Source: an uncultured Candidatus Saccharibacteria bacterium
GTDB taxonomy: Bacteria > Patescibacteriota > Minisyncoccia > Minisyncoccales > JANBVM01
Direction of reading: 5' to 3'
DNA length: 64,000 nucleotides
Assembly: GCA_964450805.1 (NCBI GenBank)
Contig: CAYVDD010000001.1
Span: 134,595 to 198,594 of the forward strand
The translations under genes were made by a program, and so were the position numbers. Shown one piece after another: positions 1 through 64,000 of the stretch. The notes beneath the pieces were generated by a model. The model saw only the letters and a program-made list of their open reading frames with translations, had not been told where the DNA came from and did not search any database. The number at the start of each line of letters is the position of its first letter. The stretch's first letter is position 1.

Positions 1-257
1 AGATTTCAATTGTTGATAGAAATGTTTTAAGGCTTGGGATTTATGAATTGCTCTATGAGGATGAGAAAGCTGTTCCTCCGAAAGTAGCTATCAATGAGGC
101 AATTGAACTGGCAAAATCTTTTGGTGGAGAGAATTCAGGCAAGTTTGTTAATGGGGTCCTGGGAACGGTTTATAAAAACCTTCCAAACCACGAAGAGAGT
201 AAAGAAAAACAAAAAGCCTCTTCTGTTAAAGCTTCGAAGAACAGAAAAAATAAATAA
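1..257 (+). CDS. nusB: Transcription antitermination factor NusB, C-terminal part (5' end lies outside the window)
   Basis: Frame is open from base 3. Translation [56 protein letters not shown] matches the conserved NusB C-terminal helices and is followed by a K-rich tail. Confidence 0.85.
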
Positions 258-271
258 CATATTTTGAATCA

Positions 272-955
272 ATGAAAGATATTTCAATTCTTGAGAAAAA
301 ATTAAATATTAATTTTAAAAATAAAGACCTTTTAATTCAGGCTTTTGTTCACAGGTCATATTTAAATGAAAATCCAGATTTTCATTTATATCATAACGAA
401 AGACTGGAATTTTTAGGCGATGCTGTGTTAGAATTGGTTGTTACAGAAGACTTATATAAGAATTATCCTGATAAGCCAGAGGGAGAATTAACTAATTGGA
501 GGGCATCTCTTGTTAATTCAAAAATACTATCCAGAATTGCTAAAGAATTAAATTTCAATGATTTTTTACTGCTTTCCAAAGGTCAGTTAAAAGAAAGAGG
601 CAAAGCCAGAAACTATATTTTAGCCAATGCTTTTGAGGCAGTTGTTGGCGCAATTTATCTTGATATGGGTTATAAGACTGCTAAGCAGTTCATTAAAAAG
701 GACTTAATGAAAGAACTGCCGAATATTCTTGAAAAAGGACTTTATAAAGATGCCAAATCCCGTTTTCAGGAAGAGACTCAAGAAAAAACAGGCATCACTC
801 CTTCATATAAAGTATTAAAAGAAACAGGGCCTGACCATGATAAGCAATTTGTTGTGGGAGTATTTTTAGAAAAAAAATTAATAGCTAAAGGCGAGGGTTC
901 TTCAAAACAGGAAGCAGAAGAATCAGCAGCTAAAAACGCTTTAGAAACAGAATAA
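272..955 (+). CDS. rnc: Ribonuclease III
   Basis: Contains the RNase III signature ERLEFLGDAVLELVVTEDLY and a C-terminal dsRBD (GPDHDKQFVVGV...GSSKQEAEESAAKNAL). Confidence 0.92.
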   Translation: MKDISILEKKLNINFKNKDLLIQAFVHRSYLNENPDFHLYHNERLEFLGDAVLELVVTEDLYKNYPDKPEGELTNWRASLVNSKILSRIAKELNFNDFLLLSKGQLKERGKARNYILANAFEAVVGAIYLDMGYKTAKQFIKKDLMKELPNILEKGLYKDAKSRFQEETQEKTGITPSYKVLKETGPDHDKQFVVGVFLEKKLIAKGEGSSKQEAEESAAKNALETE

Positions 956-957
956 AT

Positions 958-1458
958 ATGTTAGTTATTAGATTATTTAGAGTAGGTAAAAAAAATCAGC
1001 CAGCATTTAAAATTGTTGTAACAGATAAGAAAAATCCTCCTAAAAGCGGTCGTTTTGTTGAAGAGGTTGGTTTTTGGAATCCTTTGATCAAACAAAAAAT
1101 TCTTAAAAGAGACAGAATTAAATATTGGTTGTCTGTTGGAGCACAGCCTTCAGGAACAATTCATAACTTATTGGTTTCAGAGAAGATTATTGAAGGTGAA
1201 AAAATATCAAAGCACAAAAAGCCGAAGAAGAAAGAAGAGAAGAAAGAAGAAGCTCCTGCTGGCGCTAAGCCTAAGGAGGGAGATGAGAAAAAGGAAGAAG
1301 TGAAAAAAGCAGAGGAACCAGAAAAGATAGAATCAAAAGAGGAGAAAAAAGAAACTGCAGTTCCTGTTGAAGAAAAGCCTATAACCGAAGCTAAAGAAGA
1401 AAAAGAAGTAAAAACTGAAGAGATTAAAGAAGAGAAGCCAGAGAAAAATGTTTATTAA
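958..1458 (+). CDS. rpsP: 30S ribosomal protein S16 with a long K/E-rich C-terminal extension
   Basis: N-terminus MLVIRLFRVGKKNQPAFKIVVTDKKNPPKSGRFVEEVGFWNP is canonical S16. An ~85-aa low-complexity KE tail follows. Confidence 0.9.
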   Translation: MLVIRLFRVGKKNQPAFKIVVTDKKNPPKSGRFVEEVGFWNPLIKQKILKRDRIKYWLSVGAQPSGTIHNLLVSEKIIEGEKISKHKKPKKKEEKKEEAPAGAKPKEGDEKKEEVKKAEEPEKIESKEEKKETAVPVEEKPITEAKEEKEVKTEEIKEEKPEKNVY

Positions 1459-1462
1459 GAGC

Positions 1463-1491
1463 TTGACAAATTCAGAATACTTTGTTATAAT
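1463..1491 (+). promoter_or_regulatory. Consensus sigma70-type promoter P1 (TTGACA-17-TATAAT with a TGn extended -10)
   Basis: TTGACA at 1463-1468, a 17-nt spacer, tgtTATAAT ending at 1491, followed by TTAGATATT. Confidence 0.7.
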
Positions 1492-1526
1492 TTAGATATT
1501 GATAGATTAGGATAAAAAACCGGAAC

Positions 1527-1555
1527 TTGACAAATCTATTTTCTGATGCTATAAT
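1527..1555 (+). promoter_or_regulatory. Consensus sigma70-type promoter P2, a tandem copy of P1 64 bp downstream
   Basis: TTGACA at 1527-1532, a 17-nt spacer, tgcTATAAT ending at 1555, then the same TTAGATATT as P1. Confidence 0.7.
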
Positions 1556-2069
1556 TTAGATATTAAAACTTAATAATAAAAAAGGAGAGAGTTAGTTGAT
1601 TGATTTAATTAATCAACTGCAAACGGCTCTCTTTAAAGGGTCGTTTGTCAGTTTAAGAATATGAGTACATAAAAATTTACCTTTCTTAATTACTCTCTGG
1701 AGCTGGTGAAAACTGGTGAAAGAGGGAGAGAGAGGAATGAAGGAGAGAGAAAAAAATTTTTCTGGAGATGCGGAGTGAAAACTTCCGTGATCTGGTGAAT
1801 AAAAGGATTTTTTGAAAAATGAGAAAACAGGGATATTGTTTAGAATTAAAAAATTAAAATTAGCCCGGAAGTTTTCTCAAAAATGTTTTCCTTCATTCCT
1901 TTCTCTATTATCCTTTGAAACTTAAAAAGTGAAGAAGGATGAGAAGAAAATAGTTATTTGTTATTTTAGATTTTTCAAATTTCTCGAGTCTATTTTTACT
2001 CGAGAGGTTTGAGCAGAAACGAAAGAAAAAACCGTTTCTGCTTACTAAAAAATAGGGAAAGAGACGATA

Positions 2070-2130
2070 CCTCAAATTGTTTTTAATCTGTTTATCAAAT
2101 TATAATAGGTAGATTAAAAACAATTTGAGG
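2070..2130 (+). promoter_or_regulatory. Perfect 20-bp hairpin whose 3' arm contains the GAGG Shine-Dalgarno of the ORF starting at 2138
   Basis: cctcaaattgtttttaatct (2070-2089) is the exact reverse complement of agattaaaaacaatttgagg (2111-2130). The loop is 21 nt. The ATG lies 8 nt after the stem. Confidence 0.55.
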
Positions 2131-2137
2131 AAAAAAA

Positions 2138-2398
2138 ATGGTTGTTATTATTAAGAATGTTTATAACTATCTTGATCCATTTACACATGGGATCAAGGAT
2201 TCCTTAGGATTAGGAAAAGAGGAGGAGTCGTCATGTTATTTTTGTGATGACGATAACTCCCTTGTGACTCTTCAGACGATCGCGGTCCGCCGCGAATGTT
2301 TTGAAGATAATGTTCTCCTTTATAAAGAGGACATACGTGTTCGTGTCTGTGCCGAACATGCAGAAATCTTAAGGAAAGGAAAAGAAATAGTTTTATAA
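2138..2398 (+). CDS. Hypothetical small Cys-containing protein (86 aa)
   Basis: ATG is preceded by GAGG. This is the only non-overlapping ORF in the 2.7-kb insert. It contains CYFC...C...C..H residues and a locally G+C-richer stretch (acgatcgcggtccgccgcgaatg, 2276-2298). I recognise no family. Confidence 0.4.
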   Translation: MVVIIKNVYNYLDPFTHGIKDSLGLGKEEESSCYFCDDDNSLVTLQTIAVRRECFEDNVLLYKEDIRVRVCAEHAEILRKGKEIVL

Positions 2399-2572
2399 AC
2401 TTATTTCTTTTCTTTGTGGGTATCTCGCCCTCCTTCCAGGAGTGCCCACGATAGAAAAAAGCGAAAGAAATTTATCCCCAAAGGATAGCCAAGCCGGAGG
2501 GGAGGGAGTTTTAAAAGATTCTCCTTTATTAAAGAAAAATCTTATTTTTCTTGAACTCATTTCTTTTATTGC

Positions 2573-2631
2573 ATTAAATAACTGCGAAGTAAATTTAACA
2601 GTATAAGAGAAGTGGGTTCAAGGTGAGATTA
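2573..2631 (+). repeat. Copy 1 of a ~50-nt conserved motif (tgcgaRgtaaatttaacag-N6-gagaagtggRttcaaggtgagRtt)
   Basis: attaaataactgcgaagtaaatttaacagtataagagaagtgggttcaaggtgagatt. Confidence 0.8.
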
Positions 2632-2765
2632 GTAAAACCAACTCTGCTTTAAGTGAGGCAGAGGGAGTTCATTGATAAAAATAAAAAATGAAACTAAATC
2701 TAAAACGATTAGGCTTGTTCGATGTAATCTGAATTTCAGCTTAGAAAGCATTGATAGAGATGAGC

Positions 2766-2823
2766 GTTAAATAACTGCGAGGTAAATTTAACAGGACGAG
2801 AGAAGTGGATTCAAGGTGAGGTT
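2766..2823 (+). repeat. Copy 2 of the ~50-nt conserved motif
   Basis: gttaaataactgcgaggtaaatttaacaggacgagagaagtggattcaaggtgaggtt. Confidence 0.8.
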
Positions 2824-3710
2824 CAAGGACTTGTTTAAATTAAAAATCCTTTGATGTGCCTTGATAAATTAAAAAAATCTTTGATTTATTATGGGTGCTT
2901 TGTTTATTAATTATTTAGTGGATAGAGTACCTATAAAGTGTTTCTAGGAAGACAAGAAAGAAGTATGCAGGGGCTTAATTTGTTTATCAAAAATTGGTAG
3001 TCAGATTAAGCCTCTGCATTAGAAAAGCAGCGGTTACTGATTTCTCTTTTGGGTGAAATTCCCTTAGGAGAGAGATGAAAGAAGGTGGACAACCCGCCTT
3101 AGGAGAAATTCCGAAGCCGCTATTGGCAGTTAAATAAAAGGTGAAGCGTTGAATGAAAAAACTAATTAATGCTGCATCAGAATATAACAGATATATGTAT
3201 ATTTTATATCTGATGCAAAAAAGTACTTGTTTCAGTTTTTCTGTGAAAGGAAGAAGGTTAGAAAAGTTTAACCTGCTTCTTTCCGGAAGAATGGAGAGGA
3301 TAAGAAAGCGAGCAGGAAAAGTTATTAGGGAGGGAGACTTCGGCTCTCCCAACATGAATACTGGACATTTCGTACAGTATGAAAAGTTTCTTTTAGACGT
3401 TTCGTCACTAGGGGAAATACGAATAATTAGCGAGAGTGAGAGACTTTTAATTTCAATCTCGAAAGAATTTTCTTCTCGCCATTTAATGGTGGGGGAGAAA
3501 ATTTTAGAAGAGATCAAGATTAAAACTTTTTTCCTCCCAGAAGAGATTTTTCTGGGGTCAAAAAAGGTTTTTCCTCCATAAATTTATTGATGCTAGGTCT
3601 AGATCCGGAGGGGAGGACGCGCCCGATGATGGTGATGACAAAGGCTAATTTTCTTTTTTTTTATTAAAAAGGGATAAGGAACTTCATCGTTTCTTATCCC
3701 GTCCTTTCTT

Positions 3711-3766
3711 GAATGATTGCGAAGTAAATTTAACAGGACGAGAGAAGTGGATTCAAGGTGAGGTTA
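3711..3766 (+). repeat. Copy 3 of the ~50-nt conserved motif
   Basis: gaatgattgcgaagtaaatttaacaggacgagagaagtggattcaaggtgaggtta. It is identical to copy 2 over the 3' ~42 nt apart from one A/G change in gcgaRgt. A partial aaggtgaggtt recurs at about 3817-3827. Confidence 0.8.
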
Positions 3767-4012
3767 GACGTTTTCTGTTTTTTCCTAGGTTGTAAAAACT
3801 TTTACGATTTGGAAAAAGGTGAGGTTTAAATAGTCGTTATAAGGCTGTGAGTCAGGTTGGTTTAATTATTTGGTCGGGGATACAGTGTTAACTGTCCCTG
3901 ATTCGAAAGGAGAGGGGACAGATTGGAAAAATCTCTCTCCTCTAACATTGTTCCTTGATTTATATATTTTTAACCACTGATTCACAGTCTTATGACGAGT
4001 ATAAGAAAAGAT

Positions 4013-4040
4013 TTGACAAAAACTCTAAAATCATTAAAAT
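4013..4040 (+). promoter_or_regulatory. Putative promoter of khpA-trmD
   Basis: TTGACA at 4013-4018, a 16-nt spacer, TAAAAT at 4035-4040, followed by TTTAGACA as at other promoters in the window. Confidence 0.5.
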
Positions 4041-4148
4041 TTTAGACAAGTAGCAAATATATCTGTTTGGCCGATGCTCCGAACGATTGATGGAGAAGTA
4101 GGCTGAAAGGTCGGGCTACTGAAAGAAAAATTTTTACTGATTGATAAC

Positions 4149-4463
4149 ATGGCAAAATCAAGTGATCAAGACTTTCTTGAGTTTATTGTTAAAGCCTTAG
4201 TTGATAACCCAGATGATGTTAAAGTTGACCGCAAGGTTGATGAAATGGGAGTTTTACTTTCTTTAAAAGTAAACCCTGAAGACATGGGTCAAATCATTGG
4301 TAAGGCTGGATCTACTGCTCGAGCTATTAGGAATCTGGTTAGAATTGTTGGTCTTAAAAATCACGCTAGAGTGAATTTAAAGATCGAAGAGCCAGAAGGG
4401 TCTCGCGCTCAAGGAAGAAAATCTCCACCAGCTGGAGAAGAACTTAGTGATTTAAAATTGTAA
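4149..4463 (+). CDS. khpA: KH-domain RNA-binding protein (YlqC/KhpA-like)
   Basis: Has the KH GxxG core IIGKAGSTARAIRNLV. Its position between rpsP and trmD matches Firmicute-type operons. Confidence 0.8.
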   Translation: MAKSSDQDFLEFIVKALVDNPDDVKVDRKVDEMGVLLSLKVNPEDMGQIIGKAGSTARAIRNLVRIVGLKNHARVNLKIEEPEGSRAQGRKSPPAGEELSDLKL

Positions 4464-4531
4464 ATCTAAAGATTTACTACTAACAAAAGCAGTGCTATTA
4501 TTTAATTAGCGCTGTTTTTGTTTAAAAAAAT

Positions 4532-5230
4532 ATGATTAAATTCAATATTATTACAATTTTTCCAGAGCTCTTTGATTCTTATTTTAAGAGCAGTTTGATT
4601 AATAGGGCTTTAAAAAAGAAGCTTATAAAAATTAAAACTCATAATTTAAGAAAATGGACTACTGACAAACACCAGACTGTTGATGACAAGCCTTATGGCG
4701 GGGGATTGGGCATGGTTTTTAAAGTTGAGCCAATTTTTAAAGCTGTAAAGGAAATTTTAAAAAAATCAAAAAGTAAAAAAAGAAAAATCATTCTTTTTAC
4801 GCCTCGTGGAAAAAAGTTTAACCAGAAATTAGCCTATAACTTATCTAAACTTAATGAGATTATTATGATTTGCGGACGTTACGAAGGGGTTGATGAAAGA
4901 GTGGCAAAACACATTGCTGATATAGAATTGTCTATAGGGGATTATGATTTAATGGGAGGGGAGTTACCAGCAATGGTTGTTATTGAAACTGTTTCAAGAT
5001 TAATTCCTGGGGTTTTAGGGAAACCTCAGTTTTTAAAAGAAAGAACCACAAAAGACAAAGTATTTATTGAATATCCTCAATATACAAGGCCTGAAATTTT
5101 TCAACCAAAAAACAGAATAAAATTGAAAAGCCCTAAAAAATGGAAAACTCCAAAAGTTTTAATTTCAGGAAATCACAAAGAAATTGAAAAGTGGAGAGAA
5201 AAACATAAGAAGAAAATAGGTGGAAAATAG
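4532..5230 (+). CDS. trmD: tRNA (guanine37-N1)-methyltransferase
   Basis: MIKFNIITIFPELFDSYF...DDKPYGGGLGMV...CGRYEGVDERV...SIGDYDLMGGELPAMVVIE are typical TrmD motifs. Confidence 0.92.
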   Translation: MIKFNIITIFPELFDSYFKSSLINRALKKKLIKIKTHNLRKWTTDKHQTVDDKPYGGGLGMVFKVEPIFKAVKEILKKSKSKKRKIILFTPRGKKFNQKLAYNLSKLNEIIMICGRYEGVDERVAKHIADIELSIGDYDLMGGELPAMVVIETVSRLIPGVLGKPQFLKERTTKDKVFIEYPQYTRPEIFQPKNRIKLKSPKKWKTPKVLISGNHKEIEKWREKHKKKIGGK

Positions 5231-5262
5231 GAATGTTTTGTGTTAGAATTAGCGCATTAAAA

Positions 5263-5344
5263 GGGTGTGTGGGAGAGCAGCTATTCCATCAGACTGTAAA
5301 TCTGACGCCTTCGGGCTTCGCAGGTGCAAGTCCTGCCGCACCCA
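5263..5344 (+). tRNA. tRNA-Tyr (anticodon GTA), class II with a long variable arm
   Basis: Hand-folded cloverleaf. Acceptor gggtgtg/cgcaccc. Anticodon stem tcaga/tctga with loop ctGTAaa. Variable arm cgccttcgggcttc. T arm gcagg-tgcaagt-cctgc. No encoded CCA. Confidence 0.8.
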
Positions 5345-5352
5345 CTAACAGC

Positions 5353-5426
5353 GCCTGGGTAGCTCAGTCAGTTAGAGCACGTCTTTGGTAAAGACGAGGT
5401 CAGCGGTGCAACTCCGCTCTCAGGCT
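5353..5426 (+). tRNA. tRNA-Thr (anticodon GGT)
   Basis: Acceptor gcctggg/ctcaggc. D stem gctc/gagc. Anticodon stem cgtct/agacg with loop ttGGTaa. T arm agcgg-tgcaact-ccgct. No encoded CCA. Confidence 0.8.
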
Positions 5427-5449
5427 CATAATTAATTCAAATTATAAGC

Positions 5450-5623
5450 ATGGCAAAAAAGAAAAAACCATTAATAAAAATGAAGTGTGAAGAATGTAAA
5501 AGGATTAATTATTATACACAGAAATCCAAGAAAATGTTTACTGAAGCTAAAGCTAAGTTAGAATTGAAAAAATTCTGTAAATGGTGCAGGAAACATACAT
5601 TACATAAAGAGGCAAAGAAGTAA
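5450..5623 (+). CDS. rpmG: 50S ribosomal protein L33 (57 aa; below the ORF-track size cutoff)
   Basis: My translation is [57 protein letters not shown]. It has the L33 pattern CxxC...LELKK(F/Y)C.WCRKHT.HKE. Confidence 0.85.
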
Positions 5624-5630
5624 GTATACT

Positions 5631-6119
5631 ATGGACAAAAAACATTATCTTCATGAAGTCGCAATTACAGCTATTATTGTAAAGGATGGAAAATATTTAA
5701 TTACCAGAAGATCGCCAAAAAAAAGGAGGTTTCCAAGAATGTGGACAGTACCAGGAGGGAAGATGGAGACAAGCGATTATTTACAATTACCAAAAGACAC
5801 GAAGTATTACTGGTATAATGTTCTGGAGCGTACATTACGAAGAGAAATCAGAGAAGAAGTAGGGATTGAGGTTGATAATATTGAATATGTGACAAGTTTA
5901 GCAATGGTTCACACTGATGGAAATCCATCACTCGTAATCTCTTGTATGGCAGATTATATTTCAGGTGATATTAAGCTTCAGGAAGATGAGTTGGATCATT
6001 ATGCCTGGGTGAGCTTAGAAGAAGCGAAAAATTACCAACTTATTGATGGAATTCATGATGAGCTTGCTATGGCCGAACGAATACGGAAAGGTGAAAAGAT
6101 ACAGTGGAGAAGATTTTGA
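5631..6119 (+). CDS. NUDIX hydrolase
   Basis: Nudix box-like GGKMET...LRREIREEVGIE. Confidence 0.75.
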   Translation: MDKKHYLHEVAITAIIVKDGKYLITRRSPKKRRFPRMWTVPGGKMETSDYLQLPKDTKYYWYNVLERTLRREIREEVGIEVDNIEYVTSLAMVHTDGNPSLVISCMADYISGDIKLQEDELDHYAWVSLEEAKNYQLIDGIHDELAMAERIRKGEKIQWRRF

Positions 6120-6185
6120 ATTGAAAAAATTCTGCAAGTAGTGTTATAAATATACTTTACATAAAAAATCAAAAAGATAATTAAT

Positions 6186-6536
6186 ATGAATTTAAAACAA
6201 TACCAAAAGCTTTGTAAAACAACTGCCCAAAAATTCAAGAATAAAGAAAAAGAAATATTGACCTGGGGTTTAGGTATTACAGGTGAGGCAGGAGATCTTG
6301 CTGGTTGTATTAAAAAAACATTTTCCCATGATAATGACCAGACAGATGGTATAAAAGAAAATCTTGGAGATACATTGTGGTATGTTGCAATGATTTGTAA
6401 TTTTTTTGATTGGGACTTAGAAGAAGTTTTAGAAGAAAACATTAAAAAACTTAAAAAAAGATACCCTAAAGGTTTTGATTTCAAAAATGCTCAAAGAGGT
6501 GGAACAAGAATAGACTGGAATGAAGAGAAAAAATAA
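6186..6536 (+). CDS. MazG-like nucleotide pyrophosphohydrolase
   Basis: WGLGITGEAGDLAGCIKK ... LGDTLWYVAMI ... NIKKLKKRYPKGF follows the MazG-domain pattern. Confidence 0.7.
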   Translation: MNLKQYQKLCKTTAQKFKNKEKEILTWGLGITGEAGDLAGCIKKTFSHDNDQTDGIKENLGDTLWYVAMICNFFDWDLEEVLEENIKKLKKRYPKGFDFKNAQRGGTRIDWNEEKK

Positions 6537-6603
6537 GATAAATTATTTTCTTTAAGTTGTGGTATTGTGAAGATAATTCACATAAAGATTCTAAAAAAAA
6601 TAA

Positions 6604-6675
6604 AGGGGCGTGTTGAAGCGGCTATCATAAAGCTCTCCAAAAGCTTTGTCGGGGGTTCGATTCCCTCCGCCCCTG
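6604..6675 (+). tRNA. tRNA-Trp (anticodon CCA)
   Basis: Acceptor aggggcg/cgcccct. Anticodon stem aagct/agctt with loop ctCCAaa. T arm ggggg-ttcgatt-ccctc. No encoded CCA. Confidence 0.8.
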
Positions 6676-6717
6676 CAGGTACAGGAAATCGCTTTTTGAG
6701 CGGTTTTTTGGTAAAAT
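6670..6717 (+). repeat. 48-bp direct repeat, copy A (tRNA-Trp 3' end + terminator hairpin + extended -10)
   Basis: cccctgcaggtacaggaaatcgctttttgagcggttttttggtaaaat matches 7145-7192 at 45 of 48 positions. Confidence 0.85.
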
Positions 6718-7120
6718 GGATTATATGAATGAAGTAGGAGTTTCACAAAAAGCTATAATATTCAATAAGGAGGGTAAATTTTTAACTATTCGCAGGACGA
6801 AAACAGCTCCGGTAAGGCCTAATACCTGGGATCTTCCTGGTGGAGATGTAGATTTTGGAGAAGATGTAACGCAGAGCATCATTAGGGAAATTAAAGAAGA
6901 AACTGGTTTGGAGATTAGCGATTTGGATCTCTTTGATGTGGAATCTCATGTAAATAAAGAGGGTAATTTTTGGATTACCATAGGATATACAGCAAAAACT
7001 ATTTCCGATGAAGTGGCATTGAGCTTTGAGCACGACCAATTTAAATGGGTTACTGCAAAAGAATTTCTAGAATTTGAATCAGCTGACAAGCTTATGCGTT
7101 TTGTTAGGAATTTGAAGTAA
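6716..7120 (+). CDS. NUDIX hydrolase
   Basis: Nudix box GGDVDFGEDVTQSIIREIKEETGLE. The ATG at 6716 overlaps the -10 (TAAAAT, 6712-6717), so the in-frame ATG at 6725, 7 nt after the -10, may be the real leaderless start. Confidence 0.8.
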   Translation: MDYMNEVGVSQKAIIFNKEGKFLTIRRTKTAPVRPNTWDLPGGDVDFGEDVTQSIIREIKEETGLEISDLDLFDVESHVNKEGNFWITIGYTAKTISDEVALSFEHDQFKWVTAKEFLEFESADKLMRFVRNLK

Positions 7121-7144
7121 AATAGTTCGAACGTCCTCTACGAG

Positions 7145-7192
7145 CCCCTGCAGGTACAGGAAATCGCTCTTTGAGCGGTTTTTTGATAGAAT
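7145..7192 (+). repeat. 48-bp direct repeat, copy B, preceded by a tRNA-3'-half-like remnant (gttcgaacgtcctctacgagc, 7125-7145)
   Basis: cccctgcaggtacaggaaatcgctctttgagcggttttttgatagaat. Confidence 0.85.
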
Positions 7193-7200
7193 TTAGGTGT

Positions 7201-7815
7201 ATGAAAAATTTTATTAAAGCAGTTATTTTTGATTTCGGAGGGGTGATAAAAGCGCCTTCTAGAGGATTCTGGATAAAAGACATGGCTGATACATATGAGG
7301 TTTTAGAAGAATTGCTTTTCCAAAAAATACAATCTCCGCTTGAGTTTTTCCGTAAAGGAATTATTAATGAGAATCAGTTTTGGGAACAACTTTCTTTAGA
7401 ATTAAATAAACCTATTCCAGAGAATAAAAATGATTTGTGGAAAAGAGGATATGAGAAAGATTTCTATATCTATCCTGAAATGATTGATTTTGTAAAAAAA
7501 ATCAAAAAACAAAATCTTAAAACAGCTATACTTTCAAATACTATACAACCTCATATTGAAATAATTAGAAATCACAAAGGTTATGAAGAATTTGATATCG
7601 TTATTCTTTCTTGTGAAGTTGGTTTACAGAAACCAGAACAAGATATTTATCTGTTGACAGCTGATCGATTAAAGGTTGAGCCAAAAGAATGTGTTTTTAT
7701 TGATGATTTAAATAAAAATCTTAGACCAGCTAAGGAATTAGGGATGCAAGTAGTGTTAGGTAAAAATCCTAAACAAATTATAAATGACGTTTCGTGTGTC
7801 ATTGGATTAAAATAA
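7201..7815 (+). CDS. HAD-superfamily hydrolase
   Basis: The start MKNFIKAVIFDFGGV carries HAD motif I. A later motif is FIDDLNKNLRPAKELG. The ATG lies 8 nt after TGaTAGAAT. Confidence 0.75.
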   Translation: MKNFIKAVIFDFGGVIKAPSRGFWIKDMADTYEVLEELLFQKIQSPLEFFRKGIINENQFWEQLSLELNKPIPENKNDLWKRGYEKDFYIYPEMIDFVKKIKKQNLKTAILSNTIQPHIEIIRNHKGYEEFDIVILSCEVGLQKPEQDIYLLTADRLKVEPKECVFIDDLNKNLRPAKELGMQVVLGKNPKQIINDVSCVIGLK

Positions 7816-7890
7816 TTCTAATTCTGATATCCTCTACGAGCTATTATATTAAAATTTGATATCATTGTTTAATTATTGTAAGATTAATTT

Positions 7891-8217
7891 ATGAAAAAAT
7901 TTAAACTGAAACTACCAAAATTCTTACTAGGTCTTCCTGTGGCGTTATTATCTTTGAAAGTTTTTTTTGGAGGACTTATTGGTTATCTGTTGGCAGATTT
8001 TTTATCTGGAAAGTTGAACCCTGTGATTTTAGGCATTGGAAATTTTAAGTTTCATATTCATCATTGGATAATGGGTTTTGTTATGCTGATTGTTACTCTG
8101 CTTTATGAGATTTCTCCATTAGCAAACCAATTATTCTATGGATTTTTAGGCGGAGTAATTTTTCAGGGAATTTCTGATTATTCAGATTGGCACAGGATTT
8201 TTTTCAAAAAACATTAA
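7891..8217 (+). CDS. Hypothetical membrane protein
   Basis: Has 3 predicted hydrophobic helices. A bidirectional terminator follows at 8231-8264. Confidence 0.5.
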   Translation: MKKFKLKLPKFLLGLPVALLSLKVFFGGLIGYLLADFLSGKLNPVILGIGNFKFHIHHWIMGFVMLIVTLLYEISPLANQLFYGFLGGVIFQGISDYSDWHRIFFKKH

Positions 8218-8230
8218 TCTTGTATTTAAC

Positions 8231-8264
8231 AAAAAACATGCTGTATTTTCAGCATGTTTTTTTT
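8231..8264. terminator. Bidirectional rho-independent terminator
   Basis: aaaaaacatgctg-tatttt-cagcatgtttttttt: a 9-bp stem flanked by an A-run and a T-run, between convergent genes. Confidence 0.75.
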
Positions 8265-8279
8265 GTTCACTTCAGATTT

Positions 8280-8600
8280 TTATTTCTTTAGATAAGCCGG
8301 CAGTTTTAATCCCAACCTTGATAGATTATTTAAAATTGATCCAGTTAAACCTAAGAGCACAAGTATATATGAAAATTGGCCTACTTTAGCTAAAGATGGA
8401 ATTGCTGTTGGGACCAGCATTAAAATTCCAAAACCCAGAATATAACCCAAAACAGGTTTAAACATAAAATTAGCTACTTTTCCTAAACGAAAATCTTGTT
8501 TTACTAAGGAAGCAATAATCCCTAGTAATACATCAGCTATTATTAATGTAATAACCCACTTCATTTCAGATGTTTTAAGCAAAGTAAGTAAGTCTACCAT
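8280..8600 (-). CDS. Small membrane protein, holin-like (weak resemblance to the Phage_holin_4 family)
   Basis: 106 aa with 3 hydrophobic segments. The KWVITLIIADVLLGIIASLVKQDF pattern resembles holin family N-termini. This call rests on resemblance only. Confidence 0.3.
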   Translation of the reverse strand: MVDLLTLLKTSEMKWVITLIIADVLLGIIASLVKQDFRLGKVANFMFKPVLGYILGFGILMLVPTAIPSLAKVGQFSYILVLLGLTGSILNNLSRLGLKLPAYLKK

Positions 8601-8758
8601 AATTTTTAACAGTTTATTTTTTAAAACAGAACTGATTAGTTTCGACCTTTGATTAGACAGGTTAATTCTGTCCAGAAACGATTACTATATTGTAGAACAA
8701 TTTATTAGATTTAGAAAATTAATTTTCCACAGGCATAAAATATGATAAAATAATCAAT

Positions 8759-10369
8759 ATGAGTAATAAAAAAATCATTGGAATTATAGTTATTGTCCCT
8801 TTGTTAATAATTATTGCTTCTAGAACTATTTTTAAAAAATCAGAAGATGGTTTTGTTTTTGCTGAAGTAAGAATTGGAAATGTAGTTTATGAAATTTCAG
8901 AAACTGGTCAAGTTAAAAAAGGAGAACAAATTGAGCTTGGTTTTAAAACTTCAGGAATTATTGAAAGTATTTATGTTGGAATAGGTGAGGAGGTTAAATC
9001 AGGAGATATCTTGGCAAAACTAGAAAACACTCAGTTAAATATTCAATATACAGAAGCAGAGGCTAATTTAGAATTGTATCAGGCACAGCTTGATAAGTTG
9101 CTGGCTGGTGCAACTCAAGAAGAAATTCAAATTAAACAAACTGCTGTTGACAATGCTCAGATTGCCCTGAACACTGCTAAACAGAATTTAGAGGATATTA
9201 AAGCTCAAGGAGAAGAGGATTTAAATGCTGCTTATGAAGATGCTTTAAATGTTTTAGATGATTCATATTTAAAGATTTCCAATGCTTTTAATTTAGTTGA
9301 TTTAGTTCAAAGAACTTATTTTACAGCAAGCGATCCAGAGTCACTAATTGTCAGAGAGAGTGAAGATAAAATAGAAGACTCTCTGGATTTAATTGAGCCG
9401 TATTTGGATACAGCTGAAGATACTCAGGCAGATCAGGATATTGATACAGCTTTAACTCAGATTAAAACATCTTTAAACAATACTGCTGATGCTTTAAAAA
9501 CAGTAAGAGATGCTTGTGAAACAGCAAGTTATGAAAATATAGTTTCTTCTGCTGATAAATCTTCTTTAGATACTCACAGAGGACATGTTAATACTGCCTT
9601 AACAAATACTGTAAATTCTCAACAAACCATCTCTTCAACTAAATTAGATAATAGTGTTAATATTAATACTTATCAGGCTGAAGTTGATACAGAAGAGGGT
9701 GATTTAAAAGCAGCCGAGGATGATTTAGCTAAACTTGTTGCTCCTGCAAGACAAGAAGATGTCAATTTGAATAAGGCCCAGGTAAAACAAGCACAAGCAC
9801 AGGTCTGGCTTTTACAGAATCAAATTGCAGATACTAAACTTAAAAGTCCAGTTGATGGACAGATTATTAAAATTGAAAAAAGAATAGGGGAGTTGGTCCA
9901 GTCAGCTTTAAAAGACAGTGTAATAACTATTCTTCCTGCTGACCCTTATAAAATAGAAGTTGATATTTACGAAGAAGATGTTGCTAAGATGTCTGTAAAT
10001 AATCCAGTTGATATTTCTTTGATTGCTTTTCCTGACCAGGTTTTAACAGGAAAAGTAATTTCAATTGATCCTGCTGAGAAAATAATAGATGGAGTTGTTT
10101 ATTATGAGGTTTCCATTTCCCTGGATGATTTGTATGAAGGGATTAAGCCAGGTATGACTGCTGACTTAGTTATCAGGACTGATTTCAAAGAAAATGTTTT
10201 AACTGTTCCGGAAAAAGCAGTGAAAAAAAAGGATGGCAGGACAATAGTTCAGGTTTTAGAACAGAATAAGACTGTGGAGCGTGAAATAGAGATTGGCCTT
10301 AAAGGAACTAATAATCTTGTAGAAGTTGTTTCTGGGCTTGAGCAGGGTGAGCAAGTTATTTTACCTTAA
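8759..10369 (+). CDS. HlyD/MacA-type periplasmic adaptor (membrane fusion protein) of an ABC efflux system
   Basis: N-terminal TM helix, lipoyl-like GDILAKLE, a long coiled coil, a C-terminal beta-barrel, and translational abutment to the ABC ATPase gene. Confidence 0.8.
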   Translation: MSNKKIIGIIVIVPLLIIIASRTIFKKSEDGFVFAEVRIGNVVYEISETGQVKKGEQIELGFKTSGIIESIYVGIGEEVKSGDILAKLENTQLNIQYTEAEANLELYQAQLDKLLAGATQEEIQIKQTAVDNAQIALNTAKQNLEDIKAQGEEDLNAAYEDALNVLDDSYLKISNAFNLVDLVQRTYFTASDPESLIVRESEDKIEDSLDLIEPYLDTAEDTQADQDIDTALTQIKTSLNNTADALKTVRDACETASYENIVSSADKSSLDTHRGHVNTALTNTVNSQQTISSTKLDNSVNINTYQAEVDTEEGDLKAAEDDLAKLVAPARQEDVNLNKAQVKQAQAQVWLLQNQIADTKLKSPVDGQIIKIEKRIGELVQSALKDSVITILPADPYKIEVDIYEEDVAKMSVNNPVDISLIAFPDQVLTGKVISIDPAEKIIDGVVYYEVSISLDDLYEGIKPGMTADLVIRTDFKENVLTVPEKAVKKKDGRTIVQVLEQNKTVEREIEIGLKGTNNLVEVVSGLEQGEQVILP

Positions 10370-11083
10370 ATGTCAGAAAAAGTTATTGAACTAAATAATG
10401 TCTGGAAGGTTTATCAGTTGGGAAAAATAGAGCTGACAGTTTTAAAAGGTGTGAGCCTCGATGTAACTCGAGGTGATTTTGTAAGTATTATGGGGCCGTC
10501 AGGTTCTGGTAAATCAACCCTTTTAAACATGATAGGATGTTTGGATATTCCAACCAAAGGAAAAGTTTTTTTAAAAGGAAAAGACGTTTCAAAACTGACA
10601 GAAGATGAACTTTCTCAGTTCAGAGGAAAAACTATTGGTTTTGTATTCCAAGAATTTAATTTACTGGCTCATTTAACAGCTATTGAGAATGTAATGCTGC
10701 CAATGGTTTTCCAAGGAAAACCACTGGAGCAAAGAAAAAAAAGAGCAGAAAAGCTTTTAATATCTGTTGGCTTGGAAAAAAGAATTAACCATCAGCCAGC
10801 TGAGCTTTCAGGCGGTGAAAGACAAAGAGTTGCTATTGCCAGGGCTTTTGCTAATGACCCAGAGCTTGTTATTGCTGATGAACCAACTGGTAATTTAGAT
10901 TCAGTGACTGGCAAGAAAATAATGGAAGTTTTAAAAACATTTCATAAAAAAGAGAAAAAGACCATTGTTGTTGTGACTCACGACCCTAATATTGCTGATT
11001 ATAGTGAGAATATATTTAATATTAAAGATGGTGAAATTATTGTTAACCATCAAAAAGCATCACAGTCTTTATGGAAGAAATGA
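10370..11083 (+). CDS. ABC transporter ATP-binding protein (MacB/LolD type)
   Basis: Walker [10 protein letters not shown], signature [14 protein letters not shown], Walker B LVIADEPT. Confidence 0.9.
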
Positions 11084-12297
11084 AAGAATATTTTTATATT
11101 GCTTTAAGAAATCTTAAAACAAGGTCTTTAAGAAGCTGGCTTACTATTTTTGGTATTGTTATAGGGGTGTTTTTAATTATTAGCTTATTGTCTTTATCAG
11201 AAGGAATTAAAGCCAGTATCACACAGCAATTAAGGTCTTTGGGAGGAGAAATGATTTTTGTTATGCCTGGTGATATTTCCAATCCTTTTATAGCTATGAT
11301 GGGAGGTGAAAAACTGGAAAAAGAAGATATTGATGCTATTAGAAAAACAGAAGGAGTAGAGGAGGTTCTTACCACTTCTTATGCGGCTAGTATTATGAGG
11401 TATGAAGAAGAAAGCAAACAGGTTATTTTAATGGGCATGTCTTGGGAACAAAGCTTGGAGATTTTAAAGAATTATCAGGGATGGAGCTTAGCTAAAGGCA
11501 GGTGGCCTGTTACAGGCAAGAGAGAGATTATAGTTGGACAGCAAGTAGCTTATGAGATATTTAAACAGGATATTGAGGTTGATTCAGAAGCAATAATTAA
11601 AGGCAGAACTTTTGAAATAGTAGGAATATTGAACTCTTTAGGCAATAAAACTGATGACAGCGGAGTATATATTGATATGCCTATTTACCAGAGCTTGACT
11701 GGAGAAAAAAGAGGAAGCGCTCAGATAGCTATGGTAAAGATTGAAGAAGACGCTCCATTGGATGAAACAGCTGAAAATATTAAAGAGAATCTTCAAAAAA
11801 CAAGGAAAAGAAGAGCTGGGACTGATGAGGCTGATTTTAGTGTTATTACTTCTGATGCTATTGGTGATATTGCAGGCAATATATTAGCTGTTATTCAGTT
11901 GGCTATAATAGCTTTTGCCAGTATTGCTATTGTTGTTGGAGGTATTGGAATAACAAATACAATGTTTACTTCAGTCAGAGAAAGAACCAGAGAAATAGGA
12001 ATTATGAAAGCTGTTGGCGCTAAGAATATAGCTGTGTTATCTATTTTCTTATTTGAAGCTGCAATCATTGGTTTTGGCGGAGGAATAGGAGGTACATTGT
12101 TAGGTGTTGGTTTTGCCAAAGCGATTGAGTTATACGGATTAGCTCATCCTTTATTTTATTTCAGAGCATCAATAAGTATTGGTTTGATTATTTTTGGTTT
12201 AATTTTTTCTTTTTTAGTTGGTTGTTTGGCAGGGTTTTTCCCAGCTAAAAAAGCAGCCAGCTTAAAGCCAGTTGATGCATTAAGAAGATTAGAATAA
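11071..12297 (+). CDS. ABC transporter permease (FtsX/MacB-type)
   Basis: ALRNLKTRSLRSWLTIFGIVIG at the N-terminus, a periplasmic domain, a C-terminal FtsX-like 3-TM bundle, and PAKKAASLKPVDALR. Confidence 0.85.
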   Translation: MEEMKEYFYIALRNLKTRSLRSWLTIFGIVIGVFLIISLLSLSEGIKASITQQLRSLGGEMIFVMPGDISNPFIAMMGGEKLEKEDIDAIRKTEGVEEVLTTSYAASIMRYEEESKQVILMGMSWEQSLEILKNYQGWSLAKGRWPVTGKREIIVGQQVAYEIFKQDIEVDSEAIIKGRTFEIVGILNSLGNKTDDSGVYIDMPIYQSLTGEKRGSAQIAMVKIEEDAPLDETAENIKENLQKTRKRRAGTDEADFSVITSDAIGDIAGNILAVIQLAIIAFASIAIVVGGIGITNTMFTSVRERTREIGIMKAVGAKNIAVLSIFLFEAAIIGFGGGIGGTLLGVGFAKAIELYGLAHPLFYFRASISIGLIIFGLIFSFLVGCLAGFFPAKKAASLKPVDALRRLE

Positions 12298-12383
12298 TTC
12301 ATTTTATAAGAATCTCAAAGTATAAAAAAATTTGGTTTTTTATTAATTTACTAAGAAGAGGCATTGTTCTTTATAGCGATTAC

Positions 12384-12412
12384 TTGACAAATCTAAAATA
12401 GTATTATATACT
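12384..12412 (+). promoter_or_regulatory. Putative promoter (TTGACA-17-TATACT)
   Basis: cTTGACAAATCT... shares the CTTGACAAAT start with P1 and P2 at 1462 and 1526, and is followed by TTAGAC. Confidence 0.5.
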
Positions 12413-12452
12413 TAGACTGTTCTTTTCAAAATAATTATAAGAGGTAAATAAA

Positions 12453-12704
12453 ATGTTAAGAGGTCATTGCTCTTTATGTATGGATGAAGGAGAAATCGGA
12501 GGGTGTCCGAAATGTGGACTCTGGCCGATGCCTCCTGAAAAAGAAATAAATGGTGAGGTCTATACCTTCTTTAGAAACGTAGAAAGGAAGAAAAAAGACC
12601 TCTATGAAGATCAAGATGAATATATAATCCTTGACGATGCAAGGAGTATATATAATGACCCTCTTCCAAACGATGTATCTGTTTGGAGGAAGAAAAAATT
12701 TTAA
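12453..12704 (+). CDS. Hypothetical small zinc-ribbon protein (83 aa)
   Basis: CSLC-x8-CPKC near the N-terminus and AGAGG 8 nt upstream of the ATG. It has its own promoter and terminator. Confidence 0.5.
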   Translation: MLRGHCSLCMDEGEIGGCPKCGLWPMPPEKEINGEVYTFFRNVERKKKDLYEDQDEYIILDDARSIYNDPLPNDVSVWRKKKF

Positions 12705-12817
12705 ATTTAATAATTTTTTATTTAATTTTTTTATTTTACTTATCTATTTGAGCATTCTAAAGATAATTAGAATATTCAAATAGGTTTATCTAAAAGTAAA
12801 ATAGAAAAAGTTGAATC

Positions 12818-12866
12818 AAAAACTGTCTACTTTCACCAGCTGGCGAACTAGGCAGTTTTTGTTTTG
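12818..12866 (+). terminator. Rho-independent terminator
   Basis: aactgtcta (12821-12829) pairs with taggcagtt (12849-12857), 9 bp including 1 GU, followed by tttttgtttt. Confidence 0.6.
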
Positions 12867-12931
12867 ACTTTAATTTTTCACAAATATATTTTAAGATAAG
12901 AATATAATAAATAATATGGATACTTAAATAT

Positions 12932-13234
12932 ATGTATTTTCAAATTTTAATCGCAGGATTTGGTGGGGGAGTTGTGAGAGGATTAACCGGTTTTATTAAA
13001 CATCAGTTTGCTTATAAGAATGTGCCATTTAAAGTAAGCTATTTTTTAGGCACAGTAATAATCTCTGGAATAATAGGATTCTTATCAGCCTCTGCAGTAC
13101 AAAATATTGGTTTTAGTCTAGAGGGTATGTTTACTCCAGCCTTAAGTTTTATTGTTGGTTATGCTGGAGGAGATTTTATTGAAAACATTTATAAGATACT
13201 TATTAAAAAATCCTCATTATATCCTGACAATTAA
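12932..13234 (+). CDS. Hypothetical membrane protein, translationally coupled to pcm
   Basis: 100 aa, glycine-rich with hydrophobic helices. Its stop abuts the pcm ATG. Confidence 0.5.
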   Translation: MYFQILIAGFGGGVVRGLTGFIKHQFAYKNVPFKVSYFLGTVIISGIIGFLSASAVQNIGFSLEGMFTPALSFIVGYAGGDFIENIYKILIKKSSLYPDN

Positions 13235-13855
13235 ATGGCTTTGATTGATGATTTAATTGAAAAAGGATGGCTTAAAACTGCAGGAATCATTGAGGCATTT
13301 AAAAAAATCAAAAGAATTGATTTTATGCCTGAAGATTCCAAAGACTTAGCTGAATTGAATGAAGCTTTGCCAATTGGTCGTGGCCAGACAATATCACAGC
13401 CATTAGTTGTTGCTTTTATGCTGGAACAGCTTCAACCAGAAAAAGGTAATAAGATATTAGATGTTGGCTCTGGCTCTGGCTGGACAACAGCTTTACTTTC
13501 TGAAATAGTGGGTGAACAGGGAAAGGTTATTGCTATTGAGCTTGTAGAAGAATTAAGAGATTTTGGAGAGAAAAATGCCTCTAAATACAATTTTGTTAAA
13601 AAAGGAATTGCTGAATTTATTTGCGCTGATGGTTCTAAGGGTTATGAGGAACAAGCTCCTTTTGACAGAATATTAGCTTCAGCTTCAGCTTTTAAAATAC
13701 CTTTAGAATGGAAAAAGCAACTTAAAATAGGTGGTATAATTGTAACCCCAATTAAAAACTCAATTTGGGTTTTTAACAAAAATTCCGAAACTGATTTTGA
13801 AGAAATTGAACATCCTGGATTTGCATTTGTACCTCTTATTACAGATGATAAATAA
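13235..13855 (+). CDS. pcm: Protein-L-isoaspartate O-methyltransferase
   Basis: GRGQTISQPLVVAFMLEQL and the SAM motif ILDVGSGSGWTTALLSEIVG. Confidence 0.88.
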   Translation: MALIDDLIEKGWLKTAGIIEAFKKIKRIDFMPEDSKDLAELNEALPIGRGQTISQPLVVAFMLEQLQPEKGNKILDVGSGSGWTTALLSEIVGEQGKVIAIELVEELRDFGEKNASKYNFVKKGIAEFICADGSKGYEEQAPFDRILASASAFKIPLEWKKQLKIGGIIVTPIKNSIWVFNKNSETDFEEIEHPGFAFVPLITDDK

Positions 13856-13861
13856 AACAAC

Positions 13862-14893
13862 ATGACAAAAAAAATAATAACTTATTTTCTTTTTTTTATT
13901 CTGTTGATCCTTCTGTGGGGGATTTGTTTTCCTAAAAGCTTTACTAAAAAAGAAGACAGTCTTTTTTTAGTTAAAAAAGGACAGAATCTTTTTGAAATAG
14001 CTTCTAATTTAGAAAAACAAGAAATAATAAAAAACAAAAATTTCTTTAATTTTTATGTGTTTTTAAGAGTAAGCTACAATAAACTTAAAGCAGGGGAGTA
14101 TTTTTTTAATCCTTCCATGAGTATTAAAACCATTGCAGATAAAATTATTTCTGGTGATACAGCTAAAATTGTAATAACAATTCCTGAAGGCTGGAACTTA
14201 AGAGATATTGGCTGGTATTTTGAAAACCAAGGAATGTTTCAGGCAGAAGAACTTTTTGAATTAGTTGGGTTTCCTTTAATTAATTATTCAGTAACTACTG
14301 ATTTACCAAAGCCAAAAGATTTCAGTTTGGATTATGATTTTTTAAAGGACAAACGCAAAAACATTAGTTTAGAAGGTTATCTTTTCCCAGATACTTACGA
14401 GATAGATTTAGGGGCAGAAATAGAAGAGATTGTCAAGAAAATGCTCTCTAATTTTAATAGGAAATTAACAGAAGAATTAAGACAAGAGATTAAGAAACAA
14501 AACAAAACAATATTTGAGATAATAACAATGGCATCTTTAATTGAAAAAGAAGTTAAAACCCCAGAGGATAAAAAAATAGTTTCTGGTATTTTATGGAAAA
14601 GATTGAAGAATAGTATTGGTCTGCATGTTGATGCCACAATAACATATATTACTGGTAAAAAAACAGTTAAAGTTTCCAAAGAAGAAACTGAGATTGATTC
14701 TTTATACAACACATATAGATACAAGGGATTGCCTTTAGGGCCAATAAGTAACCCTGGACTTGAAAGTATTAATGCTGCCATATATCCTGAAAATAGTGAT
14801 TATTGGTATTATCTTTCTGCTCTTGAAGGCGAAACAATTTTTAGCAAGACTCTGGAAGAACATAATATTGCCAAAGCAAAATATTTGAAATAA
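13862..14893 (+). CDS. mltG: Endolytic murein transglycosylase MltG (YceG family)
   Basis: N-terminal TM helix, LKAGEY, ITIPEGWNLRDIG, ASLIEKE, YNTYRYKGLPLGPISNPG. Confidence 0.85.
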   Translation: MTKKIITYFLFFILLILLWGICFPKSFTKKEDSLFLVKKGQNLFEIASNLEKQEIIKNKNFFNFYVFLRVSYNKLKAGEYFFNPSMSIKTIADKIISGDTAKIVITIPEGWNLRDIGWYFENQGMFQAEELFELVGFPLINYSVTTDLPKPKDFSLDYDFLKDKRKNISLEGYLFPDTYEIDLGAEIEEIVKKMLSNFNRKLTEELRQEIKKQNKTIFEIITMASLIEKEVKTPEDKKIVSGILWKRLKNSIGLHVDATITYITGKKTVKVSKEETEIDSLYNTYRYKGLPLGPISNPGLESINAAIYPENSDYWYYLSALEGETIFSKTLEEHNIAKAKYLK

Positions 14894-14896
14894 AGG

Positions 14897-15037
14897 TTGA
14901 CAGGTTTTTTAAAAGAATATATACTATAACTATCCACAGACAGCAGGCGATTTGTAAGACCTGCCAAGGATAAAGCAAAATTTACATATTTTAGTCTGTG
15001 GTCAAACACAGATTTTTCGTTTTAATAAGACAAAAAT
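14897..15037 (+). promoter_or_regulatory. rplJ promoter (TTGACA-17-TATACT) plus an L10-leader-like structured 5' UTR
   Basis: TTGACA at 14897-14902 and TATACT at 14920-14925. The helix ccacagac (14934-14941) / gtctgtgg (14994-15001) encloses gcagg...cctgc. Position and shape fit ribosomal L10 autoregulatory leaders. Confidence 0.55.
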
Positions 15038-15550
15038 ATGCCTAAAACAAAAGAACAAAAGAAGAAAATCATCGATGATTTAAAGGAAAAAATTGCTAGA
15101 CAGAAAACAATAGTTTTTATTGATTTTACTGGTGTAAAAGTTGAAGATATGTTTAATTTAAGAAAGAATCTTAAGAAAACTAATAGTCAGCTGAAAATTG
15201 CAAAAAAAACATTAATAAGTTTAGCCCTTAAAGATTCTGGATTAAAAGCAGAAATAGATAAATTAGAAGGAGAGCTTGGTATAGTTTTTGGTTATAAAGA
15301 TGAGATTTCTCCTGCTAAGACTATTTATCAATTCAGTAAAGAAAACCCGAATTTAAAAATATTAGGAGGATTTTTTGAAAATAAATTCAAACCAGCTGAG
15401 GATTTCATAGCCTTAGCTCAGCTTCCTTCAAAAGAAGAGCTCTTAGCAAGATTAACTGGCAGTATATCAGCTCCAATATCAAATTTTGTAAGAGTATTAG
15501 AAGGTAATTTAAAAGGTCTGGTTTGCGTATTAAGTGCAATTAAAAAATAA
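15038..15550 (+). CDS. rplJ: 50S ribosomal protein L10
   Basis: Typical L10 N-terminus (KEQKKKIIDDLKEKIARQKTIVFIDFTGVKVEDM..LRK). It lies upstream of rplL. Confidence 0.9.
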   Translation: MPKTKEQKKKIIDDLKEKIARQKTIVFIDFTGVKVEDMFNLRKNLKKTNSQLKIAKKTLISLALKDSGLKAEIDKLEGELGIVFGYKDEISPAKTIYQFSKENPNLKILGGFFENKFKPAEDFIALAQLPSKEELLARLTGSISAPISNFVRVLEGNLKGLVCVLSAIKK

Positions 15551-15559
15551 TTAATCAAT

Positions 15560-16000
15560 ATGGCTGAAGAAAAAAAACAAGAAGAAAAAAAAGAAGAGGA
15601 AAAAGTCAAGGTTCCGGCAAAGTTCAAGAAACTTGTAGAGGAGATTGAAAAAATGAGTGTTTTGGATTTAGCAGAATTAGTAAAAATTCTTGAAAAGAAA
15701 TTCGGTGTTTCAACTGCCCCTCAAATGGTAGCTGCTGCTCCTACTGCTCCTGCTGGAGGAGCTGCTCCTGCAGAAGAAAAATCAAAATTTAATGTTGTTT
15801 TAACTGCTGTTGGAGACAAAAAGATTGAAGTAATTAAGACTGTAAGAGATACTACCCAAAAAGGATTAAAAGACTCAAAAGATTTGGTTGATGCTGTTGC
15901 TTCAGGAGAACAGATGATTAAAGAGAATGTTAAGAAAGAAGAGGCAGAAGAAATTAAAAAGAAGTTTGAAGCAGTTGGTGCTAAAGTAGAATTAAAATAA
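15560..16000 (+). CDS. rplL: 50S ribosomal protein L7/L12 with a K/E-rich N-terminal extension
   Basis: [19 protein letters not shown], an Ala/Pro hinge, and the C-terminal domain [24 protein letters not shown]...[18 protein letters not shown]. Confidence 0.92.
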
Positions 16001-16001
16001 T

Positions 16002-17192
16002 TTAAATTTCTTGCTTAATTTTAGCTGGAAATTCAGGAAAAAAGCCCTGTTTATCCCAATAAGGGTCTGCTGTTATAAATCTTTTATTACAGAACAGCTC
16101 ATAAATATGAAGGGGCTTTTTTTCTTTTTTCGGAGTTATCTCTATTTTACTGCATTTTACGCAGTATTTAATTGTGCAGGCTTGGTCACAGTGGCTACAG
16201 ATAAAAGATTCCACAAAATGAGAGCAGGCTGTGCGCAGCTCTTTTCTTTCCCTTCTTCTGCTCATTTGTTGCTCTTGTTTCTTTGATAGGGCTCTTTGAA
16301 GCTGTTCAAAAGAAGTTTCTTTTATTAGTTTGAATTTTTTACCGCTGTATTTTTGAAATAATATTTCCTGTTCTTTTTTATACTCATCAAAATTATTTGC
16401 GTTTGTTAGTTCAAATTCATTGAGTATTTTCATGAGTTTTGTTTGAAGTTTAGGGAATTCAGCATATCTTTCAACTAGGATTAAGCCATAGCTGGCTAGT
16501 TTAGGTCTGCTTGCTTTTTCAGCTTCTTTATTGTTTCTTTCTATCCACCAGCGCGGAAGATAAATGGTTTCTACTTTTTCTTCAATAAAAAATCTGATTA
16601 ATCTGATTGTTCCATAAGGGCTTGTTATCAGTCTGCCATAGTCATAGCGTACTGTAGGCGGATTGTTAACTGTGAGCATTGCAACTGAATTTATAGTGTC
16701 TCTGTGCGCTTTATCAGTATGATAAAGAAACCATTGCTTTTCTTCTGGAACCAGGATTACTTCATTAATAGTCATTTCTCTTGTTTCCAGGATTTTCCTA
16801 ATCGTTCTTTCATTATTCAGACCACCTTTTATTAGCTCTATATCGCGGCTACTTAATTCAAAACCTGTTTTTTTTAGTTTTTCTTTTAGTTCTATAACTT
16901 TTTCATTTAAAAGAGTCAGGTTTTTTTTCTTTGTTCCAGTAAACGTAAGAATTAAATCAATATCAAGAGGTTTTTCCCAGGCATTTTCTATGGCTCTGTT
17001 TTTTTTAATCTTTTTTTCATTTTTAAGAATCTGACCTAAAATTGCTTTGGCAAAGCCTCCTTTGATAATTATGTTTTTTGTTGGAGCCAAAACCTCTAAG
17101 ACTTTAATAATCTTTTTTGGCAGTAATTTCATCATTTCTTTTTCATCTATTTCAATCCTTGAGATTTTTCGTTTTAGAGGTATTAAATGCAT
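16002..17192 (-). CDS. Divergent class-II nucleotidyltransferase (CCA-adding/poly(A) polymerase head-domain-like) with a C-terminal Cys-rich tail
   Basis: GGFAKAILG...DIDLI resembles motif A (GGxVRD...DxD) with an insertion. TREMTINEV, ~70 aa further on, resembles motif B RRDxTINA. The tail is CSHFVESFICSHCDQACTIKYCVKCS. Confidence 0.45.
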   Translation of the reverse strand: MHLIPLKRKISRIEIDEKEMMKLLPKKIIKVLEVLAPTKNIIIKGGFAKAILGQILKNEKKIKKNRAIENAWEKPLDIDLILTFTGTKKKNLTLLNEKVIELKEKLKKTGFELSSRDIELIKGGLNNERTIRKILETREMTINEVILVPEEKQWFLYHTDKAHRDTINSVAMLTVNNPPTVRYDYGRLITSPYGTIRLIRFFIEEKVETIYLPRWWIERNNKEAEKASRPKLASYGLILVERYAEFPKLQTKLMKILNEFELTNANNFDEYKKEQEILFQKYSGKKFKLIKETSFEQLQRALSKKQEQQMSRRRERKELRTACSHFVESFICSHCDQACTIKYCVKCSKIEITPKKEKKPLHIYELFCNKRFITADPYWDKQGFFPEFPAKIKQEI

Positions 17193-17306
17193 AGTTTCTT
17201 TGTCTTTTGTTGTTATATTATAGTAATAGAATTTATTAAAGTAGGCTTATTTGATTGTTCTAAAAATATTTGTTAATAAGAAGTTTTTTTATATAGAAAC
17301 AGTCAA

Positions 17307-19307
17307 TTACAATTCTATTTTATATACTTTCAATCCGTTTAAAAGATAAATTGTTTTCCCATTTTCAGAAACCGTAAAATCAAGTAAGTTATCAAATTTT
17401 TTACTCTGAAATTGCTTTATTATTTGGCCGTTTTTATTAATAATAACAATTCTTTTCTGAATGGGTTCTAAGATATATAGATAAGACAGTTTGGCTGAGG
17501 TGTAAATTTTTGAAAAATCTTTTGGGTTTGGGAAAATTATGAACTGCAGTTCTTTTTGAAATTCTCCTTTGTAATATTTATAAATTGAATTGTTTTTTAA
17601 AATCCAGATTGAAGAATCAATACACATTGATTTAGCATCAATAATATTTTCTTCTTTTTGATTTAACCATGAAACAGGTGTTTTCCACTCAAAATTATGT
17701 AAAAAACCATATTTTATAATCTGACCTGTTTTTTTATTGAGAAAATAGAGATTATTATAAACAGAACTAAGTTGGCTAAAATCAAAATCCTTATAAGGTG
17801 TTTGAATCTGTGATTGAAAAACATCGCTGTTTTTTAAAATCATTAATTTATCTGGTTTTGAAAAAAACAGGGTTGAGTCATCAAGTTTGGCGGCTAAGCT
17901 TATGCTTTCTTTACTCTCAATAATTTCTCTTTGTTTTTTTTCTTTTAAAAGGAATATGTTTTTTGAATAAGGAGTGAAAAAATAGAGGCTGTTATTATTA
18001 ACCAGTAAATTGTTGGGGACAAATTCTTTTTTGTTAAATTCAAAAAATAATTCAGGATTGTCAATTTCTTCCATTTTATTCAGTTCAAAAAGTTTATTTG
18101 AAATCTCATCTTTTAAACTAAAAATCTGGTTGCTGAAATCTTTTGGTAAAAAAGCCAGACCTTTTGTCAGAGGAAGGATTTTGTTCCAGCTTTCTTCAAG
18201 CAGTAAACTCGCTTCTTCAAAAGCTTCGGGACTTGTGTTTTCTAAAATAAGAAAGCTTTCTGATAGCTGTAATTTCTCCTGAATTTGTTTTAATTCTTCA
18301 GTATAAATCCTTATTTTTTTCTTCTGTTCAATCTTTGAAAAGGCAAAACCAAAAACTAAAAGAAAGCCAAGGCCTAAGATAAGTATTATATTTTTATTAA
18401 GCAATAGTTTTTTTGTTTTCTTTTTTGAAAGCTTTATTTTGATTTTTGGTGTTTTTAGCTTGATTTGAGGAAGTTTAAATTTAAAAGCTTTTGTTTTCTT
18501 CTTTTTTCTGGTTTTAGTTTGAATATTTAAAGTCTTTGATAGGTTTTCAAAAATTTTTAAAACAGGAGAAAATGTTTGTTTAAAGGAGAACTTTTTTAAA
18601 TCTTTTTCAAGTATTGTTTGTTTTTTACTAAGTGAAATTTCTTTAATAAATTGTATTGCCAGAAAAACTCCACTGACGCTATTTAGAGTTTGTTTTTCAT
18701 TATCTAAGATTTCCTTTAATTGTTTGTTGTCAAAATCATTTAACTTGGCAATTTTTTTTAAGATATTTTCTTTTTTGAACAAATCAGAGAGTTCCTTTGT
18801 TAGAATAACAATTAAATCTCTTTCAGCTAATTTTCCAGAAACAATATTTGCAAACACTTTTAAAGGATAGGGTTCTAGTTCTTCAATCTGAACTTTTTCA
18901 TCAATGTCTGTTATCTGGCTGTCTCTTATTAAAAATGGTTTTATGCCTCCAACTTTTGCAAAGTTAAGTTTAGGATCTTTAACTGAAAGAATAAAGAAAT
19001 CTAAATTTCCCAACCAGCTGACATCTCCTGATTTTGATATTTTGTCTAAAAAATTATTGGCTTCTTTTAAGCTTCCTTTCAAAGCTCTTTCAGCGCTGCC
19101 AGTTCTTGAACTATAATATTTGTTTTTTATAACCTCTGCCAGTCTTTTAATCAGACATTGGTTATTGGGCAGTAAATTTTTTAAAATTCCTATCATATAT
19201 AAATTCCCAAGCTTTTTTTCGTAAGCTTTTTCCGGTTCATAGCAAAAACTATCAAAAACCAAGTCTTGCTTTAATTTAGGATTAAAATGAAATTCAAAAA
19301 CCCGCAT
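17307..19307 (-). CDS. Hypothetical membrane protein: N-terminal PP2C/SpoIIE-like region, basic linker, one TM helix, C-terminal repeat (beta-propeller-like) domain
   Basis: 666 aa. TM helix NIILILGLGFLLVFGFAF. The C-terminus has recurring hydrophobic-YxxxxxG strands (NSLYFF, NNLYFLNKKTGQII, SSIWILKNNSIYKY, KTIYLLNGLKVYKI). Confidence 0.4.
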   Translation of the reverse strand: MRVFEFHFNPKLKQDLVFDSFCYEPEKAYEKKLGNLYMIGILKNLLPNNQCLIKRLAEVIKNKYYSSRTGSAERALKGSLKEANNFLDKISKSGDVSWLGNLDFFILSVKDPKLNFAKVGGIKPFLIRDSQITDIDEKVQIEELEPYPLKVFANIVSGKLAERDLIVILTKELSDLFKKENILKKIAKLNDFDNKQLKEILDNEKQTLNSVSGVFLAIQFIKEISLSKKQTILEKDLKKFSFKQTFSPVLKIFENLSKTLNIQTKTRKKKKTKAFKFKLPQIKLKTPKIKIKLSKKKTKKLLLNKNIILILGLGFLLVFGFAFSKIEQKKKIRIYTEELKQIQEKLQLSESFLILENTSPEAFEEASLLLEESWNKILPLTKGLAFLPKDFSNQIFSLKDEISNKLFELNKMEEIDNPELFFEFNKKEFVPNNLLVNNNSLYFFTPYSKNIFLLKEKKQREIIESKESISLAAKLDDSTLFFSKPDKLMILKNSDVFQSQIQTPYKDFDFSQLSSVYNNLYFLNKKTGQIIKYGFLHNFEWKTPVSWLNQKEENIIDAKSMCIDSSIWILKNNSIYKYYKGEFQKELQFIIFPNPKDFSKIYTSAKLSYLYILEPIQKRIVIINKNGQIIKQFQSKKFDNLLDFTVSENGKTIYLLNGLKVYKIEL

Positions 19308-19392
19308 ATTCTTTAACCTATTTTACTTTTTATTCAAATTATTGTAAAATCGCTACGGTTGTGTTTAAAATAAAAAAATGGAGATGTTTTAA

Positions 19393-19791
19393 ATGGAAGA
19401 AATAGAAGAAGAAATCGCTTTTGATTGTGATGGAGTATTGTTAAAGCTACCGGGAATATTCAAAAAATTTCCTTATTTTTTACGAGCAATTTTAAGTTTC
19501 TTTATTGGATATCCTGATGAAGAATTCCTTAAAGCTATAAAAAAAAGAGAAAATATTCTGGTAGTTACAGCAAGACCAAATTTTTTGAAAAAGAAACTAA
19601 AAACAGTTTTAGAGAGTTTTTTAGAGGATAGTTCAGTACAAATAATATTTACAGGAGGAAATAAAAATAAAATTAAAGTCTTAATAAAAATCGGCATTAA
19701 AACTTATATAGAAGATAACAAGAATCTCCGAAAGATATTGAACAAATGTGGAATCTTAGCTTTGTCTCCTAACAAATTTATTAGTTCTTAA
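19393..19791 (+). CDS. Small HAD-like phosphatase-fold protein (hypothetical)
   Basis: IAFDCDGVLL (DxDG motif I), VVTARP (motif II-like), GGAG RBS. Confidence 0.45.
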   Translation: MEEIEEEIAFDCDGVLLKLPGIFKKFPYFLRAILSFFIGYPDEEFLKAIKKRENILVVTARPNFLKKKLKTVLESFLEDSSVQIIFTGGNKNKIKVLIKIGIKTYIEDNKNLRKILNKCGILALSPNKFISS

Positions 19792-19872
19792 ATAAGAAAT
19801 AAGACAGCTTAAATACTGTCTTTGTTTTTTTGCTATTTACACGTAATTTGCTAAATTAAAGAAATAAATTTT

Positions 19873-19944
19873 GGGCTCGTGGCTCAACGGTAGAGCGTAC
19901 GGTTCACATCCGTAAGGTCATAGGTTCAATTCCTATCGAGCCCA
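19873..19944 (+). tRNA. tRNA-Val (anticodon CAC)
   Basis: Acceptor gggctcg/cgagccc. Anticodon stem tacgg/ccgta with loop ttCACat. T arm atagg-ttcaatt-cctat. No encoded CCA. Confidence 0.8.
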
Positions 19945-20017
19945 CTATCAATGCGCTATTCAATTTTACAAACTAGTTTGAAAATGTAATGATTAAAACA
20001 GAATAAACATCGAAAAA

Positions 20018-20350
20018 ATGAAGAAAAAAGGTTTTTTAAATGAAGATATTTATTCCAAAATAGCGATTAATGATTTGATTATCTTTGCCATGCACTCAAT
20101 AAGAAATAATGAAAAAGAGTGCAGTTTTGAGGATTTGGTCAATGAGTGTTTTGAGTTATTTCCAAAAACCTTTGCCTTTTTTAAATATCCCAAATGGCCT
20201 GACAGCAGAAAACTGGACAGACCCATGAGATATTTAAGGAAAAAAGGTCTGATTAAGGGTGATCCTAAAACTTGTTTTAGTCTGACTCAAAAAGGAAAAA
20301 AAAGGTCATTGGAAATTGTTAAAGCTTTTAGGCAAATAAAGTTGTTATAA
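20018..20350 (+). CDS. Hypothetical protein (110 aa)
   Basis: Clean ORF with basic C-terminal helices. I recognise no family. Confidence 0.45.
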   Translation: MKKKGFLNEDIYSKIAINDLIIFAMHSIRNNEKECSFEDLVNECFELFPKTFAFFKYPKWPDSRKLDRPMRYLRKKGLIKGDPKTCFSLTQKGKKRSLEIVKAFRQIKLL

Positions 20351-20408
20351 CGAACTTTTATTTGATATATTCACTTTATTGGATCATATCAATAAAATTT
20401 ATTAAAAC

Positions 20409-20531
20409 ATGCTGGAACTTGTTATTAATATTTTTGATTCAATAACTTTTTATCTTTTAATAGGATTAATAGTTGTAGTATTTATTGGTGGAATTTTTTA
20501 CGTAATACTGAAAAACTTACGTAGTTTTTAA
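20409..20531 (+). CDS. Possible 40-aa single-pass membrane micropeptide
   Basis: MLELVINIFDSITFYLLIGLIVVVFIGGIFYVILKNLRSF. Its stop abuts the acylphosphatase ATG. Support is limited to ORF plus hydrophobicity. Confidence 0.3.
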   Translation: MLELVINIFDSITFYLLIGLIVVVFIGGIFYVILKNLRSF

Positions 20532-20532
20532 G

Positions 20533-20814
20533 ATGAAAGAAAAAATCAGAGCTCATGTTATTATTTCTGGTCGGGTACAGGGAGTGTATTACAGGCAAAA
20601 TACTGTTAAACAGGCTCAGAGGTTTGGATTATCAGGCTGGATTAAAAATTTAAACGATGGCAGAGTTGAAGCTGTTTTTGAAGGAGAAAAAGACGTGGTA
20701 GAGAAAATAGTTAATTGGGCTAAAAAAGGACCATTTTTTGCTAAAGTTTCATCTGTTAAAGTTGATTGGCAGGAATATATAGGGGAGTTCAATAATTTTG
20801 GAATTAAGTATTAA
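20533..20814 (+). CDS. acyP: Acylphosphatase
   Basis: ISGRVQGVYYRQNTVKQAQRFGLSGWIKNLNDGRVEAVFEG carries the acylphosphatase signatures. Confidence 0.88.
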   Translation: MKEKIRAHVIISGRVQGVYYRQNTVKQAQRFGLSGWIKNLNDGRVEAVFEGEKDVVEKIVNWAKKGPFFAKVSSVKVDWQEYIGEFNNFGIKY

Positions 20815-20847
20815 TTCAAAGTTTTCTAATTTTTTTAAAATAACTAA

Positions 20848-21843
20848 ATGATTGATTTTTCTTGTGTAAAAAAAGTTTTGAAATCTCAACCAAGCTATCG
20901 TTTAAAACAAACCAAAAGATTTGTTTTTTTTAATTTAATAGAAAACTGGAATCAAGCCACATCATTCCCACCAGTTTTAAGAGAAAAACTGAATAAAAAA
21001 TGTTCTTTAGAAATTAAAGCTAAAACTTTTGTTTCTAAGAATAAAAAGACTATTAAAGCTTTAATTGAATTAAATGATGGTTTAAAAGTTGAATCAGTGC
21101 TTATGAAGCATATTGATAAAAGAAATACAGCTTGTGTTTCTTCTCAGGTTGGCTGTGCTCTTGGTTGTGTATTCTGCGCTACAGGGAAAATGGGTTTTAA
21201 AAGAAATTTAAAGGATTATGAAATTGTAAATCAGGTATTATTTTTTGCCAGACACTTAAAAAAGAAGAGACAGAAAATAACCAATATAGTTTTTATGGGA
21301 ATGGGGGAGCCCTTTTTAAATTATGATAATGTTATTAGTTCAATTAGGATTTTAAATGATAAAGATGGATTTAATTTAGGAGTAAGAAATTTTTCAATCT
21401 CAACTGCTGGAATTATTGAAGGGATTGAGAAATTAAGTAAAGAAAACCTTGGAATAAATTTAGCCATATCTTTACATGCACCAAATGATCAGTTGCGTAT
21501 TAAGATTATGCCAGTTAACAAAAATTATCCACTTTCAAAAGTCTTAAAGGCAGTTGATAGCTATATAATTAAAACTGGGCGTAAGGTAATGTTTGAATAT
21601 ATAATGATGAAGAATATCAATGACAAGGATAAACATGCCAGACAATTAGCAAAAATAATAAAAAGACCACTTTATTTTGTTAATTTGATCAGTTATAATC
21701 CAACAGGAGACTTTGAATCATCCAGCTCTTCAAGAATTAAAAAATTTAAAGAGATTTTAGAGAAAGCAGGTGTTAAAGTGGGCCAAAGATATAGTTTTGG
21801 TCAGGATATTAAAGCTGCTTGCGGTCAATTAGCAGGTGAATAG
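20848..21843 (+). CDS. rlmN: 23S rRNA/tRNA (adenine-C2)-methyltransferase RlmN (radical SAM)
   Basis: CVSSQVGCALGCVFCATG radical-SAM cluster, GMGEPFLNYD, and the C-terminal catalytic Cys (AACGQL). Confidence 0.88.
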   Translation: MIDFSCVKKVLKSQPSYRLKQTKRFVFFNLIENWNQATSFPPVLREKLNKKCSLEIKAKTFVSKNKKTIKALIELNDGLKVESVLMKHIDKRNTACVSSQVGCALGCVFCATGKMGFKRNLKDYEIVNQVLFFARHLKKKRQKITNIVFMGMGEPFLNYDNVISSIRILNDKDGFNLGVRNFSISTAGIIEGIEKLSKENLGINLAISLHAPNDQLRIKIMPVNKNYPLSKVLKAVDSYIIKTGRKVMFEYIMMKNINDKDKHARQLAKIIKRPLYFVNLISYNPTGDFESSSSSRIKKFKEILEKAGVKVGQRYSFGQDIKAACGQLAGE

Positions 21844-21908
21844 AAAGATTATTTTTTTAAAAAATCGTCAGATTAGCTAATTTGGCGGTTTTTTGATAAA
21901 ATTTTAAT

Positions 21909-22682
21909 ATGAGTCCTAAACTTTTTAAACAAAACAATGGTTATGAGATTAATGGTCTGTGGTATCCAAGAGTAACCTCAATTTGTAATATTATTGCAAA
22001 GCCTGGGCTTGAAAGATGGCTGGCTAACCAACCAAGTTTTATTGCTATGGAAAGAAAAAGAAAGAAAATTACTGACTGGGGAATTCTTATTCACAATACA
22101 ATTGAGAAAATACTTTTAAAAGAAAATCCTGAGATTAAACCTAATATCCGTCCTTCAATACTGGCTTTTTTAGACTGGCTTAACAGTAATAAAATTAAAG
22201 TTATAGATATAGAAAAAAGAGTTCTCAGCAAACAGAATGTTTATGCTGGAACGTTTGATGTTTTGGCTGAGATTAATGGCAAGCTTGGAATTTTAGATTT
22301 AAAAACGAGCAAAGAAATATGGGACGACCATTTTATTCAAACCGCAGCCTATTTTAATGCTTATAATGAGAAAAATAAACAAAAAGCAAAAACCCACTGG
22401 ATTTTAAGAATTGACCAGCATCAAAAATGTAAAGTTTGCGGTGCAGAAAAAAGAGATAAGTCAGGAGATATTAATATTAAAGGCGGTAAAAGATTCTGCA
22501 GGCATGTTTTTGATGAGCCGAAAGGGGAATGTGAACTTAAAAAAGTAAAAAATCACAAGCCCTTTATTGATATGTTTTTATCAGCTAAAAAATTATGGGA
22601 GTTTTCCAATAGAAATAAGCTTTCACGTATTGAAAATTATCCCAATATGACAAAAACACATTTAACTCTTTTTAATATTTAA
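21909..22682 (+). CDS. PD-(D/E)XK nuclease superfamily protein (RecB/Cas4-like fold)
   Basis: GTFDVLAEINGKLGILDLKTSK (D...D-L-K core), QTAAY, and the Cys cluster CKVCG...FCRH. Confidence 0.6.
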   Translation: MSPKLFKQNNGYEINGLWYPRVTSICNIIAKPGLERWLANQPSFIAMERKRKKITDWGILIHNTIEKILLKENPEIKPNIRPSILAFLDWLNSNKIKVIDIEKRVLSKQNVYAGTFDVLAEINGKLGILDLKTSKEIWDDHFIQTAAYFNAYNEKNKQKAKTHWILRIDQHQKCKVCGAEKRDKSGDINIKGGKRFCRHVFDEPKGECELKKVKNHKPFIDMFLSAKKLWEFSNRNKLSRIENYPNMTKTHLTLFNI

Positions 22683-23282
22683 ATGAAAAAAATTATTACA
22701 AAAGAAATAGCTGATGAGCTAATGAAAATTAAAGGGGAGGTAAGGGGAATTGCTCTTAAGAGTCATGTTCAGTTTATTGTTGAGGAAAAAGGAGATGGGG
22801 TTTTTAAAAAAGTAGAAAATAAGATGGCAGAGCTTGGTCAGGTAGTAAAGTATAAGAGCATAAGGCCAATGGATTTTTATCCAATAGGGCTGGAAGCTCT
22901 GACACTTCTGGTTGTAAAAGAACTTTTTAATCTCAGTGATGAAAAATTAAGAGAAATAGGTGAGTATCAGTCAAAAATCTCTTTGATTGTTAAGCTTTTT
23001 ACGAAATATTTTGTTTCTATGCGGGTAGTGACTCAGAAAGCGCCAATTATGTGGAGAAAGTATTACACTGTTGGGGATTTAAAAGTTACAGAGCTAAACG
23101 AAGCAGAAAAATATCTTATTTTAGAGATTAAGAATTTCAAGGTCCATTCACCTCATTGCCGGATGCTTGAAGGATACTTTGCCAATATAGTTAAAATGAT
23201 TGTCAATAAACAAGCTAATTGTAAAGAAATTAAGTGTCCTTTTAAAGGTGATAATTATCATGAATTCATAATTAAATGGTAG
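22683..23282 (+). CDS. Hypothetical protein coupled to the PD-(D/E)XK nuclease gene
   Basis: The ATG directly follows the upstream stop. 199 aa. I recognise no family. Confidence 0.45.
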   Translation: MKKIITKEIADELMKIKGEVRGIALKSHVQFIVEEKGDGVFKKVENKMAELGQVVKYKSIRPMDFYPIGLEALTLLVVKELFNLSDEKLREIGEYQSKISLIVKLFTKYFVSMRVVTQKAPIMWRKYYTVGDLKVTELNEAEKYLILEIKNFKVHSPHCRMLEGYFANIVKMIVNKQANCKEIKCPFKGDNYHEFIIKW

Positions 23283-23398
23283 AAATATTTTAACAAAAAA
23301 AGTCCAGGGTTGATTTGGTAGCTTGTTATTTTAAAGAAATGCTATAATGAATCCATAAATTAAAAAGTCGTTTTTTAAACTAAATAATCATTAAAAAT

Positions 23399-24175
23399 AT
23401 GCAGACAAATCATATAAATCATCCTGAAATAAAAGATAAGAAAAAACTATTAAAGATTTTTTTAATAGTTTTAATTTTATTTGTGGGAATGCTTACCATC
23501 AATGAATTTAAAAAAGGAAAGTATATTGGACAGGATGTTCAAAGCACAATCAGTGTTTCAGCGGTAGGTGAGGTATATGCTAAGCCTGATTTAGTAATAA
23601 CCAGCTTCTCAGTAGTTTCTGAAGAGAAAACTGCTGCTGATGCTCTTGCTAAAAATAGTGAAAGCATGAACAAGGTTATTGAATTTTTAAAAAATTCTGG
23701 AATTGAAGAAAAGGATTTAAAAACAACCACCTTCAGAATAAGCCCTCGTTATGAATGGCACAATGGTTCTGAATTTTCTTATCCTACTGGCCAGCGTGTT
23801 TTAGTTGGTTATGAAGTAACCCAATCTTTAGAGGTTAAAATAAGGGATATGTCGAAAATAGGTGCTTTAATTGAAGGAGCTACTAATGCCGGTGCTACTG
23901 GAGTGGGTAATTTAGAATTTACATTTGATGATGAGGATGAATTAAAAAAACAAGCCAGAGAAATTGCAATTAATAAAGCTAAATTAAAAGCTAAAGAATT
24001 ATCACAACAATTAGGAGTAGGGCTGGGAAGAATAACTAATTTCAGTGAAAGTGAAGTTTCTCCAATCTTTTATGATATTAAAGAGGCTTATGGCATGGGC
24101 GGAGGAGCTCCTGAAGTTGAAACTGGAGAGAATTTAATTCAGAGCACTGTCATAATAACTTACGAAATACATTAA
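23399..24175 (+). CDS. SIMPL (DUF541) domain periplasmic/anchored protein
   Basis: N-terminal TM helix, VSAVGEVYAKPDLVITSFSV, and REIAINKAKLKAKELSQQLGV are typical of SIMPL family proteins. Confidence 0.7.
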   Translation: MQTNHINHPEIKDKKKLLKIFLIVLILFVGMLTINEFKKGKYIGQDVQSTISVSAVGEVYAKPDLVITSFSVVSEEKTAADALAKNSESMNKVIEFLKNSGIEEKDLKTTTFRISPRYEWHNGSEFSYPTGQRVLVGYEVTQSLEVKIRDMSKIGALIEGATNAGATGVGNLEFTFDDEDELKKQAREIAINKAKLKAKELSQQLGVGLGRITNFSESEVSPIFYDIKEAYGMGGGAPEVETGENLIQSTVIITYEIH

Positions 24176-24176
24176 T

Positions 24177-24401
24177 ATGGATGAACTAACTTTATTTTTA
24201 TTGGGTAATCCTTGGGTAATTTTTTTAATTGTTTTTTGGACAATTCCCTGGAAAGCAGTTGCTTTATGGAGGGCAGTGAAAAACAATCATAAAAAATGGT
24301 TTGTAGCGCTGATTGTATTAAATACCTTAGCTGTCTTAGAAATTCTTTATATTTTTGTTTTTAGCAAAGGAAAAAAAACAGAAAGAGCCAATGCAGATTA
24401 A
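24177..24401 (+). CDS. Small two-TM membrane protein (DUF5652-like)
   Basis: WTIPWKAVALWRAVKNNHKKWFVALIVLNTLAVLEILYIF resembles the small-membrane-protein family common in CPR genomes. Confidence 0.5.
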   Translation: MDELTLFLLGNPWVIFLIVFWTIPWKAVALWRAVKNNHKKWFVALIVLNTLAVLEILYIFVFSKGKKTERANAD

Positions 24402-24930
24402 ACGTCTTATAGTAGGTGAGCTAGAAGCTAATTGTTATTTACTGGTTTCAGAAAATGAATTAGCTGTTATTGACCCTGGAGATGAGGCAGAAAGGATTTT
24501 AAGAGAAATCAAACAGTTCAAAGCAGGACTGAAACAAATCATCATTACTCATTGTCATCCTGATCATATTTTAGCTGTGCCAGAGATTAAAAGGCAAACA
24601 AATGCTAAAATTTTAATTCATGAGGAAGAAAGACAGTTTAGTAATTGCCAGGCTGATGAATTTTTAAAAGAAAAAGACAAGATAAATATTGGCACTGTTT
24701 CTTTAAAAGTTATACATACGCCTGGACATACTCCTGGAAGCATTTGTTTATTGGGTGATAACTTTATTTTTACTGGTGACACGCTTTTTGAAAATGCTTA
24801 TGGAAGAACTGATTTACCTGGTGGTTCAGATAAACAGATGCAGAATTCATTAAAAAAGATATCAGCATTATTAAAACTGAACACAATAATTTATCCTGGC
24901 CATGGTAAGCCTTTTAAAATTAGAAAATGA
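24391..24930 (+). CDS. MBL-fold metallo-hydrolase
   Basis: The start MQIKRLIVGELEANCYL is chosen over the longer ORF. Contains ITHCHPDHI (HxHxDH), HTPGHTPG and GHG. Confidence 0.85.
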   Translation: MQIKRLIVGELEANCYLLVSENELAVIDPGDEAERILREIKQFKAGLKQIIITHCHPDHILAVPEIKRQTNAKILIHEEERQFSNCQADEFLKEKDKINIGTVSLKVIHTPGHTPGSICLLGDNFIFTGDTLFENAYGRTDLPGGSDKQMQNSLKKISALLKLNTIIYPGHGKPFKIRK

Positions 24931-24936
24931 ATATTT

Positions 24937-26136
24937 ATGGCTAAAAAACTGAAAACTTCATCAAGAGCAATTAATGCACCTTTATCACCAATTAGAAAAT
25001 TTGTTCCTTTACTTCAACTTGCTAAGAAAAGAGGATTAGATGTTTTTGAACTTCATATTGGCCAGCCTGATTTAAAAACACCTTCTCAAATATTGAATAA
25101 AATTAAGAATTTTAATGAGAAGATAATACGGTATACTCCTTCTAATGGAATTCCTGAGGTGCAGTCTGCCTGGAAAAAGTATTTCAAAGGTTTTGGTATT
25201 AATTTTGATGAATCTGAAATCATTGTTACTGTTGCTGGAAGTGAGGCAATTTTTTTTGCTTTATCAACAGCTTGTGATCCAGGTGATGAAGTAATTGTCT
25301 TTGAGCCGTTTTATACCAATTATAATAGTTTTAGGGCTATAGCAGGGGTAAAATTAGTGCCTGTTAGAACTTTGGTTAACACTGGGTTTCATCTGCCAGA
25401 AAAAAATATTATTGAAAAGAAAATCAGCAGAAAAACAAAAGCAATTTTAGTTTGTAATCCTTCTAATCCAACTGGTACTGTTTACTCCAAAAAAGAACTT
25501 CAAATGATTATTGATATTGCCCAGAAACATAATCTATTTATTTTAGCTGATGAAGTTTATCGTGAGTTTGTTTATGATAATGAAAAACATTATTCAATAA
25601 TGGATTTTCCAAAAGCTCGTTCAAGAGCGGTTATACTTGACAGTGTTTCTAAAAGATTCAGTGCTTGTGGTTTAAGAATAGGATGTTTAGCTTCAAAGAA
25701 TAAAGATATAATTGCTGGAGCAACAAAGTTTGCTCAAGCCAGGCTGTCTTCTCCAATGGTTGAACAATTAGCAACAGTGCCTCTTTTATTAAACTCAAAA
25801 ACTTACACCAGGAAGATTGTTAAAGAGTATAAGAAAAGAAGAGATGCTGTTTTTGAGGGGCTTCAAAAGATTTCTGGAGTTCAATGTTTAAAACCCAAAG
25901 GAGCTTTTTATATTACAGTTAAGCTTCCTGTTAAAAATGCTGAGAATTTTACCAAGTGGCTTTTAACCAGGTTTTCATACAAAAACAAGACTGTAATGCT
26001 GGCTCCTGCTGCTGGTTTTTATGCTAGTAAAGGATTAGGTAAAGATGAGGTAAGGATTGCATTTGTTTTATCTGCTCCAAAAATGAAAGAAGCAATGAAT
26101 GTATTAAAAATTGCTTTAAAGAAATACAAAGAGTAA
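24937..26136 (+). CDS. Pyridoxal-phosphate-dependent aminotransferase, class I/II (aspartate aminotransferase-like)
   Basis: NPSNPTGTVY, ILADEVYREF and SVSKRFSACGLRIG (PLP lysine). Confidence 0.85.
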   Translation: MAKKLKTSSRAINAPLSPIRKFVPLLQLAKKRGLDVFELHIGQPDLKTPSQILNKIKNFNEKIIRYTPSNGIPEVQSAWKKYFKGFGINFDESEIIVTVAGSEAIFFALSTACDPGDEVIVFEPFYTNYNSFRAIAGVKLVPVRTLVNTGFHLPEKNIIEKKISRKTKAILVCNPSNPTGTVYSKKELQMIIDIAQKHNLFILADEVYREFVYDNEKHYSIMDFPKARSRAVILDSVSKRFSACGLRIGCLASKNKDIIAGATKFAQARLSSPMVEQLATVPLLLNSKTYTRKIVKEYKKRRDAVFEGLQKISGVQCLKPKGAFYITVKLPVKNAENFTKWLLTRFSYKNKTVMLAPAAGFYASKGLGKDEVRIAFVLSAPKMKEAMNVLKIALKKYKE

Positions 26137-26408
26137 TGACTGAATTTAGAAAAAGAGTTTATATGGTTATTAGCAGGATTCCAAAAGGCAAGGTAATGAG
26201 CTATAAAGAGGTGGCCTATGCTGCTGGTTATCCAAAAGCATGGCGGGCAGTAGGCAATGTTTTAAATAAAAACAGAGATTCTAAAGTGCCATGCCACAGA
26301 GTTATTAAATCAAGCGGCAAAATCGGTGGATTTAGAGGCGGTACTAATAAAAAAACAGCTCTATTGAAAAAAGAAGGTTATCTAAAAATAAGAAAAGTTA
26401 ATTTTTAA
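26136..26408 (+). CDS. MGMT-family protein (methylated-DNA--protein-cysteine methyltransferase DNA-binding domain only)
   Basis: IPKGKVMSYKEVA...VPCHRVI with the PCHR active-site motif. Only 90 aa. Confidence 0.8.
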   Translation: MTEFRKRVYMVISRIPKGKVMSYKEVAYAAGYPKAWRAVGNVLNKNRDSKVPCHRVIKSSGKIGGFRGGTNKKTALLKKEGYLKIRKVNF

Positions 26409-26413
26409 AAAAA

Positions 26414-27037
26414 ATGAGAAACTTTATAAAAAATCCTATTTTTCTCTTGTTTGTTGTATTAGTTTTTCTCTTAACAGCAGTTTTTTTAGTTGGTAATGAG
26501 CGTTTATTTCTATTTATCAATCATAGTCTAGCTAATCAATATCTGGACCTTATTGTATTATATATTTTCATTCCTTTATTTCTTTTAATGGGAATAATTC
26601 CTGGGATATTATTTATTTTTAAAAAAGACATCTCAGCGTTTTTTACTTTATTCTCTGGAGGTTTTTGTTATATTGCTGGGAATTTAGTTAAGCTTATCTT
26701 TAAAATGCCCAGACCATATATGGTGCTTTCTGATGTAAGAGTTATTGGGCCTTGGCATATGAGCCAGTATTCTTTTCCTTCTACAACCACAATGCTGGCT
26801 TTTGGCCTAGCTTTTGCTTTTTTGTTAGAAAAAAAAGACAGATTAAGTTATTTTTTCTTAACCTTAGCCTTTTTGGTTGGATTCACAGTGATTTATACAG
26901 GTTTTCATTTTCCTGAAGATGTTGTTTTTGGAGCGTTTCTTTCTCTATTATTCGTTTATTTATTAAAGAGAATTAAAGACAAGTTATTCAGTGAAAAAGC
27001 TGCTGAAAAAATTCAGCAAGAGAATCAAATAATTTAA
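26414..27037 (+). CDS. PAP2-family membrane phosphatase
   Basis: KMPRPY, PSTTT and FHFPEDV match PAP2 motifs C1-C3. The protein is multi-TM. Confidence 0.75.
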   Translation: MRNFIKNPIFLLFVVLVFLLTAVFLVGNERLFLFINHSLANQYLDLIVLYIFIPLFLLMGIIPGILFIFKKDISAFFTLFSGGFCYIAGNLVKLIFKMPRPYMVLSDVRVIGPWHMSQYSFPSTTTMLAFGLAFAFLLEKKDRLSYFFLTLAFLVGFTVIYTGFHFPEDVVFGAFLSLLFVYLLKRIKDKLFSEKAAEKIQQENQII

Positions 27038-27079
27038 TAGAGGATGTGAAAATATTACTAAACTAGCATTGTTAAATTT

Positions 27080-28060
27080 GTGAAATTCGTTCCTAGAATT
27101 GAAAAGTTTTATTGGACAAAGCACGTTGGAAATAAGATGAGATATTATGGTTTGTCCAAAAATAGATTAAAAAGAGTTATGCGTAATCCAGACAGAAAAG
27201 AACTTGGTATTGCTCCGAGAACGGTTGCTGTTATGCAGATTGCTGGGACAAAAAAGCATCCTACTGAAATCTGGCTTATGTATCAGAAAGATAAGTTTAA
27301 AACAAAAATAATTACTGCCTGGCGTTATCCTGGAACAAGTCCAAAAAGACAACCTCCTCCAATACCAGAAGATATTTTATGGGAGTTGAATCTGAATAAG
27401 GGAAAAGCTGAAATTCCAGAAGAGTATTCAAAAGGAAAAATAAAATTCTTAAACTGTAAAATTGATTTATCAAAAAGAGTTTTTATTCCCAGAATTGAAA
27501 CAGAATTTTGGGTTAAAAAAGCAATCAAAGATCTTAAGAAAAAACAAGGGATATTTGATGTTTTAGATGTTTTTGCTGGTTCTGGCTGTATTGGAATAGC
27601 AATTTTAAAAAACATTAAAAACTCTAAAGTGGATTTTTCTGAGATTGACAATAAAGCGCTTGAGCAAATTAAAATTAATTTAGAATTAAATAAAATACCA
27701 GAACAAAGTTATAGGATTTATCAATCAGATTTATTTGATGCATTAAAGAATAAAAAATATGATTATATTTTTGCCAATCCTCCTTATATTGCTGAAAACA
27801 GAATAAATGAACTAGGAGATTCAGTTTTAGCATATGAGCCTAAAAAAGCTCTTTTTTCAGGAAAAAAAGGATTAAGCCATATTAAAAAATTTTTAAAACT
27901 TGCTAGAAGTTTTTTAAAGGAAAAGGGTATTATTTACCTTGAATTTGACCCTCAGCAGAAAAAAGACATTGAAAAAATGATGAAAAAACAAAGTTATTCT
28001 TCTTTTAAATTTTTCAGAGACCAGTTTAAAAAATATCGTTTTGCAATAGTGAAAAAATAA
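27080..28060 (+). CDS. PrmC/HemK-like N5-glutamine methyltransferase fused to an N-terminal DUF4258-like domain
   Basis: GTG start. The N-terminus WTKHVGNKMRYYGLSKNRLKRVMRNP resembles DUF4258 (H..RM..R.I). The C-terminus has PRIETE, VLDVFAGSGCIG and ANPPYI (NPPY). Confidence 0.65.
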   Translation: MKFVPRIEKFYWTKHVGNKMRYYGLSKNRLKRVMRNPDRKELGIAPRTVAVMQIAGTKKHPTEIWLMYQKDKFKTKIITAWRYPGTSPKRQPPPIPEDILWELNLNKGKAEIPEEYSKGKIKFLNCKIDLSKRVFIPRIETEFWVKKAIKDLKKKQGIFDVLDVFAGSGCIGIAILKNIKNSKVDFSEIDNKALEQIKINLELNKIPEQSYRIYQSDLFDALKNKKYDYIFANPPYIAENRINELGDSVLAYEPKKALFSGKKGLSHIKKFLKLARSFLKEKGIIYLEFDPQQKKDIEKMMKKQSYSSFKFFRDQFKKYRFAIVKK

Positions 28061-28097
28061 CAGTAAAATATAATAATCAATAATAATTAATAATTTT

Positions 28098-28436
28098 ATG
28101 GATATAACTAAAATAATTGGCTGGTTAGTATTTTTATCTGGTCTTTTAATAATAAGCTGTACTCTTTATACTTCATTTAATATTTTTACTGGCAAACAGT
28201 CTGCTCCTGAATTTTTCAAACCTACTCAAACGCAAGGAAGCCAGTCGCAGGCAACAGGACTGCCTACTGATTTTGATCAGCTTAAGCAAATGATGAGTGA
28301 ACAGCTAAAAGGACTTTTACCGCTTGATTCAATAACTCAATTTTTAAATCTTAGTGTTTGGGGAATATTAACAGGCATTCTTATTTTCGGCGGTGCTAAA
28401 ATTTCTGAATTAGGCATAAAACTGATTAAAAAATGA
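28098..28436 (+). CDS. Hypothetical membrane protein
   Basis: Two TM helices flank a Q/S-rich loop. It overlaps the next gene by 4 nt. Confidence 0.45.
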   Translation: MDITKIIGWLVFLSGLLIISCTLYTSFNIFTGKQSAPEFFKPTQTQGSQSQATGLPTDFDQLKQMMSEQLKGLLPLDSITQFLNLSVWGILTGILIFGGAKISELGIKLIKK

Positions 28437-28828
28437 TTAATATTATTAAGCAAAATATATTTTTAAAGTATATTCAGTGGCATTTTTTTGAAATGCCTAA
28501 AAATATTTTAAAGAGCTGGATTAATTATCTTAAGTTTGGCTTGAATTACTTTTCTGTTGGTTTACTTTTTAAAACTCTTTTTTCTCCATGGAGAAATTAC
28601 AGATGGTTTTATCCAAAAGCATTTGATATTGGGAAATATCTTGAAGTTGCTTTTTCAAATTTGATTTCCAGGGTTCTTGGATTTTTTCCAAGAAGCATTT
28701 TAATAGTGGTTGGTATTGTTTTTGAGGTTTTTATTTTGTTTAGTGGTTTTTTTATTCTTATAATCTGGTTTGTTATTCCAGTTTTTTTAATATTAGGAAT
28801 ATATCATGGCATTAGACTTTCAATTTAA
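28433..28828 (+). CDS. Hypothetical membrane protein
   Basis: 131 aa with hydrophobic C-terminal helices. It overlaps the AAA+ gene. Confidence 0.45.
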   Translation: MINIIKQNIFLKYIQWHFFEMPKNILKSWINYLKFGLNYFSVGLLFKTLFSPWRNYRWFYPKAFDIGKYLEVAFSNLISRVLGFFPRSILIVVGIVFEVFILFSGFFILIIWFVIPVFLILGIYHGIRLSI

Positions 28829-31367
28829 TTTAAAAGAGACAGAAACTTATAAAGCAGTAGTTTTGGAAAGAAACATATTTTTTAAGTATAGAAAAATTTG
28901 TAGAAAATTGTTTTTGTTTCTATTTTTTGCTTGTCTTTTATTTTTCGCTTATTCATTTTTCTACGAGAATTTTTCTTGGGGTTTGAACAGAAGAATTCTT
29001 GGTCTTTCAATTCTTTTTCTTACTTTCAATATAATTGCCAATATTAAAAATAGTTTTTTAGAGTTTCTTAAAAAACCAAAGATAAAAACAGGTTTTAAGC
29101 AGACATTATCAGAAGTTAAAAAATATAATCTGGCAGAATACCTTGGTTTTGAAACATCAAAAGCAGTTTTTAATTCAGTTAAGTTTTCGAAAACAAAAAA
29201 ATTCTCTCAGATAAATTCTTCTCTTTTACTTTACTATTTATTAAATGATAATTCTAAACTGAATTTTGTTTTTTCGAGGGCTCTTTTAAATATTGAAGAA
29301 ATTAAAAAAATATTACTTGAAACAGTTAAAGCAGTTGAAAAGACTGAGTTTAAAGAGATTTATAGTAAAGATTTTAAAATATCAATTTTAGATGCTTTAG
29401 AGATTGCTAAGAATAAAAACCATGAAAAAGTTGAACTTAGTGACATAATATCTTCTTTGGCAAAAAATAATCCTGTTTTTAAGAAAATATTGATTAATGC
29501 TGATTTAGAAGCAGAAGATATTCATAATTTAGCTGATTGGATGGAAAGAGTGGATAATAAATTGACTGAAAGAAAAAAATTCTTTAAATGGAAAAACCTG
29601 CTCAAACTGGGTTCTTTAGGCAGGGAGTGGACAACTGGCTACACTGTTAATTTAGACAAATTTTCCATTGATTTGTCAGAAAGAGCAAGAAAAGGAGTTT
29701 TTGCTCAAATGATTGGCCATGTTCAGGAAGTAAAGGCAGTAGAAAGAATTTTAGCTAAAGAGCAGGAAAACAATGTTCTGCTTGTTGGAGAAGAGGGAAG
29801 TGGAAGAAGAATTATAATTGAAGATTTGGTTAAAAAAAGTGTTTTTGGAGAAACCTTAAAAGAATTGAATTATAAGAGAGTGATAGAGCTTGATTTGGCA
29901 TCTTTACTGACTCAGGCTCAGGATTCCCAGCAGGCTGGAGAAATTCTTAATTTAATATTTAATGAAGCTGTTTCAGCTGGTAATGTAATTTTAGTTATTA
30001 ATAATTTTCATAATTTTGTTGGAGGAATTGATAGGCCTGGAGCTCTTGATATAACAAGCATAATAAGTCCTTATTTAGATCTGCCTCAATTCAGAATCAT
30101 AGCTGTTACTAGTTTTAAAGGACTTCACAAGCATATTGAACAGAACCCTTCAATCTTATCTTTTTTTGGAAAAGTTGAAGTGAAGGAAATAACAAAACAA
30201 GAATCACTTATTGTTTTAGAAGATTTGATTTTTCAAAAAGAAATAAAGTATAAGCAATTCATCTCTTATCCAGCTTTGCGCGATATCATTAAACTCTCTG
30301 AAAAATACTTAGCTGATGCTCCGTTTCCTGAAAAAGCAATTGATTTGTTGGATGATGTTGTATCTTATATTTCCCAGCTAAAAGAAAAAACAGTTCTTCC
30401 TAAACACGTTGCAAAAATTGTGTCTGAGAAAACTGAAATTCCTGTTGGAAAAGTTGAAGAAAAAGAAAAAGAGAAACTACTTAATTTAGAAGCCTTGATT
30501 CATAAAAGAATTATTAATCAGGAAACAGCGGTTAAAGAGACAGCAGAAGCCTTGAGAAGGGCCAGGACAGACATTTCTATCAAAAAAGGACCAATGGGTG
30601 CATTTTTGTTTTTAGGGCCAACAGGAGTAGGTAAAACTGAAACTGCCAAATCTTTAACTGAAATTTATTTTAGCTCTGAAAAGAAGATGATTCGTCTTGA
30701 TATGTCAGAATTCCAGGAAATTTCAGATATAGCTCGCTTGATTGGTTCTGCTAATAAAGAAGGTTTGCTGACTACTAAGGTAATAGAAGACCCGTTTTCC
30801 CTAGTTTTACTTGATGAAATAGAGAAAGCTCATCCAAATATCTTGAATTTATTTTTACAGGTTATAGACGAAGGACATATTACTGATGGATTGGGAAGGA
30901 AAGTTAGTTTTAAAAACACAATTATTATTGCAACTTCTAATGCTGGATATTTAGTAATTCTTGATGCTTTAAAAAAGAATAAGAAAATGGAGGACATTAA
31001 AGAAGAGCTTTTGAACTATTTGTTTAAACAAAAAACCTTTAGGCCTGAATTTATTAACCGTTTTGATGCTATGGTATTATTTAAAGCACTGACCAAGGAA
31101 AATCTTTTAGATATTTCAGGATTACTGCTGGATAAATTAAAAAAGAATTTATCAAAAAAAGATATTGAATTTATTATTACTGATGAATTAAAGAAGAAAA
31201 TTGTTGAATTGAGTTATGATCCTAAGTTTGGAGCCAGGCAGATGAATAGGGTTATTCAGGATAAGATTGGAAATGTTTTTGCTAAAGCCTTGCTTTCTAA
31301 TAAAATTAAAAGAGGGGATAAGGTGGAAATAGAACCAAAAGCTTTTAAATTAATAATTAATCCTTAA
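28806..31367 (+). CDS. ClpB/ClpC-like double AAA+ ATPase with an N-terminal membrane anchor
   Basis: NBD2 has GPTGVGKTETAKSL, LLDEIEKAH and ARQMNRVIQ. NBD1 Walker A is degenerate (GEEGSGRR). TM helices lie in the first ~80 aa. Confidence 0.75.
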   Translation: MALDFQFNLKETETYKAVVLERNIFFKYRKICRKLFLFLFFACLLFFAYSFFYENFSWGLNRRILGLSILFLTFNIIANIKNSFLEFLKKPKIKTGFKQTLSEVKKYNLAEYLGFETSKAVFNSVKFSKTKKFSQINSSLLLYYLLNDNSKLNFVFSRALLNIEEIKKILLETVKAVEKTEFKEIYSKDFKISILDALEIAKNKNHEKVELSDIISSLAKNNPVFKKILINADLEAEDIHNLADWMERVDNKLTERKKFFKWKNLLKLGSLGREWTTGYTVNLDKFSIDLSERARKGVFAQMIGHVQEVKAVERILAKEQENNVLLVGEEGSGRRIIIEDLVKKSVFGETLKELNYKRVIELDLASLLTQAQDSQQAGEILNLIFNEAVSAGNVILVINNFHNFVGGIDRPGALDITSIISPYLDLPQFRIIAVTSFKGLHKHIEQNPSILSFFGKVEVKEITKQESLIVLEDLIFQKEIKYKQFISYPALRDIIKLSEKYLADAPFPEKAIDLLDDVVSYISQLKEKTVLPKHVAKIVSEKTEIPVGKVEEKEKEKLLNLEALIHKRIINQETAVKETAEALRRARTDISIKKGPMGAFLFLGPTGVGKTETAKSLTEIYFSSEKKMIRLDMSEFQEISDIARLIGSANKEGLLTTKVIEDPFSLVLLDEIEKAHPNILNLFLQVIDEGHITDGLGRKVSFKNTIIIATSNAGYLVILDALKKNKKMEDIKEELLNYLFKQKTFRPEFINRFDAMVLFKALTKENLLDISGLLLDKLKKNLSKKDIEFIITDELKKKIVELSYDPKFGARQMNRVIQDKIGNVFAKALLSNKIKRGDKVEIEPKAFKLIINP

Positions 31368-31381
31368 TAAATAAAATATTT

Positions 31382-31633
31382 ATGAGCATATTATATATTA
31401 TAATTTTTCTGGGAATAGTCTTTCTTGCTATTCATCTTTTCAGAAGACCAAAAATTACCATGAACAAACCTTTATTTACATTAGGAATTTTAGTAGCTTT
31501 AATGGGAGCTTTCTTAATGTGGGATGGTAGTATTCTGGGAGAAAATACCACAGGTATTGCAACTGTTATAGGTATTATTGGGATAGGTTTAATAGCAACA
31601 TCAAAGAAACCTAAAAACATTCCAAATCAATAA
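31382..31633 (+). CDS. Hypothetical small membrane protein
   Basis: 83 aa with 3 hydrophobic helices. Confidence 0.45.
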   Translation: MSILYIIIFLGIVFLAIHLFRRPKITMNKPLFTLGILVALMGAFLMWDGSILGENTTGIATVIGIIGIGLIATSKKPKNIPNQ

Positions 31634-31780
31634 ATTATTAACAGAAAGCTTTGTTTAAATAAGTTCTAACATTGTTTGTCTCTCTGAGTTTTTGAAGCTG
31701 AGATTTTTCTTGAATTTGACTTTTTATAAGAAATTAATAATATATCTTAATCAGAAAGAATTTGTTCTTTGATAAAAAAA

Positions 31781-32183
31781 ATGAGCGTGATGAAAAATAG
31801 AAAAAAATTATGTATCAAGGGATAGTATAAGAAAATTAGGGTTTCCCAAACCTGTTCCGATATCAGAAGAAGTATTCGGTTCTTTAAAAAGAGAACAGCA
31901 AGAAGTTTTGCTTTCTCTTGGAGGTCTGGGCAAGGAAGAAAGGAAACTTTGCGATAAAATAAATGCTAAAATGCCAACTGAATCAGGAGTACTACCTGTA
32001 GATGGAGGAGTTACATTGTGTGAAGATAAAGACGATTGGATCGTCATTACTTTAAAAGAGAGGAAAGAATTAGATGAAGTGACAAATAAAATAAAGAGAG
32101 AGCTTAATAAAGCCTTAGACCTTGGTTTGGGATTTCTACGGTTAATTCAGAATCAATGTAAGAATTATGAAATAAAAGTTTAA
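31781..32183 (+). pseudogene. Hypothetical gene split by a frameshift in an A7 tract (or a phase-variable / assembly-error homopolymer)
   Basis: ATG at 31781 gives MSVMKNRKK, with a stop at 31823. The long frame is open from 31794 but has no start codon before TTG at 31908. Removing one A from a7 (31801-31807) fuses them into one 133-aa ORF. Confidence 0.5.
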
Positions 32184-32268
32184 ATTAAAGCGACCTTAAA
32201 AGATTTATAATGAGGTCATTTTTTTATTCCATAATCTTATAGGTTTTTAAATGGATTATATAATAGTT

Positions 32269-32414
32269 GTGGATTTTCTGTGGAAAATCCGCTGTTTTTA
32301 TATTCATTTTAATATAAACTAATTTTTCCTTGACCAAACATGTTTTTAAAGGGTAAACTTAAGACAGGTGGGGAATTGTGGATAAGTATGTTAATAAATA
32401 CCCATCTTTGTGGA
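32269..32414 (+). promoter_or_regulatory. Array of GTGGA/GTGGG direct repeats upstream of mraZ (candidate MraZ operator boxes)
   Basis: GTGGA at 32269 and 32280 (11-nt period), GTGGG at 32368 and GTGGA at 32378 (10-nt period), GTGGA at 32410. Two of them also read TTATCCACA on the opposite strand. Confidence 0.5.
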
Positions 32415-32419
32415 TAACT

Positions 32420-32851
32420 ATGTTTATTGGTGAATACTTGTACACAATTGACCATAAAAAAAGGTTAGCTATACCTTCCAAATTCAGAAGAACTTTAGGT
32501 AAAAAAGCAATTGTTACTAAAGGTATAGATGCTTGCTTAGTTGTTTACCCAATAACAGAGTGGGAAAAATTAGCTAAAAAACTGGAAAGCCTGCCAACTA
32601 GTAAACTTGATGCCAGAGGATTTGTAAGAATCATGCTTGCTGGAGCTGTAGATGTAAGTCTGGATAAATTAGGAAGAATTTTAATTCCTGATTATTTAAA
32701 AAAATATGCTGGATTAAAAAAAGAAGTAGTTATTCTGGGATTATCTAATAGAATTGAACTCTGGGATAAAACAATGTGGAAGAATTATAAAGATAAAACT
32801 GAAAAAGATATTGGAGATATGGCATCAAGATTAGAAGAATTAGGAGTTTAA
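32420..32851 (+). CDS. mraZ: Transcriptional regulator MraZ
   Basis: The start MFIGEYLYTIDHKKRLAIPSKFR is the canonical MraZ N-terminus. There are two SpoVT-AbrB halves (second: DKLGRILIP). The longer GTG-started ORF was not used. Confidence 0.9.
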   Translation: MFIGEYLYTIDHKKRLAIPSKFRRTLGKKAIVTKGIDACLVVYPITEWEKLAKKLESLPTSKLDARGFVRIMLAGAVDVSLDKLGRILIPDYLKKYAGLKKEVVILGLSNRIELWDKTMWKNYKDKTEKDIGDMASRLEELGV

Positions 32852-33723
32852 TGCACAAAAGCGTCCTTAAAAAAGAAGTTTTAGAATATTTGAATCCTGA
32901 GTCTAATGAAAACTTTATTGATGCAACAATAGGGCAGGCAGGACACAGTTTAGCAATATTAGATAAAAATAAGCCAAGAGGAAAAGTATTAGGAATAGAG
33001 CTGGATAAAGAAATCTATAAAGATTTATTGGCAAAGAACATTAAAAGATTAATTTTAGTAAATGATTCCTTTAAAAATTTAAAAGAGATTGTTGAAAAAA
33101 ATAGTTTCAAACCTGTTTCTGGAATATTGTTTGACCTTGGATTTTCAAGCTGGCATCTGGAAGAATCTGGCAGGGGATTCAGCTTTCAAAAAAATGAACC
33201 TCTTGATATGAGGTACAATACTGATTTATCCAAATTAACGGCTAAAGAAATTGTCAATAACTGGCCAGAAAGAGAAATTGAAAAGATTTTGAAAAAATAT
33301 TCTCAAGAAAGATTTGCCAAAAGAATTAGTAAAAGAATTATAGAACAGAGAAAATTAAAGCCCATTAAAACAACTTCTGATTTAGTTGAAATAATTAAGC
33401 AATCTGTTCCTTCCTGGTATCAATACAGAAGAATACATTTTGCAACAAAAACATTTCAGGCTTTAAGAATTGCTGTGAATGACGAACTTAATAATATTGA
33501 AAAAGCATTGATTCAGGCTTTAAGCATAATAGAAAAAGGAGCAAGGATAATAGTAATTTCATTTCATTCATCAGAAGACAGAATTATTAAGAATTTTTTC
33601 AAAAAACATTCTAAAGAATCATTAAAAATATTAACAAAGAAACCAATAAAGCCGAGCAGAGCAGAAATTATTAATAACCCCCGTTCAAGAAGCGCTAAGC
33701 TTCGAGCGGCAGTAAAAATTTAA
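32851..33723 (+). CDS. rsmH: 16S rRNA (cytosine1402-N4)-methyltransferase
   Basis: HKSVLKKEVLEYL, DATIGQAGHS, DLGFSS, FHSSEDRIIK, NPRSRSAKLR. Confidence 0.92.
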   Translation: MHKSVLKKEVLEYLNPESNENFIDATIGQAGHSLAILDKNKPRGKVLGIELDKEIYKDLLAKNIKRLILVNDSFKNLKEIVEKNSFKPVSGILFDLGFSSWHLEESGRGFSFQKNEPLDMRYNTDLSKLTAKEIVNNWPEREIEKILKKYSQERFAKRISKRIIEQRKLKPIKTTSDLVEIIKQSVPSWYQYRRIHFATKTFQALRIAVNDELNNIEKALIQALSIIEKGARIIVISFHSSEDRIIKNFFKKHSKESLKILTKKPIKPSRAEIINNPRSRSAKLRAAVKI

Positions 33724-33729
33724 AAAAAA

Positions 33730-34029
33730 ATGACTAAAACAATTGCCTTAAAAAAATCCTGGATTTTAAGCATTGCTTTAATTTTATCCTTATTAGTTAT
33801 TTATATTATCCAGGTTGGACAATTAGCTAAGGACAAATATTCACTCAGAAATTATGAAAAAGAATTAGTTTCTTTGTCAAAGAATAATAAGTTTTTAGAT
33901 ATAGATTTCTCAAAAATGAATTCTTTATTTCATATTGATCAGGTCCTGGCAGATAATGGCTTTGTTAAGACAAATAATGTAAAATATATAAAAATAGTGG
34001 AAAGTTCAATTGTCAGCAGACTTCGTTAA
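33730..34029 (+). CDS. FtsL-like single-pass cell-division membrane protein
   Basis: 99 aa with one TM helix then a coiled segment. The position between rsmH and ftsI matches dcw clusters. Confidence 0.5.
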   Translation: MTKTIALKKSWILSIALILSLLVIYIIQVGQLAKDKYSLRNYEKELVSLSKNNKFLDIDFSKMNSLFHIDQVLADNGFVKTNNVKYIKIVESSIVSRLR

Positions 34030-34045
34030 TAACTTTACTATATAA

Positions 34046-35680
34046 ATGAAGAATTGGAGAGCTAATCTAATCTTTCTGTTTTTTCTTCTTGGTTCAGCGG
34101 CTGTAATAAGTCGCTTGGTTTTTCTTCAGATTATGGAAGGAGATTTAAACAAAGCTTTGTCTCAAGGCCTTTTCGCCTCTTTTAATGAATATCAGGGGGA
34201 AAGAGGAGAAGTGTTTTTAAAAAATGGCGAACCCTTGGCTATAAATATTGCTCTGCCTTTTATTTTTGTTAATCCTAAAAAAATTGAAAACATTGAAGAA
34301 ACAGCTAAAGATCTAAGCCAGATTCTTGATTTAGAACAAGATTTGGTTTTTGAAAAATTAAACATCAATACTTCTTATTCTTTAATTAAAAGAAAATTAA
34401 CTCCAGAACAAGCTGAAGAAATAAAAAACTTAAACCTGGAAGGAGTTTTTGTAACCGAGCAAAAAGAAAGATATTACCCTCAGGAAGAATTAGCCTCACA
34501 AGTAATTGGCTTTTTAGGCGCAGAACAAACAGGACAATATGGTCTGGAGCAGTTTTATGATAATGTTTTGGCAGGCAAAGAGTTTTTAAAAGAAAATAAA
34601 AAAGGAACTGATTTAGTTTTAACACTTGATTATAATATTCAATATCAGGCAGAGAAACTGCTTCAAAAAGTAAAAAAAGATTTAGATGCTGAGGGCGGTC
34701 AGATTATTGTTATTGAACCTGATTCTGGAAGAATACTTGCTATGGCTGATGCAAAAGGATTTGACCCTAATCATTATGAAGATTATGCCAGTTCAAATAA
34801 TTTAGAAGTTTTTAAAAATAAAGCAAGCCAAAATTTGTTTGAACCAGGTTCAGTTTTTAAAGCAATTACAATGGCTGCAGCTTTAGAAGAAGAAAAAGTG
34901 ACGCCTAAAACAACCTATACAGACACTGGTTCTGTTAAAATTGATAAGTATACTATTTACAATTACGATAAAAGAATTTATGAGCAGCAGAGTATGACTG
35001 AGGTTCTGGAAAAATCAATCAACACAGGCGCTATTTTTGTTCAAAAAAAACTTGGACCTAATTTATTTCTTAAATATATTGATGAGTTCGGTTTTTTTGA
35101 GCCTTCAGGAATTGATGTACAGGAAGCTTATTCCCAGAACAAAGAATTAAGAACAGCAAGAGAGATTAATCTTGCCACAGCTTCTTTTGGCCAGGGAATT
35201 GAAATGACTGCCATTCAGCTGATTAAGTCATATTGTGCTATTGCTAATGGTGGAAAATTAATAGCTCCATATTTAGTTGAAAGCTTTATAACTCCTGACG
35301 GGAAAATTGAATCTTTAAATAATAATAAAGAAGAGCAAATCATTTCTTCAAAAACTGCATCTCAGTTAACTGCAATGCTTGTCAGTGTTGTAGAAAATGG
35401 TTTTGCCAAAGCTGCTAAAATTCCTGGTTATTTTATTGCTGGAAAAACAGGAACAGCCCAGATTTCTTATTCAGCTTTAGGTATTGAAAAACAAGGCTAC
35501 TCTGATAAAACCATTCAAACTTTTGTTGGGTTTGCTCCTGCTTTTAATCCTAAATTTCTGGCCCTTATAAAAATTAATAATCCTAAAACAAAAACTGCAG
35601 AGTATTCCACTGTTCCTCTTTTTAGAAACTTGGCAGAATATATTATTAACTACTATCAAATTCCACCAGATTATGAATAA
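34046..35680 (+). CDS. ftsI: Penicillin-binding protein 2 / FtsI-type transpeptidase
   Basis: N-terminal TM helix, SVFK (SxxK), SINT (SxN) and KTGTA (KTG) motifs. Confidence 0.85.
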   Translation: MKNWRANLIFLFFLLGSAAVISRLVFLQIMEGDLNKALSQGLFASFNEYQGERGEVFLKNGEPLAINIALPFIFVNPKKIENIEETAKDLSQILDLEQDLVFEKLNINTSYSLIKRKLTPEQAEEIKNLNLEGVFVTEQKERYYPQEELASQVIGFLGAEQTGQYGLEQFYDNVLAGKEFLKENKKGTDLVLTLDYNIQYQAEKLLQKVKKDLDAEGGQIIVIEPDSGRILAMADAKGFDPNHYEDYASSNNLEVFKNKASQNLFEPGSVFKAITMAAALEEEKVTPKTTYTDTGSVKIDKYTIYNYDKRIYEQQSMTEVLEKSINTGAIFVQKKLGPNLFLKYIDEFGFFEPSGIDVQEAYSQNKELRTAREINLATASFGQGIEMTAIQLIKSYCAIANGGKLIAPYLVESFITPDGKIESLNNNKEEQIISSKTASQLTAMLVSVVENGFAKAAKIPGYFIAGKTGTAQISYSALGIEKQGYSDKTIQTFVGFAPAFNPKFLALIKINNPKTKTAEYSTVPLFRNLAEYIINYYQIPPDYE

Positions 35681-36716
35681 TGATTTTTTCTCTAAAATTA
35701 AATTTACTTTCAAAAAACAAAAAGTTGTTGTTATAACAGGCAATGCAAGAAAAAATACTTTTAATGCTGTTAGTCAAGTATTGCCTTCACATTTTAAAAT
35801 TGGAGAGGATGTTTTAATATTTGAAACAGAAGACAAAAAAATCTCTGATTATGAATTTTTCTTAAAAAATTCTAAAGAACCAGTATTAATTGTAACTAAT
35901 ATAGCTGACATACCAAGCAATACTGATTTTTTTGCTGGAGAAAGAGAATCAATTAAAAATACAAGAGAGATTGTTAAACTTTTGCCAGAAAATGTTAATT
36001 TAGTTTTGAATTTTGATGATGAAACCTCCAGAGAAGTGGGGGATTCTACAAAATTAAAGATTTTAACTTTTGGTTTACAGAATAGAGCAAGTTTTAAGGC
36101 CAGTGATTTTAAAATAAATGGTGGAACTAATTTTAAAATAAATTACAAAGGCAATACTGTTCCTGTTTGGCTGGAAAAAACGTTTGGCAAAGAACAGATT
36201 TATTCTGTTTTAGCAGCTGGTTGTGTTGGCGCTATTTTTGATTTGAACTTAGTAGAAATTTCAGAAGCATTTAAAAACTATCAGCCATTACCAGGAAGAA
36301 TGAGCTTAATCAGAGGAATTAAAAATTCATGGATTTTAGATGACAGCGAGTCAGCCAGTGTTTTTTCTATGATTGAAGCAATTGAAATTTTGGGCAGGCT
36401 CCGAGAATATAAAAGAAAAATTGCTGTTTTAGGAGATATTCTGGGTATTGGAAAATATACGATTGAAGCTCATGAGGCAGTAGGAGAGAGAATTGCTAAA
36501 AACATTGATTTGTTGTTTGTTTTTGGCCAGCGTGCTAAATTTATTAGCCAGGGTGCAATACAAAAAGGCATGGCTCAGGAAAAAGTTTTTGAATTTGATA
36601 CTATTGATGAGGGAAAGCTTGAAGTTCAGAATAAAATTAAAGAAGGTGATATTATTTTAATTGATGGTTCAACTGAAATGAAAATGAATAAAATTGTAAA
36701 AGAAATCAGATTGTAA
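35673..36716 (+). CDS. Mur ligase family protein (MurF/MurE-like, short and divergent)
   Basis: The P-loop region ITGNARKNTFNAV is degenerate compared with GxNGKTT. The central and C-terminal Mur ligase pattern is present (LDDSESAS, VLGDILGIG). It sits in the dcw position after ftsI. Confidence 0.55.
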   Translation: MNNDFFSKIKFTFKKQKVVVITGNARKNTFNAVSQVLPSHFKIGEDVLIFETEDKKISDYEFFLKNSKEPVLIVTNIADIPSNTDFFAGERESIKNTREIVKLLPENVNLVLNFDDETSREVGDSTKLKILTFGLQNRASFKASDFKINGGTNFKINYKGNTVPVWLEKTFGKEQIYSVLAAGCVGAIFDLNLVEISEAFKNYQPLPGRMSLIRGIKNSWILDDSESASVFSMIEAIEILGRLREYKRKIAVLGDILGIGKYTIEAHEAVGERIAKNIDLLFVFGQRAKFISQGAIQKGMAQEKVFEFDTIDEGKLEVQNKIKEGDIILIDGSTEMKMNKIVKEIRL

Positions 36717-36764
36717 AATTTTCATTTTCAAACAGGAAAAGTTGTGATAGGATATTGATGAAAT

Positions 36765-36836
36765 GGCCCCATCGTCTAGCGGCCAGGACGCCTGGTTCTC
36801 AACCAAGTAACAGGGGTTCGATTCCCCTTGGGGCCA
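36765..36836 (+). tRNA. tRNA-Glu (anticodon CTC)
   Basis: Aligns position-by-position with the bacterial tRNA-Glu architecture. Acceptor ggcccca/tggggcc. D region gtctagcggccaggac. Anticodon loop ttCTCaa. T arm agggg-ttcgatt-cccct. Confidence 0.8.
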
Positions 36837-36906
36837 CAATTGTATAAAATTAATGTAATTATATAGAAAAATCGCCAGAAAGGCGTTTTTTTGATAAAAT
36901 AAAAAT

Positions 36907-37482
36907 ATGAAAAAGATATTCTTCGTTACTTCCAATAAAGGTAAATATAGTTCTGCTAAAGCTTTTTTAAAGAAATACGGAATTGAAGTTGTTCAAAAGA
37001 GCTTAGAAATTCCTGAGTCTCGTGGCAGTTTTGAAGAGATTGCAGGACAGAAAGCAAGATTTGGATATAAAATCTTAAAAAAACCTGTCATAGCAATGGA
37101 TGCTGGTTTTTTTATTCATTCTCTTGATGGATTCCCAATGATGTTCACTAATTTTGTTCTTGGAACAATTGGTGTAGAAGGAATTATTAAACTTGTTAAA
37201 AATAAAAATAAGTCTTGCGAATTTCGAGAGGTACTTTCTTATTGTGACGGCCCCAGAGCAAAACCAAAGTTATTCAAACGGGTGGTTAAGGGTAGAATTT
37301 CTAATAAACCTCTTGGCAAGGTAAAACCGTATCATTGGTCTGAGCTTGCTTTGATTTTTATTCCTGAGAGAGAAAAAAGAACAATGGCAGAAATGACTAA
37401 GAAAGAGTTTATGAATTTTCGCAAGCGGGTTGATAATAATTCTCATTGGGAAGATTTTGGTAAATTTTTCTCAAAAGCTTAA
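36907..37482 (+). CDS. Non-canonical purine NTP pyrophosphatase (RdgB/HAM1 family-like)
   Basis: FVTSNKGK, EIPESRGSFEEIAGQKA and AMDAGFFIHSLDGFP parallel the ITPase motifs. The ATG lies 6 nt after TGaTAAAAT. Confidence 0.65.
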   Translation: MKKIFFVTSNKGKYSSAKAFLKKYGIEVVQKSLEIPESRGSFEEIAGQKARFGYKILKKPVIAMDAGFFIHSLDGFPMMFTNFVLGTIGVEGIIKLVKNKNKSCEFREVLSYCDGPRAKPKLFKRVVKGRISNKPLGKVKPYHWSELALIFIPEREKRTMAEMTKKEFMNFRKRVDNNSHWEDFGKFFSKA

Positions 37483-37570
37483 AATTATTGAAAATCTAAA
37501 CTAGTATTCAGTTCTAACTATTTATTATATCTGTCTTTTTTTTGTTTGGCTTTTAAGTTAAAATATTTCA

Positions 37571-40216
37571 ATGGCTAAATTTTTCTGGCACAATTTAAAA
37601 ACAAAAGAAGTTGAAAAAATTTTAAGAACCAGTATTAATAAAGGATTGGATGAAAAAGATGTAAAGCTTCGTCAGTTAGAATTTGGAATAAATGAGCTTC
37701 CAGAAGAAAAACCTTTTTCAAAAATAAAAATATTTTTTGAGCAGTTTACGAGCCCTTTAACATATATTCTTGTAATTGCAGGAATTGTTGTTTTATTTTT
37801 AAAAGAATTCACTGATGCTGTTGTTATTTTTGGCGCTGTTTTTTTAAATACAATTATTGGCTATTTTCAGGAAAATAAAGCTTCTCAGGCATTAGCAAAG
37901 CTTAAAAAAGTTGTGAAGCACAATGCAGAAGTTTTAAGAGAGAATAATTTAAAGGTTGTAGATTTGGAAAAACTGGTGCCAGGAGATATAGTTATTTTAA
38001 ATCCAGGAGATATAGTTCCAGCTGATGGAAGAATAGTAGAATCCACTGACTTGAAAGTAAATGAAATGGCTTTAACTGGTGAATGGCTTTCAGCAGAAAA
38101 AAAAGTAGAAATACTTTCTAAAGAAACTCCTTTAGCTGATAGGGATAATATGGTTTATATGGGAACAATTATTGAAGATGGAAAAGCAAAGGTATTGGTT
38201 GTTGAAACAGGAGCCCAGACTGAAATTGGAAAAATAGCTGCAATGCTCAAAGAAACAAAAGAAGAAAAAACACCTTATCAGAAAAAATTGGCAGGTTTTT
38301 CAAGGATTATCGGTATAATAATTGCGCTAATTTGCGCTTTTATTCTTATTGAAGGGACTATAAAAGGAATTGGTTTTGCTGAAATGTTTATTACTGCTGT
38401 AGCAGTTGCTGTGGCTGCTATTCCTGAAGGTTTGCCAGTGGCAATGACTGTTATTCTAGCTTTAGGCATGCAAAGGATTTTAAAAAAAGGGGGATTGGTC
38501 AGGAAACTATCTTCAGCTGAAACACTTGGCAGTACTTCTATTATTTGCACAGACAAAACAGCAACCTTAACTGAAGGAAAAATGAAGGTTGATAATGTAA
38601 TCGCAATCAATGAAATCTTAGGAAAAAAACAGAATAAAAGAGAATCTTTTCTGTCTTTAAAGATTGCTGCTTTTACTTCAGAAGCATTTATTGAGAATCC
38701 TAAAGATCCAAAAGATGAATGGATTTTCAGAGGAAGGCCTACTGACAAGGCTCTTCTTATGGCTGGTATTAAAAAGGGAATTAAGGCATATGGTCCAAGA
38801 TTCCTTAAAAACAAGATAGCTGAAATTCCTTTTAATCCAATCAATAAGTTTGTTGGAGCAATAATTCAACAAACAGACGGGAAATTTTTGTATATTTCTG
38901 GTGCACCAGAAAAAGTTTTAGAGCGCTCTAAATTTATTGAATTAAAAGGTAAAAAACTGGAATTAACTAAAAAAAGACTGGAACTTATTAATGAACAGCT
39001 TAAGAAATTAACTGGTGCAGGCCTGAGAATAGTGGCTTCAAGCTACAAAAGAGTAAGAGCCATTAATTCAGTGCTTGAAAAACCAGAAAAAGAAGCTCAC
39101 AGCCTTATTTTTGCTGGCTTTATTACTATAAAAGATCCTTTAAGAAAAGAGGTTAAAAAAGCTATCAGAATTTGCAGGCAAGCAGGAATGAAAATAATTA
39201 TTGTCACTGGCGACCATAAACTAACTGCTAAAGCAGTAGTCCGTGAATTAGGCTTTCAAATAAATGAAGAGAATATTTTAGAGGGAAAAGAATTAGACAG
39301 GCTTTCAGATGAAAAATTTAAAGAAATTTTAACAAAGATTAAAGTTTATGCCCGTGTTGAACCAAAACATAAAACAAGAATTGTTGAAGCCTGGCAGGAA
39401 AAAGGAGAAGTTGTAGCAATGACAGGAGATGGTATTAATGATGCTCCTGCTTTAAAAAAAGCAGATATTGGAGTAGCGCTTGGTTCAGGCACAGAAGTGG
39501 CAAAAGAAACTTCAGATTTAGTTCTTTTAAATGACAGTTTTTCAGTAATTGTTGAAGCAGTTCAGGAAGGAAGGTTAATTTTAGACAACATTAGAAAAGT
39601 AATAACTTATCTTTTAACCGACAGCTTTACAGAGGTAATTTTAATAGGAGCCAGTTTATTATTAGGCCTTCCTCTGCCAGTTACAGCTGTTCAGATTTTA
39701 TGGGTTAACTTAATTGAGGATGGTTTACCTGATATTGCTTTGGCTTTTGAACAGGAAGAAGAGGATTTAATGAAAATAAAGCCAAAAGGTCATAAAACTT
39801 CTCTTCTTACAAAAGAAATGAAAATAATAATCTTTATTATTGGTTTTATCACTGATTTTCTTCTTTTGGGAGTATTTATTTTATTGTTTCGGGCAGGACA
39901 TAATATTAATTATATAAGAACAATGGTTTTTGCTGCATTAACAATTGACTCATTGTTTTATATTTTTTCCTGCAAAAGCTTGAGAAAAAATTTATGGCAT
40001 ATTGATATTTTCTCAAACAAACTTCTTGTTACTGCATTACTGATTGGAATTAGTGCTCTTATAGGAGCAATTTATTTGCCTTTGCTTCAAGGATTTTTAA
40101 AAACTATTCCTTTAACATTGAATGATTGGTTAATTGTCTTAGGTTTGGGTTTCATTGAGCTGTTTTTAATTGAAACTACAAAATGGTATTTTATTGTCAA
40201 AAAACAATATGATTAA
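37571..40216 (+). CDS. P-type cation-transporting ATPase (Ca2+/PMCA-SERCA-like, P2 type)
   Basis: TGEW, ICTDKTATLT (phosphorylation site, with A replacing the usual G), TGDHKLTA, MTGDGINDAPALKKADIG, and 10 TM segments. Confidence 0.88.
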   Translation: MAKFFWHNLKTKEVEKILRTSINKGLDEKDVKLRQLEFGINELPEEKPFSKIKIFFEQFTSPLTYILVIAGIVVLFLKEFTDAVVIFGAVFLNTIIGYFQENKASQALAKLKKVVKHNAEVLRENNLKVVDLEKLVPGDIVILNPGDIVPADGRIVESTDLKVNEMALTGEWLSAEKKVEILSKETPLADRDNMVYMGTIIEDGKAKVLVVETGAQTEIGKIAAMLKETKEEKTPYQKKLAGFSRIIGIIIALICAFILIEGTIKGIGFAEMFITAVAVAVAAIPEGLPVAMTVILALGMQRILKKGGLVRKLSSAETLGSTSIICTDKTATLTEGKMKVDNVIAINEILGKKQNKRESFLSLKIAAFTSEAFIENPKDPKDEWIFRGRPTDKALLMAGIKKGIKAYGPRFLKNKIAEIPFNPINKFVGAIIQQTDGKFLYISGAPEKVLERSKFIELKGKKLELTKKRLELINEQLKKLTGAGLRIVASSYKRVRAINSVLEKPEKEAHSLIFAGFITIKDPLRKEVKKAIRICRQAGMKIIIVTGDHKLTAKAVVRELGFQINEENILEGKELDRLSDEKFKEILTKIKVYARVEPKHKTRIVEAWQEKGEVVAMTGDGINDAPALKKADIGVALGSGTEVAKETSDLVLLNDSFSVIVEAVQEGRLILDNIRKVITYLLTDSFTEVILIGASLLLGLPLPVTAVQILWVNLIEDGLPDIALAFEQEEEDLMKIKPKGHKTSLLTKEMKIIIFIIGFITDFLLLGVFILLFRAGHNINYIRTMVFAALTIDSLFYIFSCKSLRKNLWHIDIFSNKLLVTALLIGISALIGAIYLPLLQGFLKTIPLTLNDWLIVLGLGFIELFLIETTKWYFIVKKQYD

Positions 40217-41342
40217 AACATTAAAAGAAATTATTTTGCCAGTTGCTGTAATATCAAGCACTATTGTTGGAGTGGGACTTTTTTCTTTGCCATATATTGC
40301 TTCTAAAGTAGGCTTTGTAATAATACTTGGCTATTTTCTAGTTTTAGGAGTTATTGTTACTGTTATTCATTTGATTTTTGGAGAATTATCCCTGGCAACG
40401 CCTGACTTTAAGAGACTGCCTGGGTTTGCAAAAGTTCATTTGGGTGAGTGGGCAAAAAAGATAACCATGTTTTCTACGGTTTTTGGAATATCTGGAGCAA
40501 TCTTAGCTTATCTTATTGTTGGCGGAGAGTTTTTAAACAGCTTGCTTTTTCCAATTTTTGGAGGCAGTAATTTTTTTTACAATTATCTCTATTTTTTTCT
40601 GGGAGCAGTTTTAATTTTTTTCGGTATTAAAGCAGTAGCTAAAATAGGGTTTTGGTCATTAATTTTGTTCTTTTTAATTTTGTTCGCAATCTTTGTTCGT
40701 GGTCATTATCTTATAAATACAAGTAATTTTATAGCTTTTCCTTCTAACTTGTCAGACTTATTTTTGCCTTATGGCCCTATTTTATTTTCTTTGTCAGGAG
40801 CTGCTTTGATTCCTGAAGCTGAAGAAATGTTAAAGAAGAATAAAGAACTGCTTAAAAAAGTAATTATTATTTCCACAATAATTCCAATAATAATATCTCT
40901 GTTTTTTATTTACTTAATCTGGGGCATTACTGGACCTTTAACAACCCAGTCAGCGCTAACAGGGTTAAAGTCATATTTAGGTGATGGAATAGTAAATATG
41001 GCCTTGTTTCTGGGCTTTTTAACAACATTTACTTCTTTTATTGCTCTGGGTCTGACTCTTAAAAAAATACTATGGTATGATTTTGGGTTTCCTAAAAACT
41101 TAGCCTGGTTTTTAACCTGCTTTGTTCCTTTAGGGCTTTTTATTTTAGGGTTTCAAAGCTTTATTCGTGTTATAGGCTTGGTTGGAGCAATAGCTCTTGG
41201 TATTGAGGGAATTTTGATTTTGTTAATGTATAGAAAACTTTTGCTAAAAAGAGAAGAAATTAAAAAATCTTTATTGGTTTTTCCACTGATTATGATTTTT
41301 GTTTTTGGTATAATATATGAATTAATATACTTTTTTAGATAA
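40209..41342 (+). CDS. Amino acid permease (aromatic amino acid/Trp-Tyr permease-like)
   Basis: The start MIKTLKEIILPVAVISSTIVGVGLFSLPY was chosen (the ATG overlaps the ATPase stop). About 11 TM helices. Confidence 0.6.
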   Translation: MIKTLKEIILPVAVISSTIVGVGLFSLPYIASKVGFVIILGYFLVLGVIVTVIHLIFGELSLATPDFKRLPGFAKVHLGEWAKKITMFSTVFGISGAILAYLIVGGEFLNSLLFPIFGGSNFFYNYLYFFLGAVLIFFGIKAVAKIGFWSLILFFLILFAIFVRGHYLINTSNFIAFPSNLSDLFLPYGPILFSLSGAALIPEAEEMLKKNKELLKKVIIISTIIPIIISLFFIYLIWGITGPLTTQSALTGLKSYLGDGIVNMALFLGFLTTFTSFIALGLTLKKILWYDFGFPKNLAWFLTCFVPLGLFILGFQSFIRVIGLVGAIALGIEGILILLMYRKLLLKREEIKKSLLVFPLIMIFVFGIIYELIYFFR

Positions 41343-42295
41343 TGACCTGGACATATATTTTTATTTTTATTCTTTCTTCTTTTATTTTAGCTCGTTCTGG
41401 AATGTGGGTTGTGAAAGCGCTCATCAGAATTGCCCAATTTCTAAAATTAAGAGAATTTATAGTAGCTTCTTTTTTAATGGCTTTGGCAACTTCTTTGCCT
41501 GAAGTTTTTGTTGGTATTACATCAGCTATTTCTAAAAAGCCTGAACTTCCTTTTGGAGTTATTATTGGCTCTAATATTGTTGCTCTTACTGTTATGGTGT
41601 CTCTTGGAGCCTTGCTTGGTAAAGATTTACATATTAGGGGAAAGGTTTTGCAGAAATCTGCTTTATATGCTGCAGTTTATAGTCTTCTGCCTTTATTATT
41701 AATACTTGACGGTACGTTTTCTAAAAGAGACGGCATGATTTTACTGACAGCCTTGGTTTTTTATTTTTTTCAACTCATAGCTGAAGAAGAAAAATTCAGA
41801 AAAGTGTTTAACAATCAATTAAAAGGATGGCATCATTTTAAGATATTTGTAAAAGATATGTTTATCTTTTTAATTGGCGCTGCCATGCTTTTATTAAGCG
41901 CTGAAGGAGTTGTTTTTTCTGCCTCAAAACTGGCTGAGGTTTTTAACTTGTCATTAATGGTTATTGGAGTGTCTTTGGTGGCTTTAGGAACCTCTCTTCC
42001 TGAAATAGCTTTTGAGATAAGAGCAACTAGAATGGGCCATAAAACAATGATTCTTGGCGATATAATGGGTTCAGTTGTTATTAATGCTACTTTGGTTTTA
42101 GGTCTTGTGGGCGTACTCTCACCGTTTGCGATTACTGATTTTTCCCCCTATTTAATAGGAGCTGCTTTTACTCTGGTTGCTTGCTTATTTTTTATAAAGT
42201 TTGTAAGAAGTGAACGAAAAGTGACTGAAATAGAAGCTTTGTTTTTGTTTGGAATCTATATACTTTTTATTCTTGCTGAACTTTATTTGAAATAA
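41342..42295 (+). CDS. Ca2+/Na+ antiporter (CaCA/YrbG family)
   Basis: Two alpha-repeats: LATSLPEVFVGI and LGTSLPEIAFEI. Confidence 0.82.
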   Translation: MTWTYIFIFILSSFILARSGMWVVKALIRIAQFLKLREFIVASFLMALATSLPEVFVGITSAISKKPELPFGVIIGSNIVALTVMVSLGALLGKDLHIRGKVLQKSALYAAVYSLLPLLLILDGTFSKRDGMILLTALVFYFFQLIAEEEKFRKVFNNQLKGWHHFKIFVKDMFIFLIGAAMLLLSAEGVVFSASKLAEVFNLSLMVIGVSLVALGTSLPEIAFEIRATRMGHKTMILGDIMGSVVINATLVLGLVGVLSPFAITDFSPYLIGAAFTLVACLFFIKFVRSERKVTEIEALFLFGIYILFILAELYLK

Positions 42296-42352
42296 AAACC
42301 TTGTCAGTTTTTTATTGACTTAGAGCTTTTAATGGGTTAAATTATATATACA

Positions 42353-43348
42353 ATGATTGACCCCTTTTTAATTTCTGCTGTTTTTTTAGCTTTTACTGGC
42401 TGGGTGATAGCTGTTGTTCTTTATATTAGAAAATCAAAAATTGATGAAAATCAAAGCACTGGAATCAGAGATTTAGAAAGGCGCTTAACTGATTTGCTTA
42501 CTATTCAAATGAAAGAAGTAAAAGACAGTCAGATCAAGTCATCAAACACTTTTCATACCCAGATAAAAGAATTTACAAAAGAAACCACTCATTTGAAAGA
42601 AAACTTAGAGCAGATTCATAAAAAAGTAGAAAATGTTTCTTCTTTTCAGGAAATCTTTAAGTCGCCTAAATTAAGAGGCCAGTGGGGAGAAGCTTCCTTA
42701 AGCTATATTTTAGGCCAGTATTATCCTGTTGAATTATGGAAAAGCCAGCATGCGTTTTCATCAGGAGAGCAGGTTGATGCAATCCTTAAGCTTCCTGATA
42801 ATAAATTATTGCCAATAGATTCAAAATTTTCTTCTGATAATTTTGAAAGAATGGTTTATGCTAATTCAGAAGAAGAAAGAAAAAATTATCAGCAAAGCTT
42901 TTTAAGAGATTTAAAACTAAGGGTTGATGAGATAAGCTCAAAATATATAATACCATCTGAAGGAACAGTTGATTTTGCCCTGATGTATATTCCAGCTGAA
43001 GCAATTTATTATGAATTAATGTTTAATTTAAGAGAACAGGGGATTGCTGATTATGCCTGGAAGAAAAAAGTAGTTTTAACTTCTCCTAATACAATTTATC
43101 TGACATTAAGAGCATTTGAACAGTGGTTTAAAGATACCCAGATTTCAAAGCAAACTCAGGAAATTTTAAAGAGATTAAGCAGAATTAATCAGGATGCCGA
43201 CAAGCTAATGGATGATTTTAGAAAGCTCGGCAATCATTTAAAAAATGCAACTTCTTCTTATGATAATTCTGAGAAAAGATTAAATTTATTTTCAGACAAG
43301 GTTGAGAAATTATTAGAGATAAAAGAAAATAAAAAATTAGAAGGTTAA
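42353..43348 (+). CDS. rmuC: DNA recombination protein RmuC
   Basis: N-terminal TM helix, coiled coil, RGQWGE, DSKF, MYIPAE. Confidence 0.85.
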   Translation: MIDPFLISAVFLAFTGWVIAVVLYIRKSKIDENQSTGIRDLERRLTDLLTIQMKEVKDSQIKSSNTFHTQIKEFTKETTHLKENLEQIHKKVENVSSFQEIFKSPKLRGQWGEASLSYILGQYYPVELWKSQHAFSSGEQVDAILKLPDNKLLPIDSKFSSDNFERMVYANSEEERKNYQQSFLRDLKLRVDEISSKYIIPSEGTVDFALMYIPAEAIYYELMFNLREQGIADYAWKKKVVLTSPNTIYLTLRAFEQWFKDTQISKQTQEILKRLSRINQDADKLMDDFRKLGNHLKNATSSYDNSEKRLNLFSDKVEKLLEIKENKKLEG

Positions 43349-43349
43349 T

Positions 43350-43673
43350 ATGTTAGCAGTAATAAAAACAGGAGGTAAGCAGTATATTGTATCTCCTGGA
43401 GATAAAATAAAAATTGAAAAAATTGATAAAAAAGAGGGTGATGAAATAACCTTTAAAGAGGTTTTGTTATTGGAAAAAGGAAAGAAATTGGAGATTGGAG
43501 AACCTTTTGTTAAAAAAGCAAAGGTTATTGGAAAGATATTAAAACAGGGCAAGCATAAAAAAGTTATTATTTTTAAATACAGAGCCAGCAAGCGATATAA
43601 GGTGAAGAAAGGACACAGACAGCAATTTACTGAAGTAGAAATTAGCAAAATTGAAGCTGGAGGAACTAAATAA
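43350..43673 (+). CDS. rplU: 50S ribosomal protein L21
   Basis: MLAVIKTGGKQYIVSPGDKIKIEK...KVIIFKYRASKRYKVKKGHRQQFTEVEI. Confidence 0.92.
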   Translation: MLAVIKTGGKQYIVSPGDKIKIEKIDKKEGDEITFKEVLLLEKGKKLEIGEPFVKKAKVIGKILKQGKHKKVIIFKYRASKRYKVKKGHRQQFTEVEISKIEAGGTK

Positions 43674-43710
43674 ATCTATTGAAATTTAAAAACAGCTTGT
43701 AGGGCTGTTT

Positions 43711-44322
43711 TTATTTTCTTCCTTCTAAAGCGTTTTTTAAAGTTTCATTATCAGCATATTCCAGTTCTCCTCCTATTGGCAGTCCTCTTGCCAGACGGGT
43801 GATTTTTTTATTGAAAACTTTGAGTTCTCTTTCTATATAAAGAGCTGTTGCTTCTCCTTCAGTGGTTGAGTTTGTAGCAAGAATAATTTCTTTAATCTCA
43901 GGATTATTTTTTATTCTTTTTTTAAGTTCTTCAATCCTGATTTCTTTTTTACCTTGTTTTTTAAAACGGCTTACTATTCCATCCAGAATAAAATATCTGC
44001 CTTTGTATTTTTTTATCTTTTCAATGGCCAATAAATCAGTTTCTTTTTCAACAATACAGAGCTGGCTTTTGTCTCTTGAACTGTCAGAGCAGATTTTACA
44101 GAATCCATTGTTTTTATTTGCTGTCAGCTCAAAAGAGTTAAAACAAAAAAAACAGCTCTTAATGTTTCTTTTAAGATTGGAAATGGAATAAATTAGTTCG
44201 TCAGTCTCTTTTTTATCTGATTTTAAAAGATGAAAAACAAAACGGGCAGCTGTTTTTGGCCCGACTGTTGGGAATTTAGAAAACAAATCAATTAATTTTT
44301 GGATGCTTGGCGGATAATTCAT
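43711..44322 (-). CDS. recR: Recombination protein RecR
   Basis: The start MNYPPSIQKLIDLFSKFPTVGPKTAARF was chosen. Has a C4 zinc finger (CFFC...CKIC) and a Toprim region (CIVEKETD). Confidence 0.88.
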   Translation of the reverse strand: MNYPPSIQKLIDLFSKFPTVGPKTAARFVFHLLKSDKKETDELIYSISNLKRNIKSCFFCFNSFELTANKNNGFCKICSDSSRDKSQLCIVEKETDLLAIEKIKKYKGRYFILDGIVSRFKKQGKKEIRIEELKKRIKNNPEIKEIILATNSTTEGEATALYIERELKVFNKKITRLARGLPIGGELEYADNETLKNALEGRK

Positions 44323-44326
44323 AATT

Positions 44327-45679
44327 TTATTCTTCGTAGGTTTTTTCAAGGGTTCTAAAACTTACTCTTCCTTCATCAAAATATAGTTCAACCCTTCCAA
44401 CAGGACCATTACGGTGCTTAGCAATAATTAAATCAGCAATGTTTTTTCGTTCAGTTTCAGGTCTGTATCTGTCTTCCTTATAAATAAACATAACTACATC
44501 TGCATCCTGTTCAATTGTTCCGCTCTGGCGCAGGTCAGATAATCTTGGAATATGAGGAGAACGTTGTTCAACTGCGCGTGATAATTGTGATACAACCAGA
44601 ACAGGAATATTCATTTCTCTGGCTAAAGATTTTAAAGCTCGGGAATTTTCTGATACCTGCTGTACAGGGCTTGTGTATGCATCCATTGGTTCCATAAGCT
44701 GCAAATAATCAATTATAATTAAACCCAGTCCCTTTTTAGTTTGAAGCCTTCTGGACATTGCTTTCATCTGCAAAACATTAGAGCACAATGAATCGTGAAT
44801 ATAGATTGGAGCATCTGATAAAACTGACAGTGATTGCTGGATTCTTGTAAAGTCATTGTCTTCGCCTTCACTTGATAATCTTCCTGTTCTGAGCCTCCAT
44901 AAATCAACTCCAGAAATACTTGAAATTAATCTGTCAATTACCTGGTCTTTTGACATTTCCAAAGAAAATATTCCAACAGGAATTTTTTGTTCAACTGCAA
45001 TATTATAGGCAAAGTTTAATGCTAAAGCGCTTTTTCCTAAACTTGGTCTGGCAGCTAAAATTATTAGATCAGATTTCTGAAAACCAGCTAAAAGATTGTC
45101 TAAATCAGCAAGTCCGCTGGCAAGACCTCTTAAACCTCCTTTATGTTTTGATAATTTGTCAATTCTTTCAAAAGCTTGTTCTAAGTCGTCTTTTACTAAT
45201 ACAAAATCTTGAGATAAGCTTTTCTGGGCAATACTGAAAATCTTTCTTTCAGCTTTATCCAAAAGAACATCAGTCTCTTCTTTTTCTTCATAACCCAATT
45301 GGCCTATTTCATGTGATGCATTAATTAAATCCCTTAAAACTCTTTTTTTGTTAACTATTTTGGCGTAATTAAAAACATTGGTTGGAGTAGGAACAGTATT
45401 TATTAGTTCAGTTAAATATGCATTTCCACCTATTTCTTCAAGAATACCTTTTTCTTTTAATCTGTTTGAAACTGCTAAAAAATCAATTACATCATCTTTT
45501 TCAAAAAGCTCTAAACAAACCCTGTAAATTTCCTGATGAATTCGTTTGTAAAAGTCTTCGGGCTTTAAAAAATCAGCAACTTTAATAATTGTTGATTTAT
45601 CAATCATTAAGCATCCTAATACTGATTGTTCAGCTTCAATGGATTGAGGCGGTAATTTTTCTGGTAGTTGATCAGCCAT
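44327..45679 (-). CDS. dnaB: Replicative DNA helicase DnaB
   Basis: The start MADQLPEKLPPQSIEAEQSVLG was chosen. Walker A ARPSLGKSALALN, IIIDYLQLM and QLSRAVEQR. Confidence 0.92.
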   Translation of the reverse strand: MADQLPEKLPPQSIEAEQSVLGCLMIDKSTIIKVADFLKPEDFYKRIHQEIYRVCLELFEKDDVIDFLAVSNRLKEKGILEEIGGNAYLTELINTVPTPTNVFNYAKIVNKKRVLRDLINASHEIGQLGYEEKEETDVLLDKAERKIFSIAQKSLSQDFVLVKDDLEQAFERIDKLSKHKGGLRGLASGLADLDNLLAGFQKSDLIILAARPSLGKSALALNFAYNIAVEQKIPVGIFSLEMSKDQVIDRLISSISGVDLWRLRTGRLSSEGEDNDFTRIQQSLSVLSDAPIYIHDSLCSNVLQMKAMSRRLQTKKGLGLIIIDYLQLMEPMDAYTSPVQQVSENSRALKSLAREMNIPVLVVSQLSRAVEQRSPHIPRLSDLRQSGTIEQDADVVMFIYKEDRYRPETERKNIADLIIAKHRNGPVGRVELYFDEGRVSFRTLEKTYEE

Positions 45680-45765
45680 GTTTACTTCATTTTTAACATG
45701 AGAAAAGCTAATTGGCAAGAATTCGGCTTTCTTGATAAAATCTTTTATTGAAACAATTTTAAATT

Positions 45766-46989
45766 ATGAAAATAGGATTAGTCACTTTTCATACTTTTTC
45801 CCAGCCAGGCGGAGTAAAAAGGCATATTCTGGATTTGTCAAAAAATCTCAGGGAAAAAGGGCATAAAACAAAAATCATTGTTCCAAGAAGAAAAAGGTCA
45901 GAGAATTACGGCAAGGATGTAATTCTTTTGGGCACTTCTTTTCCAATTGATTTTAGCGGAACCCAAGCTGATCTTGATATTAATTTTAATCCAATATCCA
46001 TTGAAAGAAATTTAAAAAGAGAAAAGTTTGATGTTTTACACCTTCATAATTTTGGCTTTCCTTCAATCTTGCAGATTTTAATCAGTCCTTCAGCTTCAGA
46101 CACTTTAAATGTTTTAACCTTTCATTCTAATATGGAAGGCAGCGGTCTTTTAAAGAATTTCCCTAGTTTTTTGTACCTTTTAAATAAAATCTGTCAGTGG
46201 AAAATAGATGGAGTAATAGGTGTTGCTCCTTTAATTATGAATTATTTTAAAAACTACAAAGGACCTAAAAAAGTTATTTCCAATGGCATAGATCTAGATA
46301 AATTCAACATTAATGTTTCAAAAATAAGGAAATATTGCGATGATAAGATTAATCTTTTATTTGTTGGAAGAATTGAGGAAAGAAAGGGTTTAATTTATCT
46401 TTTAAGAGCTTTTAAGATTCTGAATAAGAGGTTTTCAAATTTAAGATTGATTATAGTGGGTGATGGTCCTTTAGAGCAGGAATGCAAAAGGTATGTTAAA
46501 AATAACAAGCTTAAAGAAGTAATTTTTGAAGGCAGGGTAAAAGGAAATATTGCTCATTATTACAGAACAGCTGATATTTTTATCAGCCCTGCACTTTATA
46601 GAGAAAGCTTTGGATTAGTACTTTTAGAAGCAATGGCTTGTGGAGCACCGGTTGTTGCGTTTGCTAATCAAGGGTATAAAGAGGTTTTAAAGAATAAATC
46701 TTCAGGAAGATTTTTAACAAAACCAAAAGATTACAAATCACTTGCTAAGAAAATAGAGATGCTGGTAAAAAACCCTGGTTTAAGAGAGAAAATTTCCAAA
46801 AAGGGAATTAAAGAAGTAAAACAATATTCCTGGCAAACTGTTACAAACCAGATTTTAGATTTTTATAAAGTCTGTCAAAAATACAAATCTCACAAAAAAA
46901 ACAATGGCTTTTTTTTAGAAAATGCTTTTAAGAAATTATTAACCAAGGATATTTTGGAGTGGCTGGAAAAAATGATTGAAGAAAGTTAA
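45766..46989 (+). CDS. Glycosyltransferase family 4 (GT-B fold)
   Basis: GGVKRHILDL at the N-terminus, and ESFGLVLLEAMACGAPVVA (the EX7E region). Confidence 0.8.
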   Translation: MKIGLVTFHTFSQPGGVKRHILDLSKNLREKGHKTKIIVPRRKRSENYGKDVILLGTSFPIDFSGTQADLDINFNPISIERNLKREKFDVLHLHNFGFPSILQILISPSASDTLNVLTFHSNMEGSGLLKNFPSFLYLLNKICQWKIDGVIGVAPLIMNYFKNYKGPKKVISNGIDLDKFNINVSKIRKYCDDKINLLFVGRIEERKGLIYLLRAFKILNKRFSNLRLIIVGDGPLEQECKRYVKNNKLKEVIFEGRVKGNIAHYYRTADIFISPALYRESFGLVLLEAMACGAPVVAFANQGYKEVLKNKSSGRFLTKPKDYKSLAKKIEMLVKNPGLREKISKKGIKEVKQYSWQTVTNQILDFYKVCQKYKSHKKNNGFFLENAFKKLLTKDILEWLEKMIEES

Positions 46990-48398
46990 AATTTTTTTAC
47001 TTTTGATCCTTTTTCAGTATCCTCAACCTTATATCCCATATCTTTAATTTGTTTTCTTAATTGGTCAGATTTTTTCCAATTATCTTTTTTTCTAAATTCT
47101 TCTCTTTTTTTAACTAAATCTTTTACTTTTTGAGGAATTTTTATTTCCTTTATTCCTTTTAAATTCAAACCAAAAACCTTATCAAAATCTAAAACAAGCT
47201 TGTATTTGTCCTTATTTGATATGTTTTTATCTTTAATTAAGTCCCACATTAAAGCTAAAGCTTTTGGCATATTTAAATCATCACTAATAGCTTTCAAAAA
47301 ATTCTCTTTATAAAGCTGATTTTTTTTATTGCTTTTAGTTATTGGCTTTGTGCTATGTGTTTTTATTTCTATCAGTCTTTCATATAAATTCTCTAATGCA
47401 TTCTGAGCCGATTCCAAAACTTTCCAAGAAAAAGTAAGCTTGGAGCGATAATGAGCATTAAGTGTTAGATAACGATAGGCAAGAGGATTAAATCCCTTTT
47501 TAATTAAATCATTCAGAATAATAATATTTCCTTCTGATTTTCCCATTCTGCCTTGTTTCAAAATTAAAAACTCTCCATGGAGCCAGATTCTTACTACTGG
47601 ATGATTATATGCGCCAATGTTCTGAGCTCTTTCATTGGTGTGATGGACTGGAATATGGTCAATTCCTCCGCAGTGAATATCAAATTCTTTTCCTAGATAT
47701 TTTATGCTCATTGCTGAACATTCAATATGCCAGCCTGGAAAACCCTTGCCCCAGGGAGAATCCCAGTTCATAATATGGTTTTTGTGTTCTCCAACAAGTT
47801 TTAACCATAAAGCAAAATCTCTTGGATTTCTTTTGTCAGTTTTTTTATCAACACTGATTCCTTGCTGCATTCCTTTTAAATCCAGCCTTGCTAGCTCTGG
47901 ATATTCTTTTAATTTTGAAGTATCAAAATATACTGCTGAATCAGTCTCATAAGCATAGCCATTTTTAAAAAGTTTTTTAATTATGTTAATTTGCTCTTTA
48001 ATGTGTTTTGTTGCTTTACACCAGATATCTGGCTCTATAATATTTAAATTTTTTAAATCTTTTTTGAAAGCTTTTGTATAAAAATCAGCTATTTCTAATA
48101 TTGATTTTTCATTCAATTCTTTTCCTTCTCTTTTTAAAGCTTTTATCATTTTATCTTCTCCGCTATCAGCATCAGAGGTTAAATGGCCTACATCAGTAAT
48201 ATTCATTACGTGTTTTACTTTATAGTTGTTGTATTTTAAGACTCTTTTTAAAATGTCTTCAAAAAGATAGGTTCTTAAATTTCCAATATGTGGGAACCAA
48301 TAAGCTGTAATGCCGCAAGTATAAAGTCCAACCCTTGCTTTTTTTAATGGCTTAAAGACCTCTTTTTTACGAGTTAATGTGTTGTATAGTTTTAACAT
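46986..48398 (-). CDS. cysS: Cysteine--tRNA ligase
   Basis: HIGNLRTY (HIGH), the CGGIDHIPVHH zinc site and RMGKSEGN (KMSKS). Confidence 0.92.
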   Translation of the reverse strand: MLKLYNTLTRKKEVFKPLKKARVGLYTCGITAYWFPHIGNLRTYLFEDILKRVLKYNNYKVKHVMNITDVGHLTSDADSGEDKMIKALKREGKELNEKSILEIADFYTKAFKKDLKNLNIIEPDIWCKATKHIKEQINIIKKLFKNGYAYETDSAVYFDTSKLKEYPELARLDLKGMQQGISVDKKTDKRNPRDFALWLKLVGEHKNHIMNWDSPWGKGFPGWHIECSAMSIKYLGKEFDIHCGGIDHIPVHHTNERAQNIGAYNHPVVRIWLHGEFLILKQGRMGKSEGNIIILNDLIKKGFNPLAYRYLTLNAHYRSKLTFSWKVLESAQNALENLYERLIEIKTHSTKPITKSNKKNQLYKENFLKAISDDLNMPKALALMWDLIKDKNISNKDKYKLVLDFDKVFGLNLKGIKEIKIPQKVKDLVKKREEFRKKDNWKKSDQLRKQIKDMGYKVEDTEKGSKVKKF

Positions 48399-48549
48399 AG
48401 ATTATATCTGGGTCTATTATAGTAAATTTTGACTGTTTGACAAAATTAAGAAATTTATTACACTGAAAAACATTATATAATTTAATAGGACTTTTAAAAA
48501 AACACAATAAAAATAAGTGATGTAATTGAGCAGAGAAAGTCTATCCACA

Positions 48550-49413
48550 ATGGATAGATTATGTCCTGAATGTGGCGATCAATCTCTAATAAAAAAAGAC
48601 GGTCAAACCGTTTGTAAAGAATGCGGTTTTGTGGTTTCATATAAAGAAATAGATTGCAAGGGAGGTACAAGACAAAAAGACGATGTTCCAAAATATCCTG
48701 TGAGCGTTATGGGTTATAATAAAAAATTAGGGAGCTATATTGATAGAAGAAATATTGATTCTTCAGGAAAAGAAATTATTCCTAAAACGCAGCTCACAAT
48801 AACAAGGTTACGAAATTATGATAGCAAATTCAAAAGTAGTGAAGAAAGGAAGCTACAAGCTGCAATGGTAGAGTTTAATCAACTTCTCCGTGAAATCTCA
48901 CCTGAAATTAGAATCACAAATACGTTTAAAAAAGAATTTAAGTTCTTTTTTAAAAAAGTTTTAGAAAAAGTTAGTGTTATCGGTAGAAGCTATAAGCTAC
49001 TGGGAGCAGCTACTTTTTGCTTTCTTTATAAGAAAAAAGGAAACCCAAATCCGATAAAACAAATTTCGAAGCTCACTAAAATCGCATTGGGATCTATTTT
49101 CAGACAGTATAGGAATTTGACTAGAATATTTGAGCAAAAGAAGCAACCTCAAAGCTTTGTAAATTATATTTCTAGTGTATCAGCAACTATAGGTATTTCT
49201 ATGAAAACTCAAAAAACAGCATTAGAGATATTTGCTAAGATAAAAAAAGATTTTTCAGGTAAAAGCATAAAAGGGGTAATAGCAGGTCTTTTATATCTTC
49301 TTTGTAAGATTAATGGAGAAGAAAAAACACAAGAAGAAATAGCAAAAGCCAGTAGTGTAGCTGTAGTGACATTACGAAGTCGACTCAAAGATTTAATTGA
49401 AAAAGATTTATAA
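48550..49413 (+). CDS. TFIIB/TFB-like protein (N-terminal zinc ribbon + linker + two cyclin-like repeats)
   Basis: MDRLCPECGDQSLIKKDGQTVCKECGFVV is a TFIIB-type Zn ribbon. SGKEI...RLRNYDSK...EERKLQAAMVEFNQL parallels the B-linker (RLRKWQ...ERNL). GRSYKLLGAATFCFLYK...IFRQYRNLTRIF and GKSIKGVIAGLLYLLCKINGEEKTQEEIAKASSVAVVTLRSRLKDL parallel cyclin repeats 1 and 2. The match is colinear with archaeal TFB. Confidence 0.75.
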   Translation: MDRLCPECGDQSLIKKDGQTVCKECGFVVSYKEIDCKGGTRQKDDVPKYPVSVMGYNKKLGSYIDRRNIDSSGKEIIPKTQLTITRLRNYDSKFKSSEERKLQAAMVEFNQLLREISPEIRITNTFKKEFKFFFKKVLEKVSVIGRSYKLLGAATFCFLYKKKGNPNPIKQISKLTKIALGSIFRQYRNLTRIFEQKKQPQSFVNYISSVSATIGISMKTQKTALEIFAKIKKDFSGKSIKGVIAGLLYLLCKINGEEKTQEEIAKASSVAVVTLRSRLKDLIEKDL

Positions 49414-49512
49414 AAAGAGCTAATAGTCTATAGTTCTCTTTTTTTTATTTAATAAATATAATTTTAATGTTTTTTACTTTGATTTCCCTTAAATTTATGA
49501 TAATATGGCTTA

Positions 49513-50109
49513 ATGGAAAAAGCAGATATTTTAGCTTCTTTAATTATTGGTTTAGCATGCGGACTCATCCTTCCCCATGTTGCCTTTTTTACAGGAATTC
49601 TTCCTGAACAAATATTGAGCTATTTTCTAGTACTGCTGCCTATCTCATCTTTATTGGGTGTCTGGATTTTAGAAGCTGTTTTTAAAAGAACTCGTACTAT
49701 TATACAATTTGGAAGATCGTTTCTGGTTGGAATATTAAATAGTGCCATTGATATGGGAGTATTTGACTGCTTGATATGGTTTTTTTCCATTACTTCTGGT
49801 TGGATGCCTGTTTTGTTTAAAACTATATCTTTCAGCTGTGGAGCAGTAAATTCATATTTTTGGAATAAGTTCTGGACTTTTGAAAAAAAAGATACTGAAA
49901 ATAAAATCAAAGAGGCAGTGCAGTTTTTCCTTATAACTCTTGGAGGGCTTTTAATTCATACTATGATTATTTATATTATGCTGAATATTATTGGCGTAAG
50001 ATTCGGAATGAGCGAAAGGATGTGGGCAAGTGCTGCAAATATAGTTGCTATTTTTACTGGTTTTGTCTGGAATTTTTTAGGCTATAAATTCATTGTTTTT
50101 AAAAAATAA
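49513..50109 (+). CDS. GtrA-family membrane protein
   Basis: Four TM helices, NSAIDMGVF, NSYFWNKFWTF, and NFLGYKFIVFKK at the C-terminus. Confidence 0.75.
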   Translation: MEKADILASLIIGLACGLILPHVAFFTGILPEQILSYFLVLLPISSLLGVWILEAVFKRTRTIIQFGRSFLVGILNSAIDMGVFDCLIWFFSITSGWMPVLFKTISFSCGAVNSYFWNKFWTFEKKDTENKIKEAVQFFLITLGGLLIHTMIIYIMLNIIGVRFGMSERMWASAANIVAIFTGFVWNFLGYKFIVFKK

Positions 50110-50112
50110 ACT

Positions 50113-51237
<1,125 letters not shown>

Positions 51238-51243
51238 TTATAT

Positions 51244-51314
51244 TGCGGGGTCGTCTAATGGTAGGACAAGCGCCTTTGAAGTGCTCGATCTAGGTTCGAA
51301 TCCTAGCCCCGCAG
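51244..51314 (+). tRNA. tRNA-Gln (anticodon TTG)
   Basis: Acceptor tgcgggg/ccccgca. Anticodon stem agcgc/gtgct with loop ctTTGaa. T arm ctagg-ttcgaat-cctag. No encoded CCA. Confidence 0.8.
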
Positions 51315-51323
51315 CTAGCCTAA

Positions 51324-51375
51324 GCGCGGTTCGAGAGACCGAGATGTGTCGGTTCGAATCTTGACGCCAGAGCAG
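51324..51375 (+). other. Decayed tRNA T-arm / 3'-half-like remnants immediately downstream of tRNA-Gln
   Basis: cGGTTCGAGAgaccgag and gtcGGTTCGAATCttgacgccagagca contain T-loop consensus sequences but no complete cloverleaf. Confidence 0.5.
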
Positions 51376-51422
51376 GTTTTAGCTCGCCAATGTATTTTTT
51401 ACAAAAATGAAATAATAAAAAT

Positions 51423-52094
51423 ATGATAAAAGCTATATTTTTTGATTGGGGTAATGTCTTTGAGACACTCCCGAAAGAAAGGGAAAATAAATTAGATGTA
51501 ATCCTAAAACCTTTTGGATTTACTTGGGAGAATTTCCATCCATATTGGAGACAGTTTTATCTTTTGAGGTCAGCTGGGAAGATAACAACCGATAGAGATT
51601 TTGAAATTTACATAAGGAGAGTTTTGCAAAAAAGCATACCCGTAAAAAAAATCATTAAAATCACCATTGATTGCCATATAATTCCTAAGGATCATATTAA
51701 AGTCGTAAAGGAGTTAAAAAAGAAATATAAAGTAGGAGTTTTATCCAATTACGTTGAGGGGTGGATAAAACAGGTTCTTAAAAATTATAGGATCGAAAAT
51801 TTATTTGATTCTCTTACTATTTCTTCGGCAGTCGGAGAAAGAAAACCAAATGCTAAGATTTATTACGAAGCATTAAAGAAATTAGCCGTAAAGCCGAAAG
51901 AATCAGTTTTTGTCGCCGATGAGGTGGCAGAGGATTTAGTTGTGGCAAGCGGTTTGGGAATGAAAACTATTTGGTTTGATACAAAGGCAAAAGGATGGTG
52001 GGGCAAAGACGATAGGGATATTCTAAAGATCTATAAACCAGATGCAACTGTTAAAAATCTTAGAGAAGTTATTGGCACAGTCGAAAGGATGTAA
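51423..52094 (+). CDS. HAD-superfamily hydrolase
   Basis: MIKAIFFDWGNVF (motif I), VLSNY (motif II), ERKPNAKIY and FVADE. Confidence 0.75.
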   Translation: MIKAIFFDWGNVFETLPKERENKLDVILKPFGFTWENFHPYWRQFYLLRSAGKITTDRDFEIYIRRVLQKSIPVKKIIKITIDCHIIPKDHIKVVKELKKKYKVGVLSNYVEGWIKQVLKNYRIENLFDSLTISSAVGERKPNAKIYYEALKKLAVKPKESVFVADEVAEDLVVASGLGMKTIWFDTKAKGWWGKDDRDILKIYKPDATVKNLREVIGTVERM

Positions 52095-52116
52095 AGTTTT
52101 TGGTAGAGTAAATAAT

Positions 52117-52233
52117 ATGATGAGGAAAATTATAGGATTAAAAAGAAAAAAAGTTAGGCTTCTTTCCTATAATCCAGTGTGGAAAAACTTATATGCAAAA
52201 GAAGTAAAATTACTTCGTTCTGTTATAGGATAA
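52117..52233 (+). pseudogene. N-terminal fragment of a GrpB-family (UPF0157) gene, truncated at a cassette boundary
   Basis: MMRKIIGLKRKKVRLLSYNPVWKNLYAKEVKLLRSVIG resembles GrpB N-termini (V.L..YdP.W...F..E...L). It stops after 38 aa, right at ggataatGGTTCTAAC. Confidence 0.5.
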
Positions 52234-52358
52234 TGGTTCTAACGTTGTTCACAATGTCCAACAACATATAATATAATGTCTTTAAATTGGCGAAATTTAC
52301 TTAAGATTGCATATTTCAAAGCAAAAGAAAGCGCTAATCCATCCACCCAGAATGGAGC
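52211..52358 (+). repeat. Duplicated segment A-left (boundary motif, promoter and 5' part of the dCMP deaminase gene); partner at 56507-56653
   Basis: By-eye alignment is near-identical from ggataatggttctaac through cccagaatggagc. Confidence 0.85.
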
Positions 52359-52764
52359 TGTTTTGATTAATGACAAAGGAGATATCATTCTTTCTGCGGT
52401 AAATAGTTTTCCAGAAGGAGTAGCAAGAACTCAAGAGCGAAACGTTAAGCCCTTACGTTTTAAATTCAGCGTACATGCAGAACGTAATGTGATTTTTCAA
52501 GCTGCAAGGCTTGGTATAAAAACAAAAGGACTTACTATGGTATGTCCATGGGCAGCATGTAGTGATTGTGCTCAGGCCATAATTCAAGCAGGTATTAAAC
52601 GATTAGTAGTCCACAAACAAGCCCTTAATAGATCTAGTAGATGGCAGGAGAACATAGAACTTGCTTTTGCTATGCTTCGCGAAGCTAGGGTTAAAATTAT
52701 TATTTTTGACGGTAAGATAGGGGTGGGTAAGATTTTACGAAGCAAAGAATTTTGGAATCCATGA
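52276..52764 (+). CDS. dCMP/CMP deaminase (ComEB-like, zinc-binding)
   Basis: VHAERN (the HAE zinc/catalytic motif) and CPWAACSDCA (CxxC). Confidence 0.8.
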   Translation: MSLNWRNLLKIAYFKAKESANPSTQNGAVLINDKGDIILSAVNSFPEGVARTQERNVKPLRFKFSVHAERNVIFQAARLGIKTKGLTMVCPWAACSDCAQAIIQAGIKRLVVHKQALNRSSRWQENIELAFAMLREARVKIIIFDGKIGVGKILRSKEFWNP

Positions 52765-52840
52765 TAGATGAACTTATTTTTTTTATTAAACTTGTATAAA
52801 AGAGATTCTAACCTCGTCCAGTCCCCGGAGTTATTTTGCC
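52574..52840 (+). repeat. Duplicated segment A-right (3' part of the deaminase gene + downstream boundary); partner at 56654-56921
   Basis: The coding part is almost identical; I saw one mismatch (cgattagtag vs cgattggtag). The flank is more diverged. Confidence 0.85.
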
Positions 52841-52876
52841 GAGATTGTTTCTCGAGTTCTTGTTATAATGGAGTAT

Positions 52877-53428
52877 ATGAAAATAACAAAGCGAGAGACA
52901 GTTTATAAGGGTAAATTCATAAAAATTGTGGCTAAGCATTTTGAGAGAGAAAACGGAAGAAAAGGAATATGGGAGACATTAGAAAGAATTATCCCCCAAA
53001 AGAAAGCAGTAGTAGTTTTTGCCCTAACTAAAGACAAAGAAGTAATTTTAGAAAAAAGCTATAGAATTCCATTTGAGTGTTATGTTTTAGAGCTTCCTGC
53101 TGGTCTTTGTGATAAAGAGAACGAAAGCGAAAAAGAAGTGGCTAAAAGAGAGCTTTTAGAAGAGACAGGTTATAAAGCAAAGGAACTTATTCGCATTTTC
53201 TGCACTACAGGCGATATGGCTTTAACAGACTTAGAAATAGTTTATTTTTTTGCTCCTGACGTTGAATTTATAGGGAATATAAATAAGGATGATGCAGAAG
53301 AGATTGAGGTAGTTAAAGTTCCTCTTGAACAACTGGTTGATACAGCCATCAATCCTCCTCAAGGAATTAAAATAAGCTTTGATCTACTATCAGTTTTACC
53401 AGTTTTACGAAAGAAAGATTTGATATAG
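52877..53428 (+). CDS. NUDIX hydrolase (ADP-ribose pyrophosphatase-like)
   Basis: ELPAGLCDKENESEKEVAKRELLEETGY Nudix box. The ATG at 52868 overlaps the -10 TATAAT (52864-52869). The ATG at 52877 lies 7 nt after it. Confidence 0.78.
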   Translation: MKITKRETVYKGKFIKIVAKHFERENGRKGIWETLERIIPQKKAVVVFALTKDKEVILEKSYRIPFECYVLELPAGLCDKENESEKEVAKRELLEETGYKAKELIRIFCTTGDMALTDLEIVYFFAPDVEFIGNINKDDAEEIEVVKVPLEQLVDTAINPPQGIKISFDLLSVLPVLRKKDLI

Positions 53429-53586
53429 TTGCTTTTTAGTTAACTTTTGATCAAACAGGTTCTAATATCGTCCGTCCCTCGGAGAGTTCGAGACCTGTTA
53501 GCCTGAGGCGGTAGTGCAACCTGAAGGCGTAGTTTAGGGACTCGCTCAAAGAGCGGTTTTTTGGTAGAATGGTTTAATATAAAAAT

Positions 53587-54228
53587 ATGATTTCATTTGT
53601 ATATTTTGATTTAGGTGGAGTTGTGGTGAGGGATCTTTATGAAGCAGATAAATGGACTGATATGAAGCGTGATATTGGAATAAAAGTTGAAAGTGACAAA
53701 GAATTCGATCGGTTTTGGGAGAAGCATGAAAAAGAAGTTTGTACAGCAGATAAAGATGTCGACACGTTAATTCCTTTACTTGAAAAGAAATTTCATTTGA
53801 GTTTTCCTGCTGGCTTTTCAATATTAGCGGATTTCGTCAGTAGATTTGAACCGAATAAAGAAATTTGGCCAGTTCTTGAGAGAATTAAACAAGATTGTAA
53901 GATTGGTCTCTTGACTAATATGTATCCGCGAATGTTCTCTGCCATAACGGAAAAAGAAATTATGCCTCCAGTTACTTGGGATGTGATTATTGATTCCAGT
54001 ATTGAGGGTTGCCGAAAACCAAATTCAGGTATTTTTGAACTTGGTGAGCAAAAAGCCGATGTTAAGAAGGATAATATATTATTTATAGACAATAAAATTA
54101 AGAATATAAATGCGGCCAAGGATTTCGGTTGGCAAACTTTTTTCTATGATATTGGAGACCATAAAGAATCCTGTTTCGAACTTTTACATTATTACAATCA
54201 AAAAAAAAGTGCAAAGGTTGTTAAATAA
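53587..54228 (+). CDS. HAD-superfamily hydrolase
   Basis: MISFVYFDLGGVVV (motif I), LLTNM, CRKPNSGIF and FIDNK. Confidence 0.72.
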   Translation: MISFVYFDLGGVVVRDLYEADKWTDMKRDIGIKVESDKEFDRFWEKHEKEVCTADKDVDTLIPLLEKKFHLSFPAGFSILADFVSRFEPNKEIWPVLERIKQDCKIGLLTNMYPRMFSAITEKEIMPPVTWDVIIDSSIEGCRKPNSGIFELGEQKADVKKDNILFIDNKIKNINAAKDFGWQTFFYDIGDHKESCFELLHYYNQKKSAKVVK

Positions 54229-54358
54229 ATAATCAAATATAGAATTGAATATAATTGTATAGAGAATTGCCAGAAAGGCGATTCTAGTGCTCGGTATCGG
54301 GAGACCGAGACGCGTCACATGTGTTATAATAAAAAAGATTATTAAACCTAAAATAATT

Positions 54359-55258
54359 ATGCAAAATAAAGCCTTTTCTAAAATATTAGTTTTAATTATT
54401 CTCGTTGTTATCATTAGTGGAGGGATTTTGATTTCTCAGAAAGTATCACCAGTGGCCGCACTTGATGAGTCAAATCCCTGGCTATTTATTCCAGTTGGTG
54501 ATGATTACATGGTAATCCATGAAGGACAATCAGGGATTGTTGAATATAAAGAGGGGACAAAAATTCAAGTAAATGGTTTTAATCTCGGTAAGGTTGAATT
54601 TCGGGCTACTTCCATAGAAGGTGAGGAAAATATTCTAATAGGAACTGCTGTAAAAAGAGAGAAAGCATATCTGGAAGAAAAAGGAGAGTCTTGGTTTTTT
54701 ACTTTTCCCTCTAACCAAACTATATCTAATCTTCTAGCCATCGCCTTTGATTCAAAAGGAAATGAAGCTGGAAGAATTAATTTTCCGTATTTTGAGAATG
54801 TCACAAAAGAAGAAAGGGAAGAAATTGCTAACTGGAAAACTTATAGCAACGAAAAATATGGATATGAGATAAAATATCCAGCTCATTATACAGCAAAAGA
54901 ATCTGACCAAGGAAAGAGTTTAATTATAGGAACCCGTGTTATATATTGTTACAGTATTTCAATCACAGAAAATGTTTCTTCTTTGGAAGAATTAAAATCT
55001 TCATGGCAGGATTCATTTGATGAATTACTTGGAAAATCTCCTAAACGTCCAGAAATAGAAGTAACCTGGAAAGACACATTGGTTTCCGGGGAAAAAGCAA
55101 TAGAGAGGAGTTATGAGCAGTTTATTGGTGGATACACGGGCATCACTCATTCCACCGGCGTTATAAAAGATTCTACCGCTTATGGAATTAAGTTACAAAA
55201 TGGTTCGGAAGAAGAATATTATAAAATCCTTTCTACTTTTAGTTTTTTGGTATTATAG
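54359..55258 (+). CDS. Hypothetical N-terminally anchored/secreted protein
   Basis: The start MQNKAFSKILVLIILVVIISGGIL (signal anchor) was chosen. A TGtTATAAT promoter lies at about 54327-54335. Confidence 0.5.
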   Translation: MQNKAFSKILVLIILVVIISGGILISQKVSPVAALDESNPWLFIPVGDDYMVIHEGQSGIVEYKEGTKIQVNGFNLGKVEFRATSIEGEENILIGTAVKREKAYLEEKGESWFFTFPSNQTISNLLAIAFDSKGNEAGRINFPYFENVTKEEREEIANWKTYSNEKYGYEIKYPAHYTAKESDQGKSLIIGTRVIYCYSISITENVSSLEELKSSWQDSFDELLGKSPKRPEIEVTWKDTLVSGEKAIERSYEQFIGGYTGITHSTGVIKDSTAYGIKLQNGSEEEYYKILSTFSFLVL

Positions 55259-55283
55259 TCCCGATATGTGATAAAATAAAAAT

Positions 55284-55595
55284 ATGCTAAAGATAAATTC
55301 AATAGAAAAGATTTATTTACTGTTCGGGTTAAGTATTCTTTCTGTCATTCTGCATAATGCTATTTCGGCTTATTTCAAGATTGAAGAGCCAGTATTTTTC
55401 ATTTTGACTTTTCTTTTTCTTCTTGCTTTCGTTATTTCCGTCATTTACTACACAGTTTCTTATATCAAGAAAGGGGAGCCGAAAGATTTGTGGAAAATCG
55501 GCTTTTTGGGACTACTCGGATTATTTGGATTGGTCGCCAGTCCTGGTTTCTACGGTCTTTTCGGTCTATTCGGATTTTTCGGAGCAAGAAATTGA
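55284..55595 (+). CDS. Hypothetical small membrane protein with a C-terminal GLFG-repeat segment
   Basis: Two TM helices, then GFLGLLGLFGLVASPGFYGLFGLFGFFG. Confidence 0.45.
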   Translation: MLKINSIEKIYLLFGLSILSVILHNAISAYFKIEEPVFFILTFLFLLAFVISVIYYTVSYIKKGEPKDLWKIGFLGLLGLFGLVASPGFYGLFGLFGFFGARN

Positions 55596-55605
55596 AGAGG
55601 CATAA

Positions 55606-55657
55606 AAAATGAGACACCGTGAGACACCCTTAAATATTGTCTCATTTGTCTCATTTT
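55606..55657 (+). terminator. Ornate terminator hairpin built from TGAGACA heptads
   Basis: aaaaTGAGACAccgTGAGACA (5' arm) pairs with TGTCTCAttTGTCTCAtttt (3' arm). A fifth TGAGACA copy lies at 55690-55696. Confidence 0.55.
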
Positions 55658-55830
55658 AGCTTCAAAACGCCCCGACCGAGGCGGGTTGATGAGACAACTC
55701 AAAAAGGTCCAAATTACTCTTTAAAATCTCGGTTCTAGACCGAGGATGCCAACACTCAATTTTGAACTCAAAATTAATTAGCTCCCATGAAAGATAGAAC
55801 TCTTTGGTATTTTTTGATAAGATAAAAAAG

Positions 55831-56484
55831 ATGATAGTCCAAATTTACGAAATTAGCACTCCTCTAGAAGCAATAAATATAGCAGAATTAGGTGTAGATC
55901 ATATAGGGGTTTTGGTGGGAAAAGGTAAGTATCCTCGTGAATTACCAATTGAAAAAGCAAAGCTGATTTTTCAATCACTACCGCCTAATGCTAAGAGTGT
56001 TGTTTTATCTTTATCAAATGATTTGGCAGAAATATTTGAAATTATTGAGCAAATTAAGCCAGATATACTTCATTTGGGGAGTGATGAAAAGATGCTTTCC
56101 ATAGATAAAGTAAGGGAGATCAGAAAAAAATATTCCAAATTGAAAATAATGAGAACTATTGCAGTGATAGACGAGAATACTATAAAACTCGCAAAAGAGT
56201 ATGAAACCATCGTTGATTATTTGCTTTTGGATACTTATAAGTCTCAACTTGGAGCTACTGGAGAGGTTCATAATTGGGATATAAGTAGAAAGATAGTAAA
56301 TTCAGTTAAGATTCATGTTATTCTGGCTGGCGGTTTGGGAATTGACAATGTAGCTGATGCTATTAGAAAAGTTAGACCAACAGGCGTGGATTCAAAAACA
56401 AAAACAGATAAAATTGGTAGTCACGAAAAAGACATTGAAAAGGTAAAAGAGTTTGTTAAAATTGCTAAATCGCAACTACGATAG
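55831..56484 (+). CDS. Phosphoribosylanthranilate isomerase (TrpF)-like TIM-barrel protein
   Basis: LLDTYKSQLGATGEVHNWD, ILAGGLGIDNVADAI and RPTGVDSKTKTD parallel the TrpF motifs. The ATG lies 7 nt after TGaTAAGAT. Confidence 0.65.
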   Translation: MIVQIYEISTPLEAINIAELGVDHIGVLVGKGKYPRELPIEKAKLIFQSLPPNAKSVVLSLSNDLAEIFEIIEQIKPDILHLGSDEKMLSIDKVREIRKKYSKLKIMRTIAVIDENTIKLAKEYETIVDYLLLDTYKSQLGATGEVHNWDISRKIVNSVKIHVILAGGLGIDNVADAIRKVRPTGVDSKTKTDKIGSHEKDIEKVKEFVKIAKSQLR

Positions 56485-56572
56485 ATTAATTATTGGTATA
56501 TAAATATACTTATTCTGTTGTAGGATAATGGTTCTAACATTGTTCACAATGTCCAACAACATATAATATAAT

Positions 56573-56844
56573 GTCTTTAAATTGGCGAAATTTACTTAAG
56601 ATTGCATATTTCAAAGCAAAAGAAAGCGCTAATCCATCCACCCAGAATGGAGCAGGCCATAATTCAAGCAGGTATTAAACGATTGGTAGTCCACAAACAA
56701 GCCCTTAATAGATCTAGTAGATGGCAGGAGAACATAGAACTTGCTTTTGCTATGCTTCGCGAAGCTAGGGTTAAAATTATTATTTTTGACGGTAAGATAG
56801 GGGTGGGTAAGATTTTACGAAGCAAAGAATTTTGGAATCCATGA
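56573..56844 (+). pseudogene. Second copy of the dCMP deaminase gene with a 215-bp internal deletion (frameshifted, catalytic motifs lost)
   Basis: Identical start MSLNWRNLLKIAYFKAKESANPSTQNGA, then the junction gagc|aggcc (56653/56654) joins to the equivalent of 52574, out of frame, with TAA after 9 more codons. The HAE and CxxC regions are deleted. Confidence 0.8.
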
Positions 56845-56985
56845 TAGATGAACTTATTTTTTTTATTAAACTTGTATATAAAAAAGGTTCTAACTTTGTC
56901 CAATCCCGAAGTTATTTTGCCCAAATAATTGATATTGACAAATATAAGAATATAATTATAATAATAGATAATTCTTTAACAAAAA

Positions 56986-57282
56986 GTGAAAAAATTGATT
57001 GAAAAAGAAAATATACTTTTTTGTATATTATACCTAGAAGGAGAAGATAACGAGGATTTACTAAAAAAAATAAAAGATAAAGGAATTGAAAAAATTACGA
57101 AAATCATAAAAATAGGATGGGATTTACATTATATTAATCGCATTGGAATACTAGAGATTCAAGGCTTTATAGAACCCCCTGTTTTGATAGCGGGACTTCT
57201 ATTAAAAGAGGAGAAAAAAGCTCACGAACTTTGTCTTTACCGCGGCTCTAAGATTTGGCTTTTTATCAACAGCATAAAATAA
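56986..57282 (+). CDS. Hypothetical protein (98 aa, GTG start)
   Basis: Preceded by a perfect TTGACA-16-TATAAT promoter (about 56935-56962). I recognise no family. Confidence 0.4.
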   Translation: MKKLIEKENILFCILYLEGEDNEDLLKKIKDKGIEKITKIIKIGWDLHYINRIGILEIQGFIEPPVLIAGLLLKEEKKAHELCLYRGSKIWLFINSIK

Positions 57283-57431
57283 TTTTTAAATTATTATTAA
57301 TTTTTAAAATTTATTTTTTTAAAAAACAAAAAACTAATAAATGAGGGAATGAAAAAGTTTTATGCCCTCTTATTTTTTTTAAAAAAAGATTGATTTTTGA
57401 GATTGATTTAGATAATATAAAAAACAATCAT

Positions 57432-57887
57432 ATGTCAAAATATCTAACCCTAGAAGGGCTGAAAAAAGTAAAAAAAGAATTGGATTACTTAATAAATGTG
57501 GAAAGAAAGGAGATTGCAAAGAGGATAAGGCATGCTGCTTCTTTTGGCGATCTTAGTGAAAATGCTGCTTATGATGAAGCAAAAGATGCCCAGGGATTCT
57601 TAGAAGAAAAAATCCGCAGATTAAAGAAAGTCTTGTCTCAAGCTCAAGTAATAAAAAAAGAAAAGAGCGGAAAAGTACAGATTGGCTCTATAGTTTATCT
57701 AAAATCAGAAAATAACAAAAAACAAAAATTCCAAATTGTAGGATCAGAAGAGGTTGATATTATGAAAGGAAGAATATCTCAAGAATCACTTATAGGAAGC
57801 GCTCTCTTAGGTAAATCCAAAGGAGAAAAGATAAAAATTAAAACACCTGAAGGAAAAATAGAGTATGAAATTCTTGAAGTTGAATAG
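57432..57887 (+). CDS. greA: Transcription elongation factor GreA
   Basis: MSKYLTLEGLKKVKKELDYL...FGDLSENAAYDEAKDAQ and the C-terminal FKBP-like domain. The ATG at 57432 was chosen. Confidence 0.9.
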   Translation: MSKYLTLEGLKKVKKELDYLINVERKEIAKRIRHAASFGDLSENAAYDEAKDAQGFLEEKIRRLKKVLSQAQVIKKEKSGKVQIGSIVYLKSENNKKQKFQIVGSEEVDIMKGRISQESLIGSALLGKSKGEKIKIKTPEGKIEYEILEVE

Positions 57888-57927
57888 TTATGACAATAAA
57901 GAAATAGAGGAATAAATTGATAGTACA

Positions 57928-60855
57928 ATGGACTCATCATTACTCAATAATTTAAATCAACAGCAGAAACAAGCGGTTATTCATGACAAAGGACCGCTTT
58001 TAATTGTAGCAGGAGCTGGGACAGGTAAAACCACAGCTATTACAAAAAGAATTGCTTATTTGATTGAGCAAAAAAAAGCTAAACCAGAAGAAATTCTAGC
58101 AGTTACTTTTACTGATAAAGCAGCTGGTGAAATGGAAGAAAGAGTGGACAGGCTGCTGCCTTATGGATATATAGATTTGTGGATATCAACTTTTCACTCT
58201 TTTTGCGAGAGAATCTTAAGAGAACATGCTTTAGATATTGGTCTGTCAACTGATTTTAAATTATTAGACCCTACAACAGCCTGGATGCTGATTAACCAGA
58301 ACTTAGAAAAGTTTAACCTTAATTATTATCGTCCCTTGGGAAACCAAACCAAGTTTATCCATGCTTTAATAAGTCATTTTTCCCGCTGTAAAGACCAGGG
58401 TATTTATCCCCAAGATTATTTAAAATATGCAGATAGTTTGAAAACTAATCTTACTGATTTAAAAGAATCCAAGGAAACAGAAAGATTAAAAGAAGTGGCT
58501 GGAGCTTATCATGTTTATCAAAGGCTGCTTTTGGAAAACAATTCTTTGGATTTTGGAGACTTGATTAATTATTGCTTAAAGCTGTTCCAGGACAGACCTC
58601 TTATTTTAGACAAATTCAGAAATAAGTTTAAATACATTCTGGTTGATGAGTTTCAGGATACTAACTGGGCTCAATATGAATTAATTAAATTATTAGCTTT
58701 GCCTGAAAATAATCTTACGGTTTGCGCTGACGATGACCAGGCAATTTATAGATGGAGAGGCGCTTCTTATAACAACATTATTCAATTTCAAAAAAACTTT
58801 CCAAAAACAAAAGAAATTTTTTTAATTGAAAATTATCGTTCAACTCAAAACATATTAGATTTATCATATAAATTCATTAAAACTAATAACCCAAATCGTC
58901 TGGAATATATCAGTAAAATAAGTAAGAAATTAAAAGCTAATAAAACAGGCGAGGGGATTATAGAGCATTTACACTTTAAAGATTTATATGAAGAAACACA
59001 GGGAGTGATTAATAAAATTGCTGACATAGTTAAAGAAAATAAAGATGTTTGTTTTGGTGATTTTGCAATCTTAGTCAGGGCTAATAATCATGCCAATGCT
59101 TTTACCAGAGCTTTAGAAAGAGCTAACTTTCCTTATCAGTTCTTAGCATCCAGAGGATTGTATTCTAAAACAGTTATTTTAAATATAATTTCTTATTTCA
59201 AGCTCTTAGATGATTACCATGAAAGTCCTGCTTTATACAGAATTCTGAATCTTCCTTTCTTAAATATTCCAACAAAAGATATTGCAAAGATCAACCAGTA
59301 TGCCAAGCGTAAAACAAAATCTTTATACGAAGCTTTAAATGAGCTTCCCCTCATACACGGTGTTTCTCCTTCATCTGGACAAGCAGTTAATTTGATATTA
59401 AGCCTGATTAAAAAACACACTGAATTATCTAAAAATAAAAATGTTTCAGAGGTTTTAGTTTCGTTTTTAAAAGATTCAGGTTATCTGAAATACTTATCAG
59501 GCAAAGAAAACAAACAGCAAATAGATTTAATCAATCAGTTTTATCAAAAAATAAAAAATTTTGAAGAAGTTAATATAGACGCTTCTCTTAAAAGCTTTAT
59601 GGAAAGTTTAAATATGGAGATTGAATCAGGTGAACAGGGTAAGATCAGTTTTGATATAGAGCAAGGTCCGGACATGATCCGGGTTATGACCATTCATTCA
59701 GCTAAAGGTCTGGAGTTTAAGTATGTGTTTTTAGTTAATCTGGTTGACAGAAGATTTCCAACTTCACAACGTAAAGAACCGATTGAAATACCAGAAAATT
59801 TAATTAAAGAAATTATTCCAGAAGGTGATGTTCATTTAGAAGAAGAAAGAAGGCTTTGTTATGTAGCAATGACCAGAGCTAAAGAAAAATTATTTTTAAC
59901 TTCTGCTGATAATTATGGCGGAGTTAGAAAGAAAAAACCTTCCAGATTTTTAATGGAAATGGGTTTTATTAAAAAGGGCGATGAACTGATTGCAAAAAAT
60001 ATAGAGTCAGTTGCTGTGAGAAAACAGAAGAAAAAAATAACTGTTCCTTTAAATTTACCCCCTTATCTTTCATTCTCGCAAATAGCAGCTTTTGGAAAAT
60101 GTCCTTTGCAGTATAAATTTGCCCATATATTGAAAATTCCAATAAGAGGCAAGGCAGTGTTTTCATTTGGAAAAGCAATCCACAACACCTTATATGATTT
60201 TGTAAGACTGACTGACAGCGGAAAGAATGCTGTTCAGTCTGCTTTATTTGGAACAGATAAACAAAAAGAACAAAAAACAGGAAAAAAAGTTTTAAACCTG
60301 TCTGATTTAGTTGAATTGTATAAAAAAAACTGGATTGATGACTGGTATGAATCAAAAAACCAGAAACAAGAGTATTACAAATTAGGCCAGAAAATAATTA
60401 AAGATTTTTATGATAAATTTATTCAAGAACAACCTAAAATCTTCAGGATTAATAAAGAGCCAGCCTTAGAAGTACAGTTCAGATTTAAGACAGCTGGCAA
60501 CACCTTATTTGGCAAAATAGACAGAATAGATGAAATTAAAGATGGAATTGAAATAATAGATTATAAGACCGGGAAATACAAAGAAAAATTATCTTCTGAA
60601 GATAAACAACAGCTTTTAATCTATCAGATGGCAGCTGAACAGGCTTTGGGTTTGAAGCCTGTAAAACTTAGTTATTATTATTTAGAACAAGGCAAAAAAA
60701 CTTCATTTTTGGGAAGCGAGCAGGATAAAGAAAATCAAAAACAAGAGATAACAGCTATAGCTAAAAAGATAAAAAACAGCAGTTTTGATGCTAATCCAGG
60801 CTGGCAATGTAAATTTTGTGATTTTCAAGATATTTGTGATTATGCTCAGAAATAA
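57928..60855 (+). CDS. UvrD/PcrA/AddA-type ATP-dependent helicase fused to a C-terminal PD-(D/E)XK (Cas4/RecB-like) nuclease domain
   Basis: AGAGTGKT, VDEFQDTN, TIHSAKGLEF and YVAMTRAK helicase motifs. The C-terminus has CPLQYKF ... IDYKTGK ... CKFCDFQDIC (iron-sulfur-type Cys). Confidence 0.85.
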   Translation: MDSSLLNNLNQQQKQAVIHDKGPLLIVAGAGTGKTTAITKRIAYLIEQKKAKPEEILAVTFTDKAAGEMEERVDRLLPYGYIDLWISTFHSFCERILREHALDIGLSTDFKLLDPTTAWMLINQNLEKFNLNYYRPLGNQTKFIHALISHFSRCKDQGIYPQDYLKYADSLKTNLTDLKESKETERLKEVAGAYHVYQRLLLENNSLDFGDLINYCLKLFQDRPLILDKFRNKFKYILVDEFQDTNWAQYELIKLLALPENNLTVCADDDQAIYRWRGASYNNIIQFQKNFPKTKEIFLIENYRSTQNILDLSYKFIKTNNPNRLEYISKISKKLKANKTGEGIIEHLHFKDLYEETQGVINKIADIVKENKDVCFGDFAILVRANNHANAFTRALERANFPYQFLASRGLYSKTVILNIISYFKLLDDYHESPALYRILNLPFLNIPTKDIAKINQYAKRKTKSLYEALNELPLIHGVSPSSGQAVNLILSLIKKHTELSKNKNVSEVLVSFLKDSGYLKYLSGKENKQQIDLINQFYQKIKNFEEVNIDASLKSFMESLNMEIESGEQGKISFDIEQGPDMIRVMTIHSAKGLEFKYVFLVNLVDRRFPTSQRKEPIEIPENLIKEIIPEGDVHLEEERRLCYVAMTRAKEKLFLTSADNYGGVRKKKPSRFLMEMGFIKKGDELIAKNIESVAVRKQKKKITVPLNLPPYLSFSQIAAFGKCPLQYKFAHILKIPIRGKAVFSFGKAIHNTLYDFVRLTDSGKNAVQSALFGTDKQKEQKTGKKVLNLSDLVELYKKNWIDDWYESKNQKQEYYKLGQKIIKDFYDKFIQEQPKIFRINKEPALEVQFRFKTAGNTLFGKIDRIDEIKDGIEIIDYKTGKYKEKLSSEDKQQLLIYQMAAEQALGLKPVKLSYYYLEQGKKTSFLGSEQDKENQKQEITAIAKKIKNSSFDANPGWQCKFCDFQDICDYAQK

Positions 60856-60862
60856 ACAACTT

Positions 60863-60896
60863 AAAACCCCGCAAAATTATGCGGGGCTTTAGTTTT
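60863..60896. terminator. Bidirectional terminator between convergent genes
   Basis: aaaaCCCCGCaaaattatGCGGGGctttagtttt. Confidence 0.75.
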
Positions 60897-60904
60897 ATTT
60901 TAGT

Positions 60905-61096
60905 TTATCGTCTGAACTCTCTTCTTGGAGGTCTTCTTTTGGCATGACATTCTCTGCAGTAAATTGGTCTGTCTGCTGATGGTTCAAAAGGAAGTTCTTT
61001 TATTTCCTTTCCACAATCAGCGCATTTCCAATCTCCTTTAAACATCTGTCTTTCGCCAAAGTCTCTTTTTGGACGATCTTTAAAATCGTTAAACAT
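60905..61096 (-). CDS. Small basic zinc-ribbon protein (CxxC-x18-CxxC)
   Basis: KCADCGKEIKELPFEPSADRPIYCRECHAKRR resembles the CxxC-x17-CxxC domain family (FxP..DRPVYCR.C). Confidence 0.65.
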   Translation of the reverse strand: MFNDFKDRPKRDFGERQMFKGDWKCADCGKEIKELPFEPSADRPIYCRECHAKRRPPRREFRR

Positions 61097-61280
61097 GTAT
61101 TAAGATCACGATTTAAGCTTTAAATAAAGCCTATTCGAAACGTTTAAAATTTATAATTGAACGACCTTTCGATTACTAAGTCGTTCTATTTTAAATATTT
61201 CGACTTATAATCTAATAATAAAACAATAGCATATTGTTTTTAAAAGGTCAATAGCTCTTTGAGCAAGGGATAAATAGGTA

Positions 61281-61344
61281 TTGACAATATTTTTAACTAA
61301 GATACAATTTTCTTTGTAAGACATTAATGGGGATAGTCTCCCAT
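61281..61344 (+). promoter_or_regulatory. Promoter + conserved 5' hairpin, unit 1 (paralogue of 62409-62474)
   Basis: TTGACAATA...gaTACAATttt, then 16 nt, then the hairpin aatggggATAGTCtcccatt (61325-61344). Confidence 0.6.
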
Positions 61345-61371
61345 TCTAAATACAAATATTAGAAAACATCT

Positions 61372-61464
61372 ATGATTGCCAAAACTTTATTTCTTATTGA
61401 TGACGAGGAGGAAGAAGAAGAAAAAAAAGAGTGTGGTTGTGAAGGTGAATGTACTTGTGGATAA
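61372..61464 (+). CDS. Candidate 30-aa acidic, Cys-rich micropeptide
   Basis: My translation is MIAKTLFLIDDEEEEEEKKECGCEGECTCG. It is bracketed by its own promoter/hairpin and a terminator (61483-61509). Confidence 0.4.
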   Translation: MIAKTLFLIDDEEEEEEKKECGCEGECTCG

Positions 61465-61482
61465 TTCTCTTGTTTAATATTT

Positions 61483-61517
61483 AAAAAATCGCCCTAAGGG
61501 CGGTTTTTTGTTATAAT
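61483..61517 (+). terminator. Terminator fused to an extended -10 promoter (module family)
   Basis: aaaaaaTCGCCCtaaGGGCGGttttttGtTATAAT. Confidence 0.65.
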
Positions 61518-61544
61518 AAATACTAGAAAATTATTTTTGACTAT

Positions 61545-62366
61545 ATGCTTATGAATTCTAAAGATATTGTTATTTTAATAGCTGTTAGTGTTTTAATATT
61601 TTTTATTTATAACGAGATATTTCTTTCTGCTCCTAAGGTCTTTGACCCTCTTAATACTGCTTATATAATTGAACATGAATCATATACCTTAAGAGATGGA
61701 AAATCAGAAAAAGAAATTATCCCTGGCTCAGCAACAAAAATTAAAACAATGGCATGGGGCAAACCTGCAATAGGGGATTTAAATGCTGATGGTGCTGATG
61801 ATGCTGCTTTGGTTTTGGTTCATGACCCAGGAGGCAGTGGAACATTCTTTTATATAGCAGCTGCTTTAAGAAATCCTGAGACAGGACAAGCTGTTGGCAC
61901 AAATGCAGTGCTTTTAGGAGATAGAGTGGCACTGCAAAATATTTCTGTTTATGAAGGAAAAGTTGAATTAAATTATGCTGATAGATTTCCATGGGAACCA
62001 TTTTCTGCACAACCATCAGTTGGAAAAACAAAGATTTTAGAGATTAAGAATAATGAACTGAAAGAAATTAACAGGCCAATTTTATCACAGGCAACTGCTG
62101 ATTCTTTAATTAAAGAAGCTTGGGGAGACTGTACTTTAGATGTTTGTGAGAAATTAACAATAAATAAATTAGATGGAAAAGATGGTGTTTGGTTTATAGA
62201 AGCTATTTATGACGGATTAAAAGATGACTCAGTGCGAGCCAGGAAAAAGATTGCCAATGTTCATTATGTAAATGATGCTTGGGAATTAGGAACAACAATA
62301 ATTGATGAGCATAAATGCCAGCCAAACCGCGGACATCAGGATTTTTCTGACGAACTTTGTCTTTAA
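61545..62366 (+). CDS. Hypothetical N-terminally anchored extracytoplasmic protein
   Basis: TM helix IVILIAVSVLIFFIY and the FG-GAP/VCBS-like GDLNADGADDAALVLV. Confidence 0.5.
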   Translation: MLMNSKDIVILIAVSVLIFFIYNEIFLSAPKVFDPLNTAYIIEHESYTLRDGKSEKEIIPGSATKIKTMAWGKPAIGDLNADGADDAALVLVHDPGGSGTFFYIAAALRNPETGQAVGTNAVLLGDRVALQNISVYEGKVELNYADRFPWEPFSAQPSVGKTKILEIKNNELKEINRPILSQATADSLIKEAWGDCTLDVCEKLTINKLDGKDGVWFIEAIYDGLKDDSVRARKKIANVHYVNDAWELGTTIIDEHKCQPNRGHQDFSDELCL

Positions 62367-62408
62367 TTAATATAATTATTTTAATTGTTTTGAATTAAAG
62401 TTTTTTAC

Positions 62409-62474
62409 TTGACAATACCTGAATAATTAAGATAGAATTTTATTATAAAGGTTAAATGGGGCTAGTCTCCCATT
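62409..62474 (+). promoter_or_regulatory. Promoter + conserved 5' hairpin, unit 2
   Basis: TTGACAATA...gaTAGAATttt, then 16 nt, then the hairpin aatggggCTAGTCtcccatt (62455-62474). Confidence 0.6.
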
Positions 62475-62534
62475 GCCACCCAGAAAGGGAATTCTTATTT
62501 TCCTTTTATTTTTAAGATAAACATAAAGATTATT

Positions 62535-62696
62535 ATGACAAATACTTTTTTAATGCAAGATGAACAACCTCAGGCTCCTAAGCAAGAAACAGGGAGTGAG
62601 ACACCAGATACTGGAACTGAAGCCCCAAAACCTGAAACTGAAACTCCGAAGACTGGAAGCGAAGAAGGTAAGGAAGAAGATAAGAAGGAAGGCTGA
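62535..62696 (+). CDS. Candidate 53-aa acidic, P/T/E-rich micropeptide
   Basis: My translation is MTNTFLMQDEQPQAPKQETGSETPDTGTEAPKPETETPKTGSEEGKEEDKKEG. It ends upstream of the terminator at 62722-62745, whereas the overlapping basic ORF 62560-62754 runs through that terminator. Confidence 0.4.
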   Translation: MTNTFLMQDEQPQAPKQETGSETPDTGTEAPKPETETPKTGSEEGKEEDKKEG

Positions 62697-62721
62697 GTTG
62701 AATAAATTTAGAACCAGAAGA

Positions 62722-62745
62722 AGCGCCATAATAGGTGCTTTTTCT
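62722..62745 (+). terminator. Rho-independent terminator
   Basis: AGCGCCataataGGTGCTttttct. Confidence 0.55.
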
Positions 62746-62866
62746 AATATTTAAAATAAAGATTAAAGGTGGTTTTTGAATAGCAAACATAATCTTATAT
62801 TAACCTTTAATATTGTGCGACATTTATTGGAGAAAGGAAACCACTAGGGTAGAGAACTAGTGTTTT

Positions 62867-63895
62867 TTAGTCTTTTAACTTTTTACCACTATGAAATTTA
62901 CGGTGAATGTTTCTCAGGCGCTTACTTGTTACATGAGTATAGATTTGGGTTGAAGTAATACTTCTGTGACCTAAAAACTCTTGAATAGTTCTTAAATCAA
63001 CACCTTGGTTTAAAAGGTCAGTTGCCATGGAATGCCTAAGTGTGTGCGGAGTAGTAAAAACAGGAATTCCAGCTAAAACTGCATACTTCTTAACTAATCT
63101 CTGAATGGAACGAGAGGTGAGTCGACTATCTGATCCTTTCTTGGCTCTATAATGAATGAATAGAGCTTTTTCTTTATCTTTACGTGAATCTAAATATTTT
63201 TTAATCCAACTCAATGCTCTTTCTGAAAAATACACTGTTCTAGCAGATCCGCCTTTGCCAATAACTGAAAGTTCTAAGTCTTTCTTTTTTTTGATATTAT
63301 AGAATTGCTCTTTGTTCAAAGCAACAAGTTCTGCAATTCTCAAACCTGTTGAAAATAATGACTCTAAAATAACCTTATCTCTTAAGCCAATTCTGGTGTT
63401 ATGGTTAGGGGATTTTAAGAACTTTTCAATCTGTTCTAAGTTAAGGAATTTAATGGCTTTATCCTTTTTAGCGTCCTTGGGAAGCTTTATCTTGTCTGCA
63501 GGCAATGATTGTATGTCTTTGGCTGAAAAATAGCTTAGAAAGGCTCTGAGAGCGATAAGATAGTAGTTCTGGGTGATTTTCTTTAAGTTCTTGCCTTTAT
63601 TAGTGTTAAAGCGGGATAGGAATAAGCGATATTTCCATACATTATCAGCTGTAAATTGATGGGGTAGTAATTTTTCATTTTTTGTCTTTTTCAGCCAAAA
63701 TTCAAACTTATTTAAATATCTCTTATAATTCTCCTGGGTTTTATTAGACAAACCTTTCTCAACTTCACAATAATCTAAAAAATCAAAAATATGGCTTATT
63801 ATTGGTGTCTTTGATTTTTTCATTTTTTTAAGGATTTTAGGGAAGTGGTCTAATTTATATATACTAAACGTCGCTTTACCATCATTGTGCGACAT
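62867..63895 (-). CDS. Tyrosine recombinase / integrase (XerC/XerD-like)
   Basis: N-terminal SAM-like domain, then RDKVILESLFSTGLRIAEL (catalytic R), HTLRHSMATDLL (HxxR) and LGHRSITSTQIYTHV (H...Y). Confidence 0.88.
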   Translation of the reverse strand: MSHNDGKATFSIYKLDHFPKILKKMKKSKTPIISHIFDFLDYCEVEKGLSNKTQENYKRYLNKFEFWLKKTKNEKLLPHQFTADNVWKYRLFLSRFNTNKGKNLKKITQNYYLIALRAFLSYFSAKDIQSLPADKIKLPKDAKKDKAIKFLNLEQIEKFLKSPNHNTRIGLRDKVILESLFSTGLRIAELVALNKEQFYNIKKKKDLELSVIGKGGSARTVYFSERALSWIKKYLDSRKDKEKALFIHYRAKKGSDSRLTSRSIQRLVKKYAVLAGIPVFTTPHTLRHSMATDLLNQGVDLRTIQEFLGHRSITSTQIYTHVTSKRLRNIHRKFHSGKKLKD

Positions 63896-64000
63896 TATCT
63901 ATATATATAATAACGTGGGTAAAAAACCCACGTCAAGTGGAAAACCTATACTTCCCTATGAAATGAAGATATATCAAAAAAACAGATAAATGGTTTTACA

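Follow-up and report, generated by a model that had tools for sequence, protein, structure and literature searches.

Introduction

TFB and TFIIB mark the archaeal-eukaryotic transcription apparatus; bacteria rely on sigma factors. The ribbon, reader and linker of TFB fill the regions of RNA polymerase (RNAP) that correspond to sigma regions 4, 3.2 and 2, and homology between TFB and sigma has reportedly been argued in one published study. Departures from the canonical archaeal factor, with a B-reader or core that has degenerated or is missing, are known from the TFB paralogues Pyrococcus furiosus TFB2 and Sulfolobus TFB3; conservation of their B-reader (B-finger) is poor, but both are retained and functional. 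Proteins of archaeal or eukaryotic type also occur in bacteria: the eukaryote-like proteins of Legionella represent host-derived effector mimicry, and bacterial histones are archaeal/eukaryotic-type DNA proteins that have been domesticated. Our literature search turned up no publication that connects TFIIB, TFB or TBP with CPR, Patescibacteria or Nealsonbacteria.

Here we describe a TFB/TFIIB-family gene in a 64-kb stretch of patescibacterial DNA, referred to as the window. Its product has the same domain order and length as archaeal TFB (Pyrococcus, 1D3U/1AIS) and eukaryotic TFIIB, and has in common with them a Zn ribbon, an RLR/EER linker, two five-helix cyclin repeats and a helix-turn-helix (HTH) of the pattern T-x-R-x-R-x-K. 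Unlike its archaeal and eukaryotic counterparts, the window gene is bacterial and driven by a sigma70-type promoter, the GPEWRAF motif is absent from its product and several cyclin-1 positions have been replaced.

Results

Coordinates refer to the forward (+) strand of the window unless stated otherwise. The coding sequence occupies 48550..49413, and we confirmed the ORF described by a first-pass annotation of this DNA, which runs from an ATG at 48550 to a stop codon at 49411-49413 and encodes 287 aa. The same annotation had proposed that the product is colinear with TFB/TFIIB over its full length and had suggested HMM and structural comparisons as checks, and the proposal is borne out by Pfam, NCBIfam, PDB-sequence and fold matches. 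The Pfam TFIIB repeat (PF00382) matches two stretches above its cutoff (E=3.6e-15, 56 bits versus 23.6), of which residues 198-284 are the strongest, and Zn_Ribbon_TF (PF08271) matches at E=4.2e-5, under its gathering score. NCBIfam NF001658 ('transcription initiation factor IIB') aligns residues 3-285 with positions 14-305 of a 312-position model at E=2.9e-40, with a score of 138.3 bits that lies under the curated cutoff of 384 bits; by this comparison the window protein is homologous to the model but highly divergent. The Pyrococcus TFB core (1D3U/1AIS) is matched at E=1.5e-16 with 26% identity over 187-197 columns, and human TFIIB across residues 5-279 at E=8e-13. An AF2 model contains 5+5 cyclin helices at pLDDT 74-94, and the top 32 Foldseek matches against the PDB are all TFIIB, TFB or Brf. 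Judged by these matches, the ORF encodes a genuine, full-length but partly degenerate member of the TFB/TFIIB family.

We next compared its motifs with those of 14 family members and with a reference of 244 other TFB-family matches of 270-345 aa, assumed to be mostly archaeal, which may itself include patescibacterial members, since P0018, P0019 and P0023 group with the CPR forms. Against this reference, the Zn-ribbon Cys, RLR, GK, Y249, TQ and VTEVT.R.R.K motifs are kept, and EWR..F is lost together with several cyclin-1 positions. The Zn ribbon (residues 5-28; 48562..48633) has all four Cys (C5, C8, C22 and C25) and reads C5-P-E-C8 ... C22-K-E-C25-G-F-V-V, so that the motif reported by the first-pass annotation is present with a CPECG-CKECG spacer of 12 residues rather than the 14 it gave. 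These Cys columns are conserved in 13-14 of the 14 family members, with Zn-ligand Cys missing from P0154, P0009 and P0006. The annotation had further recognised a B-reader/linker-like segment, and here the linker holds and the B-reader does not: GPEWRAF is replaced by KGGTRQKDDVPKYP, and residues 36-60 (48655..48729), which stand in place of the archaeal B-reader, are modelled at pLDDT <50 and evolve at a dN/dS of ~1. Just 0-2 of the 14 family members match the archaeal E-W-R..F columns. By contrast, the B-linker equivalent (residues 61-100; 48730..48849) retains G61, S62, I64, D70, G73, R86-L87-R88-N-Y and E97-E-R-K-L of the pattern G-L-x-T-x-I ... D..G ... RLRKWQ ... ERNL, includes an AF2 helix at residues 78-92 and keeps its archaeal-conserved columns in 9-13 of 14 members; the quoted segments SGKEI, RLRNYDSK and EERKLQAAMVEFNQL are all found in the protein.

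Cyclin-like repeat 1 (residues 101-195; 48850..49134) forms five AF2 helices (pLDDT 74-92) and contains the reported GRS motif, here as IGRS. It carries the clade-specific motifs FCFLY and GNPNPI, and the archaeal-conserved residues A131, Y134, L142, R167 and R188 are replaced. Cyclin-like repeat 2 (residues 196-287; 49135..49410) conserves G237, K238, Y249, T260 and Q261, and the pattern reported for it is likewise present (GKS..G..AGLLY...GEEKTQEEIA...V.VVTLRSRLKDL). At its C-terminal end lies an HTH recognition helix (residues 270-284, VAVVTLRSRLKDLIE; 49357..49401), the counterpart of the helix that reads the BRE in TFB/TFIIB (VTEVT[VI]RNRYKEL in archaea), with V273, T274, R276, R278 and K280 present. 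The last four of these residues are invariant or nearly so across the family and agree with the archaeal consensus VTEVT.R.R.K, and the helix aligns with V283-R286 of human TFIIB; by alignment, it is of the BRE type.

The signals around the gene are of a bacterial kind. A sigma70-type promoter lies at 48437..48464, with TTGACA at 48437-48442, a 16-nt spacer and TACACT at 48459-48464, and the arrangement of TTGACA, a spacer of 16-17 nt and TAnnnT is common to all orthologous loci, including those encoding the long forms described below. The first-pass annotation had identified the same -35 but had paired it with TATAAT at 48476-48481, a pairing that is ruled out by spacing because the two elements are 33 nt apart. 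A divergent cysS promoter on the reverse strand (48416..48443; TTGTCA, 16 nt, TATAAT; 11 of 12 matches) has a -35 that overlaps that of the TFB gene, and the block ATTATAAT is conserved across orthologous intergenic regions. Between promoter and Shine-Dalgarno (SD) sequence, the 5'-UTR element CTTTTAAAAAAA (48491..48502; family consensus ~G[TC]TC-TTTAAAA) holds a constant relative position in all orthologous loci as the remaining spacer diverges. We considered TTTAAAA as a TATA-like operator and rejected it, since the motif alone is too frequent in this AT-rich genome: TTTAAAA occurs upstream of 12 of 53 genes, and TTTAAAAA occurs 107 times in 64 kb on both strands. The positional conservation of the element stands. 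An SD-like GTGATG (48517..48522) aligns with the (GGA)GGTGA of orthologous loci. The start codon is probably TTG 48526 rather than ATG 48550, because it coincides with the ATG of orthologues L001 and L008, which include the closest one, and because it lies 3 nt downstream of the conserved GTGATG; ATG 48550 has no SD. The coding sequence would then gain 48526..48549 at its 5' end and the product would be 295 aa, with an N-terminus reading MSRESLSTMDRL instead of MDRLCPECG. Downstream, the terminator previously reported does exist in the form of a hairpin (49416-49437) and a T8 tract (49439-49446; feature 49416..49446), but it is weak, with 7 bp and -6 kcal/mol (z -1.26) ahead of the eight-U run, and a consensus scan of the window did not detect it. 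Composition is native, as had been stated: the GC content of the gene is 0.31 and that of the window 0.315. Its sigma70-type promoter (-35/-10) and Shine-Dalgarno sequence show that the TFB gene has been rewired for bacterial expression.

The surroundings of the gene are bacterial as well, in agreement with the first-pass annotation. Pfam assigns flanking genes to RecR, DnaB, GT4, CysS, GtrA and DnaX, and the window further encodes GreA, L10, L7/L12, MraZ, MraW, an FtsI-type PBP and a Mur ligase. The chromosomal slot (cysS <- -> TFB -> gtrA -> dnaX) is identical on every related contig examined, and slot and a ~20-kb block are common to loci L001, L003-L011, L013, L015 and L017. Three closed Nealsonbacteria genomes (CP179889, CP179890 and CP179891) hold TFB in this slot, the junctions on both sides are identical in contigs from NCBI, JGI, ENA and Logan, and every lineage examined has kept the ORF intact and at full length, with genomes of ~0.64-0.69 Mb (636 kb for that of the window). 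The TFB gene is thus an archaeal-TFB orthologue at a fixed cysS/gtrA-dnaX slot across a Nealsonbacteria-like Patescibacteria (CPR) clade, and it is inherited vertically in the whole of this bacterial clade.

Archaeal genes in bacterial MAGs often represent contamination, and this prior is the only point in favour of a chimeric assembly or of an archaeal (DPANN) fragment placed in the wrong bin, a concern that the first-pass annotation had itself raised. It is opposed by uniform GC, by the bacterial promoter and SD, by a dS equal to that of neighbouring genes and by the recurrence of the same junctions in the three closed genomes and many independent contigs. Because synteny is identical across these contigs and genomes, chimerism is excluded, and together with the equal GC and dS it rules out contamination; bacterial marker genes do the same for a DPANN or other archaeal misbinning, and we regard the chance of any such artefact as vanishingly small. 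A phage or virus origin was also rejected, as a search of IMG/VR found no core-clade relative and the flanks are housekeeping genes.

Is a partner encoded nearby? A phmmer search with the Pyrococcus TBP sequence, verified against 1PCZ, found no match in six-frame translations of the window and loci L001-L014 (278 kb in total), and Pfam models for TBP, TFE and archaeal RNAP found none among the ~50 window ORFs, which upholds the earlier observation that the window encodes no TBP or archaeal RNAP subunit. The genes rpoB and rpoC are located outside the window, and the GreA within it is bacterial-type. These results bear on the idea of a canonical TBP-TFB module, in which the genome would also encode TBP and the pair would work on bacterial DNA. 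In its favour, the basal orthologues appear fully canonical, and the 278 kb searched, comprising the window and ~20-kb loci, compare with a genome of 636 kb. Against it stand the absence of TBP from the window and the syntenic loci, the lack of TBP, TFE and archaeal RNAP domains in the window ORFs and the replacement of reference-conserved cyclin-1 positions in the window's lineage, and we judge such a module very improbable.

Family members were enumerated by an exhaustive HMMER scan; a word-indexed search recovered few of them, with 4 matches for the single protein and 10 for a profile. Two outgroup lineages hold a near-canonical TFB in the same slot (P0012-P0015; L015 and L017). These long-form patescibacterial TFBs share with the window gene their position, their promoter, leader and SD architecture and their family, but they are 428-440 aa in length with a third cyclin-like repeat, whereas the window protein has two, and they retain the canonical GPEWRAF B-reader and cyclin-1 motifs, whereas the window protein is reader-less and degenerate. 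They are 47-52% identical to an Asgard TFB and 31-34% identical to the window protein, and only 39-49% identical among themselves, with GPEWRAF kept nonetheless. The window gene is not an isolated oddity: it belongs, as a derived form, to a family of orthologues that extends across the clade and has near-canonical TFBs at its base.

In a tree of housekeeping genes, the lineages with canonical long forms branch outside every reader-less lineage. Neighbour-joining (NJ) bootstraps of the TFBs support the core clade alone (56/60 and 96/100 replicates); they do not recover the syntenic copies as one monophyletic group, and they group reader-less and core forms in just 3/60 and 5/100. With named archaea included, NJ trees have an unresolved backbone and never recovered an all-CPR clade; we therefore abandoned donor identification by this route and give only the nearest named groups, which are Asgard, Methanomethylicia and Thaumarchaeota and not Methanothrix. 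From these relationships we infer that TFB was captured once from an archaeon, with Asgard and TACK-type TFBs as its nearest named relatives. Basal lineages would have kept a near-canonical TFB (Zn ribbon, GPEWRAF B-reader, linker and two cyclin repeats) with a third repeat, and in the window's lineage the B-reader would have been lost and the N-terminal RNAP-contacting modules would be drifting. Taken together, the identity of the protein and its evolutionary history are close to certain.

We next examined rates of evolution. Between the window and locus L001, dS is 0.52 for TFB and 0.25-0.79 for its neighbours, and dN/dS is 0.395 versus 0.095-0.185, making TFB the fastest evolver of the block at 2-4 times the neighbour rate. 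Regional dN/dS values, each from only 25-95 codons, are 0.58 for the Zn ribbon, 1.04 for the reader-equivalent (25 codons), 0.58 for the linker, 0.37 for cyclin repeat 1 and 0.31 for cyclin repeat 2. These ratios indicate that the gene is under constraint, strongest in the DNA-binding core; purifying selection would be centred on both cyclin folds and on the HTH at the C-terminus, the BRE reader in TFB/TFIIB. Identity between orthologues is 27-44% where genome neighbours share 65-93%. Between the window and L011, TFB shows 34% identity and CysS 54%, compared with 88-89% for neighbours; the cysS-TFB segment has been swapped between close genomes. Such fast evolution and swapping are seen more typically in genes at an interface or in a conflict than in regulators with a housekeeping role.

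The same data speak to two further explanations. One holds that the gene is a relic drifting to loss, which had an ancestral function and now retains weak residual constraint and no specific role. The highest dN/dS of the block, a neutral reader-equivalent segment, a B-reader and some Zn ligands that have been lost, and the gap between orthologue and neighbour identities would all suit a relic. Such a gene would not be expected as an intact full-length ORF in all lineages examined, in genomes of only ~0.64-0.69 Mb, nor to show a dN/dS of 0.31-0.37 in its cyclin repeats and conservation of its recognition-helix residues, promoter and SD, and new clade-specific conserved motifs have arisen in it; we consider a relic unlikely. 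The other is a sigma-like use, in which TFB would have adapted to the clamp coiled-coil and RNA-exit region of bacterial RNAP as an alternative initiation or promoter-specificity factor. TFB modules do occupy the same RNAP sites as sigma regions, the gene is kept in very small genomes where regulators are few, and the new conserved motifs suggest a new partner. However, the N-terminal modules that contact RNAP are the least constrained (dN/dS 0.58-1.04), some members lack Zn ligands, the gene itself, like others in the window, has a promoter of the ordinary sigma70 type, and Pfam finds no match to Sigma70_r2, r3 or r4 in the window protein at E<=10. Adoption by the bacterial polymerase thus seems quite improbable.

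Discussion

Our data lead us to favour, tentatively and at somewhat less than even confidence, the reading that this TFB has been repurposed as a DNA-binding factor acting within the bacterial cell. In this organism the protein would have ceased to serve as a general initiation factor and would instead act as a DNA-bound cyclin-core/HTH factor, either a regulator or an architectural protein. Repeat 1 may provide it with a new surface for a partner (the clade-specific FCFLY and GNPNPI motifs), and autoregulation may run through the TATA-like G[TC]TC-TTTAAAA element of the leader. The intracellular DNA-binding role is the step we favour, and it is unproven.

The main alternative looks outside the cell: as a host-directed mimic, the captured TFB would be used by an ectosymbiont or parasite of archaea on the TBP-promoter complexes of its host, its RNAP, or both. 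Long forms could redirect host transcription, and reader-less forms would be dominant-negative competitors that occupy BRE/TATA-TBP and do not open the promoter. 'Ca. Nealsonbacteria' and related Paceibacteria attach to the methane-producing archaea Methanothrix or Methanospirillum, and hosts bearing attached cells have markedly low ribosomal activity (PMC13293708; PMC10936435; bioRxiv 10.1101/2022.04.20.488981). Both observations are in keeping with a host target, as is the local absence of the TBP partner from the window and loci (278 kb). The basal orthologues keep all partner-contacting motifs, GPEWRAF included, at 39-49% mutual identity, which is expected if archaeal RNAP and TBP remain their partners; retention of GPEWRAF in the long forms is hard to explain without archaeal RNAP and favours a host-directed role in those lineages at least. 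The fastest evolution in the block and allele replacement are what a host-interface gene would show, and a recognition helix and cyclin core kept alongside a lost B-reader match the profile of a competitive inhibitor.

Several features weigh against this explanation. Direct reading of the N-terminus (MDRLCPECG or MSRESLSTMDRL) reveals no hydrophobic leader, and the neighbours are housekeeping genes. To our knowledge no delivery route from CPR cells to the archaeal cytoplasm is known. An archaeal host is extrapolated from other 'Nealsonbacteria' to these 0.64-0.69 Mb genomes, and the nearest named TFBs are from Asgard, Methanomethylicia and Thaumarchaeota rather than Methanothrix. In addition, Zn ligands are gone in some members and reference-conserved cyclin-1 positions are replaced, which speaks against the derived clade's TFBs still docking on the RNAP or TBP of archaea. 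On balance, a host-directed TFB appears possible though rather doubtful, and doubtful too is the specific proposal that three-repeat forms reprogramme host promoters and reader-less forms shut host transcription down.

The repurposed intracellular factor and the host-directed mimic carry different implications for a TFB kept intact over a long evolutionary span in ~0.65 Mb bacterial genomes and under a bacterial promoter. The family spans a series from near-canonical TFB with an intact B-reader to strongly remodelled forms, and this natural series lends itself to asking, by evolutionary dissection, which TFB modules matter without cognate machinery. What may come to light is the way in which a basal factor deprived of TBP and its polymerase is put to another use, or else a molecular weapon or handle by which bacteria parasitise archaea, a kind of parasitism for which we know of no effector. 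The host-directed reading, if true, would provide the first case of a basal transcription factor being mimicked across domains. Recombinant protein and the archaeal in vitro transcription systems already in existence allow a direct test of both outcomes.

Among known systems, the TFB2 and TFB3 paralogues work beside a canonical TFB, TBP and archaeal RNAP, none of which is evident here. In the bacterial cell that carries the gene, the analogous function falls to sigma70 factors, which combine HTH promoter recognition with insertion into the RNAP cleft, but the window protein has no sequence or Pfam match to them and its fold is cyclin-like. Compared with the mimics of Legionella and the bacterial histones, the window TFB has at most a hypothetical link to a secretion system, a translocation signal or a nucleoid role. 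The former offer a precedent for a symbiont that keeps an information-processing protein of its host's domain to act on that host, and the latter for the domestication of such a protein for a bacterium's own chromosome.

A full-length TFB homologue at a bacterial chromosomal locus

The TFB/TFIIB-family ORF at 48550-49413 (+) is intact and comprises 287 codons (residues are numbered from the ATG at 48550). The first-pass annotation had read its product as a full-length homologue of archaeal TFB and eukaryotic TFIIB, and profile searches bear this out: the Pfam TFIIB cyclin repeat (PF00382) matches two stretches above its gathering score (E=3.6e-15), the Pfam TFIIB Zn ribbon (PF08271) matches under its gathering score (E=4.2e-5), and the NCBIfam model 'transcription initiation factor IIB' aligns end to end (residues 3-285 on model positions 14-305 of 312, E=2.9e-40) at 138 bits, far under its curated 384-bit cutoff. 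The protein also matches the Pyrococcus TFB core (1D3U/1AIS; E=1.5e-16) and human TFIIB (residues 5-279; E=8e-13). An AlphaFold2 model built on 11 family sequences (mean pLDDT 73, core 85-94) predicts 5+5 helices along with a small beta ribbon and a linker helix, and all 32 Foldseek PDB matches at E<=1e-3 are TFIIB, TFB or Brf chains; differences in relative domain orientation keep the TM-scores low. Every motif previously quoted is found in the protein, the Cys spacer being 12 residues rather than 14. Overall, the analysis confirms the original finding and supports its interpretation, correcting it on three points: B-reader, -10 element and start codon.

The flanking genes are bacterial, as had been noted, with Pfam identifying RecR, DnaB, a GT4 glycosyltransferase, CysS, GtrA and DnaX next to the TFB gene and RNase III, S16, TrmD, L10, L7/L12, MraZ, MraW, an FtsI-type PBP, a Mur ligase, ClpB, GreA and a UvrD/AddA-like helicase-nuclease elsewhere in the window, which also carries 6 tRNAs. 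Composition matches the surroundings, GC being 0.31 in the gene against 0.315 in the window and flat across the gene. The window's contig is 636 kb long, and the nearest homologue of the protein (P0003, 65% identity) lies in the same gene order in a closed 675-kb genome, CP179890.1, labelled Candidatus Nealsonbacteria by NCBI. This order recurs in CP179889.1 (647 kb), CP179891.1 (695 kb) and independent JGI, ENA, Logan and NCBI contigs as a block of cation ATPase, Trp/Tyr permease, Na/Ca exchanger, RmuC, L21, recR (-), dnaB (-), GT4 (+), cysS (-), TFB, a PALP gene in some, gtrA and dnaX, which is constant in every case save that the permease is missing among the called genes of two loci, L017/L018. 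Since closed genomes and independent contigs share the same junctions, chimerism and misbinning are ruled out, and we assign negligible likelihood to the gene being an artefact.

One of these loci, L009 (CAZEQH010000002.1), is titled 'uncultured Candidatus Saccharibacteria' and has full Nealsonbacteria-type synteny with 89% housekeeping-protein identity to L006; its taxonomic label is probably loose. Near the window end lies a tyrosine recombinase of the phage-integrase family (62867-63895, -), and an ECF-type sigma factor visible in syntenic L011 adjoins an integrase there. ORFs of 132-666 aa without a Pfam match at E<=1e-4 occupy 16002-17192 (-), 17307-19307 (-), 19393-19791 (+), 21909-22682 (+), 54287-55258 (+) and 61545-62366 (+), the first of them directly after rplJ-rplL, where bacteria usually carry rpoB and rpoC. 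A gathering-level Rfam match at 59812-59913 to RF03531 (n00280), a C. difficile sRNA 'included into helicase gene', falls within the UvrD/AddA-like gene (57928-60855) and is most likely due to the conserved coding sequence of the helicase, not to an sRNA.

Three grades of TFB occupy the same slot

HMMER, run exhaustively against 1.84 billion representative proteins, returned 1971 matches at E<=1e-3 and just 6 at E<=1e-30, indicating that the close family of the window protein is small. Context look-ups among matches 2-12 and several lower ones placed P0005, P0009, P0010, P0154, P0030, P0042, P0141, P0014 and P0015 in Patescibacteria in the same slot, between cysS and gtrA. P0004, which adjoins A-type ATPase genes, P0016 (Heimdall/Hodarchaeota) and P0088, which adjoins AGOG, archaemetzincin and NiFe hydrogenase, proved to be archaeal. 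NCBI automatic names ('TFIIB-type zinc ribbon-containing protein', 'transcription initiation factor IIB') note the similarity.

The slot occupants fall into three grades. The long forms (P0012-P0015, 428-440 aa; context checked for P0014 and P0015, with genes at L015:6179-7501 and L017:10001-11287) have a canonical Zn ribbon, the B-reader GPEWRAF in 3 of 4, a linker of the form HDKGL..RLRKWQ..ERNL, RGRS..YAACR in repeat 1, GKSP..TQKEIA..VTEVTVRNRYK in repeat 2 and a third cyclin-like repeat with 40-48% identity to repeat 2; they share 47-52% identity with an Asgardarchaeum TFB but only 39-49% with each other. The second grade, with two repeats and no B-reader, comprises P0042, P0141, P0030 (context checked for these three), P0116, P0011 and P0008, which are 33-40% identical to archaeal TFBs. 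The third grade is the core clade, strongly diverged, to which the window protein, P0001, P0003, P0005, P0006, P0154, P0009 and P0010 belong; among its specific motifs are AATFCFLY and GNPNPI. At L003:5181-7311 and L005:1590-3720 the TFB gene forms a tandem pair, with a 53-aa PALP fragment between the copies and a full PALP gene after them. Upstream in the pair lies P0126, a canonical TFB with 44-45% identity to Asgard TFBs that is no closer to other patescibacterial copies than archaeal TFBs are; it could represent a second acquisition or else an old paralogue that evolves slowly.

The phylogeny that had been proposed gave a divided answer: neighbour-joining bootstraps supported the core clade (56/60 and 96/100), but monophyly of all syntenic copies was not recovered (3/60; reader-less plus core set, 5/100). 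In a midpoint-rooted distance tree of concatenated RecR, DnaB, GT4 and DnaX, the two long-form genomes fall outside all reader-less genomes. Together, slot occupancy, the three grades and this housekeeping tree make a single capture, vertical descent, B-reader loss and then fast divergence the most parsimonious history. An archaeal TFB would have been captured once into the cysS/gtrA slot, fitted with bacterial expression signals and passed down vertically, with the B-reader lost on one descendant branch and rapid divergence following that loss. The named top matches, among which Methanothrix is absent, would place the donor as Asgard or TACK-like at most.

Selection acts on the cyclin core of the fastest-evolving gene of the block

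We audited family motifs against 244 other TFB-family matches of 270-345 aa, assumed to be mostly archaeal, using the columns that show 75% conservation or more in that set. The patescibacterial proteins keep the Zn-ribbon cysteines (13-14 of 14, three members each being without one ligand), linker positions G61, I64, D70, G73 and R86-L87-R88, repeat 2 positions G237-K238, G242, Y249, T260-Q261 and I264-A265, and the recognition helix V-T-E-V-T-x-R-x-R-x-K (R278 in 14/14; T274, R276 and K280 in 13/14 each). In the HMMER alignment V273 and R276 correspond to V283 and R286 of human TFIIB, the BRE-contacting residues. Lost are the repeat 1 positions A131, Y134, L142, R167, R188 and P199 and the B-reader E-W-R..F, whose columns are matched in 0-2 of 14; of the segment annotated as B-reader/linker-like, only the linker therefore stands.

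In all comparisons TFB evolves faster than any other gene of the block: 66% identity against 82-92% for neighbours between the window and L001, 44% against 78-93% between L006 and L009, and 28% against 79-84% for DnaX, DnaB and GT4 (GtrA, 41%) between L010 and L013. Between the window and L001 its dS of 0.52 is unsaturated and the same as that of its neighbours (0.25-0.79), so that this pair diverged in place, with a dN/dS of 0.395 against 0.095-0.185. Regional values, from small samples of 25-95 codons each, are 0.58 for the Zn ribbon, 1.04 for the reader equivalent, 0.58 for the linker, 0.37 for repeat 1 and 0.31 for repeat 2. Purifying selection is thus concentrated on the cyclin core and HTH, the B-reader having been lost; that the gene is a relic drifting towards decay appears improbable to us.

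The window and L011 are otherwise very close (neighbours 88-89% identity, dS 0.26-0.80), yet TFB and CysS share only 34% and 54% identity (dS ~1.1-1.2), which marks an exchange of the cysS-TFB segment between lineages. The clade has two types of cysS, DALR_2 or CysS_C, with identities of 40-83%. The cysS gene (window 46986-48398 and orthologous loci) is phylogenetically discordant, at 40-83% where DnaB and DnaX show 66-89%, and in L010 a 301-aa ORF that faintly matches Phage_endo_I splits it in two. The cysS-TFB segment looks like a hot spot of recombination or replacement, and GtrA too is discordant (35-90%). Inteins interrupt dnaB in L001:4533-7166 (Intein_splicing plus LAGLIDADG, 877 aa) and L011:5437-7215 (Intein_splicing only, 592 aa); the window dnaB (44327-45718, 463 aa) has none.

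Bacterial expression signals

The TFB gene has a sigma70-type promoter on the + strand, with -35 TTGACA (48437-48442), a 16-nt spacer and -10 TACACT (48459-48464). The first-pass annotation had the TTGACA right; the TATAAT at 48476 that it paired with it is 33 nt away, the wrong spacing, and its terminator amounts to only a weak hairpin of 7 bp with eight U after it. At every locus extracted, the region upstream of the TFB orthologue conserves TTGACA, a spacer of 16-17 nt and TAnnnT, together with a G[TC]TC-TTTAAAA element and an SD matching (GGA)GGTGA. The element lies between promoter and SD (window 48491-48502; equivalents in L001, L003, L006-L011, L013, L015 and L017) and stays conserved while the leader around it diverges. 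In form it resembles an archaeal TATA box, but the bare motif is common in this AT-rich genome, which leaves its significance unproven. An in-frame TTG at 48526, which would extend the protein to 295 aa, aligns with the ATG of L001 and L008 directly after an SD-like GTGATG and is more likely to be the start codon than ATG 48550.

The divergent cysS promoter (TTGTCA, 16 nt, TATAAT; 48443-48416, -) has its -35 hexamer on the same 6-7 bp as that of TFB (48437-48443, opposite strands), an overlap suggesting that RNAP occupancy of the two would be mutually exclusive. Upstream of 21909, 36907, 53587, 61545 and other genes, a GC-rich hairpin and T-run precede an extended -10 of the TTGATAAAAT or TGGTAGAAT type that lies only some 10-15 nt from the ATG, without an SD, which suggests that the organism may make very short or leaderless transcripts.

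A putative DNA-binding factor and its rivals

As had been noted, no TBP or archaeal RNAP subunit is found in the window: Pfam detected no archaeal RNAP, TFE or TBP domain among its ~50 ORFs, and Pyrococcus TBP (a query exactly matching 1PCZ) found no match in the six-frame translation of the window and loci L001-L014 (278 kb in total). We consider a resident TBP-TFB module very improbable. GreA (57390-57887) and promoters of the sigma70 type speak for an ordinary bacterial polymerase; a sigma-like role for the protein with that enzyme seems decidedly doubtful. With no cognate polymerase evident, the reader gone and the ribbon and linker relaxed, we infer that this TFB orthologue with bacterial expression signals cannot serve as a canonical initiation factor in its cell. 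The conserved part would correspond to the one that, in TFB/TFIIB, binds promoter DNA together with TBP. We therefore tentatively favour a repurposed, putative DNA-binding cyclin-core/HTH factor acting inside the bacterium, in which repeat 1 may offer a new partner surface and autoregulation may run through the TATA-like leader element.

The main rival is a TFB mimic directed at an archaeal host. The methanogens Methanothrix and Methanospirillum carry 'Ca. Nealsonbacteria' and related Paceibacteria as ectosymbionts or parasites, and archaeal cells so colonised have markedly low ribosomal activity (PMC13293708; bioRxiv 10.1101/2022.04.20.488981; PMC10936435). The characterised DGGOD1a genome is 1.16 Mb, and by analogy archaeal host association may extend to the 0.64-0.69 Mb genomes here. 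A mimic best accounts for the preservation of all archaeal partner-contacting motifs, GPEWRAF among them, in the basal long forms, for the interface-like evolution of the gene and for its retention in a lineage of ectosymbionts of archaea. However, no evidence of export was found, and the derived reader-less proteins fit worse than the long forms unless they are dominant-negative competitors; we rate this possibility as rather unlikely. The finding should surprise transcription and CPR specialists, and its competing mechanisms are directly testable with existing archaeal in vitro transcription systems.

No paper tying TFIIB, TFB or TBP to CPR, Patescibacteria or Nealsonbacteria was found by full-text searches, and to our knowledge this bacterial TFB lineage is undescribed in the searchable literature. 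The window protein belongs to a known family and so is not categorically new. What is new is a bacterial, vertically inherited and bacterially expressed lineage of TFB, together with its graded series from near-canonical proteins with a third repeat to reader-less, fast-evolving ones.

Follow-up and report, generated by a model that had tools for sequence, protein, structure and literature searches.

Co-oriented gene cassettes with recurrent tRNA-like boundary motifs downstream of a tRNA-Gln gene

The segment extending from tRNA-Gln to about 57.3 kb of the window (the whole 64-kb stretch of DNA analyzed here) is probably, though by no means certainly, an array of small gene cassettes, each with its own promoter, brought together by site-specific recombination at the tRNA 3' end (Table 1). 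Boundary motifs resembling tRNA 3' halves, single-gene units, serial site-specific insertion at the tRNA, and an organization as a cassette array rather than an island, all proposed in an earlier sequence-only reading, are jointly supported by co-oriented motifs with single-gene spacing, arrays downstream of co-oriented tRNAs with motif tails like the tRNA 3' end, hypervariability, divergence at the junctions, and the occurrence of one cassette in two contexts. In the wider locus set, a cassette typically ends in a motif, M1, whose recurrence in many related bacteria points to an integron-like system of gene exchange, absent from the literature searched. In the mechanism that we infer, M1 would serve as the element-side (P-type) attachment half-site, the tRNA 3' half being the chromosome-side (B-type) one. 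Crossover would fall in or beside the acceptor 3' strand, so that the end of M1 and the bases following it would represent former downstream DNA of the tRNA. The enzyme would most likely be a large serine recombinase of the tRNA-targeting type, whose genes lie at such junctions in related genomes; it would act in trans here, since the array in the window encodes none. Cassettes may move singly.

Table 1. Coordinates of the array, its anchor, and related sites in the window
Feature	Position	Strand	Basis
Weak M1 copy after 83-aa ORF	31656-31675	+	nhmmer E 0.95
Second locus, single unit: tRNA-Glu, terminator/promoter module, Ham1 (ITPase) gene, GTTCTAAC remnant	36765-37518	+	
tRNA-Gln(TTG), array anchor	51244-51315	+	ARAGORN; Rfam 62 bits
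M2, T-arm-like palindromic element GCGCGGTTCGAGAGACCGAG	51324-51343	+	direct reading
Displaced, decayed tRNA 3' fragment GGTTCGAATCTTGACGCCAGAGCA	51351-51374	+	direct reading
Segment hypervariable relative to closest relative	51356-60849	+	blastn of L001, L002 against window; tblastn of window proteins
Cassette gene 1, HAD-family hydrolase	51423-52094	+	Pfam HAD_2, 7.8e-16
38-codon ORF fragment	52117-52233	+	
Degenerate M1, GGTTCTAACGTTGTTCAC...	52235-52265	+	nhmmer E 1.4
Cassette gene 2, dCMP/cytidine deaminase	52276-52764	+	Pfam dCMP_cyt_deam_1, 5.3e-17
M1, gaGATTCTAACCTCGTCC + tail AGTCCCCGGAGT	52794-52834	+	nhmmer E 6.2e-7
Cassette gene 3, NUDIX hydrolase	52868-53428	+	Pfam NUDIX, 3e-12
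M1 (best copy), caaaCAGGTTCTAATATCGTCC + tail GTCCCTCGGAGA	53446-53485	+	nhmmer E 6e-8
Cassette gene 4, HAD-family hydrolase	53587-54228	+	Pfam Hydrolase, 7.4e-8
M2 TCTAGTGCTCGGTATCGGGAGACCGAG, without preceding M1	54283-54309	+	pattern match at 54297
Two-gene unit (ORFs 54359-55258, 55284-55595)	54359-55595	+	no Pfam/NCBIfam match
Perfect T-arm-like hairpin CTCGG-TTCTAGA-CCGAG, M2 type	55728-55744	+	direct reading
Cassette gene, PRAI/TrpF-like protein	55804-56484	+	Pfam PRAI, 1.8e-17
Duplicate of degenerate M1 and deaminase cassette; pseudogene, 214-nt internal deletion	56513-56881	+	repeat families D1, D2, 99% identity
M1, aaaAAGGTTCTAACTTTGTCC + tail AATCCCGAAGTT	56875-56908	+	nhmmer E 3.8e-4
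98-aa ORF, last unit before greA	56986-57282	+	ORF call
greA and UvrD/PcrA-like helicase-nuclease	57390-60855	+	Pfam, NCBIfam

Pfam searches confirm the succession of same-strand HAD, dCMP deaminase, NUDIX, HAD, and TrpF-like genes noticed earlier. NUDIX hydrolases are the commonest cassette family in other loci (8 of 113 cassette ORFs, which matched 105 different Pfam families). The two genes previously described as encoding membrane or secreted proteins are present on the same strand, and neither has a Pfam match; ORF clustering assigns the first of them to a family present in six motif-bearing loci. No family match was found for the 38-codon ORF fragment behind the first gene, where a GrpB fragment had been suggested, or for the 98-aa ORF. 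The deaminase gene has a promoter-like site (TTCACA-18-TATAAT, 52248-52277) that is overlapped by the degenerate M1, and the 98-aa ORF has a strong promoter-like site (TTGACA-16-TATAAT, 56935-56962). The suspected deleted second copy of the deaminase gene is real: segments 52218-52358 and 52573-52801 recur in it with 99% identity, and the duplication stops exactly at the 5' edge of the M1 copy behind the intact gene, at position 52801. The greA and helicase-nuclease genes lie within the segment missing from L001; their counterparts in L182, 81.6% identical, adjoin an M1 located about 950 nt upstream.

M1 is a 33-nt motif, consisting of AAACAGGTTCTAACATCGTCC and a 12-nt tail. Its form is that of the 3' half of a tRNA, made up of T-arm, acceptor 3' strand, and discriminator, with 5 nt inserted in the T-loop: AGGTTCKAA of the T-arm comes first, then the inserted CATCG, and behind it the 3' strands of T-stem and acceptor with the discriminator. 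The sequence-only reading had recognized this likeness correctly in kind but in a shifted register, because of the insertion. Searched with an nhmmer profile derived from 242 copies of other genomes, the array yields three clear M1 copies and two degenerate ones, all of them intergenic, on the + strand, and 3' of genes, spread over 4.7 kb after tRNA-Gln. The degenerate copies (the one at 56530 has an E value of about 0.3) are not independent, because a single degenerate M1 was duplicated along with the deaminase gene. Three units thus end in a clear M1, two in this duplicated copy, and two in M2 only. M2 is a T-arm-like hairpin (CTCGGT..ACCGAG) that elsewhere lies behind M1 or a tRNA; it follows M1 in many cassettes, with the same orientation as M1 in a ratio of 53:9. 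The best M1 copy is followed by an M2 remnant and then by a terminator-like stem-loop (53542-53556) with a T-run. In L090, L121, and L146, M1 tails are followed by the CTAGTG..GAGACCGAG string of the M2 copy that lacks a preceding M1, and L200 has this string behind a displaced tRNA 3' fragment adjoining tRNA-Gln. The perfect hairpin in front of the TrpF-like gene is not matched by the M1 profile. The seven boundary motifs previously taken for one family therefore comprise three good M1 copies, one degenerate copy in duplicate, and two representatives of a different element, M2. A scan of the window for GRTTCKARY gives 12 sites versus 5.9 +/- 2.3 expected, six of them on the + strand from 52235 to 56894; GTTCTAAC occurs six times versus 1.5 expected. 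The motif had also been reported behind + strand genes at 31663 and 37511. The former is a weak M1, backed by homology, as the 190 nt upstream of it are 87% identical to an L140 cassette adjoining tRNA-Asn. The latter is a remnant, located behind the Ham1 gene that directly follows tRNA-Glu; M1 is found behind tRNA-Glu also in L101 and L115.

The anchoring tRNA-Gln is kept together with dnaX in L001, L002, and many more loci. The host is an ultra-small, Nealsonbacteria-like CPR bacterium. The 3' part of the tRNA, AGGTTCGAA plus TCCTAGCCCCGCAGC, would represent an attB-type half-site. Directly after it comes M2, as in L002, L018, and L111, and then the displaced tRNA 3' fragment, which bears out the T-arm remnant seen at this place in the sequence alone. 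Relatives with DnaX 84 to 89% identical have a common flank up to the tRNA and wholly different sequences beyond. Homology of the window to L001 and L002 stops 30 to 40 nt after tRNA-Gln; in blastn comparisons, the breakpoint with L001 is at 51356, in the T-loop of the displaced fragment, and that with L002 is at 51344, at the M2 end. The next 9.5 kb of the window correspond to 1.1 kb in L001 and to unrelated DNA in L002. In four related genomes, L047, L083, L104, and L153, the common sequence ends exactly with ..CCCGCGGAGC, the 3' end of a tRNA-Asn fragment; from the next base on they differ, and the sequences beyond this point recur behind M1 tails. One cassette is common to L140 and L145 (about 90% identity) and is enclosed by two M1 copies in both, with outer flanks that are unrelated. 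Of the site pairs from different contigs, 31 have one flank in common, and none has both. In L193 and L002, the similarity does not stop with the M1 tail but extends into the DNA downstream of the tRNA itself.

Homology between contigs starts within 10 nt of the M1 core start in 27 cases versus 3 for random positions and often continues from M1 through a common downstream terminator/promoter module. These starts, and the end of the deaminase duplication at the M1 5' edge rather than at the predicted crossover, favor an explanation without dedicated site-specific recombination, in which M1, M2, and the terminator-promoter module are short homology anchors for cassette swapping by homologous recombination after natural transformation, in the manner of the Neisseria minimal mobile elements. 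CPR bacteria are probably competent. However, we consider such homologous exchange unlikely: anchors of 20 to 33 nt barely reach the length that RecA-dependent exchange needs, and the resemblance of M1 to a tRNA 3' half, with a tail that tracks the anchoring tRNA, would remain unexplained, as would the array position 3' of co-oriented tRNAs, the sharp stop of conservation at +30, and the finding of M1 where serine recombinase genes would have attP.

M1 is conserved in distant genomes as well; among Parcubacteria, it is found in 248 copies in 127 loci, with a core conservation that is partly by construction, because most copies come from an exact 18-mer scan. All 62 multi-copy loci carry M1 on one strand, with a median spacing of 843 bp. 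A single gene occupies 80 of the 126 inter-M1 intervals, the longest ORF runs in the same direction as M1 in 113 of 119, and M1 sits a median of 46 nt behind the stop codon of the co-oriented gene. In 80 loci selected by dnaX alone, the 583 kb upstream are free of M1, whereas the 457 kb downstream contain 15 copies, all co-oriented. With few exceptions, the tRNAs near arrays in the motif-selected metagenome contigs (Gln, Asn, His, Leu, Glu, and others) are upstream and co-oriented. The 14-nt tail of M1 matches the anchoring tRNA at a mean of 7.8 positions, versus 5.8 for tRNAs of other isotypes, and at 11 or 12 positions in six loci. Conservation ends abruptly at +30, and no conserved second half-site is found in the DNA to the right of M1. 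Proximity to the tRNA does not go with better preservation of M1, which disagrees with a simple order of insertion in which the newest cassettes would come first.

The regular placement of M1 past stop codons, together with the terminator-like hairpin downstream of 139 of 250 copies, up to which M1 would be transcribed, could also indicate a 3' UTR RNA element, a tRNA-like tag for processing, stability, or termination, with the array being a mere run of genes that have M1 in common. This seems quite improbable. M1 matches no Rfam family and shows no consistent fold, there is no covariation between its constant 5' strand, ACAGG, and the variable 3' strand, and a terminator lies upstream of it in 52 of the 250 copies. 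It is absent upstream of dnaX and from the remaining genes of the window and is therefore not a general UTR signal. Moreover, the junction polymorphism and the similarity of tails to tRNA flanks in L193 and L002 are DNA-level signatures.

As for the enzyme, the gene contexts make large serine recombinases the better and most likely candidate, ahead of the Xer-like gene. Genes combining Resolvase, Recombinase, and Zn_ribbon_recom domains abut or overlap tRNA-Gln with their 3' ends in L007, L063, L064, and L059, a large serine recombinase gene abuts the tRNA-Asn fragment junction in L047, and M1 occupies the equivalent position (attP) at the recombinase gene 3' end in L126, L084, and L203. Half-sites from attP and from attB of large serine recombinases differ in the placement of a shared distal 9-nt block that is displaced by 5 bp (PMC3783163). 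The spacers are 29 nt in the M1 form and 24 nt in the tRNA form, compared to 30 and 25 in that model, and the 5-bp offset of M1 fits the known rule. Neither a gene for a serine recombinase nor a relic of one is found within the window, and such genes are absent from 124 of the 127 motif-bearing loci, many of which are short contigs; in four tRNA-Gln loci that carry a recombinase gene, the 2 to 10 kb of available downstream sequence contain no M1. Serine integrase sites have two half-sites, yet no conserved second one lies to the right of M1, and beside the recombinase genes only 6 of 9 positions agree between the right-hand 9-nt block and the left block when inverted. The attL and attR sites of these enzymes are normally inert, so the standard serine reaction leaves serial insertion at one tRNA unexplained. 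Growth in tandem is more readily expected of tyrosine recombinases.

A tyrosine recombinase, either Xer-like or an unseen integrase, acting on the same cassettes and sites is a possible, if doubtful, alternative. The tRNA 3' end would then be the core site, M1 would combine the core with the arm-proximal portion of attP, and the arrays would grow by accretion, because the products of such enzymes keep core sites intact. According to the tycheposon preprint and the Islander work, tandem accretion at tRNA genes, with repeats of partial tRNAs, is what tyrosine integrases normally bring about. The canonical displaced tRNA 3' fragments at the loci and the T-loop breakpoint with L001 point the same way, as do the short inverted repeats that many tails form with the core end (e.g., TCCC..GGGA and ATCGTC..GACGAT), but these repeats are missing from many tail classes. 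The XerC/D-like gene pointed out earlier is indeed present, 6 kb past the array and syntenic in L001, but such a gene is not associated with arrays in other loci. In the wider set, only L001 has a close counterpart, and L051 has a weak homologue; apart from the window's own gene, the ORFs of the 127 motif-bearing loci gave no tyrosine-recombinase match in a search with the Xer query only, which divergent integrases could have escaped. In addition, a tyrosine enzyme leaves the constant 5-nt insertion unexplained, and the recombinase genes at junctions are exclusively of the serine type.

Single co-oriented genes with a site just past the stop codon are also typical of a classical integron or an integrase-less attC cluster (CALIN), and the start of M1, GTTCTAACAtcGTcCA, presumably resembles the R''-L'' side of an aadA-type attC. 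Yet the inverted partner (L'/R') is missing downstream, so the attC-defining hairpin cannot form, no integron integrase was found, the cassettes have their own promoters, and the anchor is a tRNA rather than attI, which makes a true integron highly improbable. M1 was likewise rejected as an attC-like hairpin, as the dyad symmetry is missing.

The window, with a G+C content of 31.5%, has Candidatus Nealsonbacteria and other metagenome-assembled Parcubacteria genomes as its closest relatives. The sequence-only reading had proposed a short boundary pattern recurring through the gene array that follows tRNA-Gln. This pattern, GRTTCKARY, is indeed enriched, with 12 occurrences in the window against 5.9 expected, 6 of which are + strand sites between 52235 and 56894. 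A search of the dnaX loci of relatives, 80 in all, revealed a longer and well-conserved form, aaaCAGGTTCTAACATCGTCC followed by some 12 more bases. This boundary motif of 33 nt, referred to here as M1, is found downstream of both dnaX and the tRNA in distant genomes. When scored with an M1 profile built from copies of the wider set, three of the seven boundary sites of the sequence-only reading are genuine M1 copies, two represent a single degenerate copy duplicated along with the deaminase gene, and the last two are not M1 at all but T-arm-like hairpins of another type, CTCGGT..ACCGAG (M2). In other loci, M2 is found after the tRNA or after M1, in the same orientation as M1. The GrpB fragment assigned to the array has no match in Pfam (E values up to 1), among PDB sequences, or in tblastn searches against all loci. 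Nucleotide house-cleaning and salvage is a common theme of the cassettes of this genome, which include Ham1, NUDIX, dCMP deaminase, and HAD phosphatases.

Features of the window and of the comparison contigs (window positions unless a contig is named)
Feature	Position	Remarks
tRNA-Gln(TTG)	51244-51315	directly 3' of dnaX
Displaced tRNA fragment	51351-51374	canonical
Start of array, + strand		HAD hydrolase; 38-codon ORF fragment; dCMP deaminase; NUDIX hydrolase
Middle of array, + strand		second HAD hydrolase; two proteins without family match; PRAI/TrpF-like protein
End of array and beyond, + strand		second deaminase copy (214-nt internal deletion); 98-aa ORF; greA; UvrD/PcrA-like helicase-nuclease
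M1	53446	strong profile score (E 6e-8)
M1	52794	strong profile score (E 6e-7)
M1	56875	strong profile score (E 4e-4)
Degenerate M1	52235 and 56530	weak profile scores
M2-type hairpin	54280 and 55728	
Deaminase copies	52218-52801 and 56513-56881	
Terminator/-10 module	61488-61509 and 53542-53568	other examples in contigs L106, L157, L164, L172, L191
One-cassette version of array	36765-37518	tRNA-Glu, shared terminator/promoter module, Ham1 (ITPase) gene, GTTCTAAC remnant
287-aa protein	~48550-49413 (L202 8438-9301)	upstream of GtrA and dnaX; Pfam TFIIB match (precomputed annotation), unusual in a bacterium
Rfam RF03531 match	59812-59913	inside UvrD/PcrA-like gene
XerC/D-like gene	62867-63895	
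Pyruvate kinase gene, extra in L001	L001 12764-14282 (window 61258-61262)	right of the variable region, in otherwise collinear DNA
Two-gene block inserted in L001	L001 15974-18113 (window 62639-62791)	
C-terminal gene fragment	L002 15062-15295	ends 12 nt before an M1
M2 + terminator, 3' of tRNA-Gln	L002 11205-11275	
Repeat of the same, right after M1	L002 15335-15400	
M1 in phage-like contig	L081 14690-14819	minus strand
tRNA-Gln / antisense recombinase gene	L007 11108-11179 / 11119-12756	frame runs through whole tRNA
tRNA-Gln / antisense recombinase gene	L063 5388-5461 / 5399-6886	frame runs through whole tRNA
tRNA-Gln / antisense recombinase gene	L064 11726-11800 / 11708-13405	frame runs through whole tRNA
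tRNA-Gln / antisense recombinase gene	L059 11721-11794 / 11677-13455	frame runs through whole tRNA

M1 is widespread. In public metagenome contigs, an 18-mer containing two degenerate positions matched at least 120 stretches, many with 2 to 7 copies, all on one strand. With three mismatches allowed, there are at least 248 copies in at least 127 loci. Among the matches listed, all copies lie on the same strand in each of the 62 loci with two or more of them, and the median spacing is 843 bp; contig L185 has 11 copies within 5.9 kb. The conservation of the core in the metagenome copies arises partly by construction, because most were found with the exact 18-mer; no such selection applied to the copies of the dnaX loci or to secondary copies inside arrays, and these show the same core. 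Positions -3 to +29 carry high information content, which falls to zero at +30; this sharp drop marks M1 as a one-sided site with a sharp edge.

The units between the motifs are mostly single genes of about 0.3 to 2 kb. Among the matches listed, the longest ORF is on the M1 strand in 113 of 119 inter-motif intervals, one gene is found in 80 of 126 intervals, and two genes are found in 27. M1 starts a median of 46 nt after the stop codon and is commonly followed by M2, a terminator with a conserved sequence (ATCGCC..GGCGGTTTTTT), and the -10 box of the next gene (GGTAGAAT or TATAAT). The primary sequence of this terminator, ATCGCCaa..aGGCGGTTTTTT, fused to the -10 box GGTAGAAT, recurs across distant genomes and is co-oriented with M1 in a ratio of 72:1. 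The 113 cassette ORFs match 105 different Pfam families, of which NUDIX is the commonest (8 ORFs); no recombinase is among the families listed.

The association of M1 with tRNA genes is seen in two sets of loci. The 80 loci selected by dnaX alone hold no copy in 583 kb of sequence upstream of dnaX and 15 in 457 kb downstream of it, each oriented like dnaX and the tRNA. In metagenome contigs selected by the motif alone, all but a few of the nearby tRNAs (Gln, Asn, His, Leu, Glu, and Thr/Gly) lie upstream of the array and share its orientation. Compared with the final 14 nt of its anchoring tRNA, the variable tail of M1 matches at a mean of 7.8 positions, versus 5.8 for tRNAs of other isotypes, and the match reaches 11 to 12 of 14 in six loci. 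For instance, in contig L047 the tRNA-Gln sequence CCTGGTTCGAA-----TCCAGGTCCCGCAGC aligns with the M1 sequence ACAGGTTCTAACATCGTCCAGTTCCCGGAGC. As judged from such alignments, M1 is a tRNA 3' half whose T-loop holds five additional bases (CATCG). The boundaries had been read as tRNA 3' ends, which holds as to kind; the register was off because of the 5-nt insertion. As with other tRNA-targeting elements, the tRNA itself is intact at one end and a displaced partial copy is found at the other; canonical displaced fragments are present in the window and in contigs L111, L200, L099, and L115.

A T-arm or other RNA hairpin was considered for M1 and rejected, as the constant ACAGG shows no covariation with the opposing variable strand and the copies have no common fold. 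The core and tail together fold with energies between 0 and -6 kcal/mol. Rfam searches of positions 51200-57400 (E values up to 10) return only tRNA, and searches with gathering and permissive thresholds return only tRNAs plus one unrelated match inside the helicase gene. This last match, to RF03531 (n00280, "C. difficile sRNA included into helicase gene"), is above the gathering score and probably reflects conserved helicase coding sequence. Lacking covariation, a common fold, and an Rfam match, M1 seems to be a DNA site and not a structured RNA. A terminator is found downstream of M1 in 139 of 250 copies, and for that reason a role at the RNA level is kept in consideration; a purely RNA-level role is unlikely.

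The region 3' of the tRNA differs among relatives. Contig L001, the closest relative, whose DnaX is 89% identical, and the window are collinear up to 51356, in the T-loop of the displaced tRNA fragment, and again from 60849; the intervening 9.5 kb of the window is represented in L001 by 1.1 kb holding two motif-like sites. Contig L002 (DnaX 84% identical) is collinear up to 51344, after which come more than 10 kb of unrelated sequence. In four related contigs (L047, L083, L104, and L153), identity is 85 to 97% until a tRNA-Asn 3' fragment ends (..CCCGCGGAGC), and from the next base on the contigs differ completely; the sequences after this junction recur 3' of motif tails in other arrays. A cassette with a 64-codon ORF, ~90% identical in contigs L140 and L145, lies between two M1 copies in both, and the outer DNA is unrelated. 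Among 220 sites, 31 pairs from different contigs have one flank in common and none have both; a control for flank sharing at +/-350 nt is too blunt to decide the matter because the cassettes are short. Motif decay with distance from the tRNA, as in a newest-nearest-tRNA order, shows no gradient. M1 sites are probably recombination junctions of mobile cassettes.

Several individual junctions were observed in addition. In L002, the gene fragment that ends just before an M1 was read by eye as PurM-like. A second copy of the ~65 nt 3' of tRNA-Gln, comprising M2 and a terminator, comes immediately after this M1, and the two copies flank a 4-kb insert in which an Mrr-like nuclease and a UDG-like gene are found. 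A motif scan of viral contigs gave one match, in L081, where a GC-rich phage-like contig (terminase, portal, capsid) meets low-GC CPR-like DNA exactly at the end of the M1 tail (..CCCGGAGCC, followed by TCACTGG); the join may reflect either integration or a chimeric assembly. When five window proteins were searched for exact copies that might mark strain-level variants, DnaX alone was on record, in the Logan contig L202 (SRR14802572). This only public contig with an identical DnaX stops in the duplicated M1-deaminase segment (around window position 52274), as expected if the repeat breaks short-read assembly. The two deaminase copies of the window are 99% identical up to the exact 5' edge of the M1 that follows, where identity falls to ~75%; the left edge of the duplication is 17 nt before GGTTCTAAC of the degenerate M1. 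This pair could be a product of gene conversion or of a motif-bounded duplication.

The window array encodes no recombinase, and a search of the window for serine recombinase relics matches only the antisense strand of tRNA-Gln itself. The Xer-like gene that had been noted ~6 kb beyond the array is confirmed as the only tyrosine recombinase in the window. It is a generic XerC/D-like gene, syntenic in L001, and no such gene was found adjoining arrays in other motif-bearing loci among the matches listed. On its reverse complement, M1 contains ATGTTAGAA, which is similar to the XerD arm; the reading of M1 as a dif/Xer site was dropped, since a second arm is missing and arrays in other loci have no associated Xer gene. 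Searches by phmmer with Xer and serine recombinase queries found neither inside the arrays among the matches listed. However, large serine recombinase genes with Resolvase, Recombinase, and Zn ribbon domains are found at equivalent junctions in other genomes. On the tRNA side, four contigs (L007, L063, L064, and L059) encode such a gene on the opposite strand, with its 3' end antisense through tRNA-Gln, so that the last 20 to 30 residues (e.g., ..MLRGKDSNLDRLDQNQLSYH) are encoded by the tRNA complement; in L047, the gene adjoins the tRNA-Asn-fragment junction where sister genomes have cassettes. On the M1 side, in contigs L126 and L084 and in the viral contig L203, the one informative locus from scans of viral contigs with two serine recombinases, M1 is found at the recombinase gene in the place held elsewhere by the tRNA. 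The C terminus of the recombinase thus changes with the state of the site. Serine recombinases are absent from 124 of the 127 motif-bearing loci listed, many of which are short contigs, and M1 is absent from the 2 to 10 kb of downstream sequence covered in four recombinase-bearing loci.

In large serine recombinases, the half-sites of attP and of attB have a common distal 9-bp (ZD) motif that is 5 bp closer to the center in attB, and the published spacer geometry is 30 and 25 (PMC3783163). The tRNAs and M1 likewise have two blocks in common, a proximal one and, distally, the 9-nt AGGTTCKAA, which is 5 bp further out in M1: the T-stem 3' strand directly follows AGGTTCKAA in the tRNAs, and CATCG precedes a similar sequence in M1. 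At the sequence level, M1 (AGGTTCTAA + CATCG + ...) and the tRNA (AGGTTCGAA + ...) match the relation of attP to attB. Near recombinase genes, a second 9-nt block lies at a spacing of 29 nt in the M1 form and 24 nt in the tRNA form, and it matches the inverted left block at only 6 of 9 positions. The 5-bp offset and the spacers suggest that M1 would be the element-side half-site and the tRNA 3' half the chromosomal one, with a crossover in the acceptor 3' strand. On this geometry, M1 may well be an att site of a serine recombinase.

Some observations do not fit this model. M1 in arrays has no conserved right side and so does not form two pseudo-symmetric half-sites, and the 99% identical deaminase duplication stops at the 5' edge of M1 rather than at the proposed crossover point. 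Moreover, repeated insertion at one tRNA needs a nonstandard reaction or the loss of the recombinase module after each event, because the products are normally inert. Also at odds with the model are the motif-bearing loci that lack a recombinase, the recombinase-bearing loci that lack M1, and the missing gradient of motif decay. Owing to these misfits, accretion by a tyrosine recombinase and homologous exchange through conserved junction modules are both live alternatives. The M1 and tRNA sites resemble those of known serine integrases in the 5-bp offset and, in the eight contigs named above, in the adjoining genes with three typical domains. In contrast to the pseudo-palindromic sites of those enzymes, which have two half-sites and yield inert attL and attR, M1 in arrays is one-sided and tandem, and the recombinase frame runs antisense through the tRNA or M1. 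Characterized serine integrases are not known to target tRNA genes more than rarely.

The integron-like reading of the array stands in part. As in integrons, the units are co-oriented, diverse, and mostly single genes, with a site just 3' of each gene and a content that differs among relatives. However, M1 cassettes carry promoters and terminators of their own, their site comes from the 3' half of a tRNA, and a tRNA gene serves as the platform; no integron integrase (IntI) or attI is present at the array head. M1 is not attC, since it has no dyad symmetry and no inverted partner downstream. CIMEs and IMEs beside ICEs at the 3' ends of genes are integrase-less, att-flanked, and tandem at one site, with the recombinase acting in trans. 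The integrase-less M1 units in tandem, with the trans-acting recombinase proposed here, resemble such accretion, whereas CIME/IME systems use tyrosine integrases and comprise a few large elements, unlike arrays with up to 11 sites per 5.9 kb and a phylogenetically wide motif.

The closest described biology is the island building by tycheposons, along with the accretion of nonautonomous elements. In the streamlined genomes of Prochlorococcus, flexible genes accumulate by a few tRNA genes, successive integrations push older elements away from the tRNA, leaving partial tRNA copies at boundaries, and a minority of the elements use a large serine recombinase (10.1101/2020.12.28.424599). Both kinds of islands are tRNA anchored and bounded by partial tRNAs. 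However, tycheposons span multiple kilobases and carry their own integrase, usually replication genes, and plain partial-tRNA repeats, whereas M1 cassettes are mostly single genes and lack the integrase of their own that is typical of tRNA-targeting elements. The distinguishing feature is a single tRNA-derived 33-nt boundary motif, with a constant 5-nt insertion, that is common to distant CPR genomes and several tRNAs. Literature searches on the motif string and on CPR cassette or tRNA-island systems found nothing relevant. Site-specific insertion at tRNAs is of a known kind, but the gene-sized cassettes here lack a recombinase. A more tentative and rather doubtful proposal is that these arrays represent an integron analogue of Parcubacteria (CPR), in which promoter-bearing single-gene cassettes with only M1 would be captured and released at several tRNA 3' ends by a large serine recombinase acting in trans, through a nonstandard reaction that would accept any second half-site and restore a usable target after every insertion.

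Accessory-gene exchange in CPR bacteria is poorly understood because their genomes are tiny and have few recognized mobile elements. If large serine recombinases are responsible, the sites would be natural attP/attB pairs built on a tRNA gene, and the enzymes would build tandem arrays that the current directionality model does not predict. The 33-nt motif is a possible handle for finding or PCR amplifying the cassette pool of uncultured CPR, as attC primers are for integrons. A conserved tRNA-anchored cassette platform would account for part of the accessory-gene exchange in CPR.

Follow-up and report, generated by a model that had tools for sequence, protein, structure and literature searches.

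What could hold a stem-loop almost unchanged in the leaders of two very small genes while their surroundings drift? The question is raised by a 64-kb stretch of DNA (64,000 nucleotides, here called the window), in which two orphan micropeptide genes keep an invariant 5'-UTR stem-loop in a genome whose genes mostly are leaderless or lack a Shine-Dalgarno (SD) motif. In Patescibacteria (CPR bacteria), whose genomes are tiny, hardly any regulation has been characterised, and a 20-nt hairpin offers a tractable bait towards an RNA-binding regulator in these organisms. The locus also supports counting very small, low-complexity ORFs as real genes. Given the narrow spread of the family (one Nealsonbacteria sub-clade), its general impact is moderate.

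Layout of the two units

The window carries two units, at 61281-61510 and 62409-62745, each composed of a promoter, a stem-loop, a small acidic ORF and a terminator. A sequence-only reading of this DNA had described them as paralogous, and promoter, hairpin, N-terminal peptide motif and terminator indeed turned out to be common to both. The features are as follows.

61281..61308, + strand: promoter of unit 1 (class A); TTGACA at 61281-61286, 16-nt spacer, TACAAT at 61303-61308; 11/12 in the consensus scan
61326..61345, + strand: hairpin 1 of unit 1; AATGGGG-ATAGTC-TCCCATT, 7 bp including a closing G.U, 6-nt loop; -6.8 kcal/mol
61372..61464, + strand: class A micro-ORF, 30 aa; MIAKTLFLIDDEEEEEEKKECGCEGECTCG
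61482..61510, + strand: intrinsic terminator of unit 1; CGCCC-TAA-GGGCG core followed by a T-run; -15.5 kcal/mol, z -4.4
61551..62366, + strand: intervening 271-aa gene, outside both units; N-terminal hydrophobic anchor, no Pfam family
62409..62438, + strand: promoter of unit 2 (class B); TTGACA at 62409-62414, 18-nt spacer, TAGAAT at 62433-62438; sigma-70 score 11/12
62450..62477, + strand: hairpin 1 of unit 2; core AATGGGG-CTAGTC-TCCCATT at 62455-62474
62483..62513, + strand: hairpin 2 of unit 2; GAAAGGGAA/UUUUCCUUUU followed by AUUUUU; weak, terminator-like
62535..62696, + strand: class B micro-ORF, 53 aa; MTNTFLMQDEQPQAPKQETGSETPDTGTEAPKPETETPKTGSEEGKEEDKKEG
62716..62745, + strand: intrinsic terminator of unit 2; GAAGAAGCGCC-ATAATA-GGTGCTTTTTC; -22.4 kcal/mol, z -5.8

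The 20-mer AATGGGGNTAGTCTCCCATT has exactly two + strand copies in the window (61326-61345 and 62455-62474), which are identical at 19/20 positions, and no match was obtained in 100 shuffles with up to three mismatches tolerated. A covariance model of the hairpin leader, a check that had been proposed for this locus, found the same two places in the window (46.4 bits for unit 2 and 40.7 for unit 1, the next match scoring 11.6), and the hairpin is also present in relatives. The segments from -10 box to hairpin and from hairpin to ATG have diverged between the paralogues, while the 20-mer is nearly unchanged; the units were matched by anchored comparisons, and MAFFT applied to both whole units misaligned them. 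Two details of the earlier description had to be corrected: the first hairpin starts at 61326 and not at 61325, and the distance from -10 box to hairpin, given as an identical 16 nt, amounts to 17 nt in the first unit and to 16 nt in the second.

Unit 2 carries some additional elements. Its promoter is preceded by a T-run (62401-62406), and its hairpin 1 is extended by an outer helix in which GGT (62450-62452) is paired with GCC (62475-62477). Hairpin 2 with its U-run (62483-62513), located between hairpin 1 and the ATG, had escaped the sequence-only reading and was not called by the terminator scan either. Across class B it comprises eight pairs, one of which is GC in eight sequences, AU in two and AC in four; since it is missing from one class B locus (L043), it is dispensable.

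That neither micro-ORF has an SD motif, as had been pointed out before, is true; it is not a distinguishing trait, as an SD-like motif was found in only 3/47 long ORFs of the genome. In about 15% of the genes only 4-10 nt separate a -10 box from the ATG, so that these are leaderless. With SD motifs rare and many genes leaderless, the structured leaders of 57 nt and 90 nt are exceptional in this genome.

Distribution in relatives and neighbouring genes

From related contigs, we obtained 23 distinct promoter-plus-hairpin sequences (7 class A and 16 class B loci), in a sample that takes in two complete Nealsonbacteria genomes, CP179889 and CP179890, viewed as slices of 8-20 kb. Every genuine hairpin among the 23 sits behind TTGACA-N16-18-TAnnnT, mostly TAnAAT, and what follows it is in each case an ORF of class A or class B and no other type of gene. 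The promoter hexamers and the 16-nt spacer are kept in 7/7 distinct class A loci and the class B promoter in 16 distinct class B loci; the distance from -10 box to hairpin is 15-22 nt. Only one sub-clade of Candidatus Nealsonbacteria (Patescibacteria/CPR) has the family. In two more distant genomes reached via the 271-aa neighbour (L056 with 62% and L060 with 55% identity), no hairpin was found within +/-10 kb. An exhaustive search with the class B HMM gave only 4 proteins among 1.84 billion representatives, and class B profiles in word-index searches gave just 3 and 4 matches. The hairpin is absent from Rfam and the micropeptides are mostly missed by gene callers. Whether the hairpin is a known Rfam motif had been raised as a question, and Rfam 15 gave no match at the gathering threshold in 61250-62780; at E values of up to 10, only terminator-driven chance matches far under the cutoffs appeared. 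A literature search returned nothing on the hairpin element. The hairpin is a new, putatively regulatory motif of narrow distribution.

The neighbourhood encodes a helicase, a zinc-ribbon protein, the anchored 271-aa protein and a Xer-like recombinase. The zinc-ribbon gene, at 60905-61096, encodes a conserved small basic protein with a CxxC-x17-CxxC pattern. In unit 1, the succession of promoter, short ORF with a run of Asp/Glu codons, terminator and gene is the order of an attenuator, and 7 loci show synteny of the class A unit with the 271-aa gene. Unit 1 might accordingly act like trpL, hisL or pheL, which likewise have a very short ORF, with a run of one codon, between promoter and terminator: a leader peptide whose Asp/Glu codons sense charged tRNA and thereby control the 271-aa gene. 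We regard this as very improbable. The fold of the whole transcript shows the terminator without a competing antiterminator helix or other alternative pairings (z only -1.05), and the 271-aa gene has its own extended -10 box, TGnTATAAT at 61510-61518, abutting the terminator. In several relatives, the ATG of this gene follows 6 nt after a TGGTACAAT -10 box that abuts the class A terminator, and such a terminator-then-promoter arrangement is used throughout the genome. Moreover, some relatives have the 271-aa gene but no class A unit, and unit 2, despite the same architecture, is followed by a convergent gene instead of one in the same direction.

The tyrosine recombinase, located 120 nt downstream of the units, had been noted in the sequence-only reading as an immediate neighbour. 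Its presence, together with 7-bp inverted arms, an asymmetric 6-bp spacer and the same orientation of both copies, fits the geometry of core sites, so that the direct 7-6-7 repeats could be read as recombination sites of this enzyme with the 271-aa gene as excisable cassette. We give this idea next to no credence, however: single class B units occur in relatives without a nearby recombinase (L002, L004 and L055), the hairpin invariably comes together with a promoter and a micro-ORF, and the repeat that flanks the recombinase is another one, a 13-mer of its own (ATTGTGCGACATT). The vicinity of the recombinase is incidental.

Coding signature of the small open reading frames

Class A ORFs read MI[AT]K[TI]LFLI[DE]DE... 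and encode 22-35 aa, with an N-terminal motif kept in 7 loci and a variable tail; class B ORFs read ...[FILY]LMQ[DE]E... and encode 26-73 aa. Examples of such stretches are MIAKTLFLIDDE... and ...FLMQDE.... The class B micro-ORF is annotated as a gene in public assemblies. Neither window peptide matched any Pfam or NCBIfam family, nor did two orthologues in NCBIfam.

Are these peptides made at all? The units might instead be non-coding sRNAs with purine-rich bodies that are open in several frames merely by composition. The class B +1 frame is indeed also stop-free in 13/14 loci within this purine-rich region, the class B leader by itself (hairpin 1, hairpin 2 and U-run) has an sRNA-like shape, and the class B search with its 4 family members among 1.84 billion representatives fits this view. 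So does the variation in the acidic tails, which is spread over the three codon positions almost neutrally (52:46:62); with the tails nearly neutral, only the termini show clear protein-level constraint. We consider the non-coding alternative improbable. In class A, third codon positions account for 7/9 variable columns (binomial p about 0.008). In class B, LMQ[DE]E shows no variation across 14 loci, the residue before LMQ exchanges conservatively among F, L, I and Y, and TTA/CTA changes are synonymous for Leu. The class B frame is open in 14/14 loci with its stop just 5' of the terminator, and upstream ATGs, although variously placed, are always in frame. Most copies end in EGG[TAV][EQ] adjoining the stop, with E and Q alternating in this last place between close relatives; exceptions are the window copy, with KKEG at its end, and two copies ending in K. 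The third-position bias of class A, together with the in-frame ATGs, the Leu synonymy and the EGG[TAV][EQ] end of class B, points to small-protein genes and not to sRNAs. A conserved hairpin with ORFs that are not conserved, which the sequence-only reading had named as the hallmark of sRNAs, is not what relatives show, as both ORF classes are conserved there. Terminators are kept as well: class A orthologues have a GC hairpin and T-run with differing stem sequences, and class B orthologues have covarying GC stems and a T-run.

We also considered a basic product of the +1 frame (MTKRKKK... in class A, RRNRR... in class B) and rejected it: this frame stays open only through the purine-rich composition and has no conserved start, its ATG being derived from GAT-GAx codons and shifting in position in one locus (L037). 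Judging from these patterns of substitution, the two paralogous units are probably monocistronic small-protein genes, and their peptides look translated.

The class A copy of the window ends in CGCEGECTCG, and the sequence-only reading had likened this CGCxGxCxCG cluster to a metal-binding or RiPP-precursor core. Such a precursor is hardly credible as the function of the class A peptide. None of the 6 other distinct orthologues of class A contains cysteine, and their tails are rich in E, K and G; the cluster is unique to the source genome, and a RiPP or metal-binding role is hence not supported. Pfam and NCBIfam gave zero matches, and the neighbourhood contains neither a modifying enzyme nor a transporter.

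The shared stem-loop and its possible role

Across the 23 distinct sequences, the TAGTC of the loop is invariant, whereas the first loop position is free (A, C or T), and the loop is non-palindromic. The stem substitutions C15T, G7A, A18G and A1G all keep pairing on the + strand via G.U or A-U, and in the class B outer helix a U.G pair is replaced by C-G in 4 sequences; on the opposite strand, the G.U pairs would become A.C mismatches. Paired cells amount to 97.6%, compared to 52-69% with slid partners. The pattern with which genomes and metagenomes were scanned admitted wobble-compatible variants only, and no more than about five substitutions come from unbiased sampling. Covariation is not significant (77/500 shuffles reach the observed score), with double changes at a single pair and sequences from close relatives. 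Pairing kept on the sense strand, combined with the invariant UAGUC loop, favours an RNA element that is read by a specific factor. The suggestion of a shared post-transcriptional or stability element, made by the sequence-only reading, is the best, if tentative, reading of the hairpin.

We tentatively favour, as one possible account, two independently transcribed paralogous small-protein genes that share a stem-loop in the sense mRNA bound by a trans-acting factor. Each gene would be driven by its near-consensus sigma-70 promoter and ended by its strong intrinsic terminator. The encoded product combines a hydrophobic-then-acidic N-terminus (LFLI[DE]DE or [FILY]LMQ[DE]E) with a fast-evolving, highly acidic tail of low complexity. 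The stem-loop, kept almost base for base by both paralogues and predicted to lie about 8-15 nt into the transcript, may be recognised by a sequence-specific factor, in all likelihood a protein, through which translation and/or lifetime of the two mRNAs would be set jointly. The layout, its conservation, the exclusive link between hairpin and micro-ORF and the coding signature are shown, whereas transcription start, RNA-level action, binding factor and co-regulation are inferred. Going by the -10 boxes, the core hairpin would begin at about +9 to +16, with the class B outer helix starting around 5 nt earlier; between hairpin and ATG there are 26 nt in class A and about 60 nt in class B, and the ATG is not occluded.

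One point against this account is that, at the DNA level, the 20-mer forms a 7-6-7 palindrome at about +10 to +30, a classical position for a repressor. It could therefore be a DNA operator, with a 7-6-7 or CRP-like 5-6-5 geometry (TGGGR-N6-YCCCA), at which a dimeric transcription factor just past the start site represses both promoters by roadblock. The inverted repeat lies 15-22 nt past the -10 box, the G7A variant even yields a perfect palindrome, and RNA pairing is unproven as long as the covariation does not reach significance. Still, we consider a DNA operator unlikely. For a dimer site, an invariant and asymmetric TAGTC spacer is unexpected; of the four kinds of stem change, three (C15T, A18G and A1G) break the palindrome but keep G.U pairing in RNA; the spacing between promoter and repeat differs by up to 7 bp among loci, which is about two-thirds of a helical turn; and no regulator gene consistently adjoins the units in the loci examined.

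A different objection concerns specificity. Stabiliser hairpins at the 5' end are known from the ompA 5' UTR and from the B. subtilis aprE and ermC leaders, which resemble the present case in that a small stable hairpin lies near the (here predicted) 5' end of a monocistronic mRNA with strong transcription. The hairpin might thus be a generic stabiliser of two highly expressed mRNAs, nearly identical in both only by recent duplication and read by no specific factor; strong promoters and a young, narrow family would agree with this. We consider it rather unlikely, given that the rest of the leader and the proteins have diverged while the 20-mer is still 19/20 identical. In addition, classical stabilisers act by position and stability and not by loop sequence, and a generic role needs no particular loop, whereas the loop is invariant in 23 distinct sequences. 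They also tolerate a 5' tail of a few nt, while the single-stranded tail predicted here (8-15 nt) exceeds that of typical purely protective hairpins and would still let 5'-end-dependent RNases load. The length of this tail also counts against the account that we favour.

For the factor-bound hairpin that we favour, the closest parallel in design may be the 'cold box', a 5'-UTR element which, according to work of the Inouye laboratory, is reportedly shared by the E. coli paralogues cspA, cspB, cspG and cspI and is said to mediate their common (auto)regulation and message stability. As here, the 5' UTRs of paralogous small-protein genes are unusually long, and conservation is highest in a short box near the transcription start that forms a stem-loop. 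The proteins are unrelated, however: the peptides described here are acidic and predicted to be disordered and lack a cold-shock domain. Moreover, the box sequence differs, and the present genome has no SD-dependent initiation. Translational operators bound by proteins, such as the MS2/Qbeta coat-protein hairpin and those of ribosomal proteins and CsrA, share with our element a short stem with a sequence-specific loop upstream of the start codon and a conservation that exceeds that of the surroundings. In contrast to these, our hairpin lies 26 or about 60 nt from the ATG without occluding it and contains no GGA motif.

Two ways in which the hairpin might act in cis were tried and rejected. A pseudoknot between the UAGUC loop and G[AG][CU]U[AG] near the ATG was not convincing, the latter motif being present in 5/5 distinct class A sequences (where it equals the conserved Met-Ile codons), in only 5/12 distinct class B sequences and in 10/47 ordinary ORFs. 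An antiterminator switch between hairpin 1 and hairpin 2 of class B relies on a UCUCCC-GGGA pairing that exists in some loci but not in L004, and hairpin 2 is deleted in L043.

What, then, could the peptides do? Class B proteins resemble Pup/UBact in being about 50-70 aa long, acidic and predicted to be disordered, and most of them end in G-G-x-E/Q. The motif is GG-x-[EQ] and not GG-[EQ], though, the window copy and the two copies ending in K depart from it, and the window peptides gave no Pup-family Pfam match. One speculative extension, which we consider decidedly improbable, is that the peptides are nucleic-acid mimics or Pup-like C-terminal Glu/Gln tags that titrate a basic RNA-binding protein, which itself binds the UAGUC hairpin on both mRNAs. 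If true, a previously unknown CPR-specific trio of hairpin, protein and micropeptide would form a partner-switch feedback loop comparable to that of FliW, CsrA and flagellin.

Two small-protein genes with a common leader hairpin

Two small-protein genes, each monocistronic and with a strong promoter and terminator (unit 1, 61281-61510; unit 2, 62409-62745), share a near-invariant 5'-leader stem-loop, hairpin 1, that is exclusive to this micropeptide gene family.

Features of the two units (window coordinates)
61281-61308, +: unit 1 promoter, TTGACA-16-TACAAT, sigma-70 match 11/12
61326-61345, +: hairpin 1 of unit 1, 7-bp stem, 6-nt loop, -6.8 kcal/mol
61372-61464, +: unit 1 micro-ORF, acidic, 30 aa
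62409-62438, +: unit 2 promoter, TTGACA-18-TAGAAT, sigma-70 match 11/12
62455-62474, +: hairpin 1 of unit 2, 7-bp stem, 6-nt loop, -6.5 kcal/mol
62483-62513: hairpin 2 of unit 2, weak, with U-run, extra relative to unit 1
62535-62696, +: unit 2 micro-ORF, acidic, 53 aa

At both positions hairpin 1 is the 20-mer AATGGGGNTAGTCTCCCATT; no further copy was found in the 64-kb window with 3 mismatches tolerated, and 100 shuffles gave 0 matches. A covariance model built from relatives, a search proposed in the sequence-only reading, singled out the two window copies (46.4 and 40.7 bits; runner-up 11.6 bits). Terminators are strong at both unit ends (z-scores -4.4 for unit 1 and -5.8 for unit 2), and whole-transcript folds showed no structure in addition to hairpins 1 and 2 and these terminators. 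The anatomy of promoter, hairpin, acidic small ORF and terminator first read from the sequence was borne out with small corrections: the distance from the -10 to the hairpin, taken as an identical 16 nt, measures 17 nt in unit 1 and 16 nt in unit 2. No known Rfam family matches the two units, a check that the sequence-only reading had proposed.

Conservation and coding capacity of the micro-ORFs

A Logan assembly contains the window's contig too, as does an NCBI assembly (636-kb contig). Further loci were gathered via the 271-aa protein encoded between the units, exact-pattern scans of one genome per species and of JGI metagenomes, and a class B peptide match. This recovered 23 distinct promoter+hairpin sequences, including those of the complete Nealsonbacteria genomes CP179889.1 and CP179890.1; homologues of the 271-aa protein come from Patescibacteria/Ca. 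Nealsonbacteria. Within +/-10 kb of this homologue, no hairpin copy was found in the more distant genomes L056 and L060. Chance pattern matches, which lay in unrelated, often GC-rich genomes and had neither promoter nor peptide, were readily separated from genuine ones. All genuine hairpins are preceded by TTGACA-N16-18-TAnnnT and followed by a class A (as in unit 1) or class B (as in unit 2) micro-ORF, with no gene of another type behind any of them; the two units of the window are hence paralogues, and both have orthologues.

Class A peptides (22-35 aa) begin MI[AT]K[TI]LFLI[DE]DE and continue in a variable E/K/G-rich tail; the ORF starts 26 nt after the hairpin, usually with the 271-aa gene right downstream. 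The peptide genes proposed from the sequence held up in relatives, where both ORF classes are kept alongside the hairpin, and of the 9 columns that vary across the first 13 class A codons, 7 are third positions (binomial p ~0.008 by our own calculation; GCC/GCA, ATT/ATA, TTA/TTG, GAG/GAA and GAC/GAT). The suggested metal-binding or RiPP-like role was rejected, as the Cys cluster is confined to this genome among the class A orthologues compared, no modifying enzyme is adjacent, and Pfam and NCBIfam searches of the peptides returned no family. Class A 3' UTRs also carry a conserved pyrimidine motif, TCCTCTTRA, at or just past the stop codon (TTCTCTTGT in the window, e.g. 61465-61475; also in the related loci L006, L008, L009, L036 and L043). 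It is complementary to the AAGAGGA opening the class A acidic run, and some orthologous ORFs continue across it (…EEQSS*).

Class B peptides (26-73 aa) consist of 1-5 variable residues, then [FILY]-L-M-Q-[DE]-E, often xKxPEQETG and (P)ETGTE- or TEGTEEK-type repeats, with EGG[TAV][EQ] as C-terminus in most copies. These ends recall Pup, whose defining motif is not present. The codon ahead of the invariant ATG-CAA is TTA or CTA only, both Leu, and the one preceding it specifies F, L, I or Y. Depending on the lineage, the first ATG lies 2-6 codons upstream, in every case in frame. This frame stays open in 14/14 loci, with the stop ~15-25 nt ahead of the terminator; the +1 frame likewise lacks stops in 13/14, because the body is purine-rich. 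Codon-position variation in the tails (52:46:62) shows almost no bias, which limits protein-level constraint to the termini. The acidic tail is compositionally constrained and shifts in length by in-frame repeat slippage. Repeat number varies fast and in frame between near-identical relatives (26, 42, 51, 52 and 57 aa in loci L027, L041, L042, L055 and protein P0125), and also between L006 and the window (69-73 vs 53 aa). At L043 (2981-3053), a class B unit lacks hairpin 2 through a 32-nt deletion that leaves hairpin 1 directly before UAUUUUU; this may be an assembly artefact, the contig end being close by.

Searching 1.84 billion representatives with a class B HMM yielded just 4 proteins. The cis-element and its orphan micropeptide family are real, conserved, previously undescribed and narrowly distributed.

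RNA element or DNA operator

Stem changes in relatives comprise C15T (class A and at least 2 class B lineages), G7A (at least 2 lineages), A18G and A1G, the last lying outside the scan pattern and detected with the covariance model, and the class B outer helix changes from U.G to C-G. On the sense strand each change remains a standard pair via G.U or A-U and never creates A.C, while on the opposite strand, or in a DNA palindrome, 3 of the 4 kinds would be mismatches. The loop TAGTC is invariant and non-palindromic, with loop position 1 free. Pairing-preserving changes and this loop favour a sense-strand RNA element with sequence-specific recognition, in keeping with the shared post-transcriptional or stability element suggested earlier, but covariation controls were not significant: 77/500 shuffles reach the observed score, and the single pair with double changes lies in hairpin 2. 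Since the collection scans could also return wobble-compatible variants only, a DNA operator at this sequence stays a live rival. Against it, the -10-to-hairpin distance varies over 15-22 nt, slightly more in keeping with a transcript module than with a phased operator. The class B stem is lengthened by GGY/GCC, which L031 appears to swap for GUU/GAC; this would be compensatory, at a position gapped in the MAFFT alignment.

As an RNA element, the hairpin would lie ~8-15 nt into the mRNA, given a predicted start ~7 nt past the -10; a sequence-specific factor would read the UAGUC loop and jointly adjust the translation or decay of the two mRNAs. The peptides' hydrophobic-acidic N-terminal motif suggests a short docking motif, and the polyanionic tail may be nucleic-acid-mimicking or entropic. 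The closest analogue would be the cold box common to the cspA paralogues. We class the element among 5'-UTR regulatory hairpins on small-protein genes, an already known kind, with putative regulation here. A loop-to-start-codon pseudoknot was rejected, its motif not being enriched over ordinary genes.

Neither micro-ORF has an SD, as first noted, but this is not distinctive, as only 3/47 long ORFs in the window have an SD-like motif. A TAnAAT box ends 4-10 nt before the ATG in 7/47 long ORFs (~15%, vs 2.3% at random positions), and these are predicted to be leaderless. In this style, long structured leaders are an unusual feature of the two genes. Several terminators have a TGnTAnAAT box directly after them and then a leaderless ATG, so the terminator-then-gene order after class A is ordinary and no sign of an attenuator; T-runs often serve as the upstream part of the next gene's TGnTAnAAT extended -10. 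A leader-peptide attenuator was rejected because no helix competes with the terminator, a separate promoter serves the downstream gene, and the gene after unit 2 is convergent with it.

Recombinase repeats and neighbouring genes

The tyrosine recombinase noted immediately downstream in the sequence-only reading is incidental to the units, and a recombinase site at the hairpins was rejected: units occur without a recombinase nearby, and the gene has a different repeat, the exact 13-mer ATTGTGCGACATT, flanking it as a direct repeat.

Repeats near the Xer-like recombinase gene
62812-62824: 13-mer, direct copy
63884-63896: 13-mer, direct copy, encoding the recombinase's first codons (MSHN)
64922-64934 (L001 8074-8086), past the window end, ~1 kb further on: 13-mer, third, inverted copy
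62808-62865, +: ~65-nt element
L001 8090-8026, -: ~65-nt element (also in L009, L045, L056 and L058)

L009 and L045 carry the same trio, two direct and one inverted, and L056 and L058 have copies near their recombinases; the repeats may delimit a segment that is invertible or behaves like a cassette. Copies outside the recombinase sit within the ~65-nt element (17-nt box TWATATTGTGCGACRTT, purine-rich linker, hairpin, conserved loop GRGTAGRGAA, T-run), whose stems covary (4 pairs with double changes) and which has no Rfam match. This element may serve as a terminator module or recombination site, or be a small RNA.

Rfam n00280 ('C. difficile sRNA included into helicase gene') matches 59812-59913 (+) at 71.4 bits, above the gathering score, within a 975-aa UvrD/AddB-like helicase ORF (57928-60855); conserved coding sequence is the likeliest cause of the match, rather than an sRNA. 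The window helicase is intein-free; its orthologue in a relative (L004 1461-5516) has 1351 aa with Hint/intein-splicing domains. At 60905-61096 (-) lies the gene for a 63-aa zinc-ribbon protein of CxxC-x17-CxxC pattern (PF23477 / TIGR04272), which has basic tails and is a candidate small nucleic-acid binder. Those related loci for which gene tables were consulted also have it in their helicase/class A neighbourhood.
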